From positions 581 to 64,580 of the forward strand of contig WTGP01000053.1 of the NCBI GenBank assembly GCA_011523505.1: a DNA stretch of 64,000 nucleotides, given 5' to 3'. The notes below the pieces were generated by a model. That model did not search any database. It worked only from the letters and a program-made list of their open reading frames with translations, and was not told where the DNA came from. The translations under genes and the position numbers were made by a program. The DNA comes from Gammaproteobacteria bacterium. GTDB lineage: Bacteria > Pseudomonadota > Gammaproteobacteria > Steroidobacterales > Foliamicaceae. This document shows, piece by piece, positions 1 through 64,000 of this stretch (within the stretch, counting starts at the first letter, position 1; the number at the start of each line of letters is the position of its first letter).

Positions 1-3000
1 CGCGCACCGTCAGCGTGTCCTTCGACACGATCAGGCCGTGGCCGGCGTCGGTCACGGTCACGCCCAGGTCGACCGTCACCGCGCCGTAGTCGCCGCCCGC
101 GGCGGTGTGGGTCAGCGTCGCCGAATCGTTCGTCGCGTCGGGATCCTCGGACGCCTCCACCGTCACGGTCTGCTCGGTGGCCCAGTTCACGGTCGTGAAC
201 GTGAGCGTCGCCGTGGACGGATCGAGCGTCAGGTCCGTGCCCGACTGGCCGGCGATCGTCACGGTGACGTTGGCCGAAGGCTCGGAGCTCAGCTTGACCG
301 TGTACTCGGCGCTGCCGCCTTCGGCCACCGTGAGCGTCTCGGTCGAGAGCACGATCGCGGACGTGGCCTCCACGGTGACCGCCACGGAGGGGATGGTGGT
401 GCTGGTGGGGTAGTCGCCGCCACTGCCGTCGTGCGTGGTGACGGCCAGGCTCACGTCGGCCGTGCCGGCGGTCTTGCCGGTGACGGTGACCTGCTGCGCT
501 TCGTTCCAGTTGGCGGGGGTGAAGGTGAGCGCGCCGCTGACCTCGGCGTGCGTGCCGGAGATGGTCGGCGTGATGACGATGTTGCTCGCGGGCGCGCTCT
601 TCAGGCGCACGTCGAAGGTCGTCGTGCCGTCGTTCGGGGGCACCTTGAGCGTCCTCGGGGACACCAGCACGCCGGCGCCCGCGTCGGTGACGTTCACCTC
701 GACGCTGTCGATGTCGATCTGGTGGTAGTCGTTGCTGCTGTCGCCCGACACCGCCGCGGCGTGGGTGATCTCGACCTTCTGCTCGCCCACCGTGTCGGCG
801 TCGTCCACGGCGCGCACCGTCACGGTCTGGGCCGTGCCCCAGTTGCCGCTGCTGCCGTGGGTGAAGGTCAGGGTATCCTGCAGTCCCGCCGTGGCGCTGG
901 TGTCCACCGTCACGGCCGGATCGCCGGAGGCCACGGTGATCGTCACGTCGGCGCCGGGGTCGGTCTTGAGCTTCACCGTGTAGGTCCCCGCGGCGTTCGC
1001 GGCGTGGCCCTCGGTCAGCGCCAGCATCGACCTGGACAGCGTGACGCCGGGCCCCTCGTCGTCCTCGATGGTGAGTGTCACCGCTGCCGGGTCGACCACG
1101 CCGCGCCCGCCGGACGCCCTGGCCGAGACGGTGACCGTCTTGTCGTCGGCGTGCACGCTGTTGTCGTTGGCGGTGATGGTGACCGTGCCGCTGCTGTCCG
1201 TCTCGCCCGCGGCGATGGTCAGGGTCTTGTTGCCGCTCAGGGTGAAGTCGCCCGCCACCGCCGGGGAGACGGGCGTGGCCGACACGCTCAGGGTGGTTTT
1301 CGAGCCCGACGGGTGCGACAGGCTCGCCGTCACGGCGCTCTCGTTGTCGTCGCCGCTCTCGCCGATGGTGTCCGGCGTGAGCTTGAGGCTCAGGGTCGGC
1401 TTGTCGTCGTCGTCGCGGATGGTGCCGGCGCCGTCGAGCGTGGTCGCGTCGTCCGCGAAGCCGGCATTGACGGGCGAGGACAGGCGCAGGACGATGGACT
1501 CGTGCTTCTCGTCGGCCGCATCGCCCGTCACCGTCACGTCGACGGTTTTCCTGGTCTCGCCCGGCGCGAAGGTGAGCGTGCCGCCGGCGATGGCCGCGTA
1601 GTCCGTGCCGGAGGTGGCATCGCCGGTGCCCGCATCGGCGTAGGCCACGGTGACCGTCCTGCCGCTTTCGGGGGCGAGCTTGACGGGGAAGGTGAGCGTC
1701 TTGGGGGTCTCGTCGCCGGCGTCGCCCTCGGCCGTTCTGATGTTGCCGGCGAAGCTGAGCAGCGGCGGGTCGTCGTCGTCGGTGATTTCGCCGCTGACGT
1801 CGAGCGTGGCGCCGCCGCCGTCGAACGTGGCGTTGACGGGCGAGGACAGGCGCAGGACGACGGTCTCGTCCTCCTCGTCGATGTCGTCGCCGGTCGCGGT
1901 CACGGCGACGGTCTTCCCGGTGTCGCCGGGCGCGAAGGTGAGCGTCCCGCCGGTAATGGCGGCGTAGTCCGTGCCGGAGGTCGCCGTGCCGGCGCCCGCG
2001 CTGCCCGCATCGGCGTAGGCCACGGTCACCTCCCTGCCGCTCGCCGGGGAGAGCGCCACCGTGAAAGTGAGGGTGTTGGGGGTCTCGTCGCCGGTGTCGC
2101 CCTCGGTTGCCGAGACCCTGGCCGCGGACAGCACCGGCGGGTCGTCGTCGTCGGTGATGGTGATGGTGGCCTCGGTGGCCACGATGTCGCCCGAGACCCC
2201 GGTGAGGGTGAGGGTCTCGTCCTCCTCGTCGGTGTCGTCGTCGCTGGGGTCGAGGGTGAAGCTGGCGGTGGCGCTGCGGTTGCCCTTGGGGAGGGTGATG
2301 TCAAAAGGCGCGACCGCCGCGTAGTCGGTCCCGGACACCGCGCTGTCGCCGGCCTTGCCCACCGTCACGCGCACCGTCTTCGCCTCGCCGTAGGCGGCGG
2401 CGGGCGGGCCGGTGACGGCGGCGGTCACGGTGACGGACGGCGCGGTCTGCGCATCCTCGGCGACGCTGGTCTGCGCGCCCGTGTCCGCGCTGGTGTCCAC
2501 CTTGAGCTCGATGCCGGTGGGCGTGCCCTCGTCGTCGATCACCGTCACCGGCAGCGTCGTGGAATGGTCGTAGTTGCCGCCCCTGGCCTCGTGGCTCAAC
2601 TCCACCGTGTCGTTGATCGCGTCGTCGTCCTCCTTCGCGGCCACCGTCACGGTCTGCGGGGTGCTCCAGGTGCCGTTTTCGCCGGCGGTGAACGCCAAGG
2701 TGTGCGGGGAAACCGTGAGGTCGGTCCCTTGATGCCAGCCCTGGACCGCCAGGAGCACCGGCGCCGTCGCCGGCGCGCCCAGCCTCACCGTATAGGTCGC
2801 CTCGCCGCCCTCGGGCACCGCCAGCGTGTCCTTCGAGAGCACGATCCCGACCACTTCGTCGTCGACGATGGTGACGGTGGCGGAGCGGAGGTCGCCGAGA
2901 GCCGTGGGCGTGTTCCTGATGACCTCCGCCGTCAGCGCCACCGTGAACGTCTGCGGGCCCTCGGCCACGGCGAGGTCGTCGGTGATCGGCACCGTGAAGG

Positions 3001-6000
3001 TCTTGGCCGCCGCCTCCCCGGACGCCCAGATCAGGCTGCCCGTGGTCTCGGCGTAGTCCGAACCGGCCTTGGCCGTGCCGTCCCGCGTGGCGTACTGGAC
3101 CCTGGCCGCCGCCGAACCGGTCCTGTTGACCGTGACCGTGACGGCGCCGGCGTCCTCGTCCACGCTGTACTCGGCGTGGCTGAACTGCGCCACCGGCAGC
3201 AGGCCGGAGTCCGCCACCTGCACAAGTAACGAGTCGATCGCAATCCCGTGGTACTGACCCCTGTTGCCGGGCATCGTGGCGGCGTGGCTGACGGTGACGG
3301 AGTCGTGCGACGTGTTGCCGTCGTTTGGCGTGCCGCGCACCCACACCCTCTGGGCCGTGTTCCAGTTGCCGGAGGCGCCGGCGGTGAAGGTCAGCGTCGC
3401 CGTCGACCCGAAAGGACCGTTCTGCGCCGTCCCCACCTGCGCCGACGCGTGCCCGGAGGTCGCGGTCAGCGTGACCGTGGCGCCCGGATCCGTGTTCAGC
3501 ACCGCCGTGTACGAGCGCGCCGGGTTGCCCTCGATCACCCTCATGCCAACACTCGGGACCAGGGTCACGCCGGGCACCCTGGTCACCGTCACCGCCACCC
3601 GCCCGATCGGGGTGCTGGCGGTGTAGCCGGTCGCGCCGGGGGCGTCCACCGAGTGGCTGACGGTGGCGCTGCCGACGCCCTTGCCGGTCACCGTCACCGT
3701 CCGCGGGGTCTTCCAGGCGTCGCCGGTGGAGGCGAACGTCAGGGCGGCGGGGGCGACCGTGGCGATCGTCGGCGCCGAGCTCGACGGGCGGATCGTGACG
3801 CCGGCGTCCGGGCGGCTCTTGAGCCGCACCGTGTAGGTGTCGGTGGCGTCGTTCTCGGCCACCTTCAGCGCGTCCTCCGAGACGACGAAGCCGTGGCCGG
3901 CGTCGGTGACCTTCACCGTGACGTCGTCGATATCGGCGTGGTGGAAGGGGTTGGTCGTGTCCGTCACCGTCGCCGTGTGGCTGATCGTGACCGACTCGGA
4001 GACCGTGTTGGCGTCGTTGACGGCGCGCACCGTCACCGTCTGCCAGGTATCCCAGTTGCCGGCGGCGCCGGGGGTGAGGGTCAGGGTGTCCTGCAGCCCC
4101 GCCGCGCTGCTCGTGTCCACCGTGACGGCCGGGTCGCCGGAGGCCACCGCGATCTTCACGTTGGCGCCCGGGTCGGTATAGAGCCTGATGGCGTAGCGGT
4201 CCTCGGCGCGGGCGCCGCCGAGTTCGGTCAACGACAGCGGGCGACCGGGGACCTCCACTCCGCCCGGTTCGACGACATTCACATTGAGTTGGGATTGATG
4301 GCCGTATGGGACGCGCCCCGGCATCTCCGCCACGAGCACGAAGGACGCCCGGCCCAGCTTCTTGCCGGTGACCGTCATCGTTTGCGGGGTCTTCCAGGCG
4401 TTGCCGGTGGCGGCGAAGGACAGGCTGGAGCTGACCTCGATGAACTCGTCCGCACCCGGATAGGGAATCGGCTCGACCGTGACCGTGCTCGAAGGCCGGC
4501 TCTTCAGCCGCACCGTGAACGTGGCCGTGCCGCCATTGGTTACGTTGAGCGAGTCTTTGGAGAGGACCAGCCCCGCGCCGGCGTCATCGACGGTTACCTG
4601 GATGTCGGCGCTGAGGCCGTGGTAGGGGTTGTTCGCGGGGGTGACAGCGGCCGTGTGGGTGATGGCGACGAGCTCGCTGTCCTCGTCGGGGTCCTCGACG
4701 GTGCGCATCGTCACCTGCTGCGCGGTGGCCCAGTTGCCGGCGGTCCCGTGGGTGAAGGTCAGGGTGGCCTGGTCGCCCGGCGTCTTCGGATCGGTATCCA
4801 CCAACAAGGCGGAGGTGTCGCTGGAGCGCACGGTGATGACCACGTCGGCGCCCGGGTCGCTTTTCAGCTTTACGTCGTAGGGGTAGGTGGAAAAGCTGAC
4901 TATTTCCGGCTCATCCAATCGAAATCTGGAGATGGAGAGATCGATGCCGTGGCCGGCGTCCGTGACGCCCACGACGACGTCGTCGATCTTGATGCCGTGG
5001 TAGGCATTGCTGGTGGGGGTGACCGCCGCGGCGTGCGTGACCTTCACGTTCGACTCCGAGACCGTGTCGGCGTCGTTGACGGCGCGCACCGTCACCGTCT
5101 GCGCCGTGGCCCAGTTGCCGCCCGTCCCGTGGGTGAAGGTCAGGGTGTTCTGGTCGTCCGGCGCCGTGGCGTTGGTGTCCACCGCCACGGCGGAGGTGTC
5201 GCCGGAGCGCACGGTGATGACCACGTCGGCGCCCGGGTCGCTTCTCAGCTTCACCGTGTAGCTGGAACGGCCCCCCTCGGTCAGCGACAGCGTGGCCTTC
5301 GAGACATCGACGCCGGCGCCGGCGTCGGTGACGCTGACGTCGACATCGTCGATCTCGATCTTGTGGTAGGCGTTGCTGGTGGGAGTGACCGCCGCCGTGT
5401 GCGTGACCTTCACGTTCGCCTCCGAGACCGTGTCGCCGTCGTTGACGGCGCGCACCGTCACCGTCTGCGCCGTGGCCCAGTTGCCGCCCGTCCCGCGGGT
5501 GAAGGTCAGCTTGTCCTGCAGCCCCGCCGCGCTGCTCGTGTCCACCTCGACCGCGGTCTTGTCGCCGGATTCGACCGTGATCGTCACGTCGGCGCCCGGG
5601 TCGGTGTCGAGCTTGACCGTGTAGCTGGCCCGGGCGCCGGCGCCGCCGAGTTCGGTCAGCGACACCTTGGACGTGGAGACGGTGACGCCGGGGGGCGTCG
5701 GGGGACCGACGACGAAGACCGGGGAGAGGCCGTAGAGATGGGCTTCGTAGGCACGGACACCTCCTTGGTACAAGGGGTTTCTGTTCCTGGCGGGTACGCC
5801 GGTCACGAATCGACCATCCTTGTTATCCACCCCACCATAACCCCCCGAATCCGTACGGAGGGTTCCATCGGTATTGCTCCCCGTGGCAACCCACCCTACG
5901 CTGATGGTCCCGCCGCTTTCGTCCCTCAAGCCATAGTTGTCCCAAGTGCCGTCGTAGAAGTCCGCATAGTCGTCGGCCAGCTTGGCGCCGTTCAGCCAGA

Positions 6001-6505
6001 AGATGGGCACGCCCCTGTTGCTTGAGGTGTACGTTGTGCCGGTGTTGTCGCGCGCGTCGAATTGTCGGGTCGAGCCCACCACCCGGAAGCGATTCGCGTA
6101 AGGCTTGATCGCGGCGTGGGCGTGCTGCCTTCCAATTTCGCCCGAGATCCAGCTATTCGGGTCAAAGGCCAAATCTCCGCGGTCAGGATTGAGCGGCCGC
6201 GCTTTCCTGGACGAGATGAACAGCAGTCGAAACTTGTCGCCTTCGTTGAGGCCCGCGGGCGTCAGCGCCCAGTCCGAGGGCACGTTGTAGGAACCGTCGG
6301 GGTTGGCGGTCTGCGCCGCGGCGCCGGCGGCGAGGCCCAGCGCCAGCCATCCCGCAAGCAACAGGCGCGGCGCGCCGGCGCGGCGCGGGCGGACGAAGGT
6401 CAGGAAATCAGGCCGCCCTGCGGCGTTGCCCGCGCGGGACCGGCCGTCGCCCGTTGCATGAGCGGCGGCCCGTGCGTGCGGCGATTCGGCAACCCCGATA
6501 GCCAC
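1..6505 (-). CDS. Giant secreted Calx-beta/Ig-like tandem-repeat surface protein, N-terminal part only (>2,100 codons; gene continues beyond window position 1)
   Basis: Absent from the ORF track because it has no stop in the window. Hand translation of the minus strand gives ...VTVTDAGHGLIVSKDTLTVR at 2-58. It gives a Calx-beta-like AQFSHAEYSVDEDAGAVTVTVNR at about 3.13-3.20 kb and a signal peptide RPRRAGAPRLLLAGWLALGLAAGAAAQ at about 6.31-6.39 kb. The + ORFs 38..3229 and 3248..6025 are its codon-aligned antisense shadows. No ATG is present; start candidates are GTG 6505 or CTG 6403. Confidence 0.8.
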   Translation of the reverse strand, partial: MAIGVAESPHARAAAHATGDGRSRAGNAAGRPDFLTFVRPRRAGAPRLLLAGWLALGLAAGAAAQTANPDGSYNVPSDWALTPAGLNEGDKFRLLFISSRKARPLNPDRGDLAFDPNSWISGEIGRQHAHAAIKPYANRFRVVGSTRQFDARDNTGTTYTSSNRGVPIFWLNGAKLADDYADFYDGTWDNYGLRDESGGTISVGWVATGSNTDGTLRTDSGGYGGVDNKDGRFVTGVPARNRNPLYQGGVRAYEAHLYGLSPVFVVGPPTPPGVTVSTSKVSLTELGGAGARASYTVKLDTDPGADVTITVESGDKTAVEVDTSSAAGLQDKLTFTRGTGGNWATAQTVTVRAVNDGDTVSEANVKVTHTAAVTPTSNAYHKIEIDDVDVSVTDAGAGVDVSKATLSLTEGGRSSYTVKLRSDPGADVVITVRSGDTSAVAVDTNATAPDDQNTLTFTHGTGGNWATAQTVTVRAVNDADTVSESNVKVTHAAAVTPTSNAYHGIKIDDVVVGVTDAGHGIDLSISRFRLDEPEIVSFSTYPYDVKLKSDPGADVVITVRSSDTSALLVDTDPKTPGDQATLTFTHGTAGNWATAQQVTMRTVEDPDEDSELVAITHTAAVTPANNPYHGLSADIQVTVDDAGAGLVLSKDSLNVTNGGTATFTVRLKSRPSSTVTVEPIPYPGADEFIEVSSSLSFAATGNAWKTPQTMTVTGKKLGRASFVLVAEMPGRVPYGHQSQLNVNVVEPGGVEVPGRPLSLTELGGARAEDRYAIRLYTDPGANVKIAVASGDPAVTVDTSSAAGLQDTLTLTPGAAGNWDTWQTVTVRAVNDANTVSESVTISHTATVTDTTNPFHHADIDDVTVKVTDAGHGFVVSEDALKVAENDATDTYTVRLKSRPDAGVTIRPSSSAPTIATVAPAALTFASTGDAWKTPRTVTVTGKGVGSATVSHSVDAPGATGYTASTPIGRVAVTVTRVPGVTLVPSVGMRVIEGNPARSYTAVLNTDPGATVTLTATSGHASAQVGTAQNGPFGSTATLTFTAGASGNWNTAQRVWVRGTPNDGNTSHDSVTVSHAATMPGNRGQYHGIAIDSLLVQVADSGLLPVAQFSHAEYSVDEDAGAVTVTVNRTGSAAARVQYATRDGTAKAGSDYAETTGSLIWASGEAAAKTFTVPITDDLAVAEGPQTFTVALTAEVIRNTPTALGDLRSATVTIVDDEVVGIVLSKDTLAVPEGGEATYTVRLGAPATAPVLLAVQGWHQGTDLTVSPHTLAFTAGENGTWSTPQTVTVAAKEDDDAINDTVELSHEARGGNYDHSTTLPVTVIDDEGTPTGIELKVDTSADTGAQTSVAEDAQTAPSVTVTAAVTGPPAAAYGEAKTVRVTVGKAGDSAVSGTDYAAVAPFDITLPKGNRSATASFTLDPSDDDTDEEDETLTLTGVSGDIVATEATITITDDDDPPVLSAARVSATEGDTGDETPNTLTFTVALSPASGREVTVAYADAGSAGAGTATSGTDYAAITGGTLTFAPGDTGKTVAVTATGDDIDEEDETVVLRLSSPVNATFDGGGATLDVSGEITDDDDPPLLSFAGNIRTAEGDAGDETPKTLTFPVKLAPESGRTVTVAYADAGTGDATSGTDYAAIAGGTLTFAPGETRKTVDVTVTGDAADEKHESIVLRLSSPVNAGFADDATTLDGAGTIRDDDDKPTLSLKLTPDTIGESGDDNESAVTASLSHPSGSKTTLSVSATPVSPAVAGDFTLSGNKTLTIAAGETDSSGTVTITANDNSVHADDKTVTVSARASGGRGVVDPAAVTLTIEDDEGPGVTLSRSMLALTEGHAANAAGTYTVKLKTDPGADVTITVASGDPAVTVDTSATAGLQDTLTFTHGSSGNWGTAQTVTVRAVDDADTVGEQKVEITHAAAVSGDSSNDYHQIDIDSVEVNVTDAGAGVLVSPRTLKVPPNDGTTTFDVRLKSAPASNIVITPTISGTHAEVSGALTFTPANWNEAQQVTVTGKTAGTADVSLAVTTHDGSGGDYPTSTTIPSVAVTVEATSAIVLSTETLTVAEGGSAEYTVKLSSEPSANVTVTIAGQSGTDLTLDPSTATLTFTTVNWATEQTVTVEASEDPDATNDSATLTHTAAGGDYGAVTVDLGVTVTDAGHGLIVSKDTLTVR
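4590..5690 (-). repeat. Three tandem ~366-378 bp intragenic coding repeats (module ...DPGADV.ITV.SGD...LTFT.GT.GNWATAQTVTVRAVND.DTVSE..V.VTH.AAVT...YH.I.IDDV.V.VTDAG.G)
   Basis: Antisense shadow ORFs 4629, 5007 and 5373 have near-identical sequences, so the period is 378/366 nt. More diverged copies of the same module occur at about 0.7-1.0 kb and 3.9-4.2 kb. Confidence 0.7.
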
Positions 6506-6512
6506 GCCCGAT

Positions 6513-9500
6513 TCACCACCGGGTCCGGATCTCGATCCCGAGGCCGTGCTCGGGCGGGTTCAGCGGGCTCTCGCGGCGGCTGAGCTTCAGCCCGAACGTC
6601 AGGTCCGGGGCGTCCGGGCCGTCCGGTTCGAGCTGCCAGCCGAGGCTCATGTCGCGGCCGAAGTCCGAGGCGCCGTAGCCGAGCGTGGGGCTGCCGATGA
6701 ACCGCTCCCGGAACGCGGGCATCCCGTAGGCGGCCTCGAGCGTCCAGCGCTTCGTCATGTCCTGGCCCATGCGGTTGCCGAGCGGGTCGGAGGCGAACAG
6801 CGCGTCGAGCCCGCCGGTGGCCTGCCCGCCGATGCTCTGGCGCAGGTTCAGCGACAGCCCGCGCCGGGAGTCCGGCGCCGGATCGTAAGCGAGCGAGGCG
6901 GAGAAGCCCGTGTCCCTGCGCCCGTCGGCCTCGTGGGCGAGCAGCGTGCGGGCCTGGATGTCGAGCGAGAGGCCGAGGCGCGGGGCGGCGACGGCCAGCC
7001 CGCCGCCGACCTCCACCCCGAAACCGGTCTCGGCGTCGCCGCCGTCGTGGCGCAGGCCGGCCTCGATCTTCGGGGTGAGGCTGCCGCCGCCGGGGAGCCC
7101 GAACCGCCAGCCGCCCTCCAGCCCCAGCCGCAGCCGGGTCACGTCGGCCGCGCCGGCCATCATGCCCTCGGTTTTTTCGGATGTCGTGCGCGACCACAGC
7201 GCGTCGGAGACCGCCGCCAGCGCCGGGCCGCGGCCTTCGCCGCCGAACAGCGAACCGCGCAGCCCCAGCGCCGCCATCGACCAGCCGAGGCCGGCGCGCA
7301 GTGTCTCGTGCGCCGCTTCCGGCCCGTTCCGGCCGGGTTCGGGGAATGGCCGGTTAGAAAGCGGGTAGGCCATTCGATCGGCGCGGCTCGCGCCGGGCCG
7401 CAGCGTCATGCGTCCGGCGCCGTACCCGGCCGCGCCCCAGAGGCTCAAGCGCTCCGAGGCGTCCCAGGCCGCGTAGGGCACGGCCGCGGTCAGGGTGGAC
7501 TCGGCCGTGCCGGAACCGTTTGCGGGACTGGACCAGCCACCCTCGCCCAGGCTCCGGGTGAGCGCCACGCCCACCAGCCAGGCGCCGCGCGCGTAGTCCA
7601 CGCCGAGCATGGCGCTGGCGACCTCGCCGTCGAGGTTGAGCGGCCCCTTGCGGCCGTGGAACGTGCTCTGCGCGCCCCGGCCCCAGAAGCCCAGCGTGCC
7701 GCCCCCGCCGTCCTCGCGGCCGGTGTACGTGAAGCTGCTGCCCATCAACAGGTACTGCAGCGTGCTCGTTTGCATGCCGGGATACTGGCCCTGGGGCGGG
7801 CCGCCCCAACCTCCGCCCGCGCCCATGGCCATTTGGCCGGCGCCGCCATCGAAGCCGCCGCCGACGCCGGGGGCGCCGCCCGATCCGAAGCTGGTGGAAC
7901 CGTCCGGCCCGATGCCGCCGCCGACGCCCGCGCCGAAAGGCCCGGCGGACGCGCCGCCGAACCCTTGCGAACCCTGCGCCTGCGGCCAGCCGATGCCCGG
8001 TTCCCGAAGCGCGTCGCGGCCCGCGAACGCGCCTTCGTCGGTGCCCGGCCCGAAGGCATCGCCATCGCAGGCTGCTCCGGCGGCCACGGGGCCGCCGAGC
8101 GTGCCGCGCGCGCCCTCAGCGCCGGAACCCCGCGGGGATGCGGCCTGGCCGGCCGGCGGGGATTCCGGTTCGTCCCGGCCCGCCGGGCTCGCCGCCGCCG
8201 TATCGGCGGGCGCCGCGCAGCGGGCGCCGGTTCCGGCGAACCCGTTGCCGCCGATGGGCCGCCCGGCGATCGTGCCGCGGAACCCGGGGGTTCTCGCGCC
8301 GCCGCGCGCCGCGGCGATGCGCGCCGCAACGCCCTCCAGCGCCTGTTCCGCCACCGCCCGCCCGAAGCGGCCGAGCCAGGCCTCGGGCAGCGGGCCGTCG
8401 TTCTCGATGGCGCCCTTGGCGGTGGCGCGGACGATGGTGACCGCCGCCGGGTTCGGTCTGCGGATATCGACCTCGAAGGTCTCTTCGCCCTCGTCGACGT
8501 CGTCCTCCACCGCCCAGACGCGGTACACCTTGCGCGTGTCGCCCTCCTCGAACGAGACCTCGCTGCCATAGCATTCGAAGTCGTATCCGATCTTGGCGCT
8601 GCCGGGAATGCAGACGGTTTGCACGGTGATCGGGCCGGGCGCGGGCTCGTTCAGCGTAATCGCGAACTCGAGGTCCTGGCCCTCCTTCGCGCTCGCATCC
8701 TCGATCGACACCTCGATGCCGTCGTAGTCGGTGACTTCGTCGTCTTCCACGGCGACGCTGGCGCTGTCGTTGGGCGATGCGGCCACCACATAGCCCGTGC
8801 CGCTCTTGACGGTGGCGCTCAGCGAGCCGTCCGGCTCGTCGACGTTGTCGTTGACGGTGGCGACCGTGTGATCCTCGGAACCGCTCGTCGGCACCGTCAC
8901 GGTCTTCACGCCGAGCGCGCTCGCGGCCACGTAGTTGCCGGTCTGTGCGATCTCGATCTTCACGTCCAGCGCCGCGGCGGGCGCCGGGTTGACCGTGACC
9001 GTGAAGGTCACGTCCTGGCCTTCGGTCACCTTGGCGGCGGCGCGGCTCACGGACACCGTGGGCGGCGGCAGGTCGTTGTCCTCGACATCGACCGTGACCG
9101 TTGTCGTCGCCGCGGGCCGGTAGCCCGTGCCGGTCAGTATCCGTGCCGAGATCGAACCGTTGGGTTCGTCGATGCCGTCGTCCTCGGTCGTTATCGCAAT
9201 GTTCGCGACGCCGTTCGAGTTCGTGGTGAAGGTCCGGGTGGCGATCTGGCTGCTCGGGCTCGCGAAGTTTCCGCTCTGGGTGATCCGCACCCGCACCGCC
9301 AGGCCGGCCGTGGCCGGCGTGCTCGTCAGCGTGAAGGTCACGTCCTGGCCCTCGGTCACGTCGGCGCCCTTTGTGATGGACACGGTGGGCGGCGGCAGGT
9401 CGTCGTCCAGCACGTCGGCCGTGCCCGAGTTGGCCGTGCCGTGCACGGTGTAGCCGCCGCCGGCCGCCAGGTCCGCGGTGATCGTGCCGTTGTCCTCGTC

Positions 9501-12500
9501 GTCGGTGTCCTGCTCCGTGGTGACCGTCAGCGTGCCCGTGCCGTCCGTGCCGATGCTGGCCGTGCGGTCGCCGTCCTGCCCGTCTTCCGCAAAATCGCCG
9601 CTGTCCGTCACGTCGATGTTCACGGTCAGCGCGCTGGCCGGCGCCGGCGAGGCGCTCAGGTTGAAGGTGATGACGCCGCCCTCGGTGACGTCGTTGCCGT
9701 CGGCGATGCTCACCACCGGCTTGTCGTCGTCGGCGACGTCGGCCGTGGCCGAGTTGTTCGTGCCGTGCACCGAGTAGCCGTTGCCGGCACGAAGCGTCGC
9801 GGTGATCGTGCCGTCCGGCTCGTTGACGCTGTCCGGGACCGTGGTGACGGTCAGCGTGCCCGTGCCGTTCGTGCCGATGGTGGCGGTGCGGTCGCCGGTC
9901 TGGCCGGACCCCGCGAAGCTGCCGCTGTCGGCGACCTTGACGTTCACGGTGATCGCGCTGGCCGGCGCCGGCGAGGCGCTCAGGTTGAAGGTGATGGCGC
10001 CGCCCTCGGTGACGTCGTTGCCGTCGGCGATGCTCACCACCGGCGTGGCCGGCGGCGGGTCGTCGTCGTCGTTGACCGCCGCCGTGCCCGAGTTGGCCGT
10101 GGCGTGCACCGAGTAGCCGCCGCCGGCCTTGAGCGTCGCGGTGATCGTGCCGTGGGGCTCGTCGACGTCGTCGGGCACGGTGGTGACGGTCAGCGTGCCC
10201 GTGCCGTCCGTGCCGACGGTGGCTGTGCGGTCGCCGGTCTGGCCGGACCCCGCGAAACTGCCGCTGTCGGCGACCTTGACGTTCACGGTGATCGCGCTGG
10301 CCGGCGCCGGGCTGGCGCTCAGGTTGAAGGTGATGGCGCCGCCCTCGTCGACGTTGTTGCCGTTGGCGATGCTCACGATGGGCGTGGCCGGCGGCGCTTC
10401 GTCGTTGTCGTTCACCGTGGCCGTGGCGGTATGGCTGCTGCCGTGCACCAGGTAGCCGTCGCCGGTCGCCAGCGCTGCGGTGATCGCGCCGGGCGGTTCG
10501 TCGATGCTGTCGTCGTCGGTGCCGACGGTCAGCGTGCCCGTGCCGTCCGTGCCGATGGTCGCGGTGCGGCTCCCGGCCTGGCCGCTCTTCGCGAAGCTGC
10601 CCTTTTGCGTCACCTCCACGTTCACGGTGATGGCGCCGGCCGGCGCCGGGCTGGCGCTCAGGTCGAAGGTGATCGTGCCGCCCTCGGTGACGGCGTTGCC
10701 GCCGGAAATGCTCACCACCGGCGTGTCCGTCCGGTCGTCGTCCCGCACGCGCACGCCGACGGACTTCGCGGTGACGTTCTCGTATTCCTCGATGCCGCTG
10801 ACGGTGTGGGTGAGCGTGGTGCGCTCGTCGTCCGCGTCCGCATCGTCCACCGCCGCCACATGGACGTATTGCAGCCGGTCCCAGTTGCTGCGCGTGAAGG
10901 TCAGGGTGGCGCTGGCGCCCGGCTGGGCGCTGCCGACGCGCACCTTCGCCGCCGCCGGGTCGGCGCTGGTGACCGTGACCGTCACGTCGCCGCTGGGGCA
11001 GCCGCGGCAGGCGCCGCCGGTCGGCTGCTTGCGCAACACCACGGAGTAGCGCCCGGACGCCCCGCCCTCGCCGACCGTCACGCTGGCGGCGCCGAGCGCC
11101 ACGCCCGCGACCGGGGTCTCCCGGTCCCAGATCGTGACGGCGGCCGGGGAGCGCCCGACCCCCACCCGGTCCGGGTGCTCGCTGAACAGTTCCACCGTGA
11201 ACTGCTCGTCGCCCTCGGTGGCGCCGTCGACGCGGATCCTGATCCGGACCGACTGCTGGTCATCGCCCGGCTCGAACACCACGGCGCGGCAGTCGCCGTC
11301 GACGTAGTCCCCGTTCCGCTCGGCGGTGCCCGCGAGGCAGCGCACCCCCACCTCCAGGCGCTCGGGGGCGGGCTGGTCGAGCACCACCGGCAGACTGAAG
11401 GTGGCGCCTTCCAGCACGAAATAGTTATCCCGGTCGAAGCCGGCCGTCGGGGTCTCGTTGAACCGGAAGTCCACCGTGCCGCTGCCCGACGCGCCGCCGT
11501 CGAGATTCGTACCGGAGGAGGCGGTCAGGGGGTCGAGGGCCAGGCTCACGGTTTCCGCGCCCTCGTCCGTGTTGTCCCCGATGCCGGTGAGGGTCAGCGT
11601 GGTGGCGCGCTTGGCGTTGGCGCCGCCGGTGAAGGTGATCGGGAGCTTGCCGCCGCTGAGGCCGCCGCACTGCACGCCGGTCTGGTTTTTGCAGGCGATG
11701 GTGTAGTCCGTGCCGCTGGCCGCGCCGCCGCCGATGGCGACCGTCACCGTCAGCGCCTCGGGCGACACCAGCGCCCGGCCGAGCGCCACCGTGACGGTCT
11801 TCACGCCGCCCTTCTCGGAGACGTTGCCGCCGGGGGCCGAGAGCGTGACCGAAGTGGGGTCGTCGTCGATGACGGTCACGGTGGCGGTCGTTTTCGCCGC
11901 GTCGAGGCTGAGCCCCGGCGTGGCCGTCGGCAGCGACAGCGCCGCGGTGTAGGTCTCGCGGGGCTCGTCGAGCGTGTCGGCCGCGAGCGGCAGGGCGACG
12001 GCGCGCGAGGACTGGGTCGAGGACAGGGACGGGTCGGAGTTCGAGCTCGTGCCGGTGCAGCGGTTGGTCGACTTCGAGCCGAAGCTCAGGAAGTCCGCCG
12101 GGAACTTTGCGGTGCCTTCCTCGACGCAGACGCGGAACGTGACCGGGCCGGCGCCGGACGACAGCGCCACCGTGCCGTTCGCGTCCCCGCCGGCGGCCGT
12201 CTCCGTCGCCGTCAGCGCCGTGGCCGCCCAGCCGATCGTGCGCCCGTCGTTCACGGTCACGTTGAAGGTCTTCTCCGTGGCGTGCGGGTCGGCGCCGCCG
12301 CCGACGTTGGTGCCGAGGCCCGAGCGGTCGAAGCCGTTGGCGCCGGCGCCGTCCGGGCCGAGCGCGATGGTGAAGGTCTCGCCGCCCGTTTCCGGGACCC
12401 CGTCCACCGTCGCCTCCAGCGTCAGTTCCGCCACGCGCGCGCCGGCGTCCTCGAAGCGCAGGTTCGGGGTGTCGGTGGTGGCGCCCGTGAGCGTGACGCC

Positions 12501-15500
12501 GGTGTTGCTCGCGCCGCTCTTCCCGGCCAGGCTCCAGTCGGCGGTGGAGACGCCGGCGCCGCCGCCGATCGACAGCGGCACGTCGATGATCTCGTCCTCG
12601 ACCAGCGCGCGCCCCAGGGTCACGGTGAACCCGATCGTGCCGCCCTCGTAGACCACGCCGGTCCCGACCCGCGTCAGGCGCACGACCGTCGGGTCGTTGT
12701 CGCTGGCGGTCGCCGTCACGGTCGCTGTCTTGCCGGCGTAGTCGCCGCCCGAGGCGGTGTGCTTGAGCGTCGCCTTGCCGGCCGCCCGGTCGCCGTCCTC
12801 GGGCACGGACACCGTCACCGTCTGCGCCGTCCCCCAGTCGGAGGTGGTGAACGTCAGCGACTCCGGGGTCGGCGTCAGCACCGTGCCCGCGTGACCCGTG
12901 ATCGCGACCGTCACCGAAGCCGACGGCTGGGTCGCCAGTGTCACCGTGTAGCCGGCGCTCGACCCTTCGGCGACGGTGAGCGTCGCGTCGGACAGCAACA
13001 GATTGGGCGTGTCGTCATCGGTCACCGTCACCGCCAGCGCCGCGGTCAGCGTGGCGTAGTCGCCGCCCGAGGCGGTGTGGGTGAGCCTGGCCGTGTCGTT
13101 GTCCGAGTCGTCGTCCTCGTCCGCCGACACCGTCACCGTCTGCGCCGTGTTCCAGTTCGAGGTGGTGAACGTGAGCGTCGCCGAGGACGGGTCGAGCGTG
13201 AGGTCGGTGTTCGCATGGCCGGCAATGGTCACGGTGACGTTGGCCGTCGGCTGCGAGGTCAGCTTCACCGTGTAGTCCGCGTCCGCTCCCTCGGTCACGG
13301 TGAGCGTCTCCTTCGAGAGCAGGATCTCCGCCGTCTCGTCGTCGGTCACCGTCACCGCCAGGTCCGCCGTCACCGACGCGTAGTCGCCGCCCGAGGCGGT
13401 GTGTGCGAGGGTGGCCGTGTCGTCGACCGCGTCGTCGTCGCCGGCCGCCGACACCGTGACGGTCTGCTCGCTCGCCCAGTCCGTGGTCGTGAACGTGAGG
13501 CTCGCCGGATTCCGCGTCACGTCGGTGTTCGCCGGGACCGCGATCGCCACGGTGACGTTGGCCGTCGGCTCCGTCGCAAGCTTCACCGTGTAACTCGCGC
13601 TGCCCCCCTCGGCCACCGTCAGCGGGTTCTTGGACAGCACCAGATTGGGCGAGTCGTCGTCGGTGGTGTTCACCGTCAGGTCTGCGGTCTCGCCGGCGTA
13701 GTCGCCGCCGGACGCGGTGTGTGTCAGGGTCGCCGTGTCGTTGACCGTGTCGTCGTCCTCGCCCGCCGACACAGTCACTGTCTGCGCCGTCGCCCAGTTC
13801 GAAGCCGTGAACGTGAGGCTCGTCGGACTCGGCGTCAGTTCGGTGCCCGCCTGGCCGGTGATCGCCACCGTCACCGTGGCCGTCGGCTCCGTCGCCAGCT
13901 TCACCGTGTATTCGGCGTCCGAATCTTCGGTGACGGCGAGCGTCGCCGCCGAAAGCACGATCCCGGCCTCGTCGTCGTCGGTGGTGTTCACCGTCAGGTC
14001 CGCGCTCTTGCCGGCGTAGTCCCCGCCCGAGGCGGTGTGGGTGAGCGTGGCCGTGTCGTCGGCCGCGTCGTCGTCCTCGCCCGCCGACACCGACACCGTC
14101 TGCTCGGTCTCCCAGTTCGAGGTCGTGAACGTCAGCGACGCCGGGCTCGGCGTCAGTTCGGCGCCCGCCTGGCCGGTGATCGCCACCGTGACCGTGGCCG
14201 ACGGCTCGGTCGCCAGTCTCACCGTGTAGCCGGCGCTCGACCCTTCGCCGACTTCGAGCGTCCCCTCGGACAGCACCAGGTTGGGCGAGTCGTCGTCGGT
14301 GGTGTTGACCTTCAGGGTCGCCGTCAGCGCGTCGTAGTCGCCGCCCGAGGCGGTGTGGGTCAGCGTCGCCTCGTCGTTGACCGTGTCGTCGTCCTCGCCC
14401 GGGGTCACCGTCACCGTCTGCGGCTCGTTCCAATTGGCGGACGTGAAAACGAGCTGCGCCGAGGACGGCTCGAGCGTGAGGTCGGTGTCCGCAAGGCCGG
14501 TGATGTCCACGATGACGTCGCTCGTCGGCGCCGAGGCCAGCGTCACCGTGTAGGTGTCGGCGTCGCCGCCTTCCGTCAGGGCGAGCGTCTCCTTCGACAA
14601 CAGGACCTCGGTCGTGTCGTCGTCGGTGACCGTCACCTGAAGCGCCGCCGTCAGCAACTCGTAGTCGCCGCCGGCGGCGATGTGGCTCAAGGTGTCCGTG
14701 TCGTTGAGCACGTCGTCGTCCTCGCCCGCCGTGACCGTCACCGTCTGCGGCTCGTTCCAGTCCGTGGTCGTGAACGTGAGCGTCGCCGGGACCGGGTCGA
14801 GCGTGAGGTCGGAGTCCGCCGGGAGTGCGACCTCCACCGTGACCGTCTGCGTCGGCTCGGTCGCCAGTCTCACCGTGTAGCTGGCGTCGCCGCCTTCCGC
14901 CACCGTCAGCGCAACGGTCGACAGCCCGATCTGCGGCGTCTGGGCGTCGGTCACCGTCAGGTCGAAGGCATTGTCCGTCCCGTGCGGGTCGGCGCCGCCG
15001 CCGACGTTGGTGCCGAGGCCGGTGCGGTCGAAGCCGTTCGCGCCGGCGCCGTCGGGGCCCAGCGCGACGGTGAAGGTCTCGCCGCCGGCCTCGACCCTGG
15101 CGTCGATGGCGGGGGTGAGTTCGAGGTACGCGGTGCGGGCGCCGCCGCCGGCGAAGCGCACGGCCGGGGTGGCGCTGTCGGTCGCCAGCAGGCTCACGCC
15201 GGTGTTCCGGCCGGCGGGGTTCTTCGCCAACGTCCATTCGTCGGGCGTGACGTTCGTGCCGGAGACCGCGAGCGGCACGTCGATGGTTTCGCCCGCGACC
15301 AGCGTCCGGCCCAGGTTGATCGTGAATTGCGTGCTGCCGCCCTCGCTGACGGTGACGCCGCTGCCCGGCCCGTCCAGGCTCACCACGGTCGGGTCGTCGT
15401 CGACGATCGTGACGGTGTGCGTGCTTTTCGGCGCATTCAGGCCCAGCCCCGCCACCGCGTCCGGCAGGGACAGCGTCGCGGAGAAGGTCTCGTCCGGCTC

Positions 15501-18500
15501 GTCCTCGCCGTCGCCGCGCAGGGTGAGGCTCACCGCCTGGCTCGACTGGCCCGAGGCGATGGCCGGATCCGGGTTGGCGTTGCCCGTGCCGGTGCAGCGG
15601 GCGTCGCCGGGGAAGCCGCGGTAGTCGCCGGTGGCGCCCAGCGTCGCGGCGCCGTCGGCGAGGCAGACGCGGAAGGTCGCCGGACCCGTGCCGGCGGAGA
15701 GGGCGGCGTTCACGCTGAATTGCTTCTCGGCGCCCGCCGCGCCCTCGGCGACGGATTGCGCGGTGGCCGCCCAGCCGAGGGTGCGCGTGACGGTCCCCGT
15801 CTCGTTGTCGTTCACCTTGACGTTGAAAGCATTGTCGACGCCGTGCGGGTCGGCGCCGCCGCCGACGTTGGTGTCCGCATCGGCATCGAACTGCGCATTG
15901 CTGCCCAGCGCGACGGTGAAGGTCTCGCCGCCGACCTCGGCGCCGTCCTGGGCGGTGGCGGTGAGCTCCAGCGTCGCGGTCCTGGCGCCGGCGCCGGCGA
16001 AGCGCACGGCCGGGGCGGCGGTGCCGAGCAGGGTCGCGCCGGTGTTGGCCGCGCCGCTCTTCGCCGCCAGGCTCCAGTCGCCGGGGGTGACGCCGGCGCC
16101 GGAGATCGAGAGCGGCGCGTCGATGACCTCGCCCTTCGCCAGCGCCCGCTCCAGGCTGACCGTGAACGCCACCTTGTCGCCCTCCCTGATGGCGCTGCGG
16201 CCCGCCCGGGCCAGGCGCACGACGGTCGGGTCGTCGTCGCGCAGGGTGACTTCCAGGACGCGCGGACTGGTTGCGAGATCCTCCCATCGATCATGCTTCA
16301 GCCACGCGGTGTAGGTCTCGTCCGGCTCGTCGATGGCGTCGGCAATCGACGTGAAGCTCACCGTGGCGCGCGACGCGCCGGCGCCGATGGTGAGGTCGGC
16401 GTTGGTGACGCTGTTGGTGCCGGTGCAGGACTCCGTGCCCAGCACGACGCCCCGGTAGTCCGTCCCGAAGGTCGCGGTACCGTCGCTCAGGCACACCTCG
16501 AAGGTGAGCGCCTCGCTCGCCGGCGACGAAAGCTCGACGCCGATCGACCCGGCCGCCGCGGTTTCGGTGACTTCCAGCGCCTTCGCGGCCCAGCCGAGCG
16601 TGCGCTGGTTTACGCCCCTGTCTCTCAGGTACATGGCATGTCGCCTGTCGCCGCGGCTGCCGGTGACGCCGCCGCCGAGGCCCGTGGCCGTCAGGCGCGG
16701 CGCGGCGCCGGTGGAACCGGCGGGAATGTCTACGTAGAACCGCTCGCTGTCCGCGTCGTCGTCGACTTCGGCGATGACTTGCACTGTAACGGCGGAGGGG
16801 CCAGCGCCGGAGTCCAGGCCGGTGAAGACCACCGTGCTGGTGTCCCGGTCGAGGCGCACGCCGGCCGAGCCCCCCGCATACAGGGTGAAATCCTCGTTCG
16901 GGGTGGCGCTGCTGCCGCCGATCGGCTGGAACAGCAGCGGCACCGCGAGCACCTCGCCGGAGACCAGCCCGCGGTTCAGGGCGAGGTGAATCTGCGCGTA
17001 AATGTCCAGGCCTTCGTAGGCATCTCTGACCGGCGTGGTCAGGGTGACATGGCCGGGGTCGTCGTCCACCACGGCGACCGTGGCGGCGTTGTTGGTCCCG
17101 ACGGTCCCGTAGTCGCCGGCGGCCAGCGTCGCCGTCACCGTGCCGTTCGCCTCGTCCGTACCGTCGGCGACCGTGGAGACGGTGAACGAGACGGTCTGCG
17201 CGCCCGTCGTCAAGGTGACCGTCCCGCGGCCGAGGTTGCCGGCCGCCACGAACCCGCCCGACTGCGCCACCTCGAAGTTCACCGTCAGGTCCGCCGGCAC
17301 GGCGACGTCCGACGTCACCGTGAACGCCGCCGGCGTGCCCTCGGTCACCGACGCGGCGTCCGCGGCGATCCGGAGCCGCGGCTTGTCGTCATTGGCGATG
17401 GTCAGCGTCACGTCCTCCGGCTGCCCCACCGGGTCGAGTCCGCCGCTGGCGGTGGCCCACACCGTGACCTCCTTGTAGACTTCGACCGAGTCGTCGTCCG
17501 CGGCGGTGACGGTCACCTTGCCGGTGCTCGCGGTCTGTCCGGCGGGGATGGTCAGGCGCCTGTTCTGGCTGAGCGTGAAGTCGTCCGCCGTGGCGGGGGA
17601 GACGGGGTCGGCCTCGACCACCAGGGTCACGTCATTGGCCGTCGGCCCGCTCAGGCTCGCCGTCACGGTGGAGCGGTTGGCGCCGAGTTCGGCGTTCTCG
17701 AAGATGCGCGGCGGGCTGAGGTCGAGGCTGGCGACCGACACGTCGTCGTCCTTGATCGGGATCGTCCAGCTTTCGTGCAAACCCTCATCGCCGGGACCGA
17801 CCCAGTAGCCGTCGCCGGCCAGCACCGTCATCTTCGCCCAGCCGTGCGGTTCATCGACGAGGTCGTTGCGTATCCGCACGTTGGGTTCCTTGAGGCCATG
17901 CTCGTTCAGACAGACCCTCGACCGGCCCCAACTGCGATGTGTCTGGTCGGGGCTGTAGAAGAACGCCCCCTGGACCTCGACAAAGAGCTGCACGCAGGCA
18001 TGCGGCGGGCCGACAATCTGCCAATACGCATAGGTATCTTGACGGGGTTGGCCCTCCGTCACCTCCCAGCGGGTCTGTGAGTAGGTGTATGCGCCATCCG
18101 GCTTCTTCCCTCGGATGGTCGATTTGCCGGCGCCCAGGATGCCCGCGTGACTACGGAGCCTGCGCACCGTGGAATCGCCTTCGTCGTCCCTGACCGTGAC
18201 CGTGGCCGCGGCGGGCGAACCGGCGCGATAGCCATGGCTCCCGAACGCATCGATGCGCGCCGTGACCGAGCCGTTGCCCGCCTGAACCTCGTTGTCCGCC
18301 GTGGGAAGACTCAGGATCGTGCTTGCAAGGCGGCCCGCCGGGATAACGCCGCTCGCAGCGTTGGAACCGCCGGAAACGTCGCCGAACCAGGTTGCCTTGA
18401 TCGCCACCGCGAGATCGGTCGTGGGCGCCGGGTCCGCCGCCACGATGAACTGGGCGCGTTCGCCCTCGACCACCGCCGCGGCCGCGGGCTCGATCGTGAG

Positions 18501-20900
18501 CGTCCCCGACACGCCCGCGTCGTTGTCCCTGACCGTCACCGCCTGCGTGGCGGACACCGCGTCGTAGCCGCCGCCCGACGCCGTGTGCGCCACGGACGCG
18601 GACCAGTTGGTGGCGCGGGCGTCGTCCTCGCCGATGCTCGCCGTCACCGTCTGCGCCACGTTCCATTGCGACGGCTGGAACGTCAGCGAGGCCGGGCTCA
18701 GGTTGAACTGGGGCGGGGAGGCGAACAGGTCCGGCCGGCCCGACACGACGGCCGCCGCGAGCGCCACCGTCACCGCCGCCGACGGCTGCGTTTCCAGCGC
18801 CACGGTCCAGGCGGCGCTGCCGCCCTCGTCCACGGACACCGCCGCGGGCGACAGCACCAGGCCAGCCATCGCCGCCTCGTCGTCGTCGGCGATGTTCACC
18901 GTGATGTCCGCGGTCAGGCCGGTGTAGTCGCCCCCGGCGGTCGTGAGCCTCAGCGTCGCGGTGTCGTCGACGGTGTCGCCGTCGTGGCCGGCGAAGACCC
19001 TCACCGACCGCAGCACCTGCCAGTGCGTGGTCGCGAGCGTCGCGGGGTCCGTGGTGAACGTGAGCGTGTCCTGGTTGCCGGGCTTGTGCGGGTCGGTGTC
19101 CACCGTCAGGTCGGTGTTGGCGTGCCCCGTGACCGTCAGCGTCACGGTGTTCGCCTTCGGATGGGTGTCCAGCTTCACGGTGAAGCTGGCGCCGAACCCT
19201 TCCCTGACGGCCAGCGTCGCCAGCGACGGGATGATCCCCTGCTCGTCGAGGTCGCTGATGGACAACGGCAGGTCCGCCGTCACGCCCTCGTAGTTCACGC
19301 CCGAGGCGGTGTGCCGCAGGATGGCCGTGTTGTCATCGACGTCGTGGTCCGGCCACGTGTGGAACCTCACCCTCTGCCACTCGTCCCAGTTCGCGGGGGT
19401 GAACGTCAGGGGATTGGGAAACGGGTCCCCGAAGGTACCGGCGTCATCGTTGTCGATCGATATCCAACGGGCCCGCTCGCCGATGGCCGAGACCCTCACT
19501 GTCACGTCCGCGGCCGGCGCCGGCGCACGCGACAGCTTCACGCGGTAGATTTTGGGCTGAGCTTCGGTCACGTCCAGCTTCGGATGCTCAAGCAGGATTA
19601 CCGGCCCTTCGTCGTCGTGGATATTCACCGACAGGGCCGCGCTCTCGCCGGAGAAGCCGCCCGTGACGGTATGGGTCAGCGCTACCGGCGGGGGGTTCAC
19701 CGCGTCGTTGTCATGGTCCGCCGCCACCGTCACCCGCTGGGGCGCCGCCCAGTTCGCGCCGGCGGGAAAGGTCAGCGTTCCGGGGGTCACCCTCAGGCCC
19801 GCGGCGTTGGTATTCCCCGTGATCGACACCGTCACCGCCGCCGCCGGCGGCCTTCCCAGCCGCACCGTGTAGTACGACTCCGACCCTTCGGTGACGGCCA
19901 GCGTGTCCGTGGACAGGATGACCGCCGGATGCCGCTTCATCAGGACGGAGGCGGAGAGGTCGGCGACCTGTGCCTTCTCGGTATCGTTCTCGTTGGGCCT
20001 GTTGCCGGGCACCCGCAGCAGGTCGCCGGACACGGTCACCGTCGCCGAGTAGTCGGAGGCGACGGGCTGACCGTTGTGCGTCAGGGTAATCTCGACGGAA
20101 CGATGGCTGGGGGTGCCGTGGCTGGTGCTGGTGCCGGTTTGCCGCGCGAGCAACCTGGCGCTAATGATGGACACGCCCGGGGGGGCGCCGCTCAGGGTGA
20201 ATTTGGCAAGGCCCGCGCGGCTGAACGATACCGGCCAGTGGGGCACCGTTCCGCCCACGATGTGGCCCGACTCGATCAGGTAAACGGACTTCTGGTCGCG
20301 CACGCCCCCGCCGCCGCCGCCGCCCGCGAACAGGAAGGACGCGTTGCGCGGCGTCAGCGTGATCTTCGCCTGGTTCAGGGAAGACGCCTCGATTTGGGCC
20401 GGGCTGGCTGTCAGGAACGGCGTGGTCTGCGCCGCCGCGCCGGCGGCGAGGCCGAGGGCCAGGGCGGCGGCGAGCAGACGGCGGCGGGCGGGGGCGCGCC
20501 GGCCGGGGCTTGGGGAGCTTGCGGAGGACGGGAGAGGGGTGGATCGGGGCGGCGCGGGTGTGGATGCGGGGAGAAAGCCGGCGGGGGCCGGCGCGGTGGT
20601 GGACGCGGTGAGAGAGTCGGCTCGGGCCGGCGCGGTTGCGGGAAGCTCAGGCCAAAGCGGAAAAAGCGCTGATCGAAGCGCGGAAACTGACGCGGGAAGC
20701 CGGCGCCTAATGGACGCACTCACCGGCACGGCACGGCACGGCACGGCACGGCACGGCACGGCACGGCACGGCACGGCAATTATACCAAGGGCGTGACGCG
20801 GTGATGAAAAGAAGTCAAGCCACCGTTTTCGCACCTGGAAGCCTCGGATCGCAGCAACCGCCGCTCCGATCTCCCCAGCCCAGCCTGCGCTGTAAGCCAC
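6513..20900 (-). CDS. Giant (about 4,700 aa) type Va autotransporter with a Calx-beta/Ig-like tandem-repeat passenger; the coordinates give the maximal ORF and the true start is uncertain (GTG 20723 is more likely than GTG 20900)
   Basis: Single uninterrupted 4,795-codon ORF. The C-terminus is a classical autotransporter barrel (GFWGRGAQSTFHG...LDGEVASAMLGVDYARGAWLVGVAL...GIEIRTRW-stop). The signal peptide RRAPARRRLLAAALALGLAAGAAAQ lies at about 20.43-20.50 kb. Passenger modules carry DEPDETF/ETFTVALG and LTHTASGGDY...VTVTDDD signatures. Confidence 0.9.
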   Translation of the reverse strand: MAYSAGWAGEIGAAVAAIRGFQVRKRWLDFFSSPRHALGIIAVPCRAVPCRAVPCRAVPVSASIRRRLPASVSALRSALFPLWPELPATAPARADSLTASTTAPAPAGFLPASTPAPPRSTPLPSSASSPSPGRRAPARRRLLAAALALGLAAGAAAQTTPFLTASPAQIEASSLNQAKITLTPRNASFLFAGGGGGGGVRDQKSVYLIESGHIVGGTVPHWPVSFSRAGLAKFTLSGAPPGVSIISARLLARQTGTSTSHGTPSHRSVEITLTHNGQPVASDYSATVTVSGDLLRVPGNRPNENDTEKAQVADLSASVLMKRHPAVILSTDTLAVTEGSESYYTVRLGRPPAAAVTVSITGNTNAAGLRVTPGTLTFPAGANWAAPQRVTVAADHDNDAVNPPPVALTHTVTGGFSGESAALSVNIHDDEGPVILLEHPKLDVTEAQPKIYRVKLSRAPAPAADVTVRVSAIGERARWISIDNDDAGTFGDPFPNPLTFTPANWDEWQRVRFHTWPDHDVDDNTAILRHTASGVNYEGVTADLPLSISDLDEQGIIPSLATLAVREGFGASFTVKLDTHPKANTVTLTVTGHANTDLTVDTDPHKPGNQDTLTFTTDPATLATTHWQVLRSVRVFAGHDGDTVDDTATLRLTTAGGDYTGLTADITVNIADDDEAAMAGLVLSPAAVSVDEGGSAAWTVALETQPSAAVTVALAAAVVSGRPDLFASPPQFNLSPASLTFQPSQWNVAQTVTASIGEDDARATNWSASVAHTASGGGYDAVSATQAVTVRDNDAGVSGTLTIEPAAAAVVEGERAQFIVAADPAPTTDLAVAIKATWFGDVSGGSNAASGVIPAGRLASTILSLPTADNEVQAGNGSVTARIDAFGSHGYRAGSPAAATVTVRDDEGDSTVRRLRSHAGILGAGKSTIRGKKPDGAYTYSQTRWEVTEGQPRQDTYAYWQIVGPPHACVQLFVEVQGAFFYSPDQTHRSWGRSRVCLNEHGLKEPNVRIRNDLVDEPHGWAKMTVLAGDGYWVGPGDEGLHESWTIPIKDDDVSVASLDLSPPRIFENAELGANRSTVTASLSGPTANDVTLVVEADPVSPATADDFTLSQNRRLTIPAGQTASTGKVTVTAADDDSVEVYKEVTVWATASGGLDPVGQPEDVTLTIANDDKPRLRIAADAASVTEGTPAAFTVTSDVAVPADLTVNFEVAQSGGFVAAGNLGRGTVTLTTGAQTVSFTVSTVADGTDEANGTVTATLAAGDYGTVGTNNAATVAVVDDDPGHVTLTTPVRDAYEGLDIYAQIHLALNRGLVSGEVLAVPLLFQPIGGSSATPNEDFTLYAGGSAGVRLDRDTSTVVFTGLDSGAGPSAVTVQVIAEVDDDADSERFYVDIPAGSTGAAPRLTATGLGGGVTGSRGDRRHAMYLRDRGVNQRTLGWAAKALEVTETAAAGSIGVELSSPASEALTFEVCLSDGTATFGTDYRGVVLGTESCTGTNSVTNADLTIGAGASRATVSFTSIADAIDEPDETYTAWLKHDRWEDLATSPRVLEVTLRDDDPTVVRLARAGRSAIREGDKVAFTVSLERALAKGEVIDAPLSISGAGVTPGDWSLAAKSGAANTGATLLGTAAPAVRFAGAGARTATLELTATAQDGAEVGGETFTVALGSNAQFDADADTNVGGGADPHGVDNAFNVKVNDNETGTVTRTLGWAATAQSVAEGAAGAEKQFSVNAALSAGTGPATFRVCLADGAATLGATGDYRGFPGDARCTGTGNANPDPAIASGQSSQAVSLTLRGDGEDEPDETFSATLSLPDAVAGLGLNAPKSTHTVTIVDDDPTVVSLDGPGSGVTVSEGGSTQFTINLGRTLVAGETIDVPLAVSGTNVTPDEWTLAKNPAGRNTGVSLLATDSATPAVRFAGGGARTAYLELTPAIDARVEAGGETFTVALGPDGAGANGFDRTGLGTNVGGGADPHGTDNAFDLTVTDAQTPQIGLSTVALTVAEGGDASYTVRLATEPTQTVTVEVALPADSDLTLDPVPATLTFTTTDWNEPQTVTVTAGEDDDVLNDTDTLSHIAAGGDYELLTAALQVTVTDDDTTEVLLSKETLALTEGGDADTYTVTLASAPTSDVIVDITGLADTDLTLEPSSAQLVFTSANWNEPQTVTVTPGEDDDTVNDEATLTHTASGGDYDALTATLKVNTTDDDSPNLVLSEGTLEVGEGSSAGYTVRLATEPSATVTVAITGQAGAELTPSPASLTFTTSNWETEQTVSVSAGEDDDAADDTATLTHTASGGDYAGKSADLTVNTTDDDEAGIVLSAATLAVTEDSDAEYTVKLATEPTATVTVAITGQAGTELTPSPTSLTFTASNWATAQTVTVSAGEDDDTVNDTATLTHTASGGDYAGETADLTVNTTDDDSPNLVLSKNPLTVAEGGSASYTVKLATEPTANVTVAIAVPANTDVTRNPASLTFTTTDWASEQTVTVSAAGDDDAVDDTATLAHTASGGDYASVTADLAVTVTDDETAEILLSKETLTVTEGADADYTVKLTSQPTANVTVTIAGHANTDLTLDPSSATLTFTTSNWNTAQTVTVSADEDDDSDNDTARLTHTASGGDYATLTAALAVTVTDDDTPNLLLSDATLTVAEGSSAGYTVTLATQPSASVTVAITGHAGTVLTPTPESLTFTTSDWGTAQTVTVSVPEDGDRAAGKATLKHTASGGDYAGKTATVTATASDNDPTVVRLTRVGTGVVYEGGTIGFTVTLGRALVEDEIIDVPLSIGGGAGVSTADWSLAGKSGASNTGVTLTGATTDTPNLRFEDAGARVAELTLEATVDGVPETGGETFTIALGPDGAGANGFDRSGLGTNVGGGADPHATEKTFNVTVNDGRTIGWAATALTATETAAGGDANGTVALSSGAGPVTFRVCVEEGTAKFPADFLSFGSKSTNRCTGTSSNSDPSLSSTQSSRAVALPLAADTLDEPRETYTAALSLPTATPGLSLDAAKTTATVTVIDDDPTSVTLSAPGGNVSEKGGVKTVTVALGRALVSPEALTVTVAIGGGAASGTDYTIACKNQTGVQCGGLSGGKLPITFTGGANAKRATTLTLTGIGDNTDEGAETVSLALDPLTASSGTNLDGGASGSGTVDFRFNETPTAGFDRDNYFVLEGATFSLPVVLDQPAPERLEVGVRCLAGTAERNGDYVDGDCRAVVFEPGDDQQSVRIRIRVDGATEGDEQFTVELFSEHPDRVGVGRSPAAVTIWDRETPVAGVALGAASVTVGEGGASGRYSVVLRKQPTGGACRGCPSGDVTVTVTSADPAAAKVRVGSAQPGASATLTFTRSNWDRLQYVHVAAVDDADADDERTTLTHTVSGIEEYENVTAKSVGVRVRDDDRTDTPVVSISGGNAVTEGGTITFDLSASPAPAGAITVNVEVTQKGSFAKSGQAGSRTATIGTDGTGTLTVGTDDDSIDEPPGAITAALATGDGYLVHGSSHTATATVNDNDEAPPATPIVSIANGNNVDEGGAITFNLSASPAPASAITVNVKVADSGSFAGSGQTGDRTATVGTDGTGTLTVTTVPDDVDEPHGTITATLKAGGGYSVHATANSGTAAVNDDDDPPPATPVVSIADGNDVTEGGAITFNLSASPAPASAITVNVKVADSGSFAGSGQTGDRTATIGTNGTGTLTVTTVPDSVNEPDGTITATLRAGNGYSVHGTNNSATADVADDDKPVVSIADGNDVTEGGVITFNLSASPAPASALTVNIDVTDSGDFAEDGQDGDRTASIGTDGTGTLTVTTEQDTDDEDNGTITADLAAGGGYTVHGTANSGTADVLDDDLPPPTVSITKGADVTEGQDVTFTLTSTPATAGLAVRVRITQSGNFASPSSQIATRTFTTNSNGVANIAITTEDDGIDEPNGSISARILTGTGYRPAATTTVTVDVEDNDLPPPTVSVSRAAAKVTEGQDVTFTVTVNPAPAAALDVKIEIAQTGNYVAASALGVKTVTVPTSGSEDHTVATVNDNVDEPDGSLSATVKSGTGYVVAASPNDSASVAVEDDEVTDYDGIEVSIEDASAKEGQDLEFAITLNEPAPGPITVQTVCIPGSAKIGYDFECYGSEVSFEEGDTRKVYRVWAVEDDVDEGEETFEVDIRRPNPAAVTIVRATAKGAIENDGPLPEAWLGRFGRAVAEQALEGVAARIAAARGGARTPGFRGTIAGRPIGGNGFAGTGARCAAPADTAAASPAGRDEPESPPAGQAASPRGSGAEGARGTLGGPVAAGAACDGDAFGPGTDEGAFAGRDALREPGIGWPQAQGSQGFGGASAGPFGAGVGGGIGPDGSTSFGSGGAPGVGGGFDGGAGQMAMGAGGGWGGPPQGQYPGMQTSTLQYLLMGSSFTYTGREDGGGGTLGFWGRGAQSTFHGRKGPLNLDGEVASAMLGVDYARGAWLVGVALTRSLGEGGWSSPANGSGTAESTLTAAVPYAAWDASERLSLWGAAGYGAGRMTLRPGASRADRMAYPLSNRPFPEPGRNGPEAAHETLRAGLGWSMAALGLRGSLFGGEGRGPALAAVSDALWSRTTSEKTEGMMAGAADVTRLRLGLEGGWRFGLPGGGSLTPKIEAGLRHDGGDAETGFGVEVGGGLAVAAPRLGLSLDIQARTLLAHEADGRRDTGFSASLAYDPAPDSRRGLSLNLRQSIGGQATGGLDALFASDPLGNRMGQDMTKRWTLEAAYGMPAFRERFIGSPTLGYGASDFGRDMSLGWQLEPDGPDAPDLTFGLKLSRRESPLNPPEHGLGIEIRTRW
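8740..10725 (-). repeat. Six tandem ~330-345 bp intragenic repeats (module P.VSI..GN.V.EGG.ITF.LSASPAP...ITVNV.V...G.F...GQ.G.RTA.IGT.GTGTLTV.T..D..DEP.G.ITA.L..G.GY.VH......A.V.DDD)
   Basis: Read from the translated ORF. Units 2 and 3 share a 43-residue identical run (EGGAITFNLSASPAPASAITVNVKVADSGSFAGSGQTGDRTAT). They also share identical DNA runs of about 50 nt (compare 9.88-10.03 kb with 10.22-10.37 kb). Confidence 0.8.
12700..14935 (-). repeat. Seven tandem ~318-327 bp intragenic repeats (module L.LS...L.V.EG....YTV.L...P...VTV.I.G....L...P..LTFT..NW...QTVTV.A.EDDD..D..ATLTHTASGGDY.....L.V...DDD)
   Basis: GGDY-containing motifs recur at about 12760, 13075, 13399, 13717, 14035, 14353 and 14680. 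The antisense shadow ORFs at these sites have near-identical starts (MWVS.AVS...). Confidence 0.85.
20725..20778 (-). repeat. Perfect pentanucleotide microsatellite: (GGCAC)x10 plus a partial unit on the + strand, equal to (GTGCC)n on the coding strand of the giant autotransporter
   Basis: Direct reading: caccGGCACGGCACGGCAC...GGCACGGCAat. There are ten uninterrupted units at 20725-20774 followed by GGCA. Confidence 0.97.
20779..20787 (-). promoter_or_regulatory. Putative extended -10 promoter element TGGTATAAT (minus strand) for the giant autotransporter gene
   Basis: The reverse complement of 20771-20790 is ccTTGGTATAATtgccgtgc, a perfect TATAAT preceded by TGn. It directly abuts the microsatellite. 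A TTGACT at 20813-20818 lies 28 nt away, too far to act as its -35. Confidence 0.45.
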
Positions 20901-21080
20901 TTACATCCCCAGCGGACTACCCACCATGCAACGTATATGTTGCGTAAGTATAAGCCATTGCCGAAGTTTCCGGCCGAAGTTTCCGGGCGCTGCGTGACGC
21001 TCGCTTCGCCGCCGCCGGGCGTGGTGGCCAAACGGCACTTCGTCTTACAATGCCGGCGAGCGTAGGAACAGGACCAGAGC

Positions 21081-21743
21081 ATGATTGCATACGGCATCTT
21101 CAACTTTCTGCACGTACTGGTGTTTGCGGTCATTGTCGGCATCGAACTCCCGGCGCTGTACGCGTTGCGCATGGCCGGGGCGCCGTCCGGCAACGAAGCC
21201 ACCCGCTCCGTGGCGGTGCGCGTGAAGCGCTACGCCGACGCGGTGTCCGCCATCATGCTGGTCCTGCTCCTGCCGCTGGGCGTGCAGATCGCGACCAAAC
21301 TCGGCGTCTACACGCTGATGTCCTCGGGCTGGCTGATCGCCACCTGGGTGGTGGGCCTGGCCTGGCTGGCCATCGCGCTGATGTCCGAGCTGACCGGCAG
21401 TTCGAAATGGGCGCAACGCATCTACAAGTCCGAGTGCGTGCTGCGCATCATCATCGGTCTCGGCAACGTCTATGACGCGGTGGTGGGCTTTGCCGGCGAC
21501 GGCATGATCCAGACGAACTGGCTGGCCGCCAAGGTTCTGCTGTTCGGACTGGTCCTGGTCGTCAGCGGCTGGATCCGCTGGCAGACCCGGGCCGTGCGGT
21601 TCGCCTCCCTCAATGCCGCCGATGAAACGGGCGCCGACTCGCAGCAATTGATCGACACGATACGCCGCGCCCAGTGGGGTAGCCACAGCATCCTGGCGAT
21701 GGTGCTGATCGCCGCCTACCTGGGAACCGCGAAACCCTGGTAG
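21081..21743 (+). CDS. Hypothetical integral membrane protein (multiple hydrophobic helices)
   Basis: 220-aa ATG ORF with a hydrophobic helix pattern (FLHVLVFAVIVGI, IMLVLLLPLGV, LIATWVVGLAWLAIAL, VLLFGLVLVVSGW, ILAMVLIAAYL). Divergent from the giant gene. No family recognised. Confidence 0.7.
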   Translation: MIAYGIFNFLHVLVFAVIVGIELPALYALRMAGAPSGNEATRSVAVRVKRYADAVSAIMLVLLLPLGVQIATKLGVYTLMSSGWLIATWVVGLAWLAIALMSELTGSSKWAQRIYKSECVLRIIIGLGNVYDAVVGFAGDGMIQTNWLAAKVLLFGLVLVVSGWIRWQTRAVRFASLNAADETGADSQQLIDTIRRAQWGSHSILAMVLIAAYLGTAKPW

Positions 21744-21757
21744 GAACACGCATACGC

Positions 21758-21871
21758 GAGCCCTTCATTGCCCTCTTTCTTCCGGGGGCGTCGGCGGCAG
21801 GAGCCGCCGCCGAGCCCCATGGATGGGTTCATGCGTCCACCGGAGGAAAGAGGGCAATGAAGGGCGGGCTC
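21758..21871. repeat. 114-bp imperfect inverted repeat (about 26-28 bp arms) with a nested GC hairpin; possible bidirectional terminator or REP/MITE-like element
   Basis: Left arm is GAGCCCTTCATTGCCCTCTTTCTTCCGG (21758-21785). The right arm (21840-21871) is its reverse complement with 1 mismatch and a 4-nt bulge. An inner hairpin CGGCGGC-agga-GCCGCCG lies at 21792-21809. The element lies between convergent genes. Confidence 0.6.
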
Positions 21872-21893
21872 GGAGCGAACCCGTATCACCGGC

Positions 21894-22802
21894 TCAATTT
21901 CGCGGATCGGCCGCGCAACGGAATCCCAGGTTGTTCAGGCCCGAGTCGGGGGGAGTCATCATCCGGGCCTCCAGGCGGTATCCCCGGCAGTAGTTTTCGC
22001 TGCACAGCCAGCTCCCGCCCCGGTGCACCTTTTGGGTCCCGTCGACGGGACCCCGGGGATTCTTTCTCGGCGAACGCGCGAAATAATCCGCTGCGTACCA
22101 ATCCTGGACCCACTCCCAGACGTTGCCCGTCAGATCGTGGAACCCGAACCCGTTGGGAGGAAAGGTCCCGACCGGCGCCAGGCCCGAAAAGCCGTCCCGT
22201 CCGCGGTCCTGGACCGGGAACTCGCCCTGCCAGAGGTTGGCCCGGTGCACTCCCCCGGGCGTCAGTCGGTTCCCCCAGGCATAGCGGGCGTCGGCCATTC
22301 CGCCGCGCGCCGCGTATTCGAATTCCGCTTCGGTAGGGAGGCGCGCTCCGCGCCACTCGCAGTAGGCGGCGGCATCGAACCAAGAAACGTGCACGACCGG
22401 GTAATCGCCCATTTCCCGATGCGACGAGTCGGGTCCGGAGGGACGGCGCCAGTCGGCGCCGTCGCCCTTGGTCCACCCGCCGCGACGCGTGTCGAAGACG
22501 CCGGACCAGCCCAGCCTTTCGGATTCCGTGACATGGCCGGTCGCATCGGCGAACTCGGCGTACTGGGCATTCGTGACCTCGTGCCGGTCCAGCAGGAAGG
22601 TATCCAGCGCGACCGTGTGTTCCGGGCCTTCGAAGGGCAAACCGTCGTTGGCGCCCATCGTGAATTCTCCGCCGGGAACCAGCAGCATTCCCGTCGCGCC
22701 GGGAGGGGACGCTCCACCGCAGCCGCAAGCCAGCGCGGCGGAAATCGCCAGACCCGCAGGCAATGGGCTTCGCAGGCGGTTTACGGATTGCATAGGCGAC
22801 AT
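21894..22802 (-). CDS. Formylglycine-generating enzyme (FGE/SUMF1 family), predicted lipoprotein
   Basis: Contains the canonical C-terminal motif HRGGSWLCSENYCRGYRLEAR...NLGFRCA with both catalytic Cys residues, plus GNVWEWV. The N-terminus LAISAALAC|GC is a lipobox. Confidence 0.9.
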   Translation of the reverse strand: MSPMQSVNRLRSPLPAGLAISAALACGCGGASPPGATGMLLVPGGEFTMGANDGLPFEGPEHTVALDTFLLDRHEVTNAQYAEFADATGHVTESERLGWSGVFDTRRGGWTKGDGADWRRPSGPDSSHREMGDYPVVHVSWFDAAAYCEWRGARLPTEAEFEYAARGGMADARYAWGNRLTPGGVHRANLWQGEFPVQDRGRDGFSGLAPVGTFPPNGFGFHDLTGNVWEWVQDWYAADYFARSPRKNPRGPVDGTQKVHRGGSWLCSENYCRGYRLEARMMTPPDSGLNNLGFRCAADPRN

Positions 22803-22817
22803 CGCCCTGGACCGGCG

Positions 22818-23309
22818 CTAGCCTGCCCGCGTCTTCTTCTGCACGGCCACGCGAGTGATTTCGAGCATTTCGGTCAGGGCATCCAGTTCTTCACTGGATT
22901 GACCGGAAAAGATCTCTGAAACCGTTTCGTCGTAGTCGGCATGCATTGCGTCCCAGAGCGTCCTGCCCTCCGCAGAAAGGGTCACGGATTGAATCCGCCG
23001 GTCCGATCTTGACGTGATTTTTCTGGCCAGGCCGTCCTGCTTCAGCCGGTTGACGACGCCCGTAATGTTGCCCTTGGTCACCATCAGGCTGGATGCCAGC
23101 TCTCCCATGGTCATGCCGTTGGGCGACAGCGCCAGTGCGGTCAGGACGTCATAGCGCGGCAGGCTGGAATTGAATTTCTCCGAAAAGCGCCGCATCAACA
23201 CACGGTCGATGCTCGAGAAGCACCGCAGCAGTCCCAGCCAGGCCCGGCGATGGTGAGCTTTCTCCGGCAGCGACTCCAGGACCAGGTCGAATACGGTCGG
23301 CTTGTCCAT
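22818..23309 (-). CDS. MarR-family transcriptional regulator
   Basis: 163 aa with a winged-HTH pattern LPRYDVLTALALSPNGMTMGELASSLMVTKGNITGVVNRLKQDGLARK..SRSDRRIQSVTLSAEGR. Confidence 0.85.
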   Translation of the reverse strand: MDKPTVFDLVLESLPEKAHHRRAWLGLLRCFSSIDRVLMRRFSEKFNSSLPRYDVLTALALSPNGMTMGELASSLMVTKGNITGVVNRLKQDGLARKITSRSDRRIQSVTLSAEGRTLWDAMHADYDETVSEIFSGQSSEELDALTEMLEITRVAVQKKTRAG

Positions 23310-23316
23310 GCGCCCC

Positions 23317-24645
23317 TCAGCGCGCGTCCCTGACGACGCGGCCGCCCTGAATCACGACCTGTACATTCCTGAGCGCCGAGATATCGCTGAGCGGGTTGCC
23401 GTAGACGGCAATCAGGTCGGCGATCCTGCCCGGCTCCACCGTTCCCAGTTCGTCTTCCATGCCGATCAGCGCCGCGGCGTTCACGGTGGCTGTAACGATC
23501 GCTTCTTCCGGGGTCAGGCCGTGCTCGACGTACAACTCGAGCTCGCGCGCATTGTTGCCGTGCTTCGTGACCCCGGCGTCGGTGCCGGCCGCGATCGTGA
23601 CGCCGGCTTTGTGCGCGGCGAATATGCGGGGTCCGTGATTGTCGAGAAAGCTCTGCATCAGGCCTACCATCTCGTCGCCAGCACTGCCGATGTCCGCGCG
23701 GATGTTGTCCTGCACGGCCAGCGTCGGCACCAGGTAGACGCCGTTCTCGACCATGATCCGATGCGATTCCGCGTTATTGAAAGAACCATGTTCTATCGAC
23801 GACGCGCCCAGACGGGCAGCGAGATTGATGCCGTCGGTGCCGTGTGCGTGCGCTGCCACCTTCAGGTCGCGGGAGCCGGCCACGTCGACGATCGCCCGAA
23901 ACTCGTCCTCGAGAATGACCGACGGCGCGAACTCGTTACCGCAGGGCTTCGAGCCGCTGCAGGTGGCCACGACCTTGATCAGATCGGCGCCCATGTCGAT
24001 CTGCACACGCGTTGCGCGGCGGCAGGACTCCACGCTCCAGCAGGCGCCCGGCCCTTCGTCGGCGCCCATCCGGATCAGGTGCCCTGCTGTGATGATGCGG
24101 GGGCCGGTCAGGGCGCCGTCGCGAATCCCGTCGCGCAGCGCGAAGATATGCCAACCGTCGGCGCCGACGTTCCGGACGGTCGTAAACCCGGCCTCGAGCG
24201 TTTTCCTGGCATTGACGATCGCGTTGACCAGGAAATACGCATCGTCCTTCGCGGCGCGGTACTGAACCGCATACTGATCGGATACCCCGTAACTGCGCTG
24301 GCCCTCGACGCCGAACTCCATGGACAGGTGCACGTGCATGTCCATCAGGCCGGGCAGCACTACGGCGTCCCTCAGATCCAGAAGCTCCGGGATTGCGCTT
24401 TCGCTGCCCGCCACGTCCGTGGGATCGAGGAAGCCGTCCCGGACCGCGGCAATCCTTCCATCGGTTACGAAGATGGTCTGGTCCGTGAGCACGTCGCTGC
24501 CCGGCACGGCAATCACCGTTCCGGCATGAATGACCAGCCCGCCCGACTGCTGCCGAGCGGATTCCGATTGAGACGCGAGCGCCGGTCCCAGGCAGACAAG
24601 CACCGTGCCGGCCAGCGCTCTTCGCAGAAGCCGTTTCCAGTTCAT
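23317..24645 (-). CDS. Secreted metal-dependent amidohydrolase (amidohydrolase_1 type, COG1228-like)
   Basis: Motifs LPGLMDMHVHL (HxH), KVAAHAHG, IEHG and AGTDAG. The start is placed at internal ATG 24645, giving MNWKRLLRRALAGTVLVCLGPALASQ (signal peptide) preceded by GGGGGGAG. The maximal ORF start at 24687 would overlap the sulfatase gene. Confidence 0.85.
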   Translation of the reverse strand: MNWKRLLRRALAGTVLVCLGPALASQSESARQQSGGLVIHAGTVIAVPGSDVLTDQTIFVTDGRIAAVRDGFLDPTDVAGSESAIPELLDLRDAVVLPGLMDMHVHLSMEFGVEGQRSYGVSDQYAVQYRAAKDDAYFLVNAIVNARKTLEAGFTTVRNVGADGWHIFALRDGIRDGALTGPRIITAGHLIRMGADEGPGACWSVESCRRATRVQIDMGADLIKVVATCSGSKPCGNEFAPSVILEDEFRAIVDVAGSRDLKVAAHAHGTDGINLAARLGASSIEHGSFNNAESHRIMVENGVYLVPTLAVQDNIRADIGSAGDEMVGLMQSFLDNHGPRIFAAHKAGVTIAAGTDAGVTKHGNNARELELYVEHGLTPEEAIVTATVNAAALIGMEDELGTVEPGRIADLIAVYGNPLSDISALRNVQVVIQGGRVVRDAR

Positions 24646-24664
24646 CGCTCCCCCCAGAACCCCG

Positions 24665-26032
24665 CTACCGGGGATACGTTGCTTCAAGGTCGCGCGTTCG
24701 CAACGCGTCGAAATGCCTTCGGGCGCTCGTCAGCGCTTCCTTGTGTTCGTTCAGTATGCCCGGAAAGCGGTCGGCGTAGCTGTAGGCCTCGCCGTCAACG
24801 CCGTCGGCGTCCAGCAGCATCTCGTACGGCGCGGCAAAACCCGGAAGCTGGTCGAACTTCTCGAATGCGCCGAGGCTGCCGAGATAGTACGCATGGGTCA
24901 CGTATTTCCAGTCCTGCGAACGCACGCCGACCACGCGCTCGTTGTTGAAGTAATAGAGGAAGTCATGCGGCGACTCGTCCGTGCCCCTGAAGACGGGCAG
25001 CAGGCTGCGCCCGTCCACCGCGCTCGCAGCGGGCTCAAGGTCGAGTACGTCGGCGATCGTCGGCAGCAGGTCTATGTTCATCGCCATGGCGCCGGTCACC
25101 CGGCCGGCAGCGATGACACCGGGCCAGCTCGCAATCAGGGGCACCCGGTAGCCGCCGTCCCATGAAGTCCCCTTGCCGCCCCTGAGTCCGCCGGTCCCGC
25201 CTTCGAAGAACGGCCCGTTGTCGCTGGTGAATATGACCAGCGTGTTCTCCGAAACGCCATGCTCTTCGAGCGCCGCGAGCACCTGCCCGGTGCTCCAGTC
25301 CAACTCTTCAACCGTATCGCCGTACAGGCCCGCGCCGGATTTCCCGAGAAACTCGTCGGAAGCGTAAAGGGGGATGTGCGGAAAGGTATGCGCGAGGAAC
25401 AGCATGAAGGGCGCGGCCGAATTCTCCGTGATGAAACGCACGGCCCGGTCCGTATACCTGGCGGTAAGCGAGCCCTGGTCCACCGGCTGCTCGACCAGCA
25501 CGTCGCCTTCGTAGAGCGCGAAATTCGGCATGTCATTGCTTGCCGGAGCGCCGAAGAACCCGTCGAAGCCATGTTTCAGCGGGAGATGTTCGGGGAAATT
25601 GCCGAGATGCCATTTGCCCACGTAGAGCGTCTCGTAGCCACGCCGCTTCACCAGATCGCCCAGCGTTTCCTCCGCCTCCGGCAGGCCATGCGTCGACTCC
25701 GCGTCGACCACCTTGAACGCCAGGCCCGAACGAATCGCATAGCGGCCGGTCATCAGCCCAGCCCGCGAAGGGGAGCAGACGTTGGCGCTGGCATACCCTT
25801 GCGTAAACTGCAATCCGCCCGCCGCCAGGCGGTCGATGTTCGGCGTACTGATCCTTTTGGCGCCGTACGCGCCGATGTCCCCGTAACCGAGATCGTCGGC
25901 GAGGATTACGACGATATTGGGCGCCTCGGCGGGATTGCCCGGCGCCGGCGTGTCCGGACCCGAGCAGCCCGCCGCCAGCAGCAGAACCGCCGCGATTCCG
26001 CGCAGGCGGGCGCGTGCGTGGCGTGCCGGCAA
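24665..26032 (-). CDS. Cys-type (arylsulfatase-like) sulfatase, predicted lipoprotein
   Basis: N-terminal sulfatase signature IVVILADDLGYGDIGAYG...NVCSPSRAGLMTGRY (C-x-P-x-R FGly motif). Lipobox LLLAAGC|S. TTG start. Confidence 0.9.
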   Translation of the reverse strand: MPARHARARLRGIAAVLLLAAGCSGPDTPAPGNPAEAPNIVVILADDLGYGDIGAYGAKRISTPNIDRLAAGGLQFTQGYASANVCSPSRAGLMTGRYAIRSGLAFKVVDAESTHGLPEAEETLGDLVKRRGYETLYVGKWHLGNFPEHLPLKHGFDGFFGAPASNDMPNFALYEGDVLVEQPVDQGSLTARYTDRAVRFITENSAAPFMLFLAHTFPHIPLYASDEFLGKSGAGLYGDTVEELDWSTGQVLAALEEHGVSENTLVIFTSDNGPFFEGGTGGLRGGKGTSWDGGYRVPLIASWPGVIAAGRVTGAMAMNIDLLPTIADVLDLEPAASAVDGRSLLPVFRGTDESPHDFLYYFNNERVVGVRSQDWKYVTHAYYLGSLGAFEKFDQLPGFAAPYEMLLDADGVDGEAYSYADRFPGILNEHKEALTSARRHFDALRTRDLEATYPR

Positions 26033-26040
26033 GAGTCCTC

Positions 26041-28533
26041 TTAGAAGTCCGCGGTCATTGTCCAGGCAAGGTTGACGAACTGGCCGCCGGGCGTGGTCAC
26101 GGCGCCCGAATGCGAGAAGCTGTCCACGCCCGAGTAATAGTCCTCGTCCAGCAGGTTCGACATATTGAGCGTCAGGCTGTGATTGCTCCAGTCCAGTCCC
26201 GCCTGAAGGTTCACGATCGTCGCGGAGGGCGAAACCCGGGGGAACACCGAGGCCGGAATGTCCGAGAAACGCGCCACCATTTCCGAGCGGTAGTTTGCCG
26301 TCAGCCGCACATAGCCGCTGAAGCCGTTCGCTTCCCAGTCATACTGCCCGGAGACGGACGCTGTCGTTTCCGGCGCGCTGGGCAGCTCTTCGCCGCTCAC
26401 GTCGCCCTGGGGCGCGTTGGCGAAACTGTCGAACTTGGCGTCCATGAATCCGATCGCGGCCATCAGCGTGATCGAATCGCCGACCAGGGTCTGGGCGCTG
26501 ATCTCGAGGCCCTGGCTGCTGGCGGAATCGGCGTTCGCCACGACGTTAAGCGGGGCAAAGCCGGTCCCGTTGGGCGGGCAATCCGCCGGCGAGGGCCTGA
26601 TTTCCTGCCCGGGCAGACAGCGCGTCTGCGCCAGGCGGACCTGCATGTCCTCCCAGTCCATGCGGAAGACGGCGGCCTCCACCTGGGTGCGGCGATTGTT
26701 CAGGAAGGCCTTCCAGCCGATCTCGTAATTGGTGACGGTTTCCTCGTCAAACTGTGAGCGCGGGTCATAGCTTGGACCGCCGGTGCGGGACACGCCATCG
26801 GGCGCGGTCCGGGCCCCCGGCGCCCGATAGCCGGTGGAGATCGTCGCGTAGGCAGACGCATCGTCGCTGTAGTTCCAGTTGAGCGCCACGCGGGGGGAGA
26901 AGTTGCTGCCGTCGTTGCTGGTATCCAGATAGGGATTGTCCACCGTCTGGTTGAACCGACCGCCGCTCGTGAACTGAGCGCCGTTGGGGCCGGTGTAGAT
27001 CAGCACGTCCTGTTCCGGTTGCAGCGCGCAATTGTCAAGGAACGGGGCCGGCACGCCATCGACCACCGCGCGGCGGCCGCAGGCGAAGGACGCGTAGGTG
27101 TTTTGCCAGAACTGGCGGTCGTCGTCGGACGAATACCGGCCGCTGACCGATACCGTCACCGCGTCCGTGACCTCGAACCCGAGGTCGAAGAAGGCCGCGA
27201 AGCCGTCCCGCTGCACGGTGATCTCGTTCTCGTTGGGATGGTCGCCCGGGGTCGTGGCGCCCAGCGGCCCTCCGCCCGGGAATCGGCCGGCCTCGATCAC
27301 ATCGGCGCCGGAGATGATCGTGTTGTTCACCTGCGCTTCATCGTCGTAGGCGATGGCGCCCACCATCCATTGCACGGGCGTCGCACCCATCATCAGGGGT
27401 TCGGTCGAGAAAAGGCGCACTTCCTGGCTGATGGACTCGCTCTCGTAGTCGGAAATCCGATTGAAGAAATTCATGCCGCTGTTGTCGATGTCCTCGTACT
27501 GATACATGTCGCTGTCGATCATTCCGGTAATCGCGGTAATGCCGAATCGCGAGCCCAGGTACTCGAGTTTCGCGGTCAGGACCAGGTTCTCGACGTCGGT
27601 GTATCCGGGCTGGTCTTCGCACATCTTGTCGCTGTTGCCGTTTTCGGCGAATATCGAATCGCCCAGGCCGCAGGTCGGAGCATCCGCTACGGGTCCGCCG
27701 GAAGCATTGAACAGGAACCCGGCCGGTCCGGACATGCTCGGAATGCGCGCCTGCTGGTGGTCCTCTTCCTCGATGTACTGCCCCGCCAGGTCGATGGTCC
27801 AGTCGCCCGGCTGCCAGCGCACGGCGGCGCGCATGTTGAGGTTGTCGTAACCCGTGTCATTGCCGTTGGGATGCAGGTTGTCCACATATCCGTCGCTGGA
27901 GGTGAACGCCGCGCCGCCGCGCGCGAACAGCTCGTCGTTGACGGGCACGTTCCCGATCAGGCCGTATTCGTAACCGCCGTGATTGCCGACGGCCAGCCGG
28001 ACCTTGGCCATGCCGTTCTCGTCGGGTTTCTTCGAGATGACGTTGATCGCGCCGCCGGTCGCGTTGCGCCCGAAGTAGGTCCCTTGTGGACCGCGCAGGA
28101 CCTCGATGCGCTCGATGTCGTCCAGGGGCGGATTGGCGCTGCCGCTGGCCACGAAGGCGGTGCTGAAATCGTCGACGAAATAGCCGATGGTGGGCCGGGA
28201 CTGGATCAGGCGCTCGTTGCCGCCGTTGGTCAGGTCGCCCAGTCCACGAATCGAGATATCGCCGTTCTTGTTGCCCTGCTGATCGTTGGCCGTGAACGCA
28301 ACATTGGGCGTCATCTCCAGGAAGTCCCTGGCGCCCTTGAAATTACTGCGTTCGATCTGCTCCGCGGAAAACGCCGTAATGCTGATCGGCACGTCCTGCA
28401 GGGTCTGCTCGCGGCGCTGCGCGGTCACGATGATCTCTTCGAGCGCCTGCGCGCCGTCTTCCTGCGCGGGCAGTGACGCCGGCACGCTCAGCGCCAGCAG
28501 CGGCAAAAGTGAAAAAATGGTCCTTTTGGTCAT
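26041..28533 (-). CDS. TonB-dependent outer-membrane receptor
   Basis: Signal peptide MTKRTIFSLLPLLALSVPASLPAQ; plug/TonB-box region LEEIIVTAQRREQTLQDVPISITAF; C-terminal ...NLAWTMTADF (terminal Phe). The start is placed at the second ATG (28533). Confidence 0.9.
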   Translation of the reverse strand: MTKRTIFSLLPLLALSVPASLPAQEDGAQALEEIIVTAQRREQTLQDVPISITAFSAEQIERSNFKGARDFLEMTPNVAFTANDQQGNKNGDISIRGLGDLTNGGNERLIQSRPTIGYFVDDFSTAFVASGSANPPLDDIERIEVLRGPQGTYFGRNATGGAINVISKKPDENGMAKVRLAVGNHGGYEYGLIGNVPVNDELFARGGAAFTSSDGYVDNLHPNGNDTGYDNLNMRAAVRWQPGDWTIDLAGQYIEEEDHQQARIPSMSGPAGFLFNASGGPVADAPTCGLGDSIFAENGNSDKMCEDQPGYTDVENLVLTAKLEYLGSRFGITAITGMIDSDMYQYEDIDNSGMNFFNRISDYESESISQEVRLFSTEPLMMGATPVQWMVGAIAYDDEAQVNNTIISGADVIEAGRFPGGGPLGATTPGDHPNENEITVQRDGFAAFFDLGFEVTDAVTVSVSGRYSSDDDRQFWQNTYASFACGRRAVVDGVPAPFLDNCALQPEQDVLIYTGPNGAQFTSGGRFNQTVDNPYLDTSNDGSNFSPRVALNWNYSDDASAYATISTGYRAPGARTAPDGVSRTGGPSYDPRSQFDEETVTNYEIGWKAFLNNRRTQVEAAVFRMDWEDMQVRLAQTRCLPGQEIRPSPADCPPNGTGFAPLNVVANADSASSQGLEISAQTLVGDSITLMAAIGFMDAKFDSFANAPQGDVSGEELPSAPETTASVSGQYDWEANGFSGYVRLTANYRSEMVARFSDIPASVFPRVSPSATIVNLQAGLDWSNHSLTLNMSNLLDEDYYSGVDSFSHSGAVTTPGGQFVNLAWTMTADF

Positions 28534-28603
28534 TGGGTCCCCCTTGTGGGCAACGCCTGGCGGGCCCCGGGGCGCCGCAGGCTCCATGGATCACAGGGCA
28601 AAC

Positions 28604-28633
28604 ACTTTACAACTAAACCTTTTGGGCCGTCAA
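28604..28633 (-). promoter_or_regulatory. Putative sigma70 promoter upstream of the TonB-dependent receptor gene (TTGACG - 18 nt - TAAAGT)
   Basis: The reverse complement of 28604-28633 reads TTGACGgcccaaaaggtttagttgTAAAGT. It lies in the 119-nt gap between dctM and the receptor gene. Motif match only. Confidence 0.3.
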
Positions 28634-28652
28634 TCGGGTGCGCCGGGGCCGT

Positions 28653-29945
28653 TCAGGACATCAGGTTCGGCAGCAGCAGCGCGATGGCCGGCAGGAGGAT
28701 CAGGAGGGCGAGCCGCAGGAAATCCGCCAGCAGGAACGGGCCCAGTCCGCGGAATATCTTCTGCACGGGCACGTCCGGCAGCATCGAGCCGACCACGAAG
28801 ACGTTCATCCCCACCGGCGGCGTGATGAGTCCGATCTCCGCGACGATGATGACGAAGATGCCGAACCAGACGGGGTCAAAGCCCACCCCGATGAGCACCG
28901 GGAAGAAGATGGGCAGGGTCAGCAACAGCAGCGAACTGCTCTCCAGGATGCAGCCGAGCGCCAGGAACACGAGGACCGTGATTCCCAGTATGGTCATCGC
29001 CGAAAAACCGGAATCCGAGATCAGCTCCAGCAGGATGACCGGCACGCCGGTAATGGTCACGAGGTTGGCGAACAGCAGCGCGCCCAGGAACACAAGAAAG
29101 AGGCTGACCGACGTCTTGACGGTGCTGACCAGGGCCTTCATCAGGGCCGCGACCGTGAGTTGCCGCCGGATCAGCGAAATCGCAAGGGCGCCGGCCGCGC
29201 CGACGCCGGCCGCCTCCATCGCGGTGAAGACTCCGATGTATATGCCGCCGATGATGAGCGTGAACAGCGCCAGGATCGGCCACACGCCGGTCAGCGAACG
29301 CAGGCGCACGCCCCAGCCGCTCCTTTCCCCGGAGGGACCATAGGCGGGGCGCCAGCGGGTAACGGCAGCGATCGTGAGCATGTACAGCGCGATCGTAAGA
29401 AGGCCGGGCAGAATGCCGGCGATCATCATCTTCGCCAGCGATACGCCGGTAATGAGCGAATAGAAGACCATGCCGACGCTGGGCGGAATGAGAACGCCCA
29501 GCGTGCCGCCCACGGCCACGGATGCGGCGGCGAAACCGGGCTCGTAGCGGTATTCGCGCATTTCCGGCACGGATATCCCCGTCATTGTTGCGGCGCAGGC
29601 GTAGCTGGAGCCCGAAATCGCCGCAAAGCCGCCGCTGGCGCCGATCGTGGCCATGGCCAGCCCGCCGCGGCGATGGCCGAGGAAGGCGTAGGCGCAGGCG
29701 TACAGGTCCCGGGCCAGCCCGGTACGCCCGATGATGTTGCCCATCAGTATGAACAGGGGCAGTACCGAGAAGTTGTAGTTCGTGGCCGCGTCCAGGCCGA
29801 CCTGGCCGATCATGATGAAAGCGGCGTCGGGGCCGCGCACGAACGCGAAACCGGCCACGCCGACCAGGGCAAGACTGAACGCGATCGGCAGGCCGGCCAG
29901 CAGCAACAACAGCAGCAGTACGACCGCCGCGACGAAAAGGGTCAC
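28653..29945 (-). CDS. TRAP transporter large permease subunit (DctM family)
   Basis: Polytopic membrane protein with typical DctM segments (LPIAFSLALVGVAGF..., ITPPVGMNVFVV). The start is placed at GTG 29945, which forms a GTGA overlap with the dctQ stop and gives a 430-aa protein. The long N-terminal extension in the ORF track is R/G-rich junk. Confidence 0.85.
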   Translation of the reverse strand: MTLFVAAVVLLLLLLLAGLPIAFSLALVGVAGFAFVRGPDAAFIMIGQVGLDAATNYNFSVLPLFILMGNIIGRTGLARDLYACAYAFLGHRRGGLAMATIGASGGFAAISGSSYACAATMTGISVPEMREYRYEPGFAAASVAVGGTLGVLIPPSVGMVFYSLITGVSLAKMMIAGILPGLLTIALYMLTIAAVTRWRPAYGPSGERSGWGVRLRSLTGVWPILALFTLIIGGIYIGVFTAMEAAGVGAAGALAISLIRRQLTVAALMKALVSTVKTSVSLFLVFLGALLFANLVTITGVPVILLELISDSGFSAMTILGITVLVFLALGCILESSSLLLLTLPIFFPVLIGVGFDPVWFGIFVIIVAEIGLITPPVGMNVFVVGSMLPDVPVQKIFRGLGPFLLADFLRLALLILLPAIALLLPNLMS

Positions 29946-30424
29946 GCCCGCTCCTCCCCGGGATCCGGGTCGGCAAAGAGATTGCCGATGGCGAACAGGA
30001 CGGCGACGCCCGTCGTGACCGCGGCGTAGCCCGCCATCCAGCTGACCGGGATGCGGATCGACTCGAAGTATTCGCCGTTGCCGGAAAAATACGCCGTCTG
30101 CCAGAACATCTGGCCGGCCAGGACCGCCAGGGCGACGACGATGACGATCTTGACGGCGAAGTCCCGCCACTTCCTTTGGCCTGGCGTCATTCGCCCGTCC
30201 AGCAGGCGCACGCGCAGGTGCTCGTCATCGAGGACCACAAGAGGCAGCCCGGTAAACACGAGCAGGCAGACCAGGCACTGAACGAGCACGTGACCGCCGG
30301 GCACGGGCTGTCCCAGGAAGTAGCGGCCGATCACGTCGACGAAGGTCAGCAGCATCAGCACGATCAGCAGCCCTCCCGTGAGCCGCTGGAGGATCCGCCT
30401 GGAGAGCGTCAGAAAACGCTTCAC
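29942..30424 (-). CDS. TRAP transporter small permease subunit (DctQ family)
   Basis: 160-aa product with 4 hydrophobic helices, located between the DctP and DctM genes. GTG 30424 forms a GTGA overlap with the dctP stop. Confidence 0.75.
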   Translation of the reverse strand: MKRFLTLSRRILQRLTGGLLIVLMLLTFVDVIGRYFLGQPVPGGHVLVQCLVCLLVFTGLPLVVLDDEHLRVRLLDGRMTPGQRKWRDFAVKIVIVVALAVLAGQMFWQTAYFSGNGEYFESIRIPVSWMAGYAAVTTGVAVLFAIGNLFADPDPGEERA

Positions 30425-31521
30425 TGCGCGGTCTCCCCTTCGTCCCCCGCGACTTCGCCTGCCGGGCGCGGCGGCGCGAGCCGCTCGCTCTCGCGCCGCA
30501 CCTCCCCGCGGAAGTACCGAAGCGCCGCCCCGGCGTCCACCCCCGCGGCCGCGGCCTTCTCCATCCATTCGGTGTCCAGGAACGCAGTGGCCTCACGCAG
30601 TTCGTCGTCGAACCCGGCGGCGGTCTCGACATCGACGATGCCGGCCGCCAGCATTTCCCGCGCCGACGCCGCTCCTTCCCTGTTGAAGACCTTCGCCGCG
30701 CGGCGGCCGTACGTTTCCCCCGAAATCCGCAGTATCGCCGCCTGGTCCGCGGCGGAAATGCGCGACCAGCTCCCGGCGTTGGCGGTCAGGAAAAACCCCC
30801 CGAAGCTCAGGCCCACGCCGCCGGCCAGGCGCGTCTGATAGCGAAGATACGGCTGCAGGCCCAAACGGGTCACGCCGCTGTAGGGCATGCTCACGCCGTC
30901 GAGGATCCCGCGCGACAGCGCATCGTGGATTTCCGGCGCGGTCAGGAACACGGGAATCGCGCCGACGGCGGACAGCAAGCGGGCTCCCACGTCGCTGGGC
31001 GCCGCCATCTTGAGCCCGCGTATGTCGTCAAGCCGCTTGATCGGCTTCTCCACCGTGAACCAGTGCTGGGTGCCGCTGGCGTGCAGCGCCAGCAAGCGCG
31101 TGCCGGCGAATTCCTCGGCCCGGTGGAGAAAGCGCTCGTGCGTGCGCCACAAGGCGACCGAGAGTGCCTCCACGTCGCTGCTGGCCAGAAACGGCGTTTC
31201 ATTGACCTGCGTAACCACGAAGCGGCCCGGCGTCGAGCTCTGGTTTCCTCCGGCGATATCGACCAGTCCGGCCCAGGCCATGTCGAAGTTGCGGCGGTAG
31301 CTGCCCAGCGGCGCCACGCTGAACCTCAGCCTGACCCGCCCTTGCGTGACCCGCGCGACCTCCCCGGCCCAGGGCACGAGCACGTCCTTGTGGTAGAAGT
31401 GATTCGGCGGCGCGACCTGGTTGACGACCAGCTCGACCCGTTCCGTTGCGCTGGCCGCCGGCGGCGCGCAAACGAGTATCAGCGCGCCGATCAGCCCGAG
31501 AGGCCGGGCGGAGCGGTCCAT
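30421..31521 (-). CDS. TRAP transporter periplasmic substrate-binding protein (DctP family)
   Basis: About 366 aa with signal peptide MDRSARPLGLIGALILVCAPPAASA. Assigned from position and translational coupling with the DctQ/DctM genes. The start could be GTG 31530/31527 or ATG 31521. Confidence 0.7.
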   Translation of the reverse strand: MDRSARPLGLIGALILVCAPPAASATERVELVVNQVAPPNHFYHKDVLVPWAGEVARVTQGRVRLRFSVAPLGSYRRNFDMAWAGLVDIAGGNQSSTPGRFVVTQVNETPFLASSDVEALSVALWRTHERFLHRAEEFAGTRLLALHASGTQHWFTVEKPIKRLDDIRGLKMAAPSDVGARLLSAVGAIPVFLTAPEIHDALSRGILDGVSMPYSGVTRLGLQPYLRYQTRLAGGVGLSFGGFFLTANAGSWSRISAADQAAILRISGETYGRRAAKVFNREGAASAREMLAAGIVDVETAAGFDDELREATAFLDTEWMEKAAAAGVDAGAALRYFRGEVRRESERLAPPRPAGEVAGDEGETAQ

Positions 31522-31551
31522 CGGCACCACCGGATTGGGCAGGTCAAGCCC

Positions 31552-32523
31552 CTAAGGTGTCACCTTGACCCGTTGCGTTTGCCTCAGCCTGTCGTCCCAT
31601 GAGCCGCCGAGAAACGCCGCAATGTCCGGGATGACCCGCTCCGGGGCTTCGACATAGGGGTAGTGCCCCAGTCCTTCGTATTTCTTGAGGAAAGTCGGAG
31701 CGGAGGTCATCCAGTGTTGAAATACGTCCCCCTCCAGGTGCATGACCACCGGGTTCGCCTTTCCCCACAGAATCAGAGTCGGCGCCTTTATTCCCGCAAG
31801 GATGGCCTGGGTATCGCCGGTCTCGAAAAAGTACTTTGAAACCGGTGTGGTTTCCGAGCGGCGGTTGACGTCGTAGGCAAGATCTACAAACCAGGAAGGC
31901 GCATCCGCGTCCGACGGAAAATTCCCGTTGACCGTAAACTCCCAATACTCGCGGGGCTTGACCGGCATGTCGTCCCATTGAGCGAGTTCCGGGCGCGCCC
32001 GGTTCGGGTCCGTGCGCGCCGTCCGGGGCATGCCGGCGGAATTGATGAGCACCAGCCGCGTGACGTTTTCCGGGAACCGTGACGCGTAGCGGAACCCGAC
32101 GCTGCCTCCGCTGGACGTCGCTACCAGGGCGAACTGGTCAAGGCCGAGTTCCTCGACAAGGCCGCTCAAGACCTCCACGTTGCGCTCGATAAGGTTGAAC
32201 CTGCCGCCCGGCGGTTCCTTCGTCTCCGGACCGCTCAGTCCCACGTTCGGAAAATCGAACCGAATGACCCGGTGGTCGTTTACAAGTGCTTCCGTCAATC
32301 CGTCCCAGGACAGGAGATTGAAATACGACGCGTGAAGCAGAACGACGACCGGGCCCTGCCCTTCATCGCGGTAATGAATCTCGGCGCCGTCGATGGTCAC
32401 GAACCGGCTGATGTCATTGGCGTATTTCTTGCGAAGATCATCCAGGCTGATCTGCGAAGGGCCTTGCGCCAGGGCCGAAAAAGACACGCCCATCATTGCA
32501 ACGAAAAGAGGAAAGTATTTCAT
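31552..32523 (-). CDS. Secreted alpha/beta-fold hydrolase
   Basis: Signal peptide MKYFPLFVAMMGVSFSALAQ; oxyanion-type VVVLLHASYF; nucleophile elbow LVATSSGGSVGF; C-terminal GLGHYPYVE. Confidence 0.8.
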   Translation of the reverse strand: MKYFPLFVAMMGVSFSALAQGPSQISLDDLRKKYANDISRFVTIDGAEIHYRDEGQGPVVVLLHASYFNLLSWDGLTEALVNDHRVIRFDFPNVGLSGPETKEPPGGRFNLIERNVEVLSGLVEELGLDQFALVATSSGGSVGFRYASRFPENVTRLVLINSAGMPRTARTDPNRARPELAQWDDMPVKPREYWEFTVNGNFPSDADAPSWFVDLAYDVNRRSETTPVSKYFFETGDTQAILAGIKAPTLILWGKANPVVMHLEGDVFQHWMTSAPTFLKKYEGLGHYPYVEAPERVIPDIAAFLGGSWDDRLRQTQRVKVTP

Positions 32524-32553
32524 GGTCGTCCCCGGACGGTGTTCCTCCGAATA

Positions 32554-33294
32554 CTAGTGCATTTGGCGCAAAAAATCGGCCAGAACGTCGTTGTATGCGG
32601 TGGGATGGGTGATTTGGGGCACGTGGCCAGCCCCTTCAATGACCGCCTCTATCGCATTGGGCAGCACTTCGAGAAGCATTGACGAGCCGCTGAGGATGGT
32701 GCCCGATTCTTCGCTGCCCCGGACGACAAGACATGGCGTGGTGTTGCCTTTCAACGAGTCGGCGAAGTCCTCCATGTTGATATGCATTTCCCCGCAGCCC
32801 CGGGCGGTGGCCTCGGAAACGGGCTTGCAACTGCGCGTCAAGGGATCGGCGGCGCGTTCCCCGGCGGGGATATCGCCAAGCTTTACCGCCCACTCCACAA
32901 CAGGCTCGAAGTACTCCCGCGGGGGCGCCTTGCAGGTGGTGCTGCTGAAAACGGCGGCGCCAACGCGGTCTGAGTGGCGGGCGAGGAGTTCCTGCGCAAC
33001 CATGCCGCCCATGGAGTGACCGACGATCGTGGCCCGTTCAACGCCCTCCTGATCAAGGACAGCCAGGGCATCCCCGGACAGGGCGGCAAAGTTATAGCCA
33101 TCGATGTCGGTCCCCTCACTCTCCCCGTGCCCCCTGAGGTCCATGCAGATCAGCCGGTAGTCGGGGCTTAAAACGGGAACCTGATCCCGCCAGAGGGCGA
33201 TGGTGGACGTGTAGCCGTGCATGAACAGGACCGGCGGTCCGGCGCCTTCGGTCTCGTAGTGCAGCTTCAGGGCATCGTTGGTGACGTGGGGCAT
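32554..33294 (-). CDS. Alpha/beta-fold hydrolase (cytoplasmic)
   Basis: PVLFMHGYTS; G-x-S-x-G elbow IVGHSMGGMVAQ; catalytic His region GAGHVPQITHP. Confidence 0.85.
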   Translation of the reverse strand: MPHVTNDALKLHYETEGAGPPVLFMHGYTSTIALWRDQVPVLSPDYRLICMDLRGHGESEGTDIDGYNFAALSGDALAVLDQEGVERATIVGHSMGGMVAQELLARHSDRVGAAVFSSTTCKAPPREYFEPVVEWAVKLGDIPAGERAADPLTRSCKPVSEATARGCGEMHINMEDFADSLKGNTTPCLVVRGSEESGTILSGSSMLLEVLPNAIEAVIEGAGHVPQITHPTAYNDVLADFLRQMH

Positions 33295-33300
33295 GGCCGT

Positions 33301-34098
33301 TCAATCGAACACGTGGCCGCCATCGACGAAGATGGTCTGGCCGGTCATGAAGTCGCTGGCCGGGGAACAAAGAAACGTCAGCGTCCCCACCAGGTCCTCC
33401 CCGTATTCCCAACGCTGGATGGCTCTGCCCGCGGCGGACCGGTCGAGGACTTCCCCGGGATACAACGCGATTATGGGCTCGGTTGCGACCATTCCGGGAG
33501 CAAGGGCGTTAACGGTAATGTTGAAAGGCCCCAGGGCCCGGGCCAGGGCCCGGGTCATGCCGATAATCCCGCTCTTGGTCGCCACGTAATGGACCAGGTC
33601 TCCCGGTCCTGACTTGGACACGGTGGAAGTGAGATTGACGATCTTGCCCCCGCCGCGCCGTTTCATGGAGGGAACCGCCAGTTGGCTCAACAGAAATGCG
33701 CCCTTGAGGTTTGCATCGAGAACCTTGTCGAATTCTTCCTCGGGAATGTCCACAAAGTCGATGGTGGTGGCATAGCCGGCATTGTTGACCAGAATGTCGA
33801 TGCCGCCGAAGCCGTCGATGATCCTGTCCACGGCCTTTCGAAGCTGTCTTTTATTGCCGACGTCGGCAGTCAGGCCCATGGCCTTGTGTCCCGCCTTCGT
33901 CAACGCGTCGGCGGCATCGGCCACCTTGTCCGGTTTGATGTCGATGAGACCGATGGCTGCGCCCGCTTCGGCAAGGGCCCTGGCGTAGTGGCGGGCGATA
34001 TCTCCCCCGCCCCCGGTGATCACTGCAACCTTTCCGTCGATGTCGCCAGGGGACAATACGCTGGACGCATTTGGCGCAGTTCTCTCGTATTCAGTCAA
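33301..34098 (-). CDS. SDR-family oxidoreductase
   Basis: KVAVITGGGGDIA (TGxxxGxG), LVNNAG, YVATKSG (YxxxK). The start is placed at TTG 34098, an 8-nt overlap with the upstream stop. The maximal ORF start at 34200 would overlap the neighbouring gene by 110 nt. Confidence 0.8.
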   Translation of the reverse strand: MTEYERTAPNASSVLSPGDIDGKVAVITGGGGDIARHYARALAEAGAAIGLIDIKPDKVADAADALTKAGHKAMGLTADVGNKRQLRKAVDRIIDGFGGIDILVNNAGYATTIDFVDIPEEEFDKVLDANLKGAFLLSQLAVPSMKRRGGGKIVNLTSTVSKSGPGDLVHYVATKSGIIGMTRALARALGPFNITVNALAPGMVATEPIIALYPGEVLDRSAAGRAIQRWEYGEDLVGTLTFLCSPASDFMTGQTIFVDGGHVFD

Positions 34099-34855
34099 AG
34101 ATATGTCCCCCGTCAACGATGAAAGCCTGGCCGGTGACAAAGTCGCTGGCGGTTGAACACAGGTACAGGGCCGTCCCCACCAGATCCCGGGGAACCGCAT
34201 CCCGTTGAATGGAACGCATCCTGGCGTACTGTTCGAAGACTTCCGGCGGATACATGCCGTCCATCTGCTCGGTACGGGTCAGCCCCGGCACCAGGGTGTT
34301 GACCGTGACCCCATGATTGCCCAGTCCTTTGGACAACGCCCGGGTGAGACCGATCACGCCTCCCTTCGCGGCCACGTAGTGCACGGCTTCGGCCACGGGA
34401 CTCCAGAAGGTGGCCGACGACACGTTGATGATCCGGCCCCAACCGCGCTCCATCATGTGAGGCGCGACCGCCTGGGCGCCGAAGAAGCACCCGCGCATGT
34501 TGACGGCCACGACCTTGTCCCATGCCTCTCCCGGCCATTCGTACCACGGCACCCCATGGGTTTGATCGGTAGTGCCCAACCCGGCGTTGTTGATAAGGAT
34601 GTCGACCTGTCCAAATTTCCTGATGGTCGCGTCCACGGCCGCGCCAAAGGCGTTACGGTCCGAAACGTCCGTTTCCACGGCCAGTGCGCGCCCGCCCCTG
34701 GATACGATTTCTTCCGCCACGCCTTCCGCCTGATCGGCCAACACATCCAGCACCGAGACGGCGGCGCCCCGTTCGGCCAGAGCGCGTGCGTAGGCGGCCC
34801 CTAATCCCCTTGCCGCGCCCGTAACGACAGCAACTCTTTCCGAAAATTCGTCCAC
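34091..34855 (-). CDS. SDR-family oxidoreductase
   Basis: VAVVTGAARGLG, LINNAG, YVAAKGG (YxxxK). The start is placed at GTG 34855, preceded by GGGAGG and a 5-nt spacer. The ORF-track start at 34882 would lie inside the palindrome. Confidence 0.8.
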   Translation of the reverse strand: MDEFSERVAVVTGAARGLGAAYARALAERGAAVSVLDVLADQAEGVAEEIVSRGGRALAVETDVSDRNAFGAAVDATIRKFGQVDILINNAGLGTTDQTHGVPWYEWPGEAWDKVVAVNMRGCFFGAQAVAPHMMERGWGRIINVSSATFWSPVAEAVHYVAAKGGVIGLTRALSKGLGNHGVTVNTLVPGLTRTEQMDGMYPPEVFEQYARMRSIQRDAVPRDLVGTALYLCSTASDFVTGQAFIVDGGHIFD

Positions 34856-34870
34856 CGGCGCCTCCCGCCA

Positions 34871-34920
34871 AACATAGTACACATGGCGCGGTGCATGGTC
34901 CGCGCCATGGATACTATGTT
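34871..34920. promoter_or_regulatory. 50-bp near-perfect palindrome (21-nt arms matching 19/21, 8-nt centre) between the OM protein gene and the SDR genes
   Basis: AACATAGTACACATGGCGCGG-tgcatggt-CCGCGCCATGGATACTATGTT. Could be a terminator/attenuator hairpin or a dimeric-regulator operator. Confidence 0.55.
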
Positions 34921-34926
34921 CGAGGG

Positions 34927-35838
34927 CTAGAAGTGGTACTTCAGATTGAGGCCGAGGCTCAGAAACCTGAGGTCGTCGCTCATCAGTTTATACCGCACAC
35001 GGGTGCCGCCCGGGCTGCGTGCCGAGTCATGGCTGCGAAGCTGGTCCCACTCGCGCTCGTGCCCGAATTCGCCGAAGTCCGCCCAGCGGAGCTTGAGCCC
35101 GGCGCTCAGTCCCTCGCGGAGCCGGTAATCCACTCCCGCGACAAGCTGATAGCCGAATACCGTGTCGGAATGCCTGGCGTTGGCGATGGTGGTGGTTCCG
35201 GCCAGTTTTTCGTTCAGCCTCAGACCCTGGGGTTCGCTGCCGAAAGTGGTGATGCTCGCCGGATCGATGCGCCGCGCCCAGCGGTTGAAGTAATCGAGCG
35301 ACACCCTGGAAAAACCGGCGCCCACGCCGATGTAGGGCGTCAACCGGGATTCCGAATGGAAGTCGTAGTGCAGATTGGCGAACAGGCTGTGCGATACGAC
35401 ATCGCCCAGCACGGCCTCCACGATAGCCAGTTCCTGCTCGCGTTTCAGACGCTGTATCGCGTCCTCGTCGGCGATCGTTACGGTGTCGTCCGTGGAATCG
35501 TGTCCGACGCCGCTGTAGAAGTACTCGCCTTCAAGCCGGAAGTTTCCGCGGCGGTATCCCACCGATGCCCCTGCGAGAATGCCGCTACCGCCGTCATGCT
35601 CGAAAAACCAGAGCCCCGGCGCGGGATCGGCGCATCCGGAGCCTGCCGGGGCCTCCAGGTAGGCCTCGCTGTTGATGAAGCCGTCGCAGCGGGTTGACAC
35701 GTCGTTGTCGGTCATCGACGTATCCACCCCGGGCGCGGACGCCGCGCCGATTTCCATTCCGAAATAAAAACCGTCCTGCGCCTGCGCCACCGAAACGGAA
35801 GTCACAAGGGCCAGTGCGACGAGCAGCAGAGTCGGCAT
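34927..35838 (-). CDS. Outer-membrane beta-barrel protein (OmpA-like/porin-family beta-barrel)
   Basis: Signal peptide MPTLLLVALALVTSVSVAQAQ; alternating amphipathic strands; C-terminal ...LSLGLNLKYHF (terminal Phe). The start is placed at internal ATG 35838. Confidence 0.75.
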   Translation of the reverse strand: MPTLLLVALALVTSVSVAQAQDGFYFGMEIGAASAPGVDTSMTDNDVSTRCDGFINSEAYLEAPAGSGCADPAPGLWFFEHDGGSGILAGASVGYRRGNFRLEGEYFYSGVGHDSTDDTVTIADEDAIQRLKREQELAIVEAVLGDVVSHSLFANLHYDFHSESRLTPYIGVGAGFSRVSLDYFNRWARRIDPASITTFGSEPQGLRLNEKLAGTTTIANARHSDTVFGYQLVAGVDYRLREGLSAGLKLRWADFGEFGHEREWDQLRSHDSARSPGGTRVRYKLMSDDLRFLSLGLNLKYHF

Positions 35839-35958
35839 GTAACCGCTACCGGAGGGACAGTTGTCGTGAAGGCGAAGCATCGTTGCGCCCATTATGGCTT
35901 CAAGGCTTCCTCAAACTCGCGAATCGCGCTATCAAATATGTCCCGGCAGCCGGAGTTC

Positions 35959-36165
35959 TTACAGTTCGCTCGCATCTATCTTTGCGATTTTCATGAGATG
36001 CGCCTGCAATCCGCGTTTCAGCGCTGCAGACCCATGGACGGGTACTGAAATGCGGGCAACTTGACCTTCTTTTGCGTAAATGAAATGACTTCCGCGTATC
36101 CGTTTCAATTGCCAGCCCTTTGATTCAAGCACCCGGCAAATCCTTTTGCCGCTGACGGATTTCAC
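35959..36165 (-). CDS. hicA: HicA-family mRNA interferase toxin
   Basis: 68 aa: MKSVSGKRICRVLESKGWQLKRIRGSHFIY...VPVHG..ALKRGLQAHLMKIAKI. GTG start forms a GTGA overlap with the hicB stop. Confidence 0.85.
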   Translation of the reverse strand: MKSVSGKRICRVLESKGWQLKRIRGSHFIYAKEGQVARISVPVHGSAALKRGLQAHLMKIAKIDASEL

Positions 36166-36365
36166 ACCGCAACTTCAATAATTTGATCGGTTTCCGTTAT
36201 GGCAATGTCCCGCACTTCGACCGAAAGACAACCTTCGATCGCTTCATGAATGTTCTTGCGCAGTTCTTCAAGGGTGTCCGCCTGGGTCACGCACCCGGGA
36301 ACGGCTGGCACCTCCGCCCAGTAGCCGCCCTCCTCGGCCTCGTGAACCACAACTCTCAAATTCAT
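36162..36365 (-). CDS. hicB: HicB-family (UPF0150) antitoxin
   Basis: MNLRVVVHEAEEGGYWAEVPAVPGCVTQADTLEELRKNIHEAIEGCL. ATG 36365 is preceded by GGGAGG and 5 nt. Confidence 0.8.
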   Translation of the reverse strand: MNLRVVVHEAEEGGYWAEVPAVPGCVTQADTLEELRKNIHEAIEGCLSVEVRDIAITETDQIIEVAV

Positions 36366-36409
36366 GATGTCCTCCCGCAAGAGGATGGAACATTCAAACC
36401 AGTTTAACT

Positions 36410-36762
36410 TGGTGGAGGCGGCGGGAATCGAACCCGCGTCCGCAAGCGCTACTGCCCGAGGCGCTCTACATGCTTAGCCGCGTCTGAATTAACGGTCATT
36501 CTCCGACGGGCAGGAATGAACTACCGCTGTGATCAGCTAGCTCTTAACTCGTAATCGCCGATCGGTTCTACGAGCGATCCTGTGCAAGCGACGCTCCGGC
36601 CTGGCCACAGGAAATCCTGGCAGGAACGCTAGCGGTCAAGCCGCTAGAGCGTAGTTGTCGTCGTTGGCAACTATTGGGTTTGCAGGCGGATTTACGAGGA
36701 ACCCTGCGCCTCGGCATGCACACCAAGGGTCTCACAGCCCACGTCGAAGCCGTGTCGCCCCC
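36410..36762 (-). ncRNA. ssrA: tmRNA (SsrA), 353 nt
   Basis: The reverse complement reads GGGGGCGACACGGCTTCGACG...GGTGTGCATGCCGAGG...CTCGTAAA...AATAGTTGCCAACGACGACAACTACGCTCTAGCGGCTTGA...CTAAGCATGTAG...GGACGCGGGTTCGATTCCCGCCGCCTCCACCA. It aligns block for block with E. coli tmRNA. Confidence 0.97.
36636..36668 (-). other. tmRNA tag reading frame encoding ANDDNYALAA-stop
   Basis: GCC AAC GAC GAC AAC TAC GCT CTA GCG GCT TGA, immediately after the AATAGTT resume context. Confidence 0.9.
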
Positions 36763-36849
36763 GTAGATCGGCTATTGTACTGCTTTGCAACCTGTTCGAA
36801 CGCCACCGTGCCCCGCTCTCTTCGCACTCGTCTGAAACGCCTGCTCCAC

Positions 36850-37782
36850 ATGACCGCGGGAGCGGGAGGGCCCATGGTTGCAGGGCGCTTGCGCCGCCGG
36901 TTGTTGCGCCTGGCCACGTACTCTTCGGTGACCACCGCCGCGATCCTGGTGGTCATCAAGGCATGGGCGTGGCAGGCGACGGACTCCGTGTCGCTGCTCA
37001 GCTCGCTGGTGGATTCGACGCTGGACGTGCTGGGATCGCTGATTACGTTCTTCGCCGTTACCGTATCGCTCAAGCCTGCCGACAAGGAACACCGTTTCGG
37101 CCACGGCAAGGCGGAAGGGTTGGCGGCGCTCGCGCAGTCCCTGATCATCGCCGCATCGGCGGTATTCGTGCTGAAGGAGTCGGTGGAGCGGATCCTTGCG
37201 CCCGCCGCCGTCGAGAATGCGCAGACCGGCATTGCGGTCATGGGGGTGTCCGTCGCAATGACGCTATTGCTGCTCGGAATTCAACGCTACGTTCGCCTCG
37301 TTACGGGATCCGCCGCGATCGAGGCGGACGCCATGCACTACAGGACCGACCTGGTAATCAACCTGGGCGTTGCCGCGGCGATCGCCGTGGCGGCCTGGCC
37401 GGGCGGCTGGCTGGCCGACCCGCTGGTGGCCGCGGCGGTGATCGCTTATCTCCTGTATGGCGTCTGGAAGATCGCCAAACACGCGCTGGACATCCTGATG
37501 GACCGCGAAATTCCGGACAAGGACCGCGAAACCATCATCCGCCTGGCCGAAAGCCACCCCGCGGTGCATGATATTCACGACCTGAAGACGCGCCACGGCG
37601 GCTCGAACTACATCGTGCAGTTCCACGTATTGCTGGACGCCGGCCTGAACCTGGCCGAGGCGCATGAAATCCTCGACGATGTGGAGACCCGCATCCGCAC
37701 GGAGTTTCCCGGGTGCGAACTGCTGTTGCACCCCGATCCGGAGGGCTACAACGCCGGCCCTCGCGAATTCGGCAAGGCCTGA
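36850..37782 (+). CDS. Cation diffusion facilitator (CDF, FieF-like) divalent-metal efflux transporter
   Basis: LVVIKAWAWQATDSVSLLSSLVDSTLD, EHRFGHGKAEGLAAL, DAMHYRTDL, and a C-terminal cytoplasmic domain HDLKTRHGGSNYIVQFHV. The start is placed at ATG 36850 (alternative 36874). The ORF-track start at 36655 lies inside ssrA. Confidence 0.85.
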   Translation: MTAGAGGPMVAGRLRRRLLRLATYSSVTTAAILVVIKAWAWQATDSVSLLSSLVDSTLDVLGSLITFFAVTVSLKPADKEHRFGHGKAEGLAALAQSLIIAASAVFVLKESVERILAPAAVENAQTGIAVMGVSVAMTLLLLGIQRYVRLVTGSAAIEADAMHYRTDLVINLGVAAAIAVAAWPGGWLADPLVAAAVIAYLLYGVWKIAKHALDILMDREIPDKDRETIIRLAESHPAVHDIHDLKTRHGGSNYIVQFHVLLDAGLNLAEAHEILDDVETRIRTEFPGCELLLHPDPEGYNAGPREFGKA

Positions 37783-37791
37783 TCCGGTGCT

Positions 37792-38829
37792 CTAGACCTC
37801 CCGGGGGACTTCGTCGGCGAACAACTCCCAGGTGCCGCGCGGATTGGTGATGCCATCCCAGCCGGTTTGCGGCTCCAGCAACTCGGGTTTGTCCCGTTCC
37901 AGGCGCTCCAGCACCACACGGGGAATATTGTCGAGTTCGCCCGAGATCTTGAAACTGTGCATGCGGCCGAACAGGGCGCCGTCGCGCACGTCCGTCTGCC
38001 CCATGCGCATCCACGGCCACCAGGGCGACGTGCGCATGAAACCGGCGTGGAAGCGGGCCGAGGGATTGCTCCGGTCTTCGAGCTCCGCCGCCGGAATATA
38101 GAAGACGAAGTGTTCCGAGGGATTGATCTTGGGCCCGGTGGATGCCTTGGGCCAGCCCTCGGGGGTAACCGGGTTGGTGTACTCGTGCGCGTATTCCCAG
38201 GCGAGCAGGTACTGATCGTGGACCTTCTCGAACGGCATGATGAACGGGATGACCCCCTCTTCGTTCATGCGGGCGTCGGCCGCGTTCATCAGCGTGTTGT
38301 CGTCCGGCGCGCCGCCCATTGAGAAGCGCGGCATCTCCTCGGTCAGGCGCCCGCGGAGGCCGTAGTTGAAGAAGGGAACCACTTCGACGCGCTCGCCGCT
38401 GTAGGGGTTGTCCCAGTAGTCGATGATTTCGCCGCTGGCCAGGTCGGTGAAATAGCCCGCCTCGGTGCCCCGGATCCGGAGGTGTCCGTTCTCGTCGATC
38501 TTGCATTGCATGTTCCCGCAGCCCACGTAGCCGAACAGCGGCGTCAGCTTGTTCACGCCGATGCGTGCGAACTGAACGCCCTGGTAGCCGCCGTAGGTAG
38601 GCTTGTCGGCGTAAGTGCCCCAGATCTTCCCGAAAGCGTAGAGGTTGTCGGCAGGCTTGCTCAGGTCCAGGCCCCCGCCGGCATCCGCCGCCGCGGCGCC
38701 CGCGGGTTCTTCCCCGCTGCCGTTCGGCGCTCCGCAGGCGGTGAGGCCCGCCGCGGCCATTCCGCCCAGCGCCCCGCCCATCAGTGCGCGCCGGCTGACG
38801 ACGCTCTTGAGTATCGAATTCATGAACAT
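37792..38829 (-). CDS. Tat-signal lipoprotein of unknown function (possibly DUF1838-like)
   Basis: MFMNSILKSVVSRRALMGGALGGMAAAGLTAC carries a twin-arginine motif plus a lipobox. ATG 38829 is preceded by GGGGAG and 6 nt. The family call rests on recollection only. Confidence 0.65.
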   Translation of the reverse strand: MFMNSILKSVVSRRALMGGALGGMAAAGLTACGAPNGSGEEPAGAAAADAGGGLDLSKPADNLYAFGKIWGTYADKPTYGGYQGVQFARIGVNKLTPLFGYVGCGNMQCKIDENGHLRIRGTEAGYFTDLASGEIIDYWDNPYSGERVEVVPFFNYGLRGRLTEEMPRFSMGGAPDDNTLMNAADARMNEEGVIPFIMPFEKVHDQYLLAWEYAHEYTNPVTPEGWPKASTGPKINPSEHFVFYIPAAELEDRSNPSARFHAGFMRTSPWWPWMRMGQTDVRDGALFGRMHSFKISGELDNIPRVVLERLERDKPELLEPQTGWDGITNPRGTWELFADEVPREV

Positions 38830-38860
38830 GGCCCACTCCCCAACAGTTGGATTCCTGATA

Positions 38861-40117
38861 TTACGTGACAACGGGCCGGGCAGTCTCGCGCAAATCGCGT
38901 CCCGACGCGCGCTGGAAAACGTTCAGCCCGAATTCGGGCGCCACGGCCAGAATGTGGTCGAAAAGATCGGACTGCAGGTCCTCGTAGGCCTGCCAGTCGG
39001 TGGTCGCGGCAAAGCAATAGATCTCGATCGGCAGCCCGTCCGGACCGGACTGCAGTTGCCGAACCAGCGTGGTGCGCCCGGAATGCACCTTGGGATGGTT
39101 CGTGATGTAGTTGAAAAGGTAGGCCCTGAACGTGCCCACGTTGGTCAGGCGCCTGAGGTTGACGGCCGGCGACTCGGCGCCGATGCGGGTGTTGTACTCG
39201 TTGAGTTCGCGGTGTTTGTCGGGAATGTAGTCCTCGAGCAGCTTGAACTTCGAAAAGCGCTCGATTTCCTCCTCCTCGAGAAAGCGCACCGAGGCCATGT
39301 CGATGTAAACGGAACGCTTGATCCGGCGCGCGCCGTCCTCGCTCATCCCGCGCCAGTTCCGGAACGATCCGGTGATGAAGTCCTGCGTTGGGATCGTGCT
39401 CAGGGTCTTGTCCCAGTTGCGCACGGTGACGGTGTGCAGCGCGATGTCGACCACGTCGCCGTCAACGTTGTGCGAGGGCATTTCCACCCAGTCCCCGATC
39501 CGCACCACGTCGTTGACCGAGATCTGGATGCTGGCCAGCACCGACAGCAGCGTGTCGCGGAATACCAGCAGCAACACCGCCGTGAGCGCTCCCAGGCTGC
39601 TCAGCAGGAGCCAGACCGACACCCCGCCCGCGTGGGCCACGATCACGAGGCCGGCGACGATGTAGAGCACCAGCGACACGGCCTGGGCGTAGCCCTTGAG
39701 CGGCAGGCGCGCGTGGCTGCCGGGCGTGCTCTGCAGGTACAGGCCGGCGGCCTTGAGCACCGCAACGCCGCCCGCGATCGCCGCCAGCACCACCCAGGCA
39801 AAGGCCAATACGCCGAGCGCGCGGGTCCAGCCGACCTCTTGGTACGGATCGAGGACGCGAACGCCGAAGAACAGGACCAGCGCCGGCGCCAGGCGCGCGA
39901 AACGCAGCAGCACCCGCGATTCCAGCAGCGCCGTGGCGAACGGGCCGGAGGCGGAGGACTGGAGCCTGCGGCGAACCGCCGCGGCAATCACGCGGCGCGC
40001 CAGCCAGTCCGCGATCAACGCCGCCAGCGCCAGTGCCAGAACGGCCAGCGCCGCAGCAGCAGCCGGGTACTGGGCGAGCCAGCCCTCCGCGGCGGCCCGG
40101 ATTTCGTCCGGGCTCAT
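38861..40117 (-). CDS. Mechanosensitive ion channel, MscS family (YbdG/MscM-like)
   Basis: Conserved core LGALTAVLLLVFRDTLLSVLASIQISVNDVVRIGDWVEMPSHNVDGDVVDIALHTVTVRNWDKTLSTIPT. The start ATG 40117 forms an ATGA overlap with the upstream ASCH gene. Confidence 0.85.
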   Translation of the reverse strand: MSPDEIRAAAEGWLAQYPAAAAALAVLALALAALIADWLARRVIAAAVRRRLQSSASGPFATALLESRVLLRFARLAPALVLFFGVRVLDPYQEVGWTRALGVLAFAWVVLAAIAGGVAVLKAAGLYLQSTPGSHARLPLKGYAQAVSLVLYIVAGLVIVAHAGGVSVWLLLSSLGALTAVLLLVFRDTLLSVLASIQISVNDVVRIGDWVEMPSHNVDGDVVDIALHTVTVRNWDKTLSTIPTQDFITGSFRNWRGMSEDGARRIKRSVYIDMASVRFLEEEEIERFSKFKLLEDYIPDKHRELNEYNTRIGAESPAVNLRRLTNVGTFRAYLFNYITNHPKVHSGRTTLVRQLQSGPDGLPIEIYCFAATTDWQAYEDLQSDLFDHILAVAPEFGLNVFQRASGRDLRETARPVVT

Positions 40118-40587
40118 GCCTCTTTCGACGAATCCGGTCGCGGGTACAGCAGGCGGAACGATTGCCACATGACGGGCACCTGCTCGTGGAATTCCTGTCC
40201 CCGGGACTTGAGCCATTTGCCCCAGTAGGCGGCGTGAATCTTGCGCCACACCTTCACGTCGCGGGCCGCCGGACCCTCGCCTGCCGTGTGCCGCTCGTTC
40301 ACCTGGTCGAAAGCCAATTGCTCGCAGTCATCCAGTTCGACGACGCAGCGCGGGAGCATGTCGGCGTCCAGGAACACGATCCGGTCGCCGGGCTCGAGCA
40401 GTCCGCCCTCTTCCTCGAGAAGCTCGACCAGCGAATACGTGCAGGTCTTCTGCTCCGAAAGCACCAGTGAAAGCAGCAAATCGCACATCTCATGCGTCGA
40501 GCCCAGCCGCCGCGCCACCAGGCGCCCGCCGCTCATGGGCGGCACGCCTGCCCCGCTGGCCTTCTCGAGAAAATCTTCGACGTTCAT
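40114..40587 (-). CDS. ASCH-domain protein
   Basis: Pattern ...CDLLLSLVLSEQKTCTYSL...GDRIVFLDADMLPRCVVELDDCEQLAFDQVNERHTAGEG......WRKIHAAYW...EFHEQVPVMWQSFRLLY matches the ASCH family consensus as I recall it. Confidence 0.7.
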   Translation of the reverse strand: MNVEDFLEKASGAGVPPMSGGRLVARRLGSTHEMCDLLLSLVLSEQKTCTYSLVELLEEEGGLLEPGDRIVFLDADMLPRCVVELDDCEQLAFDQVNERHTAGEGPAARDVKVWRKIHAAYWGKWLKSRGQEFHEQVPVMWQSFRLLYPRPDSSKEA

Positions 40588-40667
40588 ATTGCTGCCGTCA
40601 ACGCTTGCTGAAGAGTTCGGGGAGTATACTCAAGCACGTGGCGGAAAAAGGCTCCCCGAGGTTCCGA

Positions 40668-41243
40668 ATGCGGTCCGTAACGGTATTGGGCGCAGTGGCC
40701 GTAGCCCTTGCCGGATGCGGCGGGACCGTGAACCTGAGCGCCAACTTTCCGGCGCCCATGACCAAACGCCTGCCGCTCACCGCGCAGGTGCAATATCCCG
40801 AAAGCCTGCGCGAGTTCTCGCACGTTGAAGAAGCGCTCGACACCACACGCTGGACCATCGCCCTCGGCCGCCCCAGCATGCGCATGCTCGACAGCGTCCT
40901 CGGCTCCTGCCTCACGCTGGTGCCGGCAAGCGGCGCCGGACCGGCCCCCGACCTGATCATCGAACCGGAGATTATCCGCTTCGAATTGGGCGTGCCGGGG
41001 CGTTCCAAGGTGGACATCCCGGCCGCCTGGGTGGAATTCGATATCCGCATCACCGGCGCCGACGGCGCTCCCCTGACCCGGCTCAGGATTCCCGGCTACG
41101 GCGAGGGCTCGCACGGGGGCGGAGGGCTCGGCAGAAACCTCAGCGAAGCGGCCGAGTACGCGCTGCGCGACGCCGGAGCGACGTTGACGCAGGAACTGGG
41201 CCAGGACACTGCTATCCTTGCCCTTATCGGGAGCCGAACATGA
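40668..41243 (+). CDS. Hypothetical lipoprotein
   Basis: MRSVTVLGAVAVALAGC|GG lipobox. The start is placed at internal ATG 40668. ATGA overlap with the next gene. Confidence 0.6.
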   Translation: MRSVTVLGAVAVALAGCGGTVNLSANFPAPMTKRLPLTAQVQYPESLREFSHVEEALDTTRWTIALGRPSMRMLDSVLGSCLTLVPASGAGPAPDLIIEPEIIRFELGVPGRSKVDIPAAWVEFDIRITGADGAPLTRLRIPGYGEGSHGGGGLGRNLSEAAEYALRDAGATLTQELGQDTAILALIGSRT

Positions 41244-41896
41244 TTAACCGGAACAAGGCCGCGCGCTGGATGCGATCGATCGCTCCGGCGATGCTGCTCG
41301 GTCTGGCGGCGGGGGTGGCGCCAACCGCAGTGCCGGCCGACGAGGAAGCGGAATCGCTGGTCCTGCTCCGGACCAGTTACCTGGCGGGAAACCGCACCGA
41401 GGAGGCGTTCGTCAGTTGCGTCTCGAAGAAACTCCGCTCAAGCACGAAACGTCCGCGTGTCCATCCCGAGCGCCAATTCGTCGATGAACTCTATCCCTGG
41501 CTGGAACCGCGCACCATGCCGCGCGAAAGCGCGGACCTGGGCGAGTTCATGGAGCGGCCCGGCGTCGGCGAGGCGATCCGCCGGAAAGGCGTGCGCTATA
41601 TGGTGTGGCTGAGCGGCCAGACTCTTCGCGAGGGCAGCGGCGGCAGCTTGTCCTGCGCGGCGGGTCCCGGCGGCGCTGGCTGCTTCGGAGTGGCCTGGTG
41701 GCAGAACAACTCCGAGTACACCGCGTCGGTATGGGACATGAACGAGCTCAGCGACATGGGCTCGATGAACGCAAACGTGCGCGGCACGTCCGTCATTCCC
41801 GCGCTGGTCATCCCCGTTCCGATCATTGCGCGCACCCGCGAGAAAGCCTGCGACAGCCTCGCGGGCCAGTTGCGCGACTACCTCGAACTCGACTGA
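41240..41896 (+). CDS. Hypothetical secreted protein
   Basis: 218-aa ORF with signal-like MRSIAPAMLLGLAAGVAPTAVPA. Translationally coupled to the preceding lipoprotein gene. No family recognised. Confidence 0.6.
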   Translation: MINRNKAARWMRSIAPAMLLGLAAGVAPTAVPADEEAESLVLLRTSYLAGNRTEEAFVSCVSKKLRSSTKRPRVHPERQFVDELYPWLEPRTMPRESADLGEFMERPGVGEAIRRKGVRYMVWLSGQTLREGSGGSLSCAAGPGGAGCFGVAWWQNNSEYTASVWDMNELSDMGSMNANVRGTSVIPALVIPVPIIARTREKACDSLAGQLRDYLELD

Positions 41897-41903
41897 CCCC
41901 AGG

Positions 41904-43067
41904 CTATTTCCAGCGGGACTTGTCGGACAGGTAAACGCCTGCGTCGTCCAGGTCGGTCGGCAGATACTCGGAGAACAGGTTCGGCCCGAACTTGGGCACA
42001 TAGCGGTCATACACGGGACGGTAGAGGTCCCAGTGCACGTCCGGAATCCTGTTGCGCGCCCGGTAGGCGGCCAGCGGAATCGTCGCGCTGATCGGCTGCT
42101 CGAAGCCGCTCCTGGCTTCCGCCAGCGTTTCGCCCCCCGGCCCCCAGATGCCCGAGCCGCCGCCGCCCGTATCGCCGAACACGCCGCGCGTGCCGGGCGA
42201 ATGGGCGTTGTTGACCAGCGCCGTGTAGATGCCGTTGTGCATCGCGCCGGACCGCACGTCGAGGTGGTTGAAGCCTCCCGTGGCGGTGCGCAGCATCAGT
42301 TCGCAGCCTTTCAGCGCGAATGCGCGGATCAGTTCCGGCTCGCGCTGCACCGCGGTGGTGCAGATATTGCCGAACTTGGTGCGCGTGACCGGGATCACCT
42401 CGTCCTCGCCGTACATCTCCACGTATTCGTCGAGGACGTTGTAGATCGTCGTGGTCATCAGCTCGATGGTGCGCGCGCCGGCCTGGAACACGCCCTTGAT
42501 GTTGCGCGCCTTCCAGTGCCGCGCCAGTATCTCGCCGTCATCGCCGATGATCGTGGTGATGGACAGGTTGTGCCCGGGCCAGTCGCTGTCTCTCACGTAG
42601 CTGCCGAACACGATGAAGCAGCCGTACTGCCTGGCCTTCTTCGAAATCTCCTCGGTCTCCTCCCCCGGCACTTCGATGGCGATGCGCTGCACGTCGTCGC
42701 GATTCCAGTGGAATCGAAATCCTGTAATTGGAAACTCGTGGAAAAACAGTATGTTCTTCGGTAAACCTGAAGCCTGTGCCATGTCGATAAGATCCAGCAT
42801 GTGATTCAGGTTGCGGCGCTTGCCGGGACCCGGGTTGGATTCGTCGACCGGCCGAACCACCGACTGCACGACGCACAGGCGCACGTTGTCGCTGGCCAGC
42901 GGCACGGTGGCGTAGGTGCCGTCGGCGTGAACGGATACGTCTTCCCCGCCGCCGTGCTCCGCGCCCGTCGCCCTGCGCGCCGCGAGACCGCCGGCGGCCG
43001 CCGTAAGACCGGTCAGTGCCGCGCCCCGCAGCAGACTCCTGCGGTCGATGCCTGTCCCCTTCGTCAT
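41904..43067 (-). CDS. Carbon-nitrogen hydrolase (nitrilase-superfamily) protein with a twin-arginine signal peptide
   Basis: MTKGTGIDRRSLLRGAALTGLTAAAGGLAA (Tat motif), preceded by GGGAGGAGGAACC. Candidate Glu-Lys-Cys triad contexts are FFHEFPITG, ARHWKARN and FGNICTTAVQREPE. Confidence 0.75.
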   Translation of the reverse strand: MTKGTGIDRRSLLRGAALTGLTAAAGGLAARRATGAEHGGGEDVSVHADGTYATVPLASDNVRLCVVQSVVRPVDESNPGPGKRRNLNHMLDLIDMAQASGLPKNILFFHEFPITGFRFHWNRDDVQRIAIEVPGEETEEISKKARQYGCFIVFGSYVRDSDWPGHNLSITTIIGDDGEILARHWKARNIKGVFQAGARTIELMTTTIYNVLDEYVEMYGEDEVIPVTRTKFGNICTTAVQREPELIRAFALKGCELMLRTATGGFNHLDVRSGAMHNGIYTALVNNAHSPGTRGVFGDTGGGGSGIWGPGGETLAEARSGFEQPISATIPLAAYRARNRIPDVHWDLYRPVYDRYVPKFGPNLFSEYLPTDLDDAGVYLSDKSRWK

Positions 43068-43190
43068 GGTTCCTCCTCCCATGCAATGCGAAACGAAGTT
43101 GCATTCTAAAGGCAAGGTGCTTGCGGGACAGCACACGAGTGCGCACAATCGGAGTTCGTGGGACTACTCAGGCGATTGACGCTGCCGTGG

Positions 43191-43433
43191 ATGGCGGGCT
43201 CGGCCGGCGCGCTGCTGCTGGGGCTGCTGGCCGGCCCGATCGTGGCCTACTGGCTGGGCGAAAAGGCCGCCGGCGAATACGCCGACCCCGGGGGCCTGCT
43301 GGCTTTCTGGACCAGCATCTACGGCGATGCGTTCGGGTTCGGGGGCGCCGGGCTGATCTTTCTGCTGGGTCCGCTGCTCATGTTCCAGGTCGGCTGGGCC
43401 GCGCTTCGCGCCTGGCGCAAATTCGTCCGCTAG
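43191..43433 (+). CDS. Small hypothetical membrane protein
   Basis: MAGSAGALLLGLLAGPIVAYWLG...GAGLIFLLGPLLMFQVGWAAL has two hydrophobic helices. The alternative GTG start is at 43158. Confidence 0.45.
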   Translation: MAGSAGALLLGLLAGPIVAYWLGEKAAGEYADPGGLLAFWTSIYGDAFGFGGAGLIFLLGPLLMFQVGWAALRAWRKFVR

Positions 43434-43714
43434 GGCCAGAAGTAGGCGCCTACGCCCGCAAGCGAGGCCCAGAACAGACACAGCGGCGCCCACCGCCAGG
43501 CCGCCCGGCTCAGGTGCCCCCACATGGCCATTCCGCCCAATGCCGAACAGCCGCCGAACATGGCCGTCGCCACGATCAGAAGCGGCAATTCGGATTCCAG
43601 GCGAGGATAGTCGTCCATGATCACCCAGAACGTAAAACAGACGATCGCAAGCCCCGCGAATATGGCCAGGCAACTGCCGAGAAAGACGCCGAGAAGAATA
43701 CCGAAGGGGCGCAT
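43430..43714 (-). CDS. Small hypothetical membrane protein (94 aa)
   Basis: MRPFGILLGVFLGSCLAIFAGLAIVCFTFWVI...LLIVATAMFGGCSALGGMAMW...APLCLFWASLAGVGAYFWP. Only this C-terminal part of ORF 43430..44521 is plausible; the remainder is antisense to prc. Confidence 0.5.
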   Translation of the reverse strand: MRPFGILLGVFLGSCLAIFAGLAIVCFTFWVIMDDYPRLESELPLLIVATAMFGGCSALGGMAMWGHLSRAAWRWAPLCLFWASLAGVGAYFWP

Positions 43715-43756
43715 GCTGCTGGTATGATCCGCCGGGAACAAAAACGAATGCTCTGC

Positions 43757-45895
43757 ATGCGAATCATAACTGCGCGCACATCGGGCCCGGCAGGAAAGGC
43801 GACTCCAGCGGCCCTTGCAATGCTGCTGGCGCTCGGCGTCCAGGCGCAGGCATACGCCGCGACCGGCGAACGCCCCGAGACCCTTCGGATCACCGACGGC
43901 CACCGGGAAACGGTCCAGCGCGTCGTGACCTATGCCGAACGGGCCCACTACCAGAACATCGCGCTGGACGACACCCTGTCGAGAGAGACGCTGCGCAACT
44001 ACATCGACCTGCTGGACGGACAGAAGCTCTATTTCCTCAAACACCAGGAGGACTATTTCCTCGACCGCTACGGGACCAGCCTGGACGACCTGATGCAGCG
44101 CGGCGCACTCGACCCCGTTCTCGAAATCTACCGGCTGTTCCGGACCCGCATGACCAGCTATTTCGATTTTGCGCTGGAATACCTCGAGACCGAACCGGAG
44201 CTCAACACGGACCGGATGTGGATCCGCCGCGGCGATGACAGGCCGCGGCCCGCCAGCCAGGACCGGATGGACGAAGTCTGGCGCGACCGGGTCCGCCACG
44301 AACTCATCAATCTCATCCTCGACGATCGCAGTTACGAAGAGGCCGCCGAGGCGCTGCTCAAACGCTATGAACGTCAGCGCAAGACTCTGAACGCGCAGGA
44401 CGCCGACGACGTGTTCTCCGTGTTCATGAACGCCTTCACGCACACCCTGGACCCGCATTCCACCTACTTCTCGCCGCACAACTACGAGGAATACCGTATC
44501 CAGATGAGCCGCGCCTACCACGGCATAGGCGCTTCCCTGGGAGCGGAGGACGACTACGTCCAGGTGCGCGAAGTGCTGCCCGGGGGGCCCGCCGACAAGG
44601 ACGGGCGGCTGCGGGCCGGCGATCGCATAACCGGGGTGGACAGCACCGGGTCGGGCGAGGTGACCGACGTTGTGGGATGGCGGCTCGAGGACGTCGTGGA
44701 GCTGATCCGCGGGCCTTCCGACACGCCGGTCGTTCTGCGCATCCTCCCGGGGGGCGACGCTGCCGGCAGCGATTCATTCCTGCTGGACCTGACGCGCGGA
44801 CGCGTCCGCCTGATGGGAGCGGAAAAGGAGTTGCTCAACGTCGAGCGCGAGGGGGCCGAATTCAACGTGGGAGTGGTGCGGATTCCCAATTTCTACTACG
44901 ACATGGAGGGCCGCCAGGCGGGGCTGAAGGACTACCCCAGTTCGACCCGCGACGTTAAGCGGCTGATCGCCGAGCTGAGGTCCGAGGGCGCGTCCGGCCT
45001 GATCCTGGACCTGCGGCGCAACGGAGGCGGCCACCTCAACGAGGCGATCTCGCTGGCAGGCCTGTTTGTCGGCCGGGGGCCGGTGGTCCAGGTGCGCGAC
45101 TCGGAGCTGCGCACGCAGGTGCTGCAGAACCGGCGCCAGCAAACGGTGTGGGACGGCCCGCTGGTGGTGCTGGTGGACCGGCTCAGCGCCTCCGCTTCGG
45201 AAATCCTGGCCGCCGCCATCCAGGACTACGGACGCGGCGTGGTGGTGGGACAGCGCACCTTCGGCAAGGGCACCGTGCAGAACATCTACCAGATCAGCCG
45301 GCGCGGCGACGAAATGCCCGGGCGCCTGACGCTGACCATGGGCAAGTACTACCGGGTAACCGGCGAGAGCACGCAGCACCGCGGCGTCGCGCCCGACATC
45401 ACGCTTTCGGCGGCGGCTGCGGAATTACCCCTGCTGTTCCCCAATCAGGTCATCGGGGAGGACATCGGCGAAAGCGCCGCCGATAACGCCCTGCCCTGGG
45501 ACACGATCCCGGAAACCGAGTACCGGGGAGGAAGCGTCGACGGAGCGACCCTGAGCACGCTGGTCGCCAATCACCAGAGGCGGGAATCGGAGGACCCGGA
45601 CCTGAGGCTGCTGAAAGGCCGCATACAGGCCATGCAGGAACTGACCGACCGGAAAACGGAGCCCATCCATCTGGAGCGGCGGCGGGCCGATCAGGAGGTC
45701 CGCCGGGTGCAAAGACTGGCCATGACCAATGAATGGCTGGCGGAAAACGAACTGCCGCCGATCGAAAGCCTGGAGGAATTGAGAGGGATGGACCTGCCGG
45801 ACGTGGCCCTGGAGCAGGCGTCAGAGGTTGTCGTCGACCTGTTGCGGCTTCAGGCGGCCTCTTCGCGGGCCACCGCCCGCAGTTCCCTGAACTGA
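43757..45895 (+). CDS. prc: Tail-specific (C-terminal processing) protease Prc, S41 family
   Basis: Signal peptide ...AALAMLLALGVQAQAYA; N-terminal Prc domain (HYQNIALDDTLSRETLRNYIDLLDGQKLYFL); PDZ (GIGASLGAEDDYVQVREVLPGGPADKDGRLRAGDRI); S41 core (LILDLRRNGGGHLNEA, VDRLSASASEILAAAIQDYGRGVVVGQRTFGKGTVQ). Alternative starts are 43724 and 43748. Confidence 0.9.
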   Translation: MRIITARTSGPAGKATPAALAMLLALGVQAQAYAATGERPETLRITDGHRETVQRVVTYAERAHYQNIALDDTLSRETLRNYIDLLDGQKLYFLKHQEDYFLDRYGTSLDDLMQRGALDPVLEIYRLFRTRMTSYFDFALEYLETEPELNTDRMWIRRGDDRPRPASQDRMDEVWRDRVRHELINLILDDRSYEEAAEALLKRYERQRKTLNAQDADDVFSVFMNAFTHTLDPHSTYFSPHNYEEYRIQMSRAYHGIGASLGAEDDYVQVREVLPGGPADKDGRLRAGDRITGVDSTGSGEVTDVVGWRLEDVVELIRGPSDTPVVLRILPGGDAAGSDSFLLDLTRGRVRLMGAEKELLNVEREGAEFNVGVVRIPNFYYDMEGRQAGLKDYPSSTRDVKRLIAELRSEGASGLILDLRRNGGGHLNEAISLAGLFVGRGPVVQVRDSELRTQVLQNRRQQTVWDGPLVVLVDRLSASASEILAAAIQDYGRGVVVGQRTFGKGTVQNIYQISRRGDEMPGRLTLTMGKYYRVTGESTQHRGVAPDITLSAAAAELPLLFPNQVIGEDIGESAADNALPWDTIPETEYRGGSVDGATLSTLVANHQRRESEDPDLRLLKGRIQAMQELTDRKTEPIHLERRRADQEVRRVQRLAMTNEWLAENELPPIESLEELRGMDLPDVALEQASEVVVDLLRLQAASSRATARSSLN

Positions 45896-46371
45896 AACGG
45901 CGGCCTGCCGGCCGTGCGCGCCTGCACCGGGCCGTGATGGGAGTCGGCCAGGAACTGCAGCCATTTGCCGAGCACGCAGTTGCGCCGCCAGCAATCGGCA
46001 AAGCCGCCCGGCGCTTCGCAGCAAGCCCCGTAGCGCTGCGACCAGTGGACCACTTCGGCGACCCGTGCGTCGTCGTACAGGTTGACGATCAGGTCGGGCT
46101 CCGCTTCGCTGTCGCCTTCATCGGGAAACAGGTAGGTCATGCGCAATACCGTGGTGAACGCCGACCTGCGCTCCACTTCGATATGCAGCTCGCCGTTGAC
46201 CGGGCTGTGCGAGACGTGCCAGCCCGGCTCGCGCAGGGCGTGGCCGAACAAGCGCCAGAGTCCGGCGTAGTTGCGTTCGTACATGTCGATCAGCGCGCCC
46301 AGTCCCAGCGGCCGGTTGCCGAGAAGCATGGCCGGGGCCAGTTGCCGGGAGACTCTGGTGAGCGCAAGCAT
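45850..46371 (-). CDS. DUF1249 (YqiB-like) protein
   Basis: LIDMYERNYAGLWRLF, EVERRSAFTTVLRMTY, LIVNLYDDARVAEVV and GKWLQFLADSHHG parallel E. coli YqiB blocks. The start is placed at ATG 46371 (alternative 46329). There is a 46-nt convergent overlap with the prc 3' end. Confidence 0.65.
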   Translation of the reverse strand: MLALTRVSRQLAPAMLLGNRPLGLGALIDMYERNYAGLWRLFGHALREPGWHVSHSPVNGELHIEVERRSAFTTVLRMTYLFPDEGDSEAEPDLIVNLYDDARVAEVVHWSQRYGACCEAPGGFADCWRRNCVLGKWLQFLADSHHGPVQARTAGRPPFQFRELRAVAREEAA

Positions 46372-46466
46372 GAGAACCCGGAATATAGCAGAATCGGAAC
46401 TGCTTGCACGCGCGTCCCGGCGGCGGTAATCTCCGGGAGCGCATTTCAGGATAGGAGGAGGGCGGA

Positions 46467-47369
46467 ATGAACGCAGCAATCAAGACGGCCAACGGAGCGC
46501 TCATGCGTCCCCCGCTGCTGGGGCTCATGGCCTGGACAACGGTATTGCTATGGACGCCGCTCGCGCACACGCTGATGGTGCTGCAATACGGCCAGATGGC
46601 GGTCGTGCCCGCCTATCTCGTGAGCTTCCTCGTCGGTCTGGCCGGCTGGATCATGGTCTGGAAGGGGTTCAAGGCCGACGACCTCCCGGCCACGATTCTG
46701 GGCTTCATGGGCGGATCGCTGATCTGGCTGGGCTGGATGGAAGGGTCGTTCGAGTTCATGGGGCACTGGCTGAATCCGCCCAAGCTGATGTTCATGGGCG
46801 TGGAGCTGTTCACGGCCAACCTGCTCCTTTTGCAGGCCACCGGTGTGATCCTGGTCGCCCTGCTGATCTGGCTGGGGTCGAACAAGGACACGCACTGCCG
46901 GATGTTCATGTGGTTCCACCGCAACTTCAAGCTCACGCCCGCGCGCCGCACGCCGGGCTACAAGCGCCAGTTCTCGCGCATCGTGGCGCTGGAAGTGATC
47001 ATGATCAACTGGTTCTTCTACGTGCTGATCCTGTGGCTATACGACCCGCGGGTGCTCGGGCCGTTTCACACGGCAACGATTGCCGTGGTCTGCGCCGTGT
47101 TTCTCTGGGGGCTGTGGCTGCTGTTCTTCCGCATGCTGCCCTTCCGGCGGCCGGCCGCCGCGCTGCGCTACGCCGTGCCCAGCGCCAACGTCCTGTGGTT
47201 CTGCGTGGAAGCGGGATCCGCCTGGCAGCTGTACACGGAGCCCTGGATCTACCCGTTCCGTTTTCCGATCACCAACATGATCATCCTGCTGGCGTTCCTC
47301 GGCGGACTGGCGTGGTTCGTGGCACGGCACAGGGCCGCGTCGGGGCAGCAGGCCGCGGCGGCGACATGA
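46467..47369 (+). CDS. Hypothetical polytopic membrane protein
   Basis: 300-aa ATG ORF preceded by GGAGGAGGG. At least six hydrophobic helices. No family recognised. Confidence 0.7.
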   Translation: MNAAIKTANGALMRPPLLGLMAWTTVLLWTPLAHTLMVLQYGQMAVVPAYLVSFLVGLAGWIMVWKGFKADDLPATILGFMGGSLIWLGWMEGSFEFMGHWLNPPKLMFMGVELFTANLLLLQATGVILVALLIWLGSNKDTHCRMFMWFHRNFKLTPARRTPGYKRQFSRIVALEVIMINWFFYVLILWLYDPRVLGPFHTATIAVVCAVFLWGLWLLFFRMLPFRRPAAALRYAVPSANVLWFCVEAGSAWQLYTEPWIYPFRFPITNMIILLAFLGGLAWFVARHRAASGQQAAAAT

Positions 47370-47379
47370 GTTCCCGCCC

Positions 47380-47757
47380 GTGACCTTTGCGCTCTGGTGC
47401 GTGTTCGTCGGCCTGTGGCTGCCGTTGCTGTGGGCCGGCCTGGCGAAGTGGGGCGGGGGTTACAGCAATTCCCGTCCGCGGGAATGGATGGCGACGCAGG
47501 AAGGCTGGAGGCAGCGGGCCATATGGGCGCAGAGCAACGCCTGGGAAGCTTTCGCTCCTTTTGCGGCCGCAGTGCTGACCGCGCACTTCACCGGCGCGGA
47601 TCAATTGACCGCAAACTGGCTCGCGGCGCTGTTCATCGTGTCGCGCATCCTGCACGGCGTGTTCTACGTCCTCGATCGTTCCACCGCACGCTCGGTGTCC
47701 TGGTTCGGTGGAATAGTCGCGGTAGTCGGGCTCTTTGTGGCTGCCGCCCTAGCCTGA
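47380..47757 (+). CDS. MAPEG-family membrane protein
   Basis: 125 aa, GTG start. Typical MAPEG layout: ...[21 protein letters not shown]...[16 protein letters not shown]....[16 protein letters not shown]. Confidence 0.7.
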
Positions 47758-48297
47758 ACGGAACATCGTGGCGCGGTAATGCCTGAGTTCGGCGATCGAA
47801 GCGAGGATGTCGCTCTTCGCGCGGTGCCGATCGTCCTTCTCGACCCCGTCGAGCACCTCGGGACTCCAGTGTCCGGCAAGAATCTTGATACTGCTCACGT
47901 CCAGGTTGCGGTAGTGGAAGAACGCCGCAAGGTCGGGCATGGCGCGGGACAGGAACCGACGGTCCTGGCAGATGCTGGCGCCGCACATCGGTGAACTCTT
48001 CGGCAGGCAATGCTCCTTCAGGAACTCCAGCGTCGTGCGTTCCGCCTCCTCGGTGCTGATCCGGCTGTCCAGGACCTCGGCGAACAGACCCGAAGCCGTG
48101 TGGGTGCGCGTGTTCCAGTCGTCCATTTCGTACATCACCGAACGCGGCTGATGGATGACGATGTTCGGTCCCTCGGCCACGGTCTCGAGATCCCCATCCG
48201 TTACGACGGTAGCAATCTCGATGATCTGGTCCCGCAACGGGTCCAGCCCGGTCATTTCCAGGTCGATCCATACCAGTCGTGAATCTCTCTTGCCCAT
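47749..48297 (-). CDS. orn: Oligoribonuclease
   Basis: [32 protein letters not shown]... (DEDDh exonuclease motifs) and ...[18 protein letters not shown]. The start is placed at ATG 48297. The upstream 228 codons in the ORF track are antisense to rsgA. Confidence 0.92.
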
Positions 48298-48351
48298 TAA
48301 TTCTCCGAATTGATGCACCCAAGTCGTTCGGGCGCGGATTCTAGCCTCAAT

Positions 48352-49269
48352 ATGCCGAAACCGGCAGCGATTCCGCAAAAACCCGGAAACCTGGCGCTGG
48401 TTACGGCCTGCTACGGCCGCCGCGGCCGCATGGAGGCCGCCACCGGGGAAGAGTTGCCCTATCTTGCGGCAAGCCGCCGCCACAAGCCGGTTTGCGGTGA
48501 CGAGGTGCGGTTCGAACTCCGCGCCGATGACTCGCCGGCCCTGCTGCGGGACATCCTCCCGCGCCGTAACGAGCTTTCGCGAACCGGGGCTAGGGAACGC
48601 ACCGAGGTCGTGGCCGCCAACTTTTCGCTGCTGGCGATCGTTGCGGCGCCGGAGCCCGCGCCCGACTACGAACTTGTCGACCGGCTGCTGTGCGCGGCGG
48701 CCGGATCGGGCGCCGAAGGCCTGATTGTCTGGAACAAGACCGACCTGGGACGCGGAAGGCCTGCGCGCCTGCTCGAATATGAAGCCGCGGGTTTCGACGT
48801 CGCCACGGTGAGCGCGCTGACGGGCGCGCGAATCAGGCGGCTCAGGCGCCGCCTCAAGGCGCACACGAGCGTGCTGGCGGGGCAGTCCGGCGGAGGCAAA
48901 TCGACACTGGTGAACGCGCTGCTGGGCCGCGAAGCCGCCGCGGCCGGCGAGCTTTCGGAAAAGGCGCGGCGCGGACGCCACACGACGGCGTCGGCGGCCA
49001 TGTATTCCCTGCCCGGCGGCGGGCGCGTGATGGACCTGCCGGGCGTGCGTTCCCTAATGCCTGTTCTGACCGACTATGGCGAGTTGCAGGCAGGCTTCCC
49101 GGAATTCGCCGGCCCGGCCCAGGAATGCCGGTTCGCCAACTGCCGGCACCGGAACGAGCCGGGCTGTTCGGTGCTGGAAGCGGTGGCCGCGGGACGGCTG
49201 CCGGCCGGGCGGCATGCCGGTTATCTCGCGCTGCTGCGCGAGTTCGAGGAACTCGCCGCTTCCGTTTAG
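48352..49269 (+). CDS. rsgA: Ribosome small-subunit-dependent GTPase A
   Basis: [50 protein letters not shown], and the zinc knuckle [16 protein letters not shown]. Divergent from orn, as in E. coli. Confidence 0.9.
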
Positions 49270-49310
49270 CTCCGAGGTCCGGTCACCGGCGCAATACCCG
49301 AACCCCCCGG

Positions 49311-50267
49311 CTAGCCGGGAAACTCGGCGACGCCGGCCAGCGCCCGCAAGGGCTTGCTCTGGCCGGTGTCGATGCGGCCGACGAACTCCCCGGTCTCCAG
49401 ATCGATCTTGAGCATGATCCCGGTAAAGATGTTGCTCAGCAGCGCGTAGCGGGGATCGCCGCAGGACGAAACGTCGGACCAGCCGTATTCCGGCAGTTCG
49501 TACTCGCGCATCACCCTGCCCTCCTCGTCCAGCATCTCCATCGTGCGGCCGCGGGTCAGCAGCAGCCGCCCGTCGGGCAGGTAGCGCACGGCGATGGCGA
49601 ACAGCCCGTCGCTGATGTCCTCGCCCGGATAGGTCACGAGGTCGTCCAGCTGCCGGTCTTCGACCACGTCGTAGCGCATGACGCGCTTGCCCAGTTCCGT
49701 GGTGTAGGCGATGAACTGCTCGTCCGGATGCAGCGTGGAATGGGTCACGCCCTTGAACCGGGTCGGCTCCGGCGCGTTCTCGACTTCGAACACGCAATCC
49801 AGCTCCCCGTCGGCGTTATAGCGGTAGATGTTGCCGTAGCCCAGCTCGCCGCTGCCCGGAATCCTCGGAAACTCGACTGTCGTCAGATTTTCGATGCCGG
49901 GCGGCGGCGCTTCCGCGCACAGGTGCTCGCCCAGGTAAACGCTGCCGTCGGAGGCGAAACTGGCGCTGCGGTACACGCGCGGCAGAAAATCCTTCTTCGG
50001 CAGCTGGCGTCCCGTGGCCGGGTCCACGTGAATGACGAGGTGATCGTCGAAGGCCCACAGCACCCCGTCGCGATCGACCGCCAGCCCGCCGACCAGGTGG
50101 CGCGTGCCTTCCGTATAGAGAACGCCCCTGGGCTTGCAGTCGGCGTCGTACTGAAGAATCCGTCCGATCCCCGCATGATCGTCGTGAGGATCGTTCAGCA
50201 GCGTGCAGCCGAGAAAAATGTCCCCGGCCGCAAACGGCTGCATGGTCGATACATGTTCATCACTCAT
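49311..50267 (-). CDS. Hypothetical protein, probably beta-propeller-like
   Basis: 318-aa ATG ORF with normal composition and recurring short strand-turn motifs (DGVLWAF, DGSVYLG, DGRLLLT). No family recognised. Confidence 0.6.
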   Translation of the reverse strand: MSDEHVSTMQPFAAGDIFLGCTLLNDPHDDHAGIGRILQYDADCKPRGVLYTEGTRHLVGGLAVDRDGVLWAFDDHLVIHVDPATGRQLPKKDFLPRVYRSASFASDGSVYLGEHLCAEAPPPGIENLTTVEFPRIPGSGELGYGNIYRYNADGELDCVFEVENAPEPTRFKGVTHSTLHPDEQFIAYTTELGKRVMRYDVVEDRQLDDLVTYPGEDISDGLFAIAVRYLPDGRLLLTRGRTMEMLDEEGRVMREYELPEYGWSDVSSCGDPRYALLSNIFTGIMLKIDLETGEFVGRIDTGQSKPLRALAGVAEFPG

Positions 50268-50295
50268 ACCTCACCCTCCCCCGGGGAATGAGTCC

Positions 50296-50904
50296 CTAGT
50301 CCACCTGCCGCCGCTGCGCCAGCGCCGACGACAGCGTCCCCGAATCGACGTAGCTCAACTCGCCCCCCAACGGCACTCCCTGTGCGATGCGCGTGGCCCT
50401 GATGTCCCGGCGTTGCGCCATGCGGCCCAGATAGGCCGCGGTGGCCTCGCCCTCCACCGTGGCGCTGGTGGCGAGGATCAGTTCCCTGATGACGCCCTCG
50501 TCCAGCCGTTTCTCCAGCTTTTCGAGACCCAGTTCTTCCGGCCCGATGCCGTCCAGCGGCGAGAGCCGGCCCGACAGCACGAAAAACAGGCCGCGATAGG
50601 CGCCCGAAGACTCGACCGCGGCCAGGTCCGAAGGCGATTCCACCACGCACAACTGGCTGGGATCGCGGCCCGTCGACTGGCAGATCAGGCACAGGTCGCC
50701 GTCCGCGAGCATGCGGCAGCGCGAACAGGGCCGGACCGACGTCAGCGCTTCCGCAAGGCTGCGCGCCAGCCTCCGGGCTCCCTCGGGCTGGCGGGCGAAC
50801 ATGTGCAGGACCATGCGCTCCGCCGACCGCGGCCCTACCCCGGGCAGGAATTTCAACGCTTCCAGCAATTCCGCCAGGCGCGGCGGAAAGACACTGGCCG
50901 TCAC
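50296..50904 (-). CDS. recR: Recombination protein RecR
   Basis: LEALKFLPGVGPRSAERM (HhH), CSRCRMLADGDLCLIC (Cys4 zinc finger), Toprim LCVVESPSDLAAVE. GTG start forms a GTGA overlap with the dnaX stop. Confidence 0.92.
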   Translation of the reverse strand: MTASVFPPRLAELLEALKFLPGVGPRSAERMVLHMFARQPEGARRLARSLAEALTSVRPCSRCRMLADGDLCLICQSTGRDPSQLCVVESPSDLAAVESSGAYRGLFFVLSGRLSPLDGIGPEELGLEKLEKRLDEGVIRELILATSATVEGEATAAYLGRMAQRRDIRATRIAQGVPLGGELSYVDSGTLSSALAQRRQVD

Positions 50905-52700
50905 GGCTCGACCTGGGAGCCGGGGCTTCCCGCCCTCGAATCAGCCCCATCGGCCTGATCCACCGGGCGAATGGATCCAACCTCTATCGTCGCGTCGAAT
51001 ATCTCGAGCGACGCCTGAACGAAGGGATCGGCTTTGAACTCTTCCTCGGCTCGCTGCTGGCGCCGGCGCTCTGCCGCCCGGTTTCGGGCGGCCAGAGTAT
51101 CCCCTTTACCGGCGCCGGCAATTTCAATTTCCACCTTCCGAATGGCCGGCAGTGCAGCCAGGAGCGCGGATTCCAGCTCCTGCCGGACATCCTCCGTAAG
51201 AAGGTTCTCGTGCGCGCCGTCCAGGCGGAGCCGCAGGCATCCATCGCCGGCGTCCACCAGTTCGCTGTGCTCCGCGATGTCTCCGGAAAGTCCCTCCAGA
51301 CCCAGCCCGGCCACCGTCTCCGGCCACCTCCCCGGACTCAACGCCCCGTCGCCGGCTGGCGCGGCAGGCGCGCTGACCTCCTGCCGCGCCTCGGACTCTG
51401 CCGGCGTTTCGGGCGCAGGCGCTTCAGCCGCTTCCGGCATGGGTGCGACAGGTGCATCCGGCACGGGTGCGTGAGCCGATTCGGGCGCAGGTGCTGCAGG
51501 TGCTTCGGGCGCAGGTGCGGCAGGCGCTTCCGGCGCAGGCGCGGCAGGCGCGACAGGCGCCATGGGTGCAGGTGCCGGCCTGGCGGGCGCGCTCGCCCGC
51601 GTCGCCTTCGCCGCCGATACCGGCCGAAACGCCAGCATCCGCAGCAGGGTCATCTCCAGCCCAAGGCCCGGGTCCGGCGCGAGGGCCAGCTTGCTTCGTC
51701 CCTGTACCGCAATCTCGTAAAACAGCTGAACCTGGTCGGCGGGGAGCGCGTCCGCCAGCGGCGCGAGCATTTCGGCGTCGTCATCCTCGTCCAGCACGCC
51801 TTCTCCCACGGTTTGCAGCAGCGCCAGCCGCTGCAAAGCCGCCGCCATTTCCGCCAGGATATTGGCTGGATCCGCGAGGCGCTCGCGCAACTCCCTGGCG
51901 CCGTTCAGCAGGGCCTCCCCGTCGCCGCCGGCAAGCGCGTTGAGCAGGTGCACGATGCTGGGCTGATCGGCGCCGCCCAGCATGTCGGCCACGTCGGTCT
52001 CGCGCACCGCGTCGGCCCCGTAGGCGATCGCCTGGTCCAGCAGGCTCAATGCGTCACGCATGCTGCCGTTGGCGGCCCGGGCCAGTCGGGCGAGCGCCCC
52101 CGGCTCGGCTTCCACTTCCTCGCCCTCGCATATGGCCGTGAGCTGATCGCCGATCGTCTCGCTGTCCATGGACCGCAGGTTGATCTGCAGGCAGCGCGAC
52201 AGCACCGTCACCGGCAGCCGTTGCGGCTCGGTGGTGGCAAGCAGGAACTTGACGTGCGGCGGCGGCTCCTCCAGCGTCTTCAACAGTGCATTGAACGACG
52301 AAGCGCTCAGCATGTGCGCCTCGTCGATCAGGTAGATCTTGTAGCTGCCGGAAGCCGGGGCGTACTGGACGTTTTCCAGCAACTCGCGGGTCTGCTCGAC
52401 CTTGGTGCGCGAGGCCGCGTCCACTTCCATCAGGTCGACGAAGCTGCCTTCCTCAATGCTCCTGCAGCTCTCGCACTCGCCGCAGGGTTCCGGCGCCGCG
52501 CCCTTCCGGCAGTTCAGGGCCGCGGCAAGAATCCGCGCCAGCGTCGTCTTGCCCACTCCCCGGGTTCCGGCAAACAGCCACGCGTGATGCACCCGTTCGG
52601 CCGTTATGGCGTTGGTCAGCGCCCGCACCGCATGCGGCTGCCCGCGTACTTGTGAGAACTTGCGCGGCCGCCACTTGCGCGCCAGGACCAGGTAGCTCAT
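50901..52700 (-). CDS. dnaX: DNA polymerase III subunit tau/gamma
   Basis: MSYLVLARKWRPRKFSQVRGQPHAVRALTNAI...HAWLFAGTRGVGKTTLARILA..LNC....PCGECESC, KIYLIDEAHMLS. Pro/Ala-rich linker and a tau C-terminal domain. Confidence 0.95.
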   Translation of the reverse strand: MSYLVLARKWRPRKFSQVRGQPHAVRALTNAITAERVHHAWLFAGTRGVGKTTLARILAAALNCRKGAAPEPCGECESCRSIEEGSFVDLMEVDAASRTKVEQTRELLENVQYAPASGSYKIYLIDEAHMLSASSFNALLKTLEEPPPHVKFLLATTEPQRLPVTVLSRCLQINLRSMDSETIGDQLTAICEGEEVEAEPGALARLARAANGSMRDALSLLDQAIAYGADAVRETDVADMLGGADQPSIVHLLNALAGGDGEALLNGARELRERLADPANILAEMAAALQRLALLQTVGEGVLDEDDDAEMLAPLADALPADQVQLFYEIAVQGRSKLALAPDPGLGLEMTLLRMLAFRPVSAAKATRASAPARPAPAPMAPVAPAAPAPEAPAAPAPEAPAAPAPESAHAPVPDAPVAPMPEAAEAPAPETPAESEARQEVSAPAAPAGDGALSPGRWPETVAGLGLEGLSGDIAEHSELVDAGDGCLRLRLDGAHENLLTEDVRQELESALLAALPAIRKVEIEIAGAGKGDTLAARNRAAERRRQQRAEEEFKADPFVQASLEIFDATIEVGSIRPVDQADGADSRAGSPGSQVEP

Positions 52701-52858
52701 GGGCGAAGCCTATCAGAGCCACGCGAATATTTCCTGCGCAGGCGCCGGCCCCGATCACGCGTTCGCAATCCGATAGAAAAGTATTGGTTTCCGCCCAATA
52801 AGCCTCTTGCAAACGCAGGAGCGTTACGCAGAATCACGTCGCAGGCCCTGAGCCAACC

Positions 52859-52886
52859 TTGACACAGGAAGGAGGTTAGTCATACT
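52859..52886 (+). promoter_or_regulatory. Putative sigma70 promoter for the TA pair (TTGACA - 16 nt - CATACT)
   Basis: TTGACAcaggaaggaggttagtCATACT lies about 30 nt upstream of the antitoxin ATG. Half-site-like TAGTCAT/TAATCAT repeats follow. Motif match only. Confidence 0.35.
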
Positions 52887-52916
52887 TTTAGCTAATCATT
52901 CCCGGGGATTACAACG

Positions 52917-53150
52917 ATGACCATCGTCAACGTCCATAAAGCCAAGACCCAGCTCTCCCGACTGCTTGCCCAGGTCGAGAACGGCGAAGAGGTTGTCATT
53001 GCGCGCAACGGGACACCCGTGGCGCGGCTGATTTGCATACAGAAGCCCGGCAAGCCCCGTTTCGGCGCATGGAAGGACCGCATTTCGATCGACGACAGCT
53101 TTCTGGAGCCCTTGCCCGAAGAAGAACTGGCCGCGTGGGAGGCAACTTGA
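52917..53150 (+). CDS. Type II antitoxin, Phd/YefM-like (partner of the VapC PIN toxin)
   Basis: MTIVNVHKAKTQLSRLLAQVENGEEVVIARNGTPVARL is the typical Phd/YefM N-terminus. It lies 3 nt upstream of the PIN gene. Confidence 0.85.
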   Translation: MTIVNVHKAKTQLSRLLAQVENGEEVVIARNGTPVARLICIQKPGKPRFGAWKDRISIDDSFLEPLPEEELAAWEAT

Positions 53151-53153
53151 ACA

Positions 53154-53540
53154 ATGCGGCTCCTGCTCGATACGCATGCCTTTCTCTGGTGGCTGGCGGG
53201 AAGCAAGCGATTGCCGGTCCGGGTTCGTCACGCCATCCGCGACGACGCCAACTCCAAGCTGATCAGCGCGGCCTCCGCTTGGGAAATCACCACCAAACAC
53301 CGCCTCGGCAAACTTCCGGACGCCGGAGAACTGGCGCAGGACATTACCGGCGCCATTACCGGACAGGGATTTGATGAGCTGCCGATCACCGTTCAGGATG
53401 CAGCAAGAGCCGGGGGCCTGCCCGGACCCCACCGCGACCCCTTCGACCGGGTGCTGATCGCACAATCGCTCGCGCTCGACCTGGTGCTGGTGTCCAACGA
53501 GGACCTGTTCGACCGCTACGGCGTTCGCCGCCTTTGGTAG
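53154..53540 (+). CDS. vapC: PIN-domain ribonuclease toxin VapC
   Basis: MRLLLDTHAFLWW...SAASAWEITTK...HRDPFDRVLIAQSL...LVSNDxxF pattern, carrying the conserved acidic PIN residues D6, E44 and D95. Confidence 0.88.
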   Translation: MRLLLDTHAFLWWLAGSKRLPVRVRHAIRDDANSKLISAASAWEITTKHRLGKLPDAGELAQDITGAITGQGFDELPITVQDAARAGGLPGPHRDPFDRVLIAQSLALDLVLVSNEDLFDRYGVRRLW

Positions 53541-53675
53541 GCGCGCAAGGAACAGTTTCCGCTCTTACCTGCTGCACACCATATGGCTCGACCACTGCCA
53601 ATTCCCTCAACGCGCAAAACGAGGTGCTAGACTGCCGAACCTGCCGAGAACCGCGGGCCATGGGAGAAGAGCAGA

Positions 53676-55130
53676 ATGGAAGAGCCATCGCGCGAGTTGC
53701 GCAAGCGTCTGGACCACCCCGTCATCGACACGGACGGGCACATGCTGGAGCTGTCGCCGGTGATCTTCGATTACTTCAAGCAGGTGGGCGGGCCGGAAAT
53801 GACCGAGGAGGCCTTCACGGACCTGCGTCTGCGTGACGGGCTGAAATGGTACGAAATGGACCGCTCCGAGCACCGGCGTCACAACCTCATACGGCCGGCC
53901 CACTGGGCGGCCCCGGCGGAGAACACGCTCGACTTGGCGACCGCGATGCTGCCGAAGCTCATGCACGAGCGGCTTCCGGAGATGGGAATCGACTATGCGG
54001 TCGTCTATCCGACCATCGGCTTCGCGCTCCCCGACATCAAGGACAACGACGCCCGCCGGGCGGCCTGCCGGGCCCACAACCTGATGATGGCGGACATGTA
54101 CCGGGGCTTCGAGGACCGGCTGACGCCGGCGGCGGTCATTCCCTGCCAGACGCCCGAGGAAGCCATCGAGGAACTCGACTACGCCATCGGCGAACTGAAT
54201 TTCAAGGTGCCGATGTTCATCAACCTGGTGCGCCGCCCGATCGAGGCGGTCGAACAGCAGGCTCCGGCAATGTCACGCTACGCCTTCTGGATCGACACGC
54301 TGGCCTACGACAGCATCTACGACTACGACCCGCTCTGGCAGCGCTGCTTGGACCTCAAGGTCCCGGTGACGGCGCATGCGGTCGGTCAGGGGATGCACAT
54401 GCGCCGGTCCATCAGCAATTACATGTACAACCAGATCGGGCACTTTGCCGACGCGGGTCACGCCTTCGCCAAGTCGCTGTTCTTCGGCGGCGTGACGCAC
54501 CGCTTCCCGGAGCTGAACTTCGCCTTCCTGGAATGCGGGGTCGCCTGGGGCGCCAGCCTCATCTGCGACCTCAAGGAGCGCTGGGAGAAACGCGGCGCCG
54601 CGGGAATCCAGCAACTGAACCCGGAAAAGATCGACCGCGAACTGCTCAGATCGCTGTTCGAGCAGTACGGCGGCGAGGTCCTGTCCGGGCGTGCGCAACA
54701 AGGCGCGTTCCTGAGAAAGGTATCGGAGCACGACGGCGAAGACGATTTCGCGGCCGCCCACGTCAACAGCGTCGAAGACCTGCTCGAACGGCTGGTCCCG
54801 AACTTCTACTACGGCTGCGAGGCGGACGACCGGATGAACGCGATCGCGTTCGACACTCGGCTTATTCCGGGCGGAAGCAAACTCAACGCAATGTTCTCGT
54901 CGGACTTCGGCCACTGGGACGTCACCGACATGACCGGGATCCTGAGCGAAGCGCACGAACTCGTCGAAGACGGCCTGATGAGCGACGACGATTTCGCCGA
55001 CTTCGTATTCCGCCATGCCGCGCGGCTGTTCACGAGCATGAACCCCGAGTTTTTCGTCGGCACGGCCGTGGAGAAAGACGTCGCAAAGATGTTGGCGAAC
55101 GAAGCGGGAAACTCACCCGGAGTTCCCTGA
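53676..55130 (+). CDS. Amidohydrolase-2 family (PF04909-like TIM-barrel metal-dependent hydrolase), paralog 1
   Basis: HPVIDTDGHMLE at the N-terminus (the IDxDGH motif typical of this family), VPVTAHAVGQG, and FSSDFGHWDVTD near the C-terminus. An SD-like GGGAGAAG lies upstream of the ATG. Confidence 0.8.
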   Translation: MEEPSRELRKRLDHPVIDTDGHMLELSPVIFDYFKQVGGPEMTEEAFTDLRLRDGLKWYEMDRSEHRRHNLIRPAHWAAPAENTLDLATAMLPKLMHERLPEMGIDYAVVYPTIGFALPDIKDNDARRAACRAHNLMMADMYRGFEDRLTPAAVIPCQTPEEAIEELDYAIGELNFKVPMFINLVRRPIEAVEQQAPAMSRYAFWIDTLAYDSIYDYDPLWQRCLDLKVPVTAHAVGQGMHMRRSISNYMYNQIGHFADAGHAFAKSLFFGGVTHRFPELNFAFLECGVAWGASLICDLKERWEKRGAAGIQQLNPEKIDRELLRSLFEQYGGEVLSGRAQQGAFLRKVSEHDGEDDFAAAHVNSVEDLLERLVPNFYYGCEADDRMNAIAFDTRLIPGGSKLNAMFSSDFGHWDVTDMTGILSEAHELVEDGLMSDDDFADFVFRHAARLFTSMNPEFFVGTAVEKDVAKMLANEAGNSPGVP

Positions 55131-55481
55131 AGCCTGGTGCAATGACCAGTTCGGATCGCGAACGCGTTTGCCGGGCGGCTGTTCAAAATACTCACGCGGA
55201 AGATACACATCCTCTCCGCCTTCCCGGAAACTCCCTACAAGAACGACGCCCGTGCAATCGGGCTCCAGTGGCGGCATCTGCTGCATCACCGGCTCCCAGT
55301 CTTCCCACGAGTCGAGTTTTGCGTTTTCCATCCACTCGTCTGCGAGAAATTCCTCCCACGTAGTGGGCATCGCATCGGGCCTCGAAGCAAAGAGATTTGG
55401 CCCACCCATGGAACAGGCGCAAAGCAACCCCGCGCAAATAGAAACCACCCAAAGTCCACTTCCCGGTCGGCGCTTCCTCAT
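55113..55481 (-). CDS. Hypothetical small lipoprotein (122 aa), acidic and Trp-rich
   Basis: MRKRRPGSGLWVVSICAGLLCAC|S lipobox. The start is placed at internal ATG 55481. AT-richer region. 18-nt convergent overlap with paralog 1. Confidence 0.55.
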   Translation of the reverse strand: MRKRRPGSGLWVVSICAGLLCACSMGGPNLFASRPDAMPTTWEEFLADEWMENAKLDSWEDWEPVMQQMPPLEPDCTGVVLVGSFREGGEDVYLPREYFEQPPGKRVRDPNWSLHQASGNSG

Positions 55482-55587
55482 GGCCGTTCTTATTACTCCC
55501 ATTGTCAAACTGCGCATCATCACGATCCTCCAATCGCCAGGACCGATCATACTTCCACCTAGCAGTGCTTGAGTAGCCAACTTAGGC

Positions 55588-56427
55588 TCAGGGGGAGCCC
55601 AGACGCCCCTGTGAAAACGGATCTCGCGACTGCGGTCTTCGATCCGACCGACGGCCGATACGAGTAGTAGCACCGTACTTCGCTTCCCTGTCAAAAAATC
55701 CCATGCGGCTGGTGTTAAGGCGCTGTACTTCACCATCGACTTCCTTCCAGTCCTTGTTCGGCCGAAAGCGCTGTTCCCTTTCGCTGTCCGTCATCCTGAC
55801 GATATTGCGCAATTCCGTAGTCTCTTCCCCACCATGGCCAGTCATTCGGAATGTTCTTTTCACACGTAGGGGAAACCCGAAGTCTTCCGTAAACCATTCC
55901 TCGACCTGTGTGCGCAGCGTAAGTCCGCGACCGGAGTGCTCGATCTCATGAAGGGCTCCGTTACACATTGCGCCGTTGATCTCGCGGTTGCCCAAACTCC
56001 TGGTGAGTATCCCCACGAGAACCTGCTCGTCCATCGGCTTTAGACCGTGAACGGCGTTTCCTGCTTGTTCAATACCGAGTTTGTGCGTGCTGTAGTAACC
56101 GCGTTTCGAGTTCGCCCTCCACTCGACCTGCGCAACCGGGTCAACGATATGTGTCCACTCATCGAAGTCGTACCGCGTACGGCCGCGTTCGTCCTGCGAC
56201 CATCGGCCGACCTCGACACGCCCCTGCATGGCTCGAATGGGCTGTGAAATTACGTTCTCTGCCTGAATGGCCACACCCTGCGCAGCCGTGCCGAACACGA
56301 ATCCACTAAACAGGAATACAAGGGGGGCCAACAGGACCGCGCGAGCAAATGCTTGCACGAGCACAACCCTGCGGCCCAACACGTCATGCCGCCTCCTAGT
56401 CCTTGATGGTGGCATAACAGGCATCAT
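55588..56427 (-). CDS. Hypothetical exported/membrane-anchored protein (about 279 aa)
   Basis: N-terminus MMPVMPPSRTRRRHDVLGRRVVLVQAFARAVLLAPLVFLFSGFVFGTAAQG (signal or anchor). The start is placed at ATG 56427/56415 to avoid overlap with the upstream gene. No family recognised. Confidence 0.55.
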   Translation of the reverse strand: MMPVMPPSRTRRRHDVLGRRVVLVQAFARAVLLAPLVFLFSGFVFGTAAQGVAIQAENVISQPIRAMQGRVEVGRWSQDERGRTRYDFDEWTHIVDPVAQVEWRANSKRGYYSTHKLGIEQAGNAVHGLKPMDEQVLVGILTRSLGNREINGAMCNGALHEIEHSGRGLTLRTQVEEWFTEDFGFPLRVKRTFRMTGHGGEETTELRNIVRMTDSEREQRFRPNKDWKEVDGEVQRLNTSRMGFFDREAKYGATTRIGRRSDRRPQSRDPFSQGRLGSP

Positions 56428-56494
56428 CCCTCCGTTTCCGTCAGTCTCCGGCTTCCTCCCTGGAGGTATAGATGCAAAGACGAGCGATAAGGAC

Positions 56495-57304
56495 TCAGTT
56501 GTCGATGGCTCGGGCGACTCGGAAACCGAGGCTCCTGTTGCGTTCATCAGGGGCGTGGGTGAACCGCATCGCGGAGCGCAGGTCGTAGTGAAAATCGTCG
56601 TACGAGCCGCCTCGCAGGATGCGCCGGGAGCAGTCGCCGCTCAGCCAGGCACTGCCGTCCGAAGGGGCGTCTTCATAGTTCTCGTTCCAGCAGTCCTCCA
56701 CCCACTCCCAGACGTTGCCGTGCACGTCATGCAGACCAAACGCATTGGGCGCGAACGATCCCACGGGGGCGGTCTGATAATAGTCCCACTCGGTTGCACA
56801 GCCACCGCAATTGGCGTTTCCCTGGCCGATTTTGCTTCCCCACGTGAACTGCGTGATCGATCCTGCCCGGGCGGCATATTCCCATTCGGCCTCCGTCAAC
56901 AGCCGGTAGGTTTGACCGGTCTGCGAGGACAACCAGGCGACGTAGTCCTTAGCCTCATTCCATGACACATTCACGACCGGCTGCCGCCCGCGGCCCCAGC
57001 CCTCGTCGTCGACTTCATCGGGCGCTGCAAAGCGGTCGTAATCCTCGAAGGTGATCTCGTACTTCGACACGGCAAAGGCCTGTGAAATCGTCACCGTGTG
57101 CACCGGCAGCTCGTCGTCGTAGCACTCCTCACCCGAAACGCAACCCATCTCGAAACTGCCGGCCGGAATGAACACCATCTCGGGCCCCCGATCACCGTCC
57201 CTCAGTGCGTCCGAGAAACTCTCCCCCGGTTCCTGCCCTGCCACGGGGCCTGCATGCATCCAGGCGAGAGTGGTTAGGGCGCACACCGCCAATGCTTTTC
57301 TCAT
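56495..57304 (-). CDS. Secreted FGE-sulfatase-fold (SUMF1/PvdO-like) protein lacking the catalytic Cys pair
   Basis: Signal peptide MRKALAVCALTTLAWMHAGPVAGQ; FGE-fold motifs PVVNVSWNEAKDYVAWL, YRLLTEAEWEYAARAG, GLHDVHGNVWEWVEDCW, LRGGSY...LGFRVAR. The CxxxxC of true FGEs is replaced by DDFHYD. Confidence 0.85.
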   Translation of the reverse strand: MRKALAVCALTTLAWMHAGPVAGQEPGESFSDALRDGDRGPEMVFIPAGSFEMGCVSGEECYDDELPVHTVTISQAFAVSKYEITFEDYDRFAAPDEVDDEGWGRGRQPVVNVSWNEAKDYVAWLSSQTGQTYRLLTEAEWEYAARAGSITQFTWGSKIGQGNANCGGCATEWDYYQTAPVGSFAPNAFGLHDVHGNVWEWVEDCWNENYEDAPSDGSAWLSGDCSRRILRGGSYDDFHYDLRSAMRFTHAPDERNRSLGFRVARAIDN

Positions 57305-57410
57305 GGTCGCCCCCCGGTAGTCACACGCTGGACATTCTCGCACAGCGCCCGGTCATGGTTATGATCTAATGTCACGTCTTGCGCTGCAGCAGGCGATGGA
57401 GGGCAAGGCC

Positions 57411-58871
57411 ATGAGCAAAGCGAATCCTTCACCTTCACGTGAGCTTCGTTCGCGTTTGAACCACCCCGTCATCGACACCGACGGGCATATGGTGGAACTG
57501 TTCCCGGTGATCTTCGATTACATCAAGCAGGTGGGCGGGCCGGAAATGTCCGAGAAGATGTTCACGAGCCTGCGCCGCCAGAACAATCGCAGCTGGTACG
57601 AAATGGACCAAGCCCAGCGCCGCCACCACAACCTCATCCGTCCCGCCTTCTGGGCCGCGCCCGCCGAGAACACGACCGACCTCGCAACCGCGATGCTGCC
57701 GAAGCTCATGCACGAGCGGCTGCCGGAAATGGGCATCGACTACGCCGTGGTCTATCCGACCATCGGTTTCCTGCTGCCCGAGATCGCCGACGACGAAGTG
57801 CGCCGGGCAGCCTGCCGGGCCCACAACCTGATGATGGCGGACATCTACCGCGGTTTCGAGGACCGCCTGACGCCCGCGGCGGTCATCCCCTGCCACACGC
57901 CCGAAGAAGCCATCGAGGAGCTGGATTACGCGCTCGGGGAACTGAATTTCAAGGTGCCGATGTTCATCAACCTCGTGAAACGTCCGATCGGCGCGGTCCA
58001 GGAGGTGGACCCGGACCTCAGGCCCTACGCGTTCTGGGTGGACACGCTGGCGATCGACAGCATCTACGACTACGACCCGCTCTGGCAGCGATGCATGGAC
58101 CTGAAGGTGCCGGTGACCGCGCATGCGGTCGGACAGGGCATGCACATGCGCCGGTCGATCAGCAACTACATGTACAACCAGACCGGGCACTTCGCCGACG
58201 CCGGACACGCCTTCGCCAAGGCTCTGTTCTTCGGCGGCGTGACGCACCGCTTCCCGAAGCTCAACTTTGCCTTCCTGGAGTGCGGCGTCGCCTGGGGCGC
58301 GAGCCTTGTCTGCGACCTGAAGGAGCGCTGGGAGAAGCGCAGCGCCGAGGCGATCGAACAGTTCAACCCGGCCAAGATCGACCGGGAGCTGATGGGATCG
58401 CTGTTCGAACAGTACGGCGGCGAGGTCCTGTCGGGCCGCCTGCCCAAGGGCGCCATCCTGCGCAACGTGGTCGAGCGCGACGGCGTCGACGATTTCGCGG
58501 CCGCCCACGTCAACAGCGTCGACGACCTGCTCGACCGGCTGGTGCCGAACTTCTACTACGGCTGCGAGGCGGACGACCGGATGAACGTGACCGCGTTCGA
58601 CACGCGGGTCCTGCCGGGCGGGCGCAAGCTGAATGCGATGTTCTCGTCGGACTTCGGCCACTGGGACGTCACCGACATGTCGGGCGTCCTCGTGGAAGCG
58701 CATGAACTGGTCGAAGACGGCCTGTTGAGCGACGAGGATTTCGCCGATTTCGTGTTCCACAATCCCGCGCGCCTGTTCGCGCGCATGGACCCGGATTTCT
58801 TCGCCGACACGGCCGTGGAGGCCGAGGTCGCGAAGATGCTGGCGAACGGCGGGCAGGCTGCCGCAGCTTGA
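57411..58871 (+). CDS. Amidohydrolase-2 family hydrolase, paralog 2 (first gene of the ABC-transporter operon)
   Basis: 384/471 residues are identical to paralog 1 in a gap-free hand alignment. ATG 57411 is preceded by GGAGGG and 7 nt. Confidence 0.8.
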   Translation: MSKANPSPSRELRSRLNHPVIDTDGHMVELFPVIFDYIKQVGGPEMSEKMFTSLRRQNNRSWYEMDQAQRRHHNLIRPAFWAAPAENTTDLATAMLPKLMHERLPEMGIDYAVVYPTIGFLLPEIADDEVRRAACRAHNLMMADIYRGFEDRLTPAAVIPCHTPEEAIEELDYALGELNFKVPMFINLVKRPIGAVQEVDPDLRPYAFWVDTLAIDSIYDYDPLWQRCMDLKVPVTAHAVGQGMHMRRSISNYMYNQTGHFADAGHAFAKALFFGGVTHRFPKLNFAFLECGVAWGASLVCDLKERWEKRSAEAIEQFNPAKIDRELMGSLFEQYGGEVLSGRLPKGAILRNVVERDGVDDFAAAHVNSVDDLLDRLVPNFYYGCEADDRMNVTAFDTRVLPGGRKLNAMFSSDFGHWDVTDMSGVLVEAHELVEDGLLSDEDFADFVFHNPARLFARMDPDFFADTAVEAEVAKMLANGGQAAAA

Positions 58872-58879
58872 ACCGGCCG

Positions 58880-60448
58880 ATGCCCGCCTTTCGAAACGCA
58901 CTGCTCGCATCGGCGTCGCTGCTGCTTGTCAGCGCAGGTGCAGCCGACACGCTGCGGCGCGGCGCCGTGGCGGAACCGAACAGTCTCGATCCGCAGGTGG
59001 TGTCCGGCGCCTCTTCGACGATCATGCGCGATCTCTTCACCGGGCTGACCTCGTACGATTCGGCCGGACGGCTGATCCCCGGCGCAGCGGAATCCTGGGA
59101 GATCAGCGAGGACGGCCTGACCTACCGTTTTCGTCTGCGCGAGAACCTCAAGTGGTCCGACGGCTCGCCGATCGCCGCAAAGGACTTCGTCTATACGCTG
59201 CGCCGGCTCCTGACGCCCGGGAACCGCACGCGCTTCGGGTCCTTCTTCTATTCGATCCGGAACGGCAGACGCATCATGAGCGGCGAACTCGATCCGACCG
59301 AACTCGGCGTGCACGCCGAGGACGAGCGGACGTTCGTCATCGAGCTGCAGCGACCCGACCCGACCCTGCTGGAGAAGCTCAGCAACTATGCCGCTGCGGC
59401 GATGCCGCAGGCCGTCATCGAAGAGCACGGCCGCCGCTGGTCGCGCCCCGGCCGGGTGGTCACCACCGGCCCGTACCGCCTGGCCGAATGGGTGCCGCAG
59501 TCGTACCTGAAGCTGGAGAAGAACCCGCACTTCTATGGCGCCGACGACATCGAGATCGAGACCGTGCAGTACTTCCCGACCACCAACGCGGAGACGGCCA
59601 TGCGCCGGTTCCTGGCGGGCGATCTCGAGTTTCTGCTCACGTTTCCGTCCGACCGGATGGAATGGATCGAGGAGAACCTGCCCGGCCAGCTCAAGATCTG
59701 GCCCGCGCTTGGCATCAGCTACATCACCTTCAACAACCGCAAGCCGCCGTTCGACGACGTGCGGGTGCGCCGGGCGCTGACGATCAGCGTAGACCGGGAG
59801 CAGATCGCCGACCGGATCATGGTGGTCGGCGTTCCGCCCGCCTACACGATGACACCTACCGTGGTCAGCCATTACGACCACCCGGTGCCGGAATACGCCC
59901 ATCGGCCGATGCCCGACCGGCTGGCCGAAGCGCGTTCCCTGCTCGAGGCCGCGGGCTATGGGCCGGACCGGCCGCTGACGTTCGAACTGCGTTACGAACC
60001 GCCGGAGGAAAACCGCCGCCTTGCGATCGCGCTGCAGGCGATCTGGCGTGAAATCGGCGTCAATACGGAACTGTTGTTCACCGACTTCGGCACCCTCTAC
60101 CGCTCGGTGGGAACGGGCGACTACACCGCCGCGCGGTTCACCTGGTTCTCCCCCACCGATAGTCCCGAAACGTTTCTTTTCATTCTCGAGTCCGGCGCCA
60201 CGACCAATTACTCCGGTTATTCGAATCCCGAGTACGACCGGCTGATCGCCGTGGCGGAGGCGCAGCTTGACCCGGACGCCCGCCTGGCGGCGTATAGCGA
60301 GGCCGAAGCGACCGCGCTGGCGGATTTTCCCGTGATGCCGCTGTACTTCATGGTGCACCGTAACCTGGTGGCGCCCGACATCCGCGGCTACACGCCCAAC
60401 TCGCGCGGCATGACCGCCACCCGCTACCTCTATCGCGTAAAACAGTAA
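58880..60448 (+). CDS. ABC transporter substrate-binding protein, family 5 (OppA/DppA-like)
   Basis: Signal MPAFRNALLASASLLLVSAGAA. Family-5 blocks AESWEISEDGLTYRFRLRENLKWSDGSPIAAKDFVYT and YRLAEWVPQSYLKLEKNPHFYG. The alternative TTG start at 58868 overlaps the upstream stop. Confidence 0.85.
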   Translation: MPAFRNALLASASLLLVSAGAADTLRRGAVAEPNSLDPQVVSGASSTIMRDLFTGLTSYDSAGRLIPGAAESWEISEDGLTYRFRLRENLKWSDGSPIAAKDFVYTLRRLLTPGNRTRFGSFFYSIRNGRRIMSGELDPTELGVHAEDERTFVIELQRPDPTLLEKLSNYAAAAMPQAVIEEHGRRWSRPGRVVTTGPYRLAEWVPQSYLKLEKNPHFYGADDIEIETVQYFPTTNAETAMRRFLAGDLEFLLTFPSDRMEWIEENLPGQLKIWPALGISYITFNNRKPPFDDVRVRRALTISVDREQIADRIMVVGVPPAYTMTPTVVSHYDHPVPEYAHRPMPDRLAEARSLLEAAGYGPDRPLTFELRYEPPEENRRLAIALQAIWREIGVNTELLFTDFGTLYRSVGTGDYTAARFTWFSPTDSPETFLFILESGATTNYSGYSNPEYDRLIAVAEAQLDPDARLAAYSEAEATALADFPVMPLYFMVHRNLVAPDIRGYTPNSRGMTATRYLYRVKQ

Positions 60449-60480
60449 CGAAGAACGGCGAGTTCGCGGGGCGGGCTGAT

Positions 60481-61422
60481 ATGCTCCGGCGGATGCTCGC
60501 ATTCACGCTGAGGCGGTTCGCCGTCGCAATCCCGACACTCCTCGCGATCGCGACCGCGTCGTTCTTCCTGATGCGCGCGGCGCCCGGAGGACCCTTCGAC
60601 ACGGAAGCGGACCTCGATCCCGTAGTGCTCGAAAACCTCTATCGCGCCTACGGGCTCGACCAGCCGCTGCTGGAGCAATACTGGATCTACCTCGCCAACG
60701 TGCTGCAGGGCGATTTCGGGCCCTCGCTGGTCTACGAGGACTTCAACGTGACCGAGCTCATCGCGATCGGGCTGCCGGTCAGCGCCAGGCTCGGCTTCAC
60801 CGCAATGCTCGTCGCGCTGCTGCTCGGCGCAACCTGCGGGATCGTCGCCGCGCTGCGCCACAACCGGCTTTTCGATCACGCCACGATGACGATGGCGATG
60901 ACCGGCATTGCCATCCCCTCTTTCGTCACCGCGCCGATCCTCGCGCTGTTCTTCGGTCTCTACCTGAAACTATTGCCCGTGGCCGGCTGGAACGGCGGCG
61001 CGGCCGCCAACATGGTGCTGCCGGTCATCGCGCTGGCGCTTCCGCAGCTCGCGATCATCGCCCGGCTGATGCGCGGCGGAATGCTCGAGGTCCTGCGGGC
61101 GAACTTCGTGCGCACGGCCCGCGCCAAGGGACTGCCGGAACGCCAGGTGGTGATCAACCACGTGCTGCAGTCGGCCGCGGTCCCGCTGGTCGGCTACCTG
61201 GGCCCGGCGCTGGCCGGCATCATGACCGGATCGCTGGTCATCGAGCTGATCTTCGACCTGCCGGGCGTCGGGCGTTACTTCATCCAGGGCGCGCTGAATC
61301 GCGACTACCCGCTGGTCATGGGGATCGTCATCGTCTACGGCACGCTGATCATCCTGCTGAACCTGCTTTCGGACCTCGCCTACGCGGCGCTGGATCCGCG
61401 GGTGCGGAGGACCTACCGGTGA
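60481..61422 (+). CDS. ABC transporter permease (OppB/DppB-like)
   Basis: MLRRMLAFTLRRFAVAIPTLLAIATASFFLMRAAPGGPF is the typical N-terminus. EAA-loop region FVRTARAKGLPERQVVINHVL. Confidence 0.88.
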   Translation: MLRRMLAFTLRRFAVAIPTLLAIATASFFLMRAAPGGPFDTEADLDPVVLENLYRAYGLDQPLLEQYWIYLANVLQGDFGPSLVYEDFNVTELIAIGLPVSARLGFTAMLVALLLGATCGIVAALRHNRLFDHATMTMAMTGIAIPSFVTAPILALFFGLYLKLLPVAGWNGGAAANMVLPVIALALPQLAIIARLMRGGMLEVLRANFVRTARAKGLPERQVVINHVLQSAAVPLVGYLGPALAGIMTGSLVIELIFDLPGVGRYFIQGALNRDYPLVMGIVIVYGTLIILLNLLSDLAYAALDPRVRRTYR

Positions 61423-62324
61423 GCGCCGGCGGATTGTTGCGGTCGCCGGCCCTGCGCCGGGCGGCGGGCGGCGAGCTGTCCGGCTCGCTCTGGCGCCAGG
61501 CCGGGCGGCGTTTCCGGCGCAACCGCGCCGCGATGATCAGCATCGGCGTGCTGCTGGTCATCGCGCTCACATCGGTCCTGGTGCCGGCATTCTGGCCGCA
61601 CGCGGTCGAGGACGCGTCCTGGGAGAACATCCTGCTGCCGCCGAGTTTCGAGAACTGGCACTGGTTCGGCACCGACGCCAACGGCCGCGACCAGTTCGTG
61701 CGGGTGTTCTACGGCGGGCGCATTTCGCTCACGATCGGCCTGATGACGACGCTGGTCGCGCTGGGCATCGGGGTCGGCTACGGCGCCGTCGCCGGGTTCA
61801 CGGGCGGGCGCACCGACGGGTTCATGATGCGCTTCGTCGACATCCTGTATTCGCTGCCGCTGTTGTTCTTCATCATCATCCTGGTGACCGTGTTCGGGCG
61901 CAACATCTTCCTGATATTCGTCGCCATCGGCGCGGTCGAGTGGCTGACGCTCTCGCGCATCGTGCGCGGCCAGACATTGAGCGTAAAGGCCAAGGAGTAC
62001 GTCGAATCGGCCGTCGCGATCGGGCTGTCGAAACCGGCGATCCTGCGCCGCTACATCATTCCGAACGTGGTCGGGCCCGTCGTCGTTTACGTGACGCTGC
62101 TGATTCCCACCAACATCCTGATCGAGAGCTACCTGAGCTTCATCGGGCTGGGCGTGCAGGAGCCGCTCACGAGCTGGGGCCTGCTGATCTCGCAGGCGGT
62201 AGGCCAGCTCGACACGGCCCCCTGGCTGATCCTGTTTCCGGCGACGTTTCTGGCCATCACGATGTTCTGCTTCAACTTCATCGGCGACGGGCTGCGCGAC
62301 GCCCTCGACCCCTCCCACCGCTAA
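61419..62324 (+). CDS. ABC transporter permease (OppC/DppC-like)
   Basis: HWFGTDANGRDQFVRVFYGGRISL and EYVESAVAIGLSKPAILRRYIIPNV. 4-nt overlap with the preceding permease gene. Confidence 0.88.
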   Translation: MSAGGLLRSPALRRAAGGELSGSLWRQAGRRFRRNRAAMISIGVLLVIALTSVLVPAFWPHAVEDASWENILLPPSFENWHWFGTDANGRDQFVRVFYGGRISLTIGLMTTLVALGIGVGYGAVAGFTGGRTDGFMMRFVDILYSLPLLFFIIILVTVFGRNIFLIFVAIGAVEWLTLSRIVRGQTLSVKAKEYVESAVAIGLSKPAILRRYIIPNVVGPVVVYVTLLIPTNILIESYLSFIGLGVQEPLTSWGLLISQAVGQLDTAPWLILFPATFLAITMFCFNFIGDGLRDALDPSHR

Positions 62325-62333
62325 CGGCCGGGA

Positions 62334-63295
<962 letters not shown>

Positions 63296-63299
<4 letters not shown>

Positions 63300-64000
63300 C
63301 CGCACCGCTGCTCAGCGTCCGGTCGCTTTGCGTGGACTACGAGCAACGCCGCGCCGGCGTGTTCGGTTCGAGAGCCAGCACGCTACGAGCGGTCCATGAC
63401 ATCAGCTTCGAGCTTTCCGAAGGCGAAACGCTGGGAATCGTGGGCGAGACGGGCTGCGGCAAGACTTCGCTCGGCAAGGCGATCCTGCAACTGGTTTCTC
63501 CGTCGGCGGGACGGGTCCTCTGGCGAGGCGTGGACCTGGCGCGTGCCGACGCGAAGATACTGACGAAACTGCGCAGCGAACTGCAGATCGTGTTTCAGGA
63601 CCCGCTGTCCGCCCTGAACCCGCGCATGCCGGTCGGCGAGATCGTCGCCGAGCCGCTGCGCGTGCATGCGGCGGACATGTCCGCGCGGGACCGCCGGGCT
63701 GCGGTTGCGGACATGTTCGAACGGGTCGGCCTGCGGCCCGAAATGACCAGCCGCTATCCCAACGAGTTCAGCTCCGGCCAATGCCAGCGCATCAGCATCG
63801 CGCGCGCCATGGTCACGGGGCCGAAGCTGCTGGTGTGCGACGAACCCGTCAGCGCACTCGACGTGTCGATACAGGCGCAGATCTGCAACCTGCTCCGCCG
63901 GCTCCAGCGCGAGACCGGCATCGCGATCCTGTTCATCAGCCACGACCTGTCGGTGCTGCGCTACATGTCGCACCGCGTGATGGTGCTTTATCTCGGCCGG
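63296..64000 (+). CDS. ABC transporter ATP-binding protein (OppF/DppF-like), 3' end beyond the window
   Basis: Not in the ORF track because it has no stop in the window. Hand translation from GTG 63296 (GTGA overlap) gives VTAPLLSVRSLCVDY...GETGCGKTSLGKA...FSSGQCQRISIARA...LLVCDEPVSALD...FISHDLSVLRYMSHRVMVLYLGR. Confidence 0.88.

Follow-up and report, generated by a model that had tools for sequence, protein, structure and literature searches.

A putative giant Ca2+-binding surface adhesin with a C-terminal autotransporter-derived barrel, encoded behind a tandem repeat tract

The window analysed here (the whole stretch of 64,000 nucleotides) carries on its minus strand an uninterrupted gene of 4,736 codons plus a stop (positions 6513..20723). 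We predict, with a probability of about 0.75, that this gene encodes a giant Ca2+-binding cell-surface adhesin or fibre, self-exported and anchored by a barrel derived from an autotransporter beta-domain. The protein's N-terminal leader and Sec signal core are followed by about 35 acidic beta-sandwich modules and then by a conserved helix motif, and a spacer rich in Gly separates this helix from a C-terminal barrel domain of ~416 aa, whose last residue is W. Four features are new here: the junction motif, an N-terminal extension of the 60-85 aa kind, the (GCCGT)11 repeat upstream of the gene and a giant paralogue 7 nt downstream.

By analogy with type V systems (PMC6555100), Sec would take the protein to the periplasm, BAM would insert the barrel into the outer membrane, and the passenger would be threaded outward, C-terminus first, its modules folding successively outside the cell with Ca2+ at their DDD-rich junctions. 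Given the number of modules and the usual size of such domains, the resulting rod would measure an estimated 100-150 nm. In a Ca2+-rich habitat of the sponge type, the protein would likely serve to attach the cell to the matrix of a host or to other cells. A nearby TonB-dependent receptor gene, a nearby OMP barrel gene and a DnaX protein of gammaproteobacterial type all argue for a diderm host.

A single reading frame with a long leader

The minus-strand frame is open from position 20900 down to the stop at 6513-6515, and its GC content at the three codon positions is 0.66/0.57/0.93. GTG 20723, the last canonical start ahead of the signal peptide, yields a protein of 4,736 aa and aligns with the ATG/GTG starts of homologues ('GTGAGTGCGTCC' versus 'ATGAGTGCGTCC'); the start codon is thus homologous to those of other family members. 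An earlier note, made from the letters of this DNA, had described a single ORF of ~4,700 aa at this place, and its description holds, down to the motifs that it quoted, all of which are found (GFWGRGAQSTFHG, LDGEVASAMLGVDYARGAWLVGVAL, the terminal GIEIRTRW, DEPDETF/DEPDETY and ETFTVALG...GGGADPHG). Its ranking of the protein among the largest autotransporters also stands, as the size exceeds that of the characterised ones known to us. On the opposite strand, an ORF of 3,844 codons (6546-18080, plus strand) was rejected as an antisense shadow, its translation being R/G/A-rich junk.

The protein begins with an extension of ~79 aa rich in P, S, A, T and R (20487..20723, minus strand), which precedes the signal-peptide core; within it, a 39-nt tandem repeat occupies 20530-20636. 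Homologues carry conserved extensions of 60-85 aa with the pattern MSA..AW(L/W)RR..SPPE(P/S)S. This extension looks different from the extended signal peptide region (ESPR) of known autotransporters. The signal-peptide core itself, RRRLLAAALALGLAAGAAA followed by Q (20430..20486, minus strand), was recognised by sequence inspection as being of Sec type, as expected at the N-terminus of a type Va protein; the downstream paralogue and the homologues show the same h-region and the same AxA followed by Q. Next comes a tip region of ~150 aa (19971..20429, minus strand) without a family match, and an N-terminus similar to it is present in L032.

The paralogue starts at GTG 6505, 7 nt past the stop of the first gene, and runs off the window after more than 2,168 codons (2..6505, minus strand). 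In signal-peptide core and module types it is like the first gene, and the two are probably one transcription unit.

A gene of such size and repetitiveness could in principle be an artefact of repeats that were collapsed or wrongly joined during assembly, or a pseudogene in decay, in which case neither its size nor its architecture would be real. Internal repeats reach 84% amino-acid identity in self-BLAST comparisons, a level that short-read assemblers handle poorly; the signal-peptide core has no canonical start codon next to it; and exact look-ups of the repeat flank and of a neighbouring FGE-sulfatase protein did not recover this locus from any other assembly. However, the 4,736 codons are uninterrupted with a GC3 of 0.93, the start codon and the long leader are family features, and members of 3,500-7,300 aa are common in the family. 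In addition, two MAG records whose assemblies are whole chromosomes contain genes with which the C-terminal ~1,500 aa of the passenger (aa 2727-4216) align colinearly at 45-47% identity; judged by this alignment, the C-terminal third of the protein, at least, is not an assembly chimera. We therefore regard an artefact or a pseudogene as very improbable, and retain a real giant gene as the basis of what follows.

A passenger of Calx-beta-type modules

The passenger (8406..19970, minus strand) comprises about 35 acidic modules of 105-125 aa, the majority of which end in DDD, DND or DDE. Self-BLAST shows modules of 105-115 aa tiling approximately aa 310-4190 (numbered from position 20900), and the passenger has 13.3% D+E and 5.2% K+R. 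Two tandem arrays stand out. The first holds seven A-type modules, LTFT..NW..QTVTV..DDD..LTHTASGGDY..VTVTDDD (12684..14933, minus strand; TRF period 318, 6.7 copies), and the second six B-type modules, VSI..G..V.EGG.ITF.LSASPAP (8733..10733, minus strand; TRF period 339, 4.0 copies). HMMs built from the repeats reproduce both of these tandem counts, which the earlier note had given, and add diverged copies of each type (at least six of A-type and two of B-type).

Several lines of evidence point to the Calx-beta family and fold. Against the whole protein, the Pfam Calx-beta profile (PF03160) scores 109.9 bits (E = 1e-31; cut-off 27 bits), and four modules are individually significant: the best at 11121..11456, one at ~16230-16574, a second in the same 480-aa segment, and one at ~8451-8675, all on the minus strand. 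Most modules other than these four are related only through self-similarity. The last module matches the CBD domains of NCX1 in the PDB by sequence (E = 3.6e-7). An AF2 model of three modules (pLDDT 80.8) is all-beta, with three domains of ~7 strands each, and its best Foldseek matches are CBD1/CBD2 of the NCX1 and CALX Na+/Ca2+ exchangers (target-normalised TM-score 0.61-0.77 for single domains), followed by cadherins; no beta-helix appears among the 50 Foldseek matches listed. On this model, the three modules are of Calx-beta/cadherin-type fold. The proposal that the passenger is a chain of beta-sandwich, Calx-beta-type modules instead of a beta-helix is borne out by Pfam and, for the modelled modules, by AF2 and Foldseek, single modules being predicted as beta-sandwiches and not as beta-helical coils.

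Very long acidic chains of Calx-beta or cadherin-like modules with Ca2+-site signatures are otherwise known from type I adhesins such as LapA, SiiE and BapP-like proteins (PMC12153261), with which this protein probably shares a job in adhesion. The giant adhesins of this kind so far described, LapA and SiiE for example, use type I secretion (PMC12153261), and some modules here show weak similarity to LapA domains. It might thus be supposed that the passenger leaves the cell by such a route and that the barrel is a mere membrane anchor or porin-like domain. Unlike those adhesins, however, this protein has a Sec-type signal at its N-terminus and a barrel at its C-terminus in place of RTX repeats and a C-terminal type I signal, no family of either kind being matched in the Pfam scans. 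The barrel is partly homologous to autotransporter translocators, and no genes for an ABC transporter, a membrane-fusion protein or TolC were found among the neighbouring ORFs scanned. Export by a type I system is accordingly hardly credible, and self-export through the C-terminal barrel remains the reading that we prefer.

Between passenger and barrel lies the junction motif IENDGPLPEAWLGRFGRAVAEQALEGVAARIAAAR (8301..8408, minus strand), a predicted amphipathic helix whose core (PMPxAWLARFGRTVAEQALDGI) is conserved in 110 of 143 family members. This core lies a median of 130 aa ahead of the FWGR motif in the family and 234 aa ahead of it here, where a Gly/Ala/Pro-rich spacer of ~180 aa (7764..8300, minus strand) is longer than in most relatives.

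The C-terminal barrel and its relation to type V secretion

The outer-membrane beta-barrel domain (6516..7763, minus strand) is recognised by homology, AF2 and Foldseek. The conserved domain spans ~416 aa, more than the ~330 residues that had been proposed for the translocator. It ends in W, as do 252 of the 257 family members, in keeping with the C-terminal aromatic beta-signal of type Va proteins.

That this domain is an "unmistakable" autotransporter translocator, as had been claimed, proved too strong. The protein's own C-terminus shows no match to the autotransporter profile PF03797 even at E<=10. Neither the C-terminal 495 aa nor the family profile has a sequence match in the PDB, and hhalign gave no significant alignment of the barrel family with the last 320 aa of E. 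coli Ag43 (probability 1%). The link comes instead from close homologues (52-62% identity), six of 27 of which match PF03797 above the 26-bit cut-off (28-49 bits, best E = 9e-13), over profile positions 1-207 of 255 only and domain residues ~27-250. Through these relatives, the first ten or so barrel strands are homologous to PF03797 at the sequence level. Several homologues of the barrel are also named [quoted passage not shown] by NCBI.

Beyond the end of the PF03797 alignment, at profile position 207 of 255, the domain continues for ~165 residues. In classical barrels this part measures ~48 residues and holds two strands. The AF2 model (pLDDT 78.9, pTM 0.66) places eight strands there, with block pLDDT values mostly between 76 and 90, and has 18 strands in all, plus one short pre-barrel strand and one short helix; this count is the DSSP output of one model built on 28 sequences. 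Strands 8-18 show the amphipathic alternation of hydrophobicity seen in membrane strands. The barrel is thus predicted to have ~18 strands, ten autotransporter-like ones followed by about eight where classical barrels have two, and the 12 strands assumed by the earlier note are at variance with this AF2 prediction. Comparison of the last eight strands with the first ten gave a probability of only 1.3%, and there is therefore no evidence that the extra strands came from duplication.

Foldseek matched the barrel model to outer-membrane barrels only. At the top of the ranking stand 22-strand barrels, and the matches also include three autotransporter barrels, those of BrkA (17% identity), Hbp and AaaA. 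No solved barrel found by Foldseek superposes well on the model (TM-scores of ~0.55 or lower); for BrkA, the target-normalised TM-score is 0.50-0.55 with an rmsd of 8 A.

These results bear on a rival explanation, namely that the protein is an ordinary type Va autotransporter whose 12-strand barrel is divergent in sequence and has long loops, AlphaFold over-calling its strands. The PF03797 matches in close homologues, the presence of BrkA and Hbp among the Foldseek matches and the classical order of signal, passenger and C-terminal barrel with a terminal W all fit such an explanation. The ~165 residues past the profile end, where classical barrels have ~48, do not fit it, nor do the eight strands predicted there, their alternating hydrophobic/polar pattern, the poor superposition on BrkA or the top rank of 22-strand barrels. 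Although an ordinary type Va protein is unlikely on this balance, the earlier assignment to type Va stands for the overall layout; the predicted strand number departs from it, and the protein itself gives no direct PF03797 match.

Type V systems have small barrels of 12 or 16 strands, and Va passengers are mostly beta-helical (PMC6555100). Like BrkA, Hbp, EspP and Ag43, the protein combines in one polypeptide a Sec signal, a passenger and a C-terminal barrel with a terminal aromatic residue. Unlike them, it has a barrel domain of ~416 aa with ~18 predicted strands instead of 12, a passenger of beta-sandwich modules where Va proteins usually have a beta-helix (PMC6555100), and a conserved helix that lies 130-234 aa before the barrel, whereas the Va helix is directly adjacent and occupies the pore. 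In the AF2 model of the barrel domain, strand 1 is preceded by no more than a helix of six residues and one short strand. The tandem Ig-like beta-sandwich passenger attached to a monomeric barrel also recalls the type Ve proteins intimin and invasin (PMC6555100). However, the Ve order of domains is opposite, the barrel being C-terminal here and in all family members listed; no periplasmic or LysM domain was found here; and the barrel is not of the 12-strand intimin type.

The upstream repeat tract and the wider family

Between a -10-like box and the start codon lies a perfect (GCCGT)11 repeat (20724..20778, minus strand; TRF period 5, 11.0 copies, 100% matches), one of only two SSRs with at least five copies in the 64-kb window. 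The box, TATAAT (20779..20784, minus strand), is directly upstream of the tract, and a TTGACT hexamer lies 28 nt further upstream (20813-20818). A consensus scan of 20300-21900 returned no canonical promoter because this 28-nt spacer is outside the 16-18 nt range; homologues show TTGACA-N~20-TA(T/C)AAT at the equivalent place. One hairpin resembling a terminator (20666-20681) does not exceed what chance would produce, and an Rfam scan of the leader matched no family.

An equivalent repeat with a unit of 5-8 nt occupies the same place in 33 of the 52 homologous genes, whereas all the loci together, 1.4 Mb, contain 45 repeats of this sort. Family repeat units are GC-rich and reach 63 copies. In one pair of loci, the 300-nt flanks are identical while the repeat has 14.8 copies in one and 39.8 in the other. 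An exact flank search of JGI metagenomes found no second copy of the window's own repeat locus. As in SSR contingency loci, the tract is a perfect repeat and sits in the promoter or 5' part of a gene for a predicted surface protein. We considered frameshift switching and rejected it: the conserved start is downstream of the tract, a stop directly precedes the start in many homologues, and a repeat upstream of the start codon cannot act by frameshifting. Any effect of the tract on gene expression is conjecture. A hypervariable leader repeat, in a family whose genomes each carry many paralogues, suggests that surface display may vary in a stochastic or graded manner.

Several adhesin genes of pathogens are controlled by repeats, namely uspA2 (AGAT repeats in the 5' UTR), hmw1A/hmw2A (7-bp repeats) and nadA (a TAAA tract). 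As in these, a type V adhesin gene here has a short tandem repeat in its promoter or leader, the unit is not a multiple of three, and copy number varies, in our case among loci of relatives. Unlike in these, units are GC-rich and 5-8 nt long, copies number up to 63, and the tract begins right after the -10 box.

The architecture, whose passenger the earlier note had considered an atypical cargo, is common in sequence databases: homologues of the barrel were detected in 9,070 cluster representatives at E<=1e-3 (4,514 at E<=1e-30; at least 698 homologues in a word-indexed search), the match always being C-terminal. With thousands of barrel homologues and a Calx-beta E-value of 1e-31, the observed architecture is not a product of chance. 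Proteins of the family reach 7,300 aa, and carriers are MAGs of several phyla, including Poribacteria, with names pointing to sponges. The family is found mostly in uncultured bacteria that are apparently associated with sponges, and we infer a sponge origin of the window itself from these relatives only. We found no published description of the barrel/adhesin family. In sponge-symbiont genomes, Calx-beta (PF03160) domains are reported to be enriched (PMC11706023), and attachment genes with cadherin and fn3 domains are reported to be both enriched and laterally transferred (PMC8163846). The latter study also notes that secretion systems can be recognised in few lineages of sponge MAGs (PMC8163846). 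Those studies provide domain counts, whereas the barrel, the export route, the leader and the repeat tract are not part of them.

More tentatively, the family may represent an undescribed type V subclass; we consider this possible, though doubtful as a whole. In such a subclass, an autotransporter-derived barrel of ~18 strands, with the conserved junction helix and spacer possibly forming a plug, would export very long chains of Ca2+-binding beta-sandwiches, and each genome would hold many paralogous genes, all preceded by a hypervariable repeat close to the promoter, from which uncultured symbionts would gain a variable surface coat. Since Calx-beta domains are also the building blocks of the aggregation factor of sponges (PMC5400394, PMC11670116), the fibres might even engage or mimic the host cell-adhesion system. 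If true, an enlarged barrel and passengers of up to ~7,000 aa of folded repeats would push self-export beyond its known limits and offer a new scaffold for surface display. A self-exporting family would likewise give the adhesins of sponge symbionts a route to the surface. The repeat tracts suggest in addition cell-to-cell variation in surface display, of which we found no report for these bacteria.

Finally, some carriers are labelled Acidimicrobiales or Acidimicrobiaceae, which would make them monoderm; as the contigs concerned measure 8-20 kb, these cases were treated as probable binning errors.

The giant gene and its passenger

On the minus strand, one frame stays open from position 20900 to a stop at 6513-6515 (ORF scan of the window), and its codon-position GC (0.66/0.57/0.93) is what a genuine gene shows in a high-GC genome. 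Ahead of the signal peptide, the last canonical start is GTG at 20723, from which the protein measures 4,736 aa. A long plus-strand ORF at 6546-18080 was rejected as a gene, its translation being R/G/A-rich junk. All peptide strings quoted in the earlier note are found in the minus-strand translation, and the giant modular ORF with a barrel that it reported as an observed feature is borne out. An assembly chimera is disfavoured for the C-terminal ~1,500 aa of the passenger, since two MAG records, both assembled as whole chromosomes, contain genes colinear with this part (45-47% identity).

Self-comparison shows that modules of 105-115 aa, all mutually related, tile nearly the entire passenger, with a DDD, DND or DDE signature at about 29 module ends. 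Profiles built from the repeats recovered the seven tandem A-type modules (LTFT..NW..QTVTV..DDD) and six tandem B-type modules (VSI..G..V.EGG.ITF.LSASPAP) already proposed, together with at least six and two diverged copies, respectively. In Pfam, Calx-beta matches the giant protein at E = 1e-31 and is individually significant for four modules; most modules match no Pfam family. We modelled a 365-aa stretch (a Pfam-positive Calx-beta module, an A-like module and a B module) with AlphaFold2, from an alignment of paralogous modules and 31 database relatives. The model (pLDDT 80.8) folds into three domains, each all-beta with about seven strands. Foldseek ranks highest the Calx-beta domains CBD1/CBD2 from the Na+/Ca2+ exchangers NCX1 and CALX (single-domain fits with target-normalised TM-scores of 0.61-0.77 and rmsd of 2.6-4.3 A), followed by cadherins, integrins and other Ig-like tandem domains; no beta-helix occurs among the 50 matches listed. 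The proposal that the passenger is a chain of beta-sandwich modules and not a beta-helix is supported.

The last module also matches the NCX1 CBD domains by sequence, in an alignment spanning the acidic 'DDD..E..E.F' stretch, which supplies Ca2+ ligands in CBD1. The passenger as a whole is acidic (D+E 13.3%, K+R 5.2%). Its cysteines are few and lie almost only in close pairs inside modules: aa 969/997, 1470/1492, 1746/1769, 2925/2948, 3070/3078, 3188/3204, 3298/3301 and 4097/4110, counted from nt 20900 (values counted from GTG 20723 are lower by 59). This pairing suggests short disulfide loops which, if present, could matter for passage through the barrel.

The C-terminal barrel and its family

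The C-terminus had been described as an unmistakable translocator of roughly 330 residues, forming a 12-strand type Va barrel. The conserved domain measures ~416 aa, and "unmistakable" is too strong, because Pfam, with a threshold as loose as E<=10, gives no autotransporter match for the whole protein or for its last 445 or 595 aa, and no PDB sequence matches the domain with either the single sequence or the family profile. Comparing profiles directly with the last 320 aa of Ag43 from E. coli gave no significant result either. The connection to Va barrels comes through relatives: six of the 27 homologues in the alignment (identity to the query 52-62%) score above the PF03797 (Autotransporter) gathering cut-off (best E 9e-13). 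Every such match is partial: it spans only domain residues ~27-250, aligned to positions 1-207 of the 255 in the profile; the remainder beyond the alignment is ~165 residues long, against ~48 for its counterpart in a classical barrel.

Modelled with AlphaFold2 on a 28-sequence alignment (pLDDT 78.9, pTM 0.66), the domain opens, by DSSP assignment, with a 6-residue helix and one short strand; 18 strands follow, ten within the PF03797-aligned part and eight beyond it. Averaged over the family, hydrophobicity alternates in strands 8-18, the pattern expected of membrane strands. Foldseek against the PDB returned outer-membrane barrels only, with no good superposition on a solved structure: 22-strand TonB-dependent receptors rank first (query-normalised TM-score ~0.43), the BrkA autotransporter barrel ranks after them (target-normalised TM-score 0.50-0.55, 17% identity, rmsd 8 A), and Hbp, OmpG and 18-strand Occ channels are also among the matches. 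A test for internal duplication within the barrel was negative. A type V review describes Va barrels as 12-stranded, mostly with beta-helical passengers (EstA is among the exceptions), and places Ig-like repeat passengers typically in the inverse (Ve) class (PMC6555100). On present evidence, the predicted barrel departs from the 12 strands proposed. In our reading, the domain would derive from an autotransporter barrel that has grown to about 18 strands; the exact count of 18, taken from DSSP of one predicted model, is only slightly favoured.

A junction motif and spacer (7764-8408, minus strand) separate the last module from the barrel. The junction reads IENDGPLPEAWLGRFGRAVAEQALEGVAARIAAAR (motif PLPEAWLGRFGRAVAEQALEGV); the ~180 residues after it, in which Gly, Ala and Pro abound, form a spacer that exceeds the family median by ~100 aa. 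Of 143 family members, 110 contain the motif core (family form PMPxAWLARFGRTVAEQALDGI), which lies a median of 130 residues ahead of the FWGR motif of strand 1. Whereas the pore helix of classical autotransporters adjoins the barrel directly (PMC6555100), here a conserved predicted helix and a spacer stand ahead of it, and may be a lumen-filling element of the wider barrel.

A word-indexed search found at least 698 relatives of the domain, several bearing the NCBI name 'autotransporter outer membrane beta-barrel domain-containing protein', and an exhaustive profile search found 9,070 cluster representatives at E<=1e-3 (4,514 at E<=1e-30). The domain lies at the extreme C-terminus in all 150 family matches listed, and 252 of the 257 retrieved members end in W. 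Among 137 representatives new in the exhaustive search and absent from the first, the median length is 1,960 aa and the longest proteins reach 5,031, 7,203 and 7,300 aa; the giant protein is therefore large without being the largest. Other passengers carry LapA, Big, LRR and ricin-type domains, so that the barrel would be a general export module. Annotation pipelines already label this large family, for which we found no literature description. Of the papers naming both Calx-beta and autotransporter, neither of the two listed describes the giant protein's architecture, and a search for 18-stranded autotransporters returned nothing relevant. Overall, the autotransporter interpretation is partly right. 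The Va barrel model is matched partially and through relatives, and the predicted domain departs from 12 strands; we predict, with a probability of roughly three in four, that the giant protein functions as an adhesin in the manner of an autotransporter.

When one genome per species was scanned, at least 560 loci of the family were located, often with six or more copies per genome, some in tandem. Carrier MAGs are labelled Gammaproteobacteria, Pseudomonadales, Pseudohongiella, Alphaproteobacteria, Thalassobaculaceae, Binatia, Poribacteria and Acidobacteria, among others. The family also occurs in MAGs labelled Acidimicrobiales and Acidimicrobiaceae (locus L033, protein P0059), which should have no outer membrane; as these contigs are short (8-20 kb), mis-binning is likely. 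Many carrier MAG names (COS, CAR, RHO and SB06xx bins) resemble names that we take to come from sponge-microbiome studies. Judged by name, this is consistent with the sponge-symbiont genomes of PMC8163846, which are reported to be enriched in cadherin and fn3, to carry laterally transferred attachment genes and to have few recognisable secretion systems; Calx-beta is likewise reported as enriched in such genomes (PMC11706023). Two further papers describe the sponge aggregation factor as built of Calx-beta domains (PMC5400394, PMC11670116), which makes host mimicry or host binding by the giant adhesin conceivable, if speculative.

Repeat tract and leader

A perfect (GCCGT)11 tract (20778-20724, minus strand) lies between a -10-like box, TATAAT (20784-20779), directly ahead of it and the start codon, and TTGACT (20818-20813) stands 28 nt before the box. 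Past the tract come GCCG and the start, GTGAGTGCGTCC. Only one further repeat of at least five copies exists in the 64-kb window. A repeat occupies the equivalent position in 33 of the 52 homologous genes with a complete 5' end, from several phyla, with units of 5, 7 or 8 nt (GCCGGGTC, GGTCGCCG, GCCGA, AGCCG, GCCGGTC and others) in 5-63 copies; the background is only 45 such repeats across all 1.4 Mb of homologous loci. The order TTGACA, ~20 nt, TA(T/C)AAT, repeat, 0-25 nt, ATGAG(C/T)GCG is conserved among these loci, and in one pair with identical 300-nt flanks the copy number is 14.8 versus 39.8. Consensus promoter and Rfam scans of the giant gene's 5' region returned nothing. Frameshift switching was rejected because the tract sits upstream of the start codon. 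The tract resembles those of uspA2, hmw1A/hmw2A and nadA, which lie in leaders or promoters, and we hypothesise, as somewhat more likely than not, that it modulates expression.

After the start, family members share an extension of 60-85 aa (MSA..AW(L/W)RR..SPPE(P/S)S..), then a hydrophobic core and AxA followed by Q. The extension (20487-20723, minus strand), shared with the 5' ends of homologous loci L008-L077, accounts for the lack of a start codon beside the signal-peptide core and confirms that translation starts at GTG 20723. Across lineages, the extension contains a recurring nucleotide motif, CCGCCTGAG.CTTCC (here ggcctgagcttcc, near 20650). Its role could be that of an extended signal peptide or of a conserved leader RNA element. 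A terminator-like hairpin with a T-run (GCGCTTCGATCAGCGC TTTTTCCGCT; 20666-20681, minus strand) lies inside the leader region, ~45 nt past the start; such sites are no more numerous there than expected by chance.

Neighbouring genes

A second giant paralogue (2-6505, minus strand) begins at GTG 6505, 7 nt past the giant gene's stop, and leaves the window after 2,168 codons. Both genes are probably co-transcribed. The paralogue has the same signal core (LLLAGWLALGLAAGAAAQT) and module types as the giant protein. Its N-terminal domain of ~250 aa (DGSYNVPSDWALTPAG..KFRLLF...; pattern DGSY.VP.DWALKPSG..KFRLLF) has no Pfam match, and is also found at the N-terminus of homologous loci L014, L018, L028, L055 and L063.

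The window, from an uncultured gammaproteobacterium, is chromosomal, with dnaX, recR-like and rsgA genes; its DnaX is 99% identical to a Gammaproteobacteria MAG protein and 50% to Ectothiorhodospira DnaX. Upstream of the giant gene (21894-30170) lie FGE-sulfatase, amidohydrolase, sulfatase, TonB-dependent receptor and TRAP transporter genes, a set that, judged from gene content, would fit the use of sulfated glycans.

What the first reader, a model, noticed from the sequence alone, without database searches (positions are those of the whole stretch)
20721..20790. Perfect pentanucleotide microsatellite between an extended -10 box and the first usable start codon of the giant autotransporter: candidate phase-variation switch
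Seen directly on the coding (minus) strand: ccTTGGTATAAT-TGCC(GTGCC)x10-G-GTG AGT GCG. The TGnTATAAT box touches the tract. The GTG at 20723 directly after the tract is the only in-frame ATG/GTG/TTG before the signal peptide at about 20.43-20.50 kb. In the maximal ORF (GTG 20900) the tract would be translated as AVPCR repeats. Because the unit is 5 nt, gain or loss of one unit would frameshift any translation starting upstream of the tract (ON/OFF). If transcription starts at this -10, the tract makes up nearly the whole 5' leader, so unit changes would alter leader length and structure. Slipped-strand repeat tracts controlling surface adhesins are established for Neisseria opa (CTCTT) and Haemophilus contingency loci. 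By inference, such a tract at a 14-kb adhesin gene in a high-GC, environmental-looking genome is unusual.
Basis: partly seen in the sequence, partly recalled or inferred. Interest (0 to 1): 0.8.

Follow-up and report, generated by a model that had tools for sequence, protein, structure and literature searches.

The report
Variable repeat switch before giant adhesin
A perfect 5-base repeat sits between the promoter and the start codon of a 4,700-residue surface adhesin gene, its copy number differs (8 to 11) between otherwise identical wild populations, and six related adhesin genes in other bacteria carry a different repeat at the same spot, so it is very probably a heritable, reversible expression switch in an uncultured, probably sponge-associated bacterium.

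Summary
Window 20724-20778 holds a perfect (GTGCC)-type tract of 11 units on the minus strand. The only TGnTATAAT box in 64 kb touches its 5' end, and GTG 20723 follows its 3' end. The gene is a real autotransporter (Pfam PF03797 barrel, Calx-beta passenger).

Two new results support a switch:
- Metagenome contigs that match the window at 0-5 SNPs over 4-20 kb carry 8, 8, 9, 10 or 11 units. The tract is the only indel there.
- Six homologous autotransporter genes from other Gammaproteobacteria MAGs each have a perfect repeat in the same leader position. The units are unrelated or only partly related (7, 8, 7, 8, 8, 7 nt). The repeat usually starts 0-4 nt after a -10-like box and ends 4-27 nt before a start codon with a weak or absent Shine-Dalgarno sequence. 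Two distant homologs have none. No other such repeat occurs in 300 kb of comparison sequence.

The best reading is a leader-embedded contingency repeat, closest to Haemophilus hmwA and Moraxella uspA2. An opa-like in-frame switch is less likely. How unit number changes expression is not shown. An hmw-like hairpin was tested and not found. This is a new variant of a known kind.

The parts
20724..20778 (-). Perfect pentanucleotide repeat, (TGCCG)x11 = TGCC(GTGCC)x10G. It is the hypermutable element.
   Evidence: TRF gives 11.0 copies at 100%. Other contigs carry 8, 9, 10 or 11 units with identical flanks.
20779..20787 (-). Extended -10 promoter box TGGTATAAT, directly abutting the repeat.
   Evidence: It is the only TGNTATAAT in 64 kb (expected 0.04). 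Of the five homologs with upstream flank, four have a -10-like hexamer within 11 nt upstream of their repeat; the combined p over the six loci including the window is about 1e-8.
20812..20817 (-). TTGACT, a -35-like hexamer 28 nt upstream of the -10 (non-canonical spacing). The hexamer at 17 nt is TCATCA (3 of 6).
   Evidence: Read directly and scanned. Homologs have TTGACA or TTGACT 16-20 nt upstream of their -10 box.
20721..20723 (-). GTG, the first start codon after the repeat. It is the most likely start of the autotransporter and has no Shine-Dalgarno sequence.
   Evidence: No other canonical in-frame start lies before the signal peptide. SD duplex energy is +0.6 kcal/mol. In 6 of 6 homologs the conserved N-terminus begins at the first start codon after the repeat.
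20707..20722 (-). Out-of-frame stops directly after the repeat: TGA 20722-20720 (overlaps the start as GTGA) and TAG 20709-20707.
20832..20845 (-). Rival start: GAGG (20845-20842), 7 nt, then GTG 20834. It is in frame through the repeat only when the unit number is 2 mod 3.
   Evidence: SD duplex -5.9 kcal/mol. Frame table. GC3 of 20834-20779 is only 0.44.
20430..20504 (-). Signal-peptide-like segment RRAPARRRLLAAALALGLAAGAAA, about 73 residues after GTG 20723.
   Evidence: Translation. It aligns with the signal peptides of the homologs.
20530..20636 (-). 39-nt (13-residue) tandem repeat, 2.7 copies, encoding a Pro/Thr/Ala-rich stretch between the start and the signal peptide.
   Evidence: TRF and translation. 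No length difference in L001-L003.
6513..20723 (-). Giant autotransporter ORF, 4736 codons plus stop, with a Calx-beta/fn3 passenger.
   Evidence: ORF list. Pfam Calx-beta E=4e-32. GC3 0.936.
6516..7688 (-). C-terminal autotransporter beta-barrel region, ending in W.
   Evidence: PF03797 at 39.3 bits, E=8e-10. 50% identity to the C-terminus of homolog P0015, E=5e-122.
21081..21743 (+). Divergent 220-aa membrane-protein gene. It served as the anchor to retrieve other copies of the locus and is not part of the switch.

Best explanation
The tract is a hypermutable simple-sequence repeat placed in the 5' leader of a giant Calx-beta autotransporter (adhesin-like) gene. It lies immediately downstream of the promoter -10 box and immediately upstream of a start codon that lacks a Shine-Dalgarno sequence.

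Proposed mechanism: slipped-strand mispairing adds or removes 5-nt units. This changes the length and content of the leader, and the promoter-to-start distance, so cell lineages differ heritably but reversibly in how much adhesin they make (phase or 'volume' variation).

Shown:
- The tract is real and perfect.
- Unit number varies from 8 to 11 among otherwise identical natural genomes.
- The gene is an autotransporter.
- Six homologous genes in other species have a perfect repeat at the same leader position with different units.

Inferred:
- Transcription starts at the TGGTATAAT box, so the first bases of the mRNA are repeat.
- Translation starts at GTG 20723.
- Unit number changes expression. 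My best guess is that it alters a largely unstructured, SD-less leader that acts as a ribosome standby or landing region, or that it alters promoter-proximal events, rather than shifting a reading frame.
For: 1. Hypermutability. Window 11 units, L001 9, L002 11, L003 10, L006 8, L008 8, with identical 30-nt flanks.
- L002 vs L003: 0 mismatches in 8.1 kb.
- L002 vs L008: 0 in 3.9 kb.
- L002 vs L006: 1 in 7.8 kb.
- Window vs L001: 2 in 20.6 kb.
In each pair the tract is the only indel.

2. Promoter. It is the only TGNTATAAT in 64 kb.

3. Family-wide architecture. Homologs came from an exhaustive phmmer search. They share the N-terminal domain, and P0015's barrel is 50% identical to the window's. 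Each has a leader repeat:
- L151: (ACCGCAG)x7
- L152: (GCTGGATC)x5
- L153: (ACGAGCC)x8
- L154: (GCCGGATC)x7 plus degenerate units
- L155: (GAGCCGCC)x6
- L156: (CCGGATG)x13 or more
. Two distant homologs, L157 and L158, have none.

4. Specificity. These seven are the only perfect repeats of unit 4-9 nt with at least 4 copies in 300 kb of window plus comparison loci.

5. -10-like boxes sit within 11 nt upstream of the repeat in 5 of 6 loci, combined p about 1e-8. The scan tool finds canonical promoters ending 4 nt before the repeat in L151 and L153.

6. In all six homologs the repeat lies upstream of the start codon that opens the N-terminus as called, M-x(4-5)-W followed by a basic stretch (gaps 4, 11, 25, 26, 27 and 185 nt).

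7. Starts close to the repeat have weak or absent SD (+0.6 to -3.2 kcal/mol), against a median near -6 for ten other genes.

8. Precedent: hmw1A (ATCTTTC)n is transcribed in the 5' UTR and sets adhesin level (PMC12721329). The uspA1 and uspA2 upstream repeats give graded expression (PMC7302503).
Against: - There is no transcript, protein or reporter data, so neither the transcription start nor the start codon is mapped.
- The strict promoter scan finds no -35/-10 pair in the window, because the TTGACT lies 28 nt upstream.
- Predicted accessibility of GUG 20723 is low (0.26-0.32) and hardly changes with unit number.
- No hmw-like hairpin partner was found, so no concrete length-sensing mechanism is supported.
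- All seven units are non-multiples of 3, which would also fit a frame-based switch.
- In the window an upstream GTG (20834) with a good SD is in frame for 8 and 11 units, the commonest alleles.
- Within-sample heterogeneity was not measured. Contig ends inside the tract (L004, L005, L007, L009, L010) can be assembler effects.
Confidence: 0.68

Rival explanations
1. Opa-like translational ON/OFF switch. Translation starts upstream of the tract at GTG 20834 (SD GAGG) or GTG 20900, and the tract is translated as AVPCR repeats. Only unit numbers equal to 2 mod 3 (8, 11, 14) keep the 4.7-thousand-codon ORF in frame. Other numbers terminate at TGA 20722 or TAG 20709.
For: - The frame is open from GTG 20900 through the tract at 11 units.
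- GTG 20834 and GTG 20900 have SD duplexes of -5.9 and -5.5 to -6.0 kcal/mol, stronger than the neighbouring gene's -4.4.
- Stops lie in both other frames 2 and 15 nt after the tract.
- 4 of 6 complete alleles are 8 or 11.
- All seven family repeats have unit lengths that are not multiples of 3 and are stop-free in all sense frames.
- A TATACT box at 20952 could drive such a transcript.
Against: - In all six homologs the repeat lies upstream of the N-terminal start as called. Three of them (L152, L153, L154) have an in-frame stop between or at the repeat boundary and the start.
- The perfect extended -10 would then sit inside the ORF by coincidence.
- GC3 of 20834-20779 is 0.44, against 0.68-0.89 for the first 28 codons of nine other genes.
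- 4 of 6 alleles in one frame class is not significant (binomial p about 0.10, my calculation).
- The N-terminal motif test does not favour 20834.
Confidence: 0.18
2. A neutral mutational hotspot. The repeat arose and persists through slippage in a promoter-proximal, single-strand-prone region and has no regulatory effect. Its variation is just noise.
For: - No expression data exist.
- Predicted start-codon accessibility does not change with unit number.
- (GTGCC)n tracts occur and vary in unrelated metagenome contigs: L118 vs L132 have 9.6 vs 6.6 units, and L054 vs L133 have 6.2 vs 7.2.
Against: - 7 of 7 genes of the closer homolog group carry a leader repeat, while none occurs elsewhere in 300 kb.
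- Units differ between lineages, yet the position is kept.
- L152, L154 and L156 carry related units at 74-77% protein identity, which implies long persistence.
Confidence: 0.12
3. An assembly artefact. The differences in unit number are errors of short-read assemblers at a low-complexity site.
For: Five contigs end inside the tract (L004, L005, L007, L009, L010). This shows that assemblers struggle here.
Against: The tract (40-55 nt) is far shorter than the k=141 suggested by the k141_ names of contigs L001, L003 and L008 (inference from the naming), yet these carry 9, 10 and 8 units. The JGI contigs carry 11 and 8. Flanks are identical, and only whole units differ.
Confidence: 0.02

Closest known systems
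Haemophilus influenzae hmw1A/hmw2A heptanucleotide (ATCTTTC)n repeat in the 5' UTR (PMC12721329; PMC8262952)
   Same: - A non-triplet repeat (7 nt there; 5, 7 or 8 nt here) lies upstream of the start codon of a very large secreted adhesin gene.
- It is transcribed (there) or inferred to be transcribed (here) as part of the leader.
- Unit number varies in natural populations.
   Different: - HMW is a two-partner-secretion adhesin, not an autotransporter.
- The hmw repeat forms a long hairpin with a G-rich arm that RNase III cuts. Here no complementary arm was found, and the repeats fold less stably than shuffled-unit controls in 7 of 7 loci.
- Here the repeat usually begins 0-4 nt after the -10 box and, in the window and L155, fills the whole leader.
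Moraxella catarrhalis uspA1 G(n) and uspA2 (AGAT)n upstream repeats (PMC7302503)
   Same: The repeats lie upstream of the ORF of autotransporter-type adhesins and give graded (high, mid, low) rather than on/off expression.
   Different: - UspA proteins are trimeric autotransporters of a human pathogen.
- The repeats lie 29 and 132 bp upstream of the ORF and are not reported to abut the -10 box.
- The organism has a low G+C content.
Neisseria opa (CTCTT)n pentanucleotide repeat (own knowledge; PMC13183285 listed)
   Same: A pentanucleotide unit at the 5' end of a surface-protein gene, before or within the export signal, with slipped-strand variation.
   Different: The opa repeat lies inside the ORF, in the signal-peptide coding region, and acts by frameshift. 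Here family comparison places the repeat upstream of the start codon.
Bartonella badE adhesin homopolymer contingency loci (PMC11466379)
   Same: Repeat-driven variation of a large autotransporter-family adhesin, observed in wild host-associated populations.
   Different: Those are mononucleotide tracts inside the ORF that cause frameshifts, in an alphaproteobacterial pathogen.

Membership tests
Simple-sequence-repeat contingency (phase-variable) locus | A long perfect tandem repeat of a 1-9 nt unit in or just upstream of a gene | tested here: met
   11 perfect 5-nt units at 20724-20778. It is the only such repeat in the window.
Simple-sequence-repeat contingency (phase-variable) locus | Unit number differs between otherwise identical genomes, changing by whole units | tested here: met
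   8, 8, 9, 10, 11 and 11 units with 0-5 SNPs over 4-20 kb.
Simple-sequence-repeat contingency (phase-variable) locus | The associated gene encodes a surface or host-interaction product | tested here: met
   Autotransporter barrel PF03797, Calx-beta passenger and a signal peptide.
Simple-sequence-repeat contingency (phase-variable) locus | Expression changes reversibly with unit number | not testable with these tools
   This needs reporter fusions, transcript and protein measurement, or read-level time series.
Simple-sequence-repeat contingency (phase-variable) locus | Heterogeneous unit numbers within one population | not testable with these tools
   Raw reads are not available. Contig breaks inside the tract are ambiguous.
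Type Va (classical) autotransporter | C-terminal beta-barrel translocator domain (Pfam PF03797) ending in an aromatic residue | tested here: met
   39.3 bits against a cut-off of 26, E=8e-10 on the last 400 aa. The protein ends ...IRTRW.
Type Va (classical) autotransporter | N-terminal Sec signal peptide | tested here: inconclusive
   A typical n-h-c segment, RRAPARRR-LLAAALALGLAAGAAA-Q, exists but begins about 73 residues after the first possible start. Homologs also carry 25-70 residue pre-signal extensions.
Type Va (classical) autotransporter | Extended signal peptide region (ESPR) motif, when an N-terminal extension is present | tested here: not met
   Pfam scan of the first 400 aa found no ESPR family. 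The homologs instead share M-x(4-5)-W followed by a basic stretch, and five of the seven also share a PPE motif about 10-15 residues further on.
opa-type in-ORF translational repeat switch | The repeat lies downstream of the start codon, so unit number sets the reading frame | tested here: inconclusive
   The window allows it (GTG 20834 and 20900 are in frame at 8 or 11 units). In six homologs, however, the repeat is upstream of the N-terminal start as called. Motif tests cannot place the window's start.
hmw-type 5'-UTR repeat switch | The repeat lies between the promoter and the start codon and is transcribed | tested here: inconclusive
   The position is met. Transcription itself was not measured.
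hmw-type 5'-UTR repeat switch | The repeat pairs with a complementary downstream arm to form a long hairpin (the RNase III substrate) | tested here: not met
   Duplex energy of the repeat with the 250 nt downstream is no better than with shuffled sequence in 7 of 7 loci. Self-folding is weaker than in shuffled-unit repeats in 7 of 7.

The most novel reading that the evidence does not exclude
A family of giant autotransporter adhesins in uncultured, probably sponge-associated Gammaproteobacteria shares a previously undescribed regulatory design. A repeat abuts the promoter and itself forms most or all of an SD-less 5' leader. The repeat sequence is free to change between species, but its position is conserved. 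Unit number would act as a heritable rheostat or switch, through 5'-end or standby-site dependent translation initiation or through promoter-proximal transcription. This would give mutualistic symbionts pathogen-style phase variation of host-contact proteins.
Probability: 0.3. Interest if true: 0.8.

Novelty: new variant of a known kind. Interest (0 to 1): 0.62.

Why it matters
Repeat-driven phase variation is textbook biology for small-genome human pathogens. The searches made here found no report of it for symbionts of marine invertebrates or for high-G+C environmental lineages.

Here the switch is supported by natural population variation and by conservation of position across at least seven gene lineages. 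If it controls expression, it implies strong fluctuating selection on a giant surface adhesin. Candidate pressures are host recognition or phagocytosis, phage adsorption, or the cost of making the protein.

It also offers a marker, the unit count, that can be read directly from existing metagenomes to follow on/off or high/low states in situ. The conserved layout (-10 box, then repeat, then SD-less start) is a compact, testable model for how leader repeats set expression.

Tried and rejected
1. Recurrent 'promoter plus (GTGCC)n' module across bacteria. A metagenome scan for (GTGCC)6 gave at least 120 loci. In 48 clean loci, -10-like hexamers were not significantly commoner on the upstream side (7 vs 3 of 32 high-GC loci). 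Rejected.

2. Exact junction search in the metagenome collection: no hit.

3. Synteny in relatives. Eleven loci were found through the neighbouring gene. The ten with enough upstream sequence, those at 71-92% identity, all lack the giant gene beside it; L010 at 99% ends inside the tract. No orthologous leader could be compared this way.

4. Word-index protein searches with the N-terminus gave almost nothing. The exhaustive phmmer search was needed.

5. Exact-protein look-ups of the 4738-aa and 4748-aa versions: not on record.

6. Placing the start codon by homology. An HMM of seven homolog N-termini gave no positive score anywhere. A position-score scan ranked GTG 20723 at 7-11 and GTG 20834 at 9 of 520 positions. 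Inconclusive.

7. hmw-like hairpin, or length-dependent occlusion of the start: not supported.

8. An upstream ORF coupled through the NTGA overlap at the start codon (6 of 7 loci). This is not distinguishable from the general preference for A at +4 (5 of 9 other genes). The frame of the boundary start codons is inconsistent across loci, and they overlap or lie within a few bases of the putative -10 box, so are probably untranscribed. Rejected as a general model.

9. Rfam: no family in 20300-21200.

10. Sigma-54 or G-quadruplex readings of the tract were considered by eye and dropped, because they do not depend on unit number.

Full report
**1. Observation**

On the minus strand the window reads ccTTGGTATAAT-TGCC(GTGCC)x10-G-GTG AGT GCG. 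Tandem Repeats Finder gives 20724-20778, period 5, 11.0 copies, 100% identity. It is the only perfect repeat of unit 4-9 nt with at least 4 copies in the 64-kb window.

TGGTATAAT (20787-20779) is the only TGNTATAAT on either strand; 0.04 are expected.

The maximal ORF is 6513-20900 on the minus strand, 4795 codons. GTG 20723 is in frame, and no ATG, GTG or TTG follows in frame until the signal-peptide-like segment. From GTG 20900 the tract reads AVPCR repeats.

One correction to the finding: in-frame GTGs also lie inside the tract (20729, 20744, 20759, 20774) and upstream (20834, 20900).

**2. The gene**

A whole-protein Pfam scan finds only Calx-beta and fn3_6. The last 400 residues alone match the Autotransporter beta-domain PF03797 above its cut-off (39.3 bits, E=8e-10), and the protein ends in RTRW. 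'Giant autotransporter' is therefore correct.

GC3 of the gene body is 0.936. It falls to 0.54 in 20723-20640 and to 0.44 in 20834-20779.

A second large Calx-beta gene follows (GTG 6505, running off the window). It has a paralogous signal peptide and also a pre-signal extension.

**3. The tract varies in nature**

The divergent 220-aa neighbour (21081-21743, plus strand) was used for exact-protein look-ups. The contigs that span the tract carry:

| Source | Units |
|---|---|
| L001 | 9 |
| L002 | 11 |
| L003 | 10 |
| L006 | 8 |
| L008 | 8 |
| Window | 11 |

The 30-nt flanks are identical. The rest of the DNA is essentially the same:

| Pair | Mismatches | Length compared |
|---|---|---|
| Window vs L001 | 2 | 20.6 kb |
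| L002 vs L003 | 0 | 8.1 kb |
| L002 vs L008 | 0 | 3.9 kb |
| L002 vs L006 | 1 | 7.8 kb |

In each pair the tract is the only indel. Only whole units differ.

Five further contigs end inside the tract: L004, L005, L007, L009, and L010, the species representative in the genome collection. This is compatible with heterogeneity but also with assembler behaviour, so I do not count it.

**4. Organism and context**

The nearest genome records are Gammaproteobacteria MAGs: COS2_bin_9 at 99% identity, and others including Candidatus Foliamicus at 71-92%. That such MAG names come from sponge metagenomes is my own knowledge and was not verified here.

In the ten relatives at 71-92% identity the giant gene is absent from this position (L010, at 99%, ends inside the tract). 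The gene region has 70-74% G+C against 60-69% across the rest of the window. The gene with its leader is therefore a lineage-specific insertion.

**5. Homologs and their leaders**

An exhaustive phmmer search with the first 250 codons found homologous giant autotransporters. They share the mature N-terminal domain at 41-48% identity. P0015's barrel is 50% identical to the window's (E=5e-122), and other homolog C-termini look similar by eye. Their annotated N-termini carry 25-70 residue extensions before the signal peptide. All seven begin M-x(4-5)-W followed by a basic stretch, and five also share a PPE motif about 10-15 residues further on.

DNA was obtained for eight homolog loci:

| Locus | Leader layout |
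|---|---|
| L151 | TTGACA-16-CATCAT-GTTA-(ACCGCAG)x7-11 nt-ATG |
| L152 | (GCTGGATC)x5-26 nt-ATG |
| L153 | TTGACT-17-TGcGACAAT-AATG-(ACGAGCC)x8-185 nt-ATG |
| L154 | TATAAT-GAA-(GCCGGATC)x7, then 2 degenerate and 3 further units, -27 nt-ATG |
| L155 | TAAAAT-(GAGCCGCC)x6-GGCG-ATG |
| L156 | contig begins inside (CCGGATG)x13 or more, -25 nt-ATG |
| L157, L158 (distant homologs lacking the motif) | no repeat |

Supporting statistics:
- In 300 kb of window plus comparison loci, these seven leader repeats are the only perfect repeats of unit 4-9 nt with at least 4 copies.
- A -10-like hexamer lies within 11 nt upstream of the repeat in 5 of 6 loci with flank. Fisher's combined p is about 1e-8 against background windows of the same loci.
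- The scan tool calls canonical promoters ending 4 nt before the repeat in L151 and L153.
- Start codons close to a repeat have weak or absent Shine-Dalgarno pairing: +0.6 to -3.2 kcal/mol, and -4.8 in L153, whose repeat is far away. The median is near -6 for ten other genes.
- L152, L154 and L156 have related units (GCTGGATC, GCCGGATC, GCCGGAT) at 74-77% protein identity. The repeat has therefore persisted through speciation. The other lineages carry different units.

**6. What this means for mechanism**

The conserved feature is the position, not the sequence: promoter -10, then repeat, then start. That argues for selection on having a mutable repeat in the leader.

Because the repeat lies upstream of the N-terminal start as called in all six homologs, a leader-level effect is the most economical model. 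In L152, L153 and L154 an in-frame stop also lies between or at the repeat boundary and the start.

By the same architecture, GTG 20723 is the window's start, because it is the first start after the repeat. The tract would then be almost the whole leader, as in L155.

How unit number is read out is unknown. Two tests were negative:
- Predicted accessibility of GUG 20723 stays at 0.26-0.32 for 6-14 units.
- No complementary arm like that of the hmw hairpin exists.

The repeats fold less stably than shuffled-unit controls in 7 of 7 loci. That is compatible with a single-stranded standby or landing region for SD-less initiation. This is an inference, not a result.

**7. The main rival**

In the window, GTG 20834 (SD GAGG, -5.9 kcal/mol) and GTG 20900 are in frame through the tract for 8 or 11 units. 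Both other frames stop 2 and 15 nt after the tract. All seven units are non-multiples of 3. Four of six alleles are 8 or 11, which is not significant (p about 0.10).

Against this rival stand the family comparison, the coincidence it requires for the extended -10 box, and the GC3 of 0.44 upstream of the tract. Homology tests could not place the start. I give this rival about 0.18.

**8. Comparison with known systems**

- Closest is the H. influenzae hmw1A 7-nt repeat in the 5' UTR (PMC12721329). It is the same in being a non-triplet leader repeat before a giant adhesin. It differs in secretion type, in the hairpin and RNase III mechanism (tested here and not met), and in not abutting the -10 box.
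- M. catarrhalis uspA1 and uspA2 upstream repeats give graded expression of autotransporter adhesins (PMC7302503).
- Neisseria opa shares the 5-nt unit but acts inside the ORF.
- Bartonella badE shows repeat-driven adhesin variation in wild hosts (PMC11466379).
- Literature searches found no report of repeat-driven phase variation in sponge symbionts and no paper naming Foliamicus.

**9. Verdict**

The 'candidate phase-variation switch' interpretation is supported by population variation and by conservation of position across the family. The molecular read-out is unresolved. I class this as a new variant of a known kind, with interest 0.62.

Noticed in passing
window 20960-20986: A 13-nt tandem duplication (GCCGAAGTTTCCG, 2.1 copies) in the same divergent intergenic region. 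The 99%-identical genome contig L010 carries only one copy. This is a second length polymorphism near the promoter region.
   Followed up: partly
window 20928-20943 (minus strand): Palindrome GCAAC-ATATAC-GTTGC just downstream of a TATACT box (20952-20947). It could be an operator or a leader hairpin for one of the divergent genes.
   Followed up: no
window 20530-20636: A 39-nt (13-residue) tandem repeat, 2.7 copies, encodes a Pro/Thr/Ala-rich stretch between the candidate start and the signal peptide. No length difference was seen among L001-L003.
   Followed up: partly
window 1-6505 (minus strand): A second large Calx-beta/LapA-like gene starts at GTG 6505, 8 nt after the autotransporter stop, and runs off the window. 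Its signal peptide is paralogous to the autotransporter's. It also has only one canonical start, about 45 residues before the hydrophobic core. An imperfect (GGCGC)n run lies at 6364-6392.
   Followed up: partly
window 28564: A one-base indel beside a C run (GGGCCCCGGGG), about 30 nt upstream of the TonB-dependent receptor start, separates the window and L001 from L002, L003 and L005.
   Followed up: no
window about 1-21040, compared with L011-L020: The giant gene and its leader are absent next to the 220-aa neighbour in the ten relatives at 71-92% identity. L011-L013 have what looks by eye like an esterase-type gene there (not checked against a domain library). The gene region has 70-74% G+C against 60-69% across the rest of the window, so it looks like a lineage-specific insertion.
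   Followed up: partly
L118 vs L132; L054 vs L133: Unrelated high-G+C metagenome contigs with identical flanks carry (GTGCC)n tracts of different length (9.6 vs 6.6 units, and 6.2 vs 7.2). This unit appears generally unstable.
   Followed up: no
L153 2727-2759, L154 1344-1375, L155 1417-1448: Three homolog promoters share TTGAC(A/T), exactly 20 nt, then (T/A)A(T/A)AAT-G. This spacing is unusual for sigma-70. In the window the TTGACT lies 28 nt from the TATAAT.
   Followed up: no
L153 3001-3837 and 3834 onwards; P0010: The homolog in L153 is called as two ORFs (278 aa plus 1339 aa or more). P0010 ends in a frameshift-like Arg/Pro-rich tail. These may be pseudogenised or phase-off copies, or long-read indel errors.
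   Followed up: no
L152 2935-2974, L154 1379-1473: The repeat units GCTGGATC and GCCGGATC each contain a GATC site, so unit number also changes the number of potential Dam-type methylation sites in the leader.
   Followed up: no
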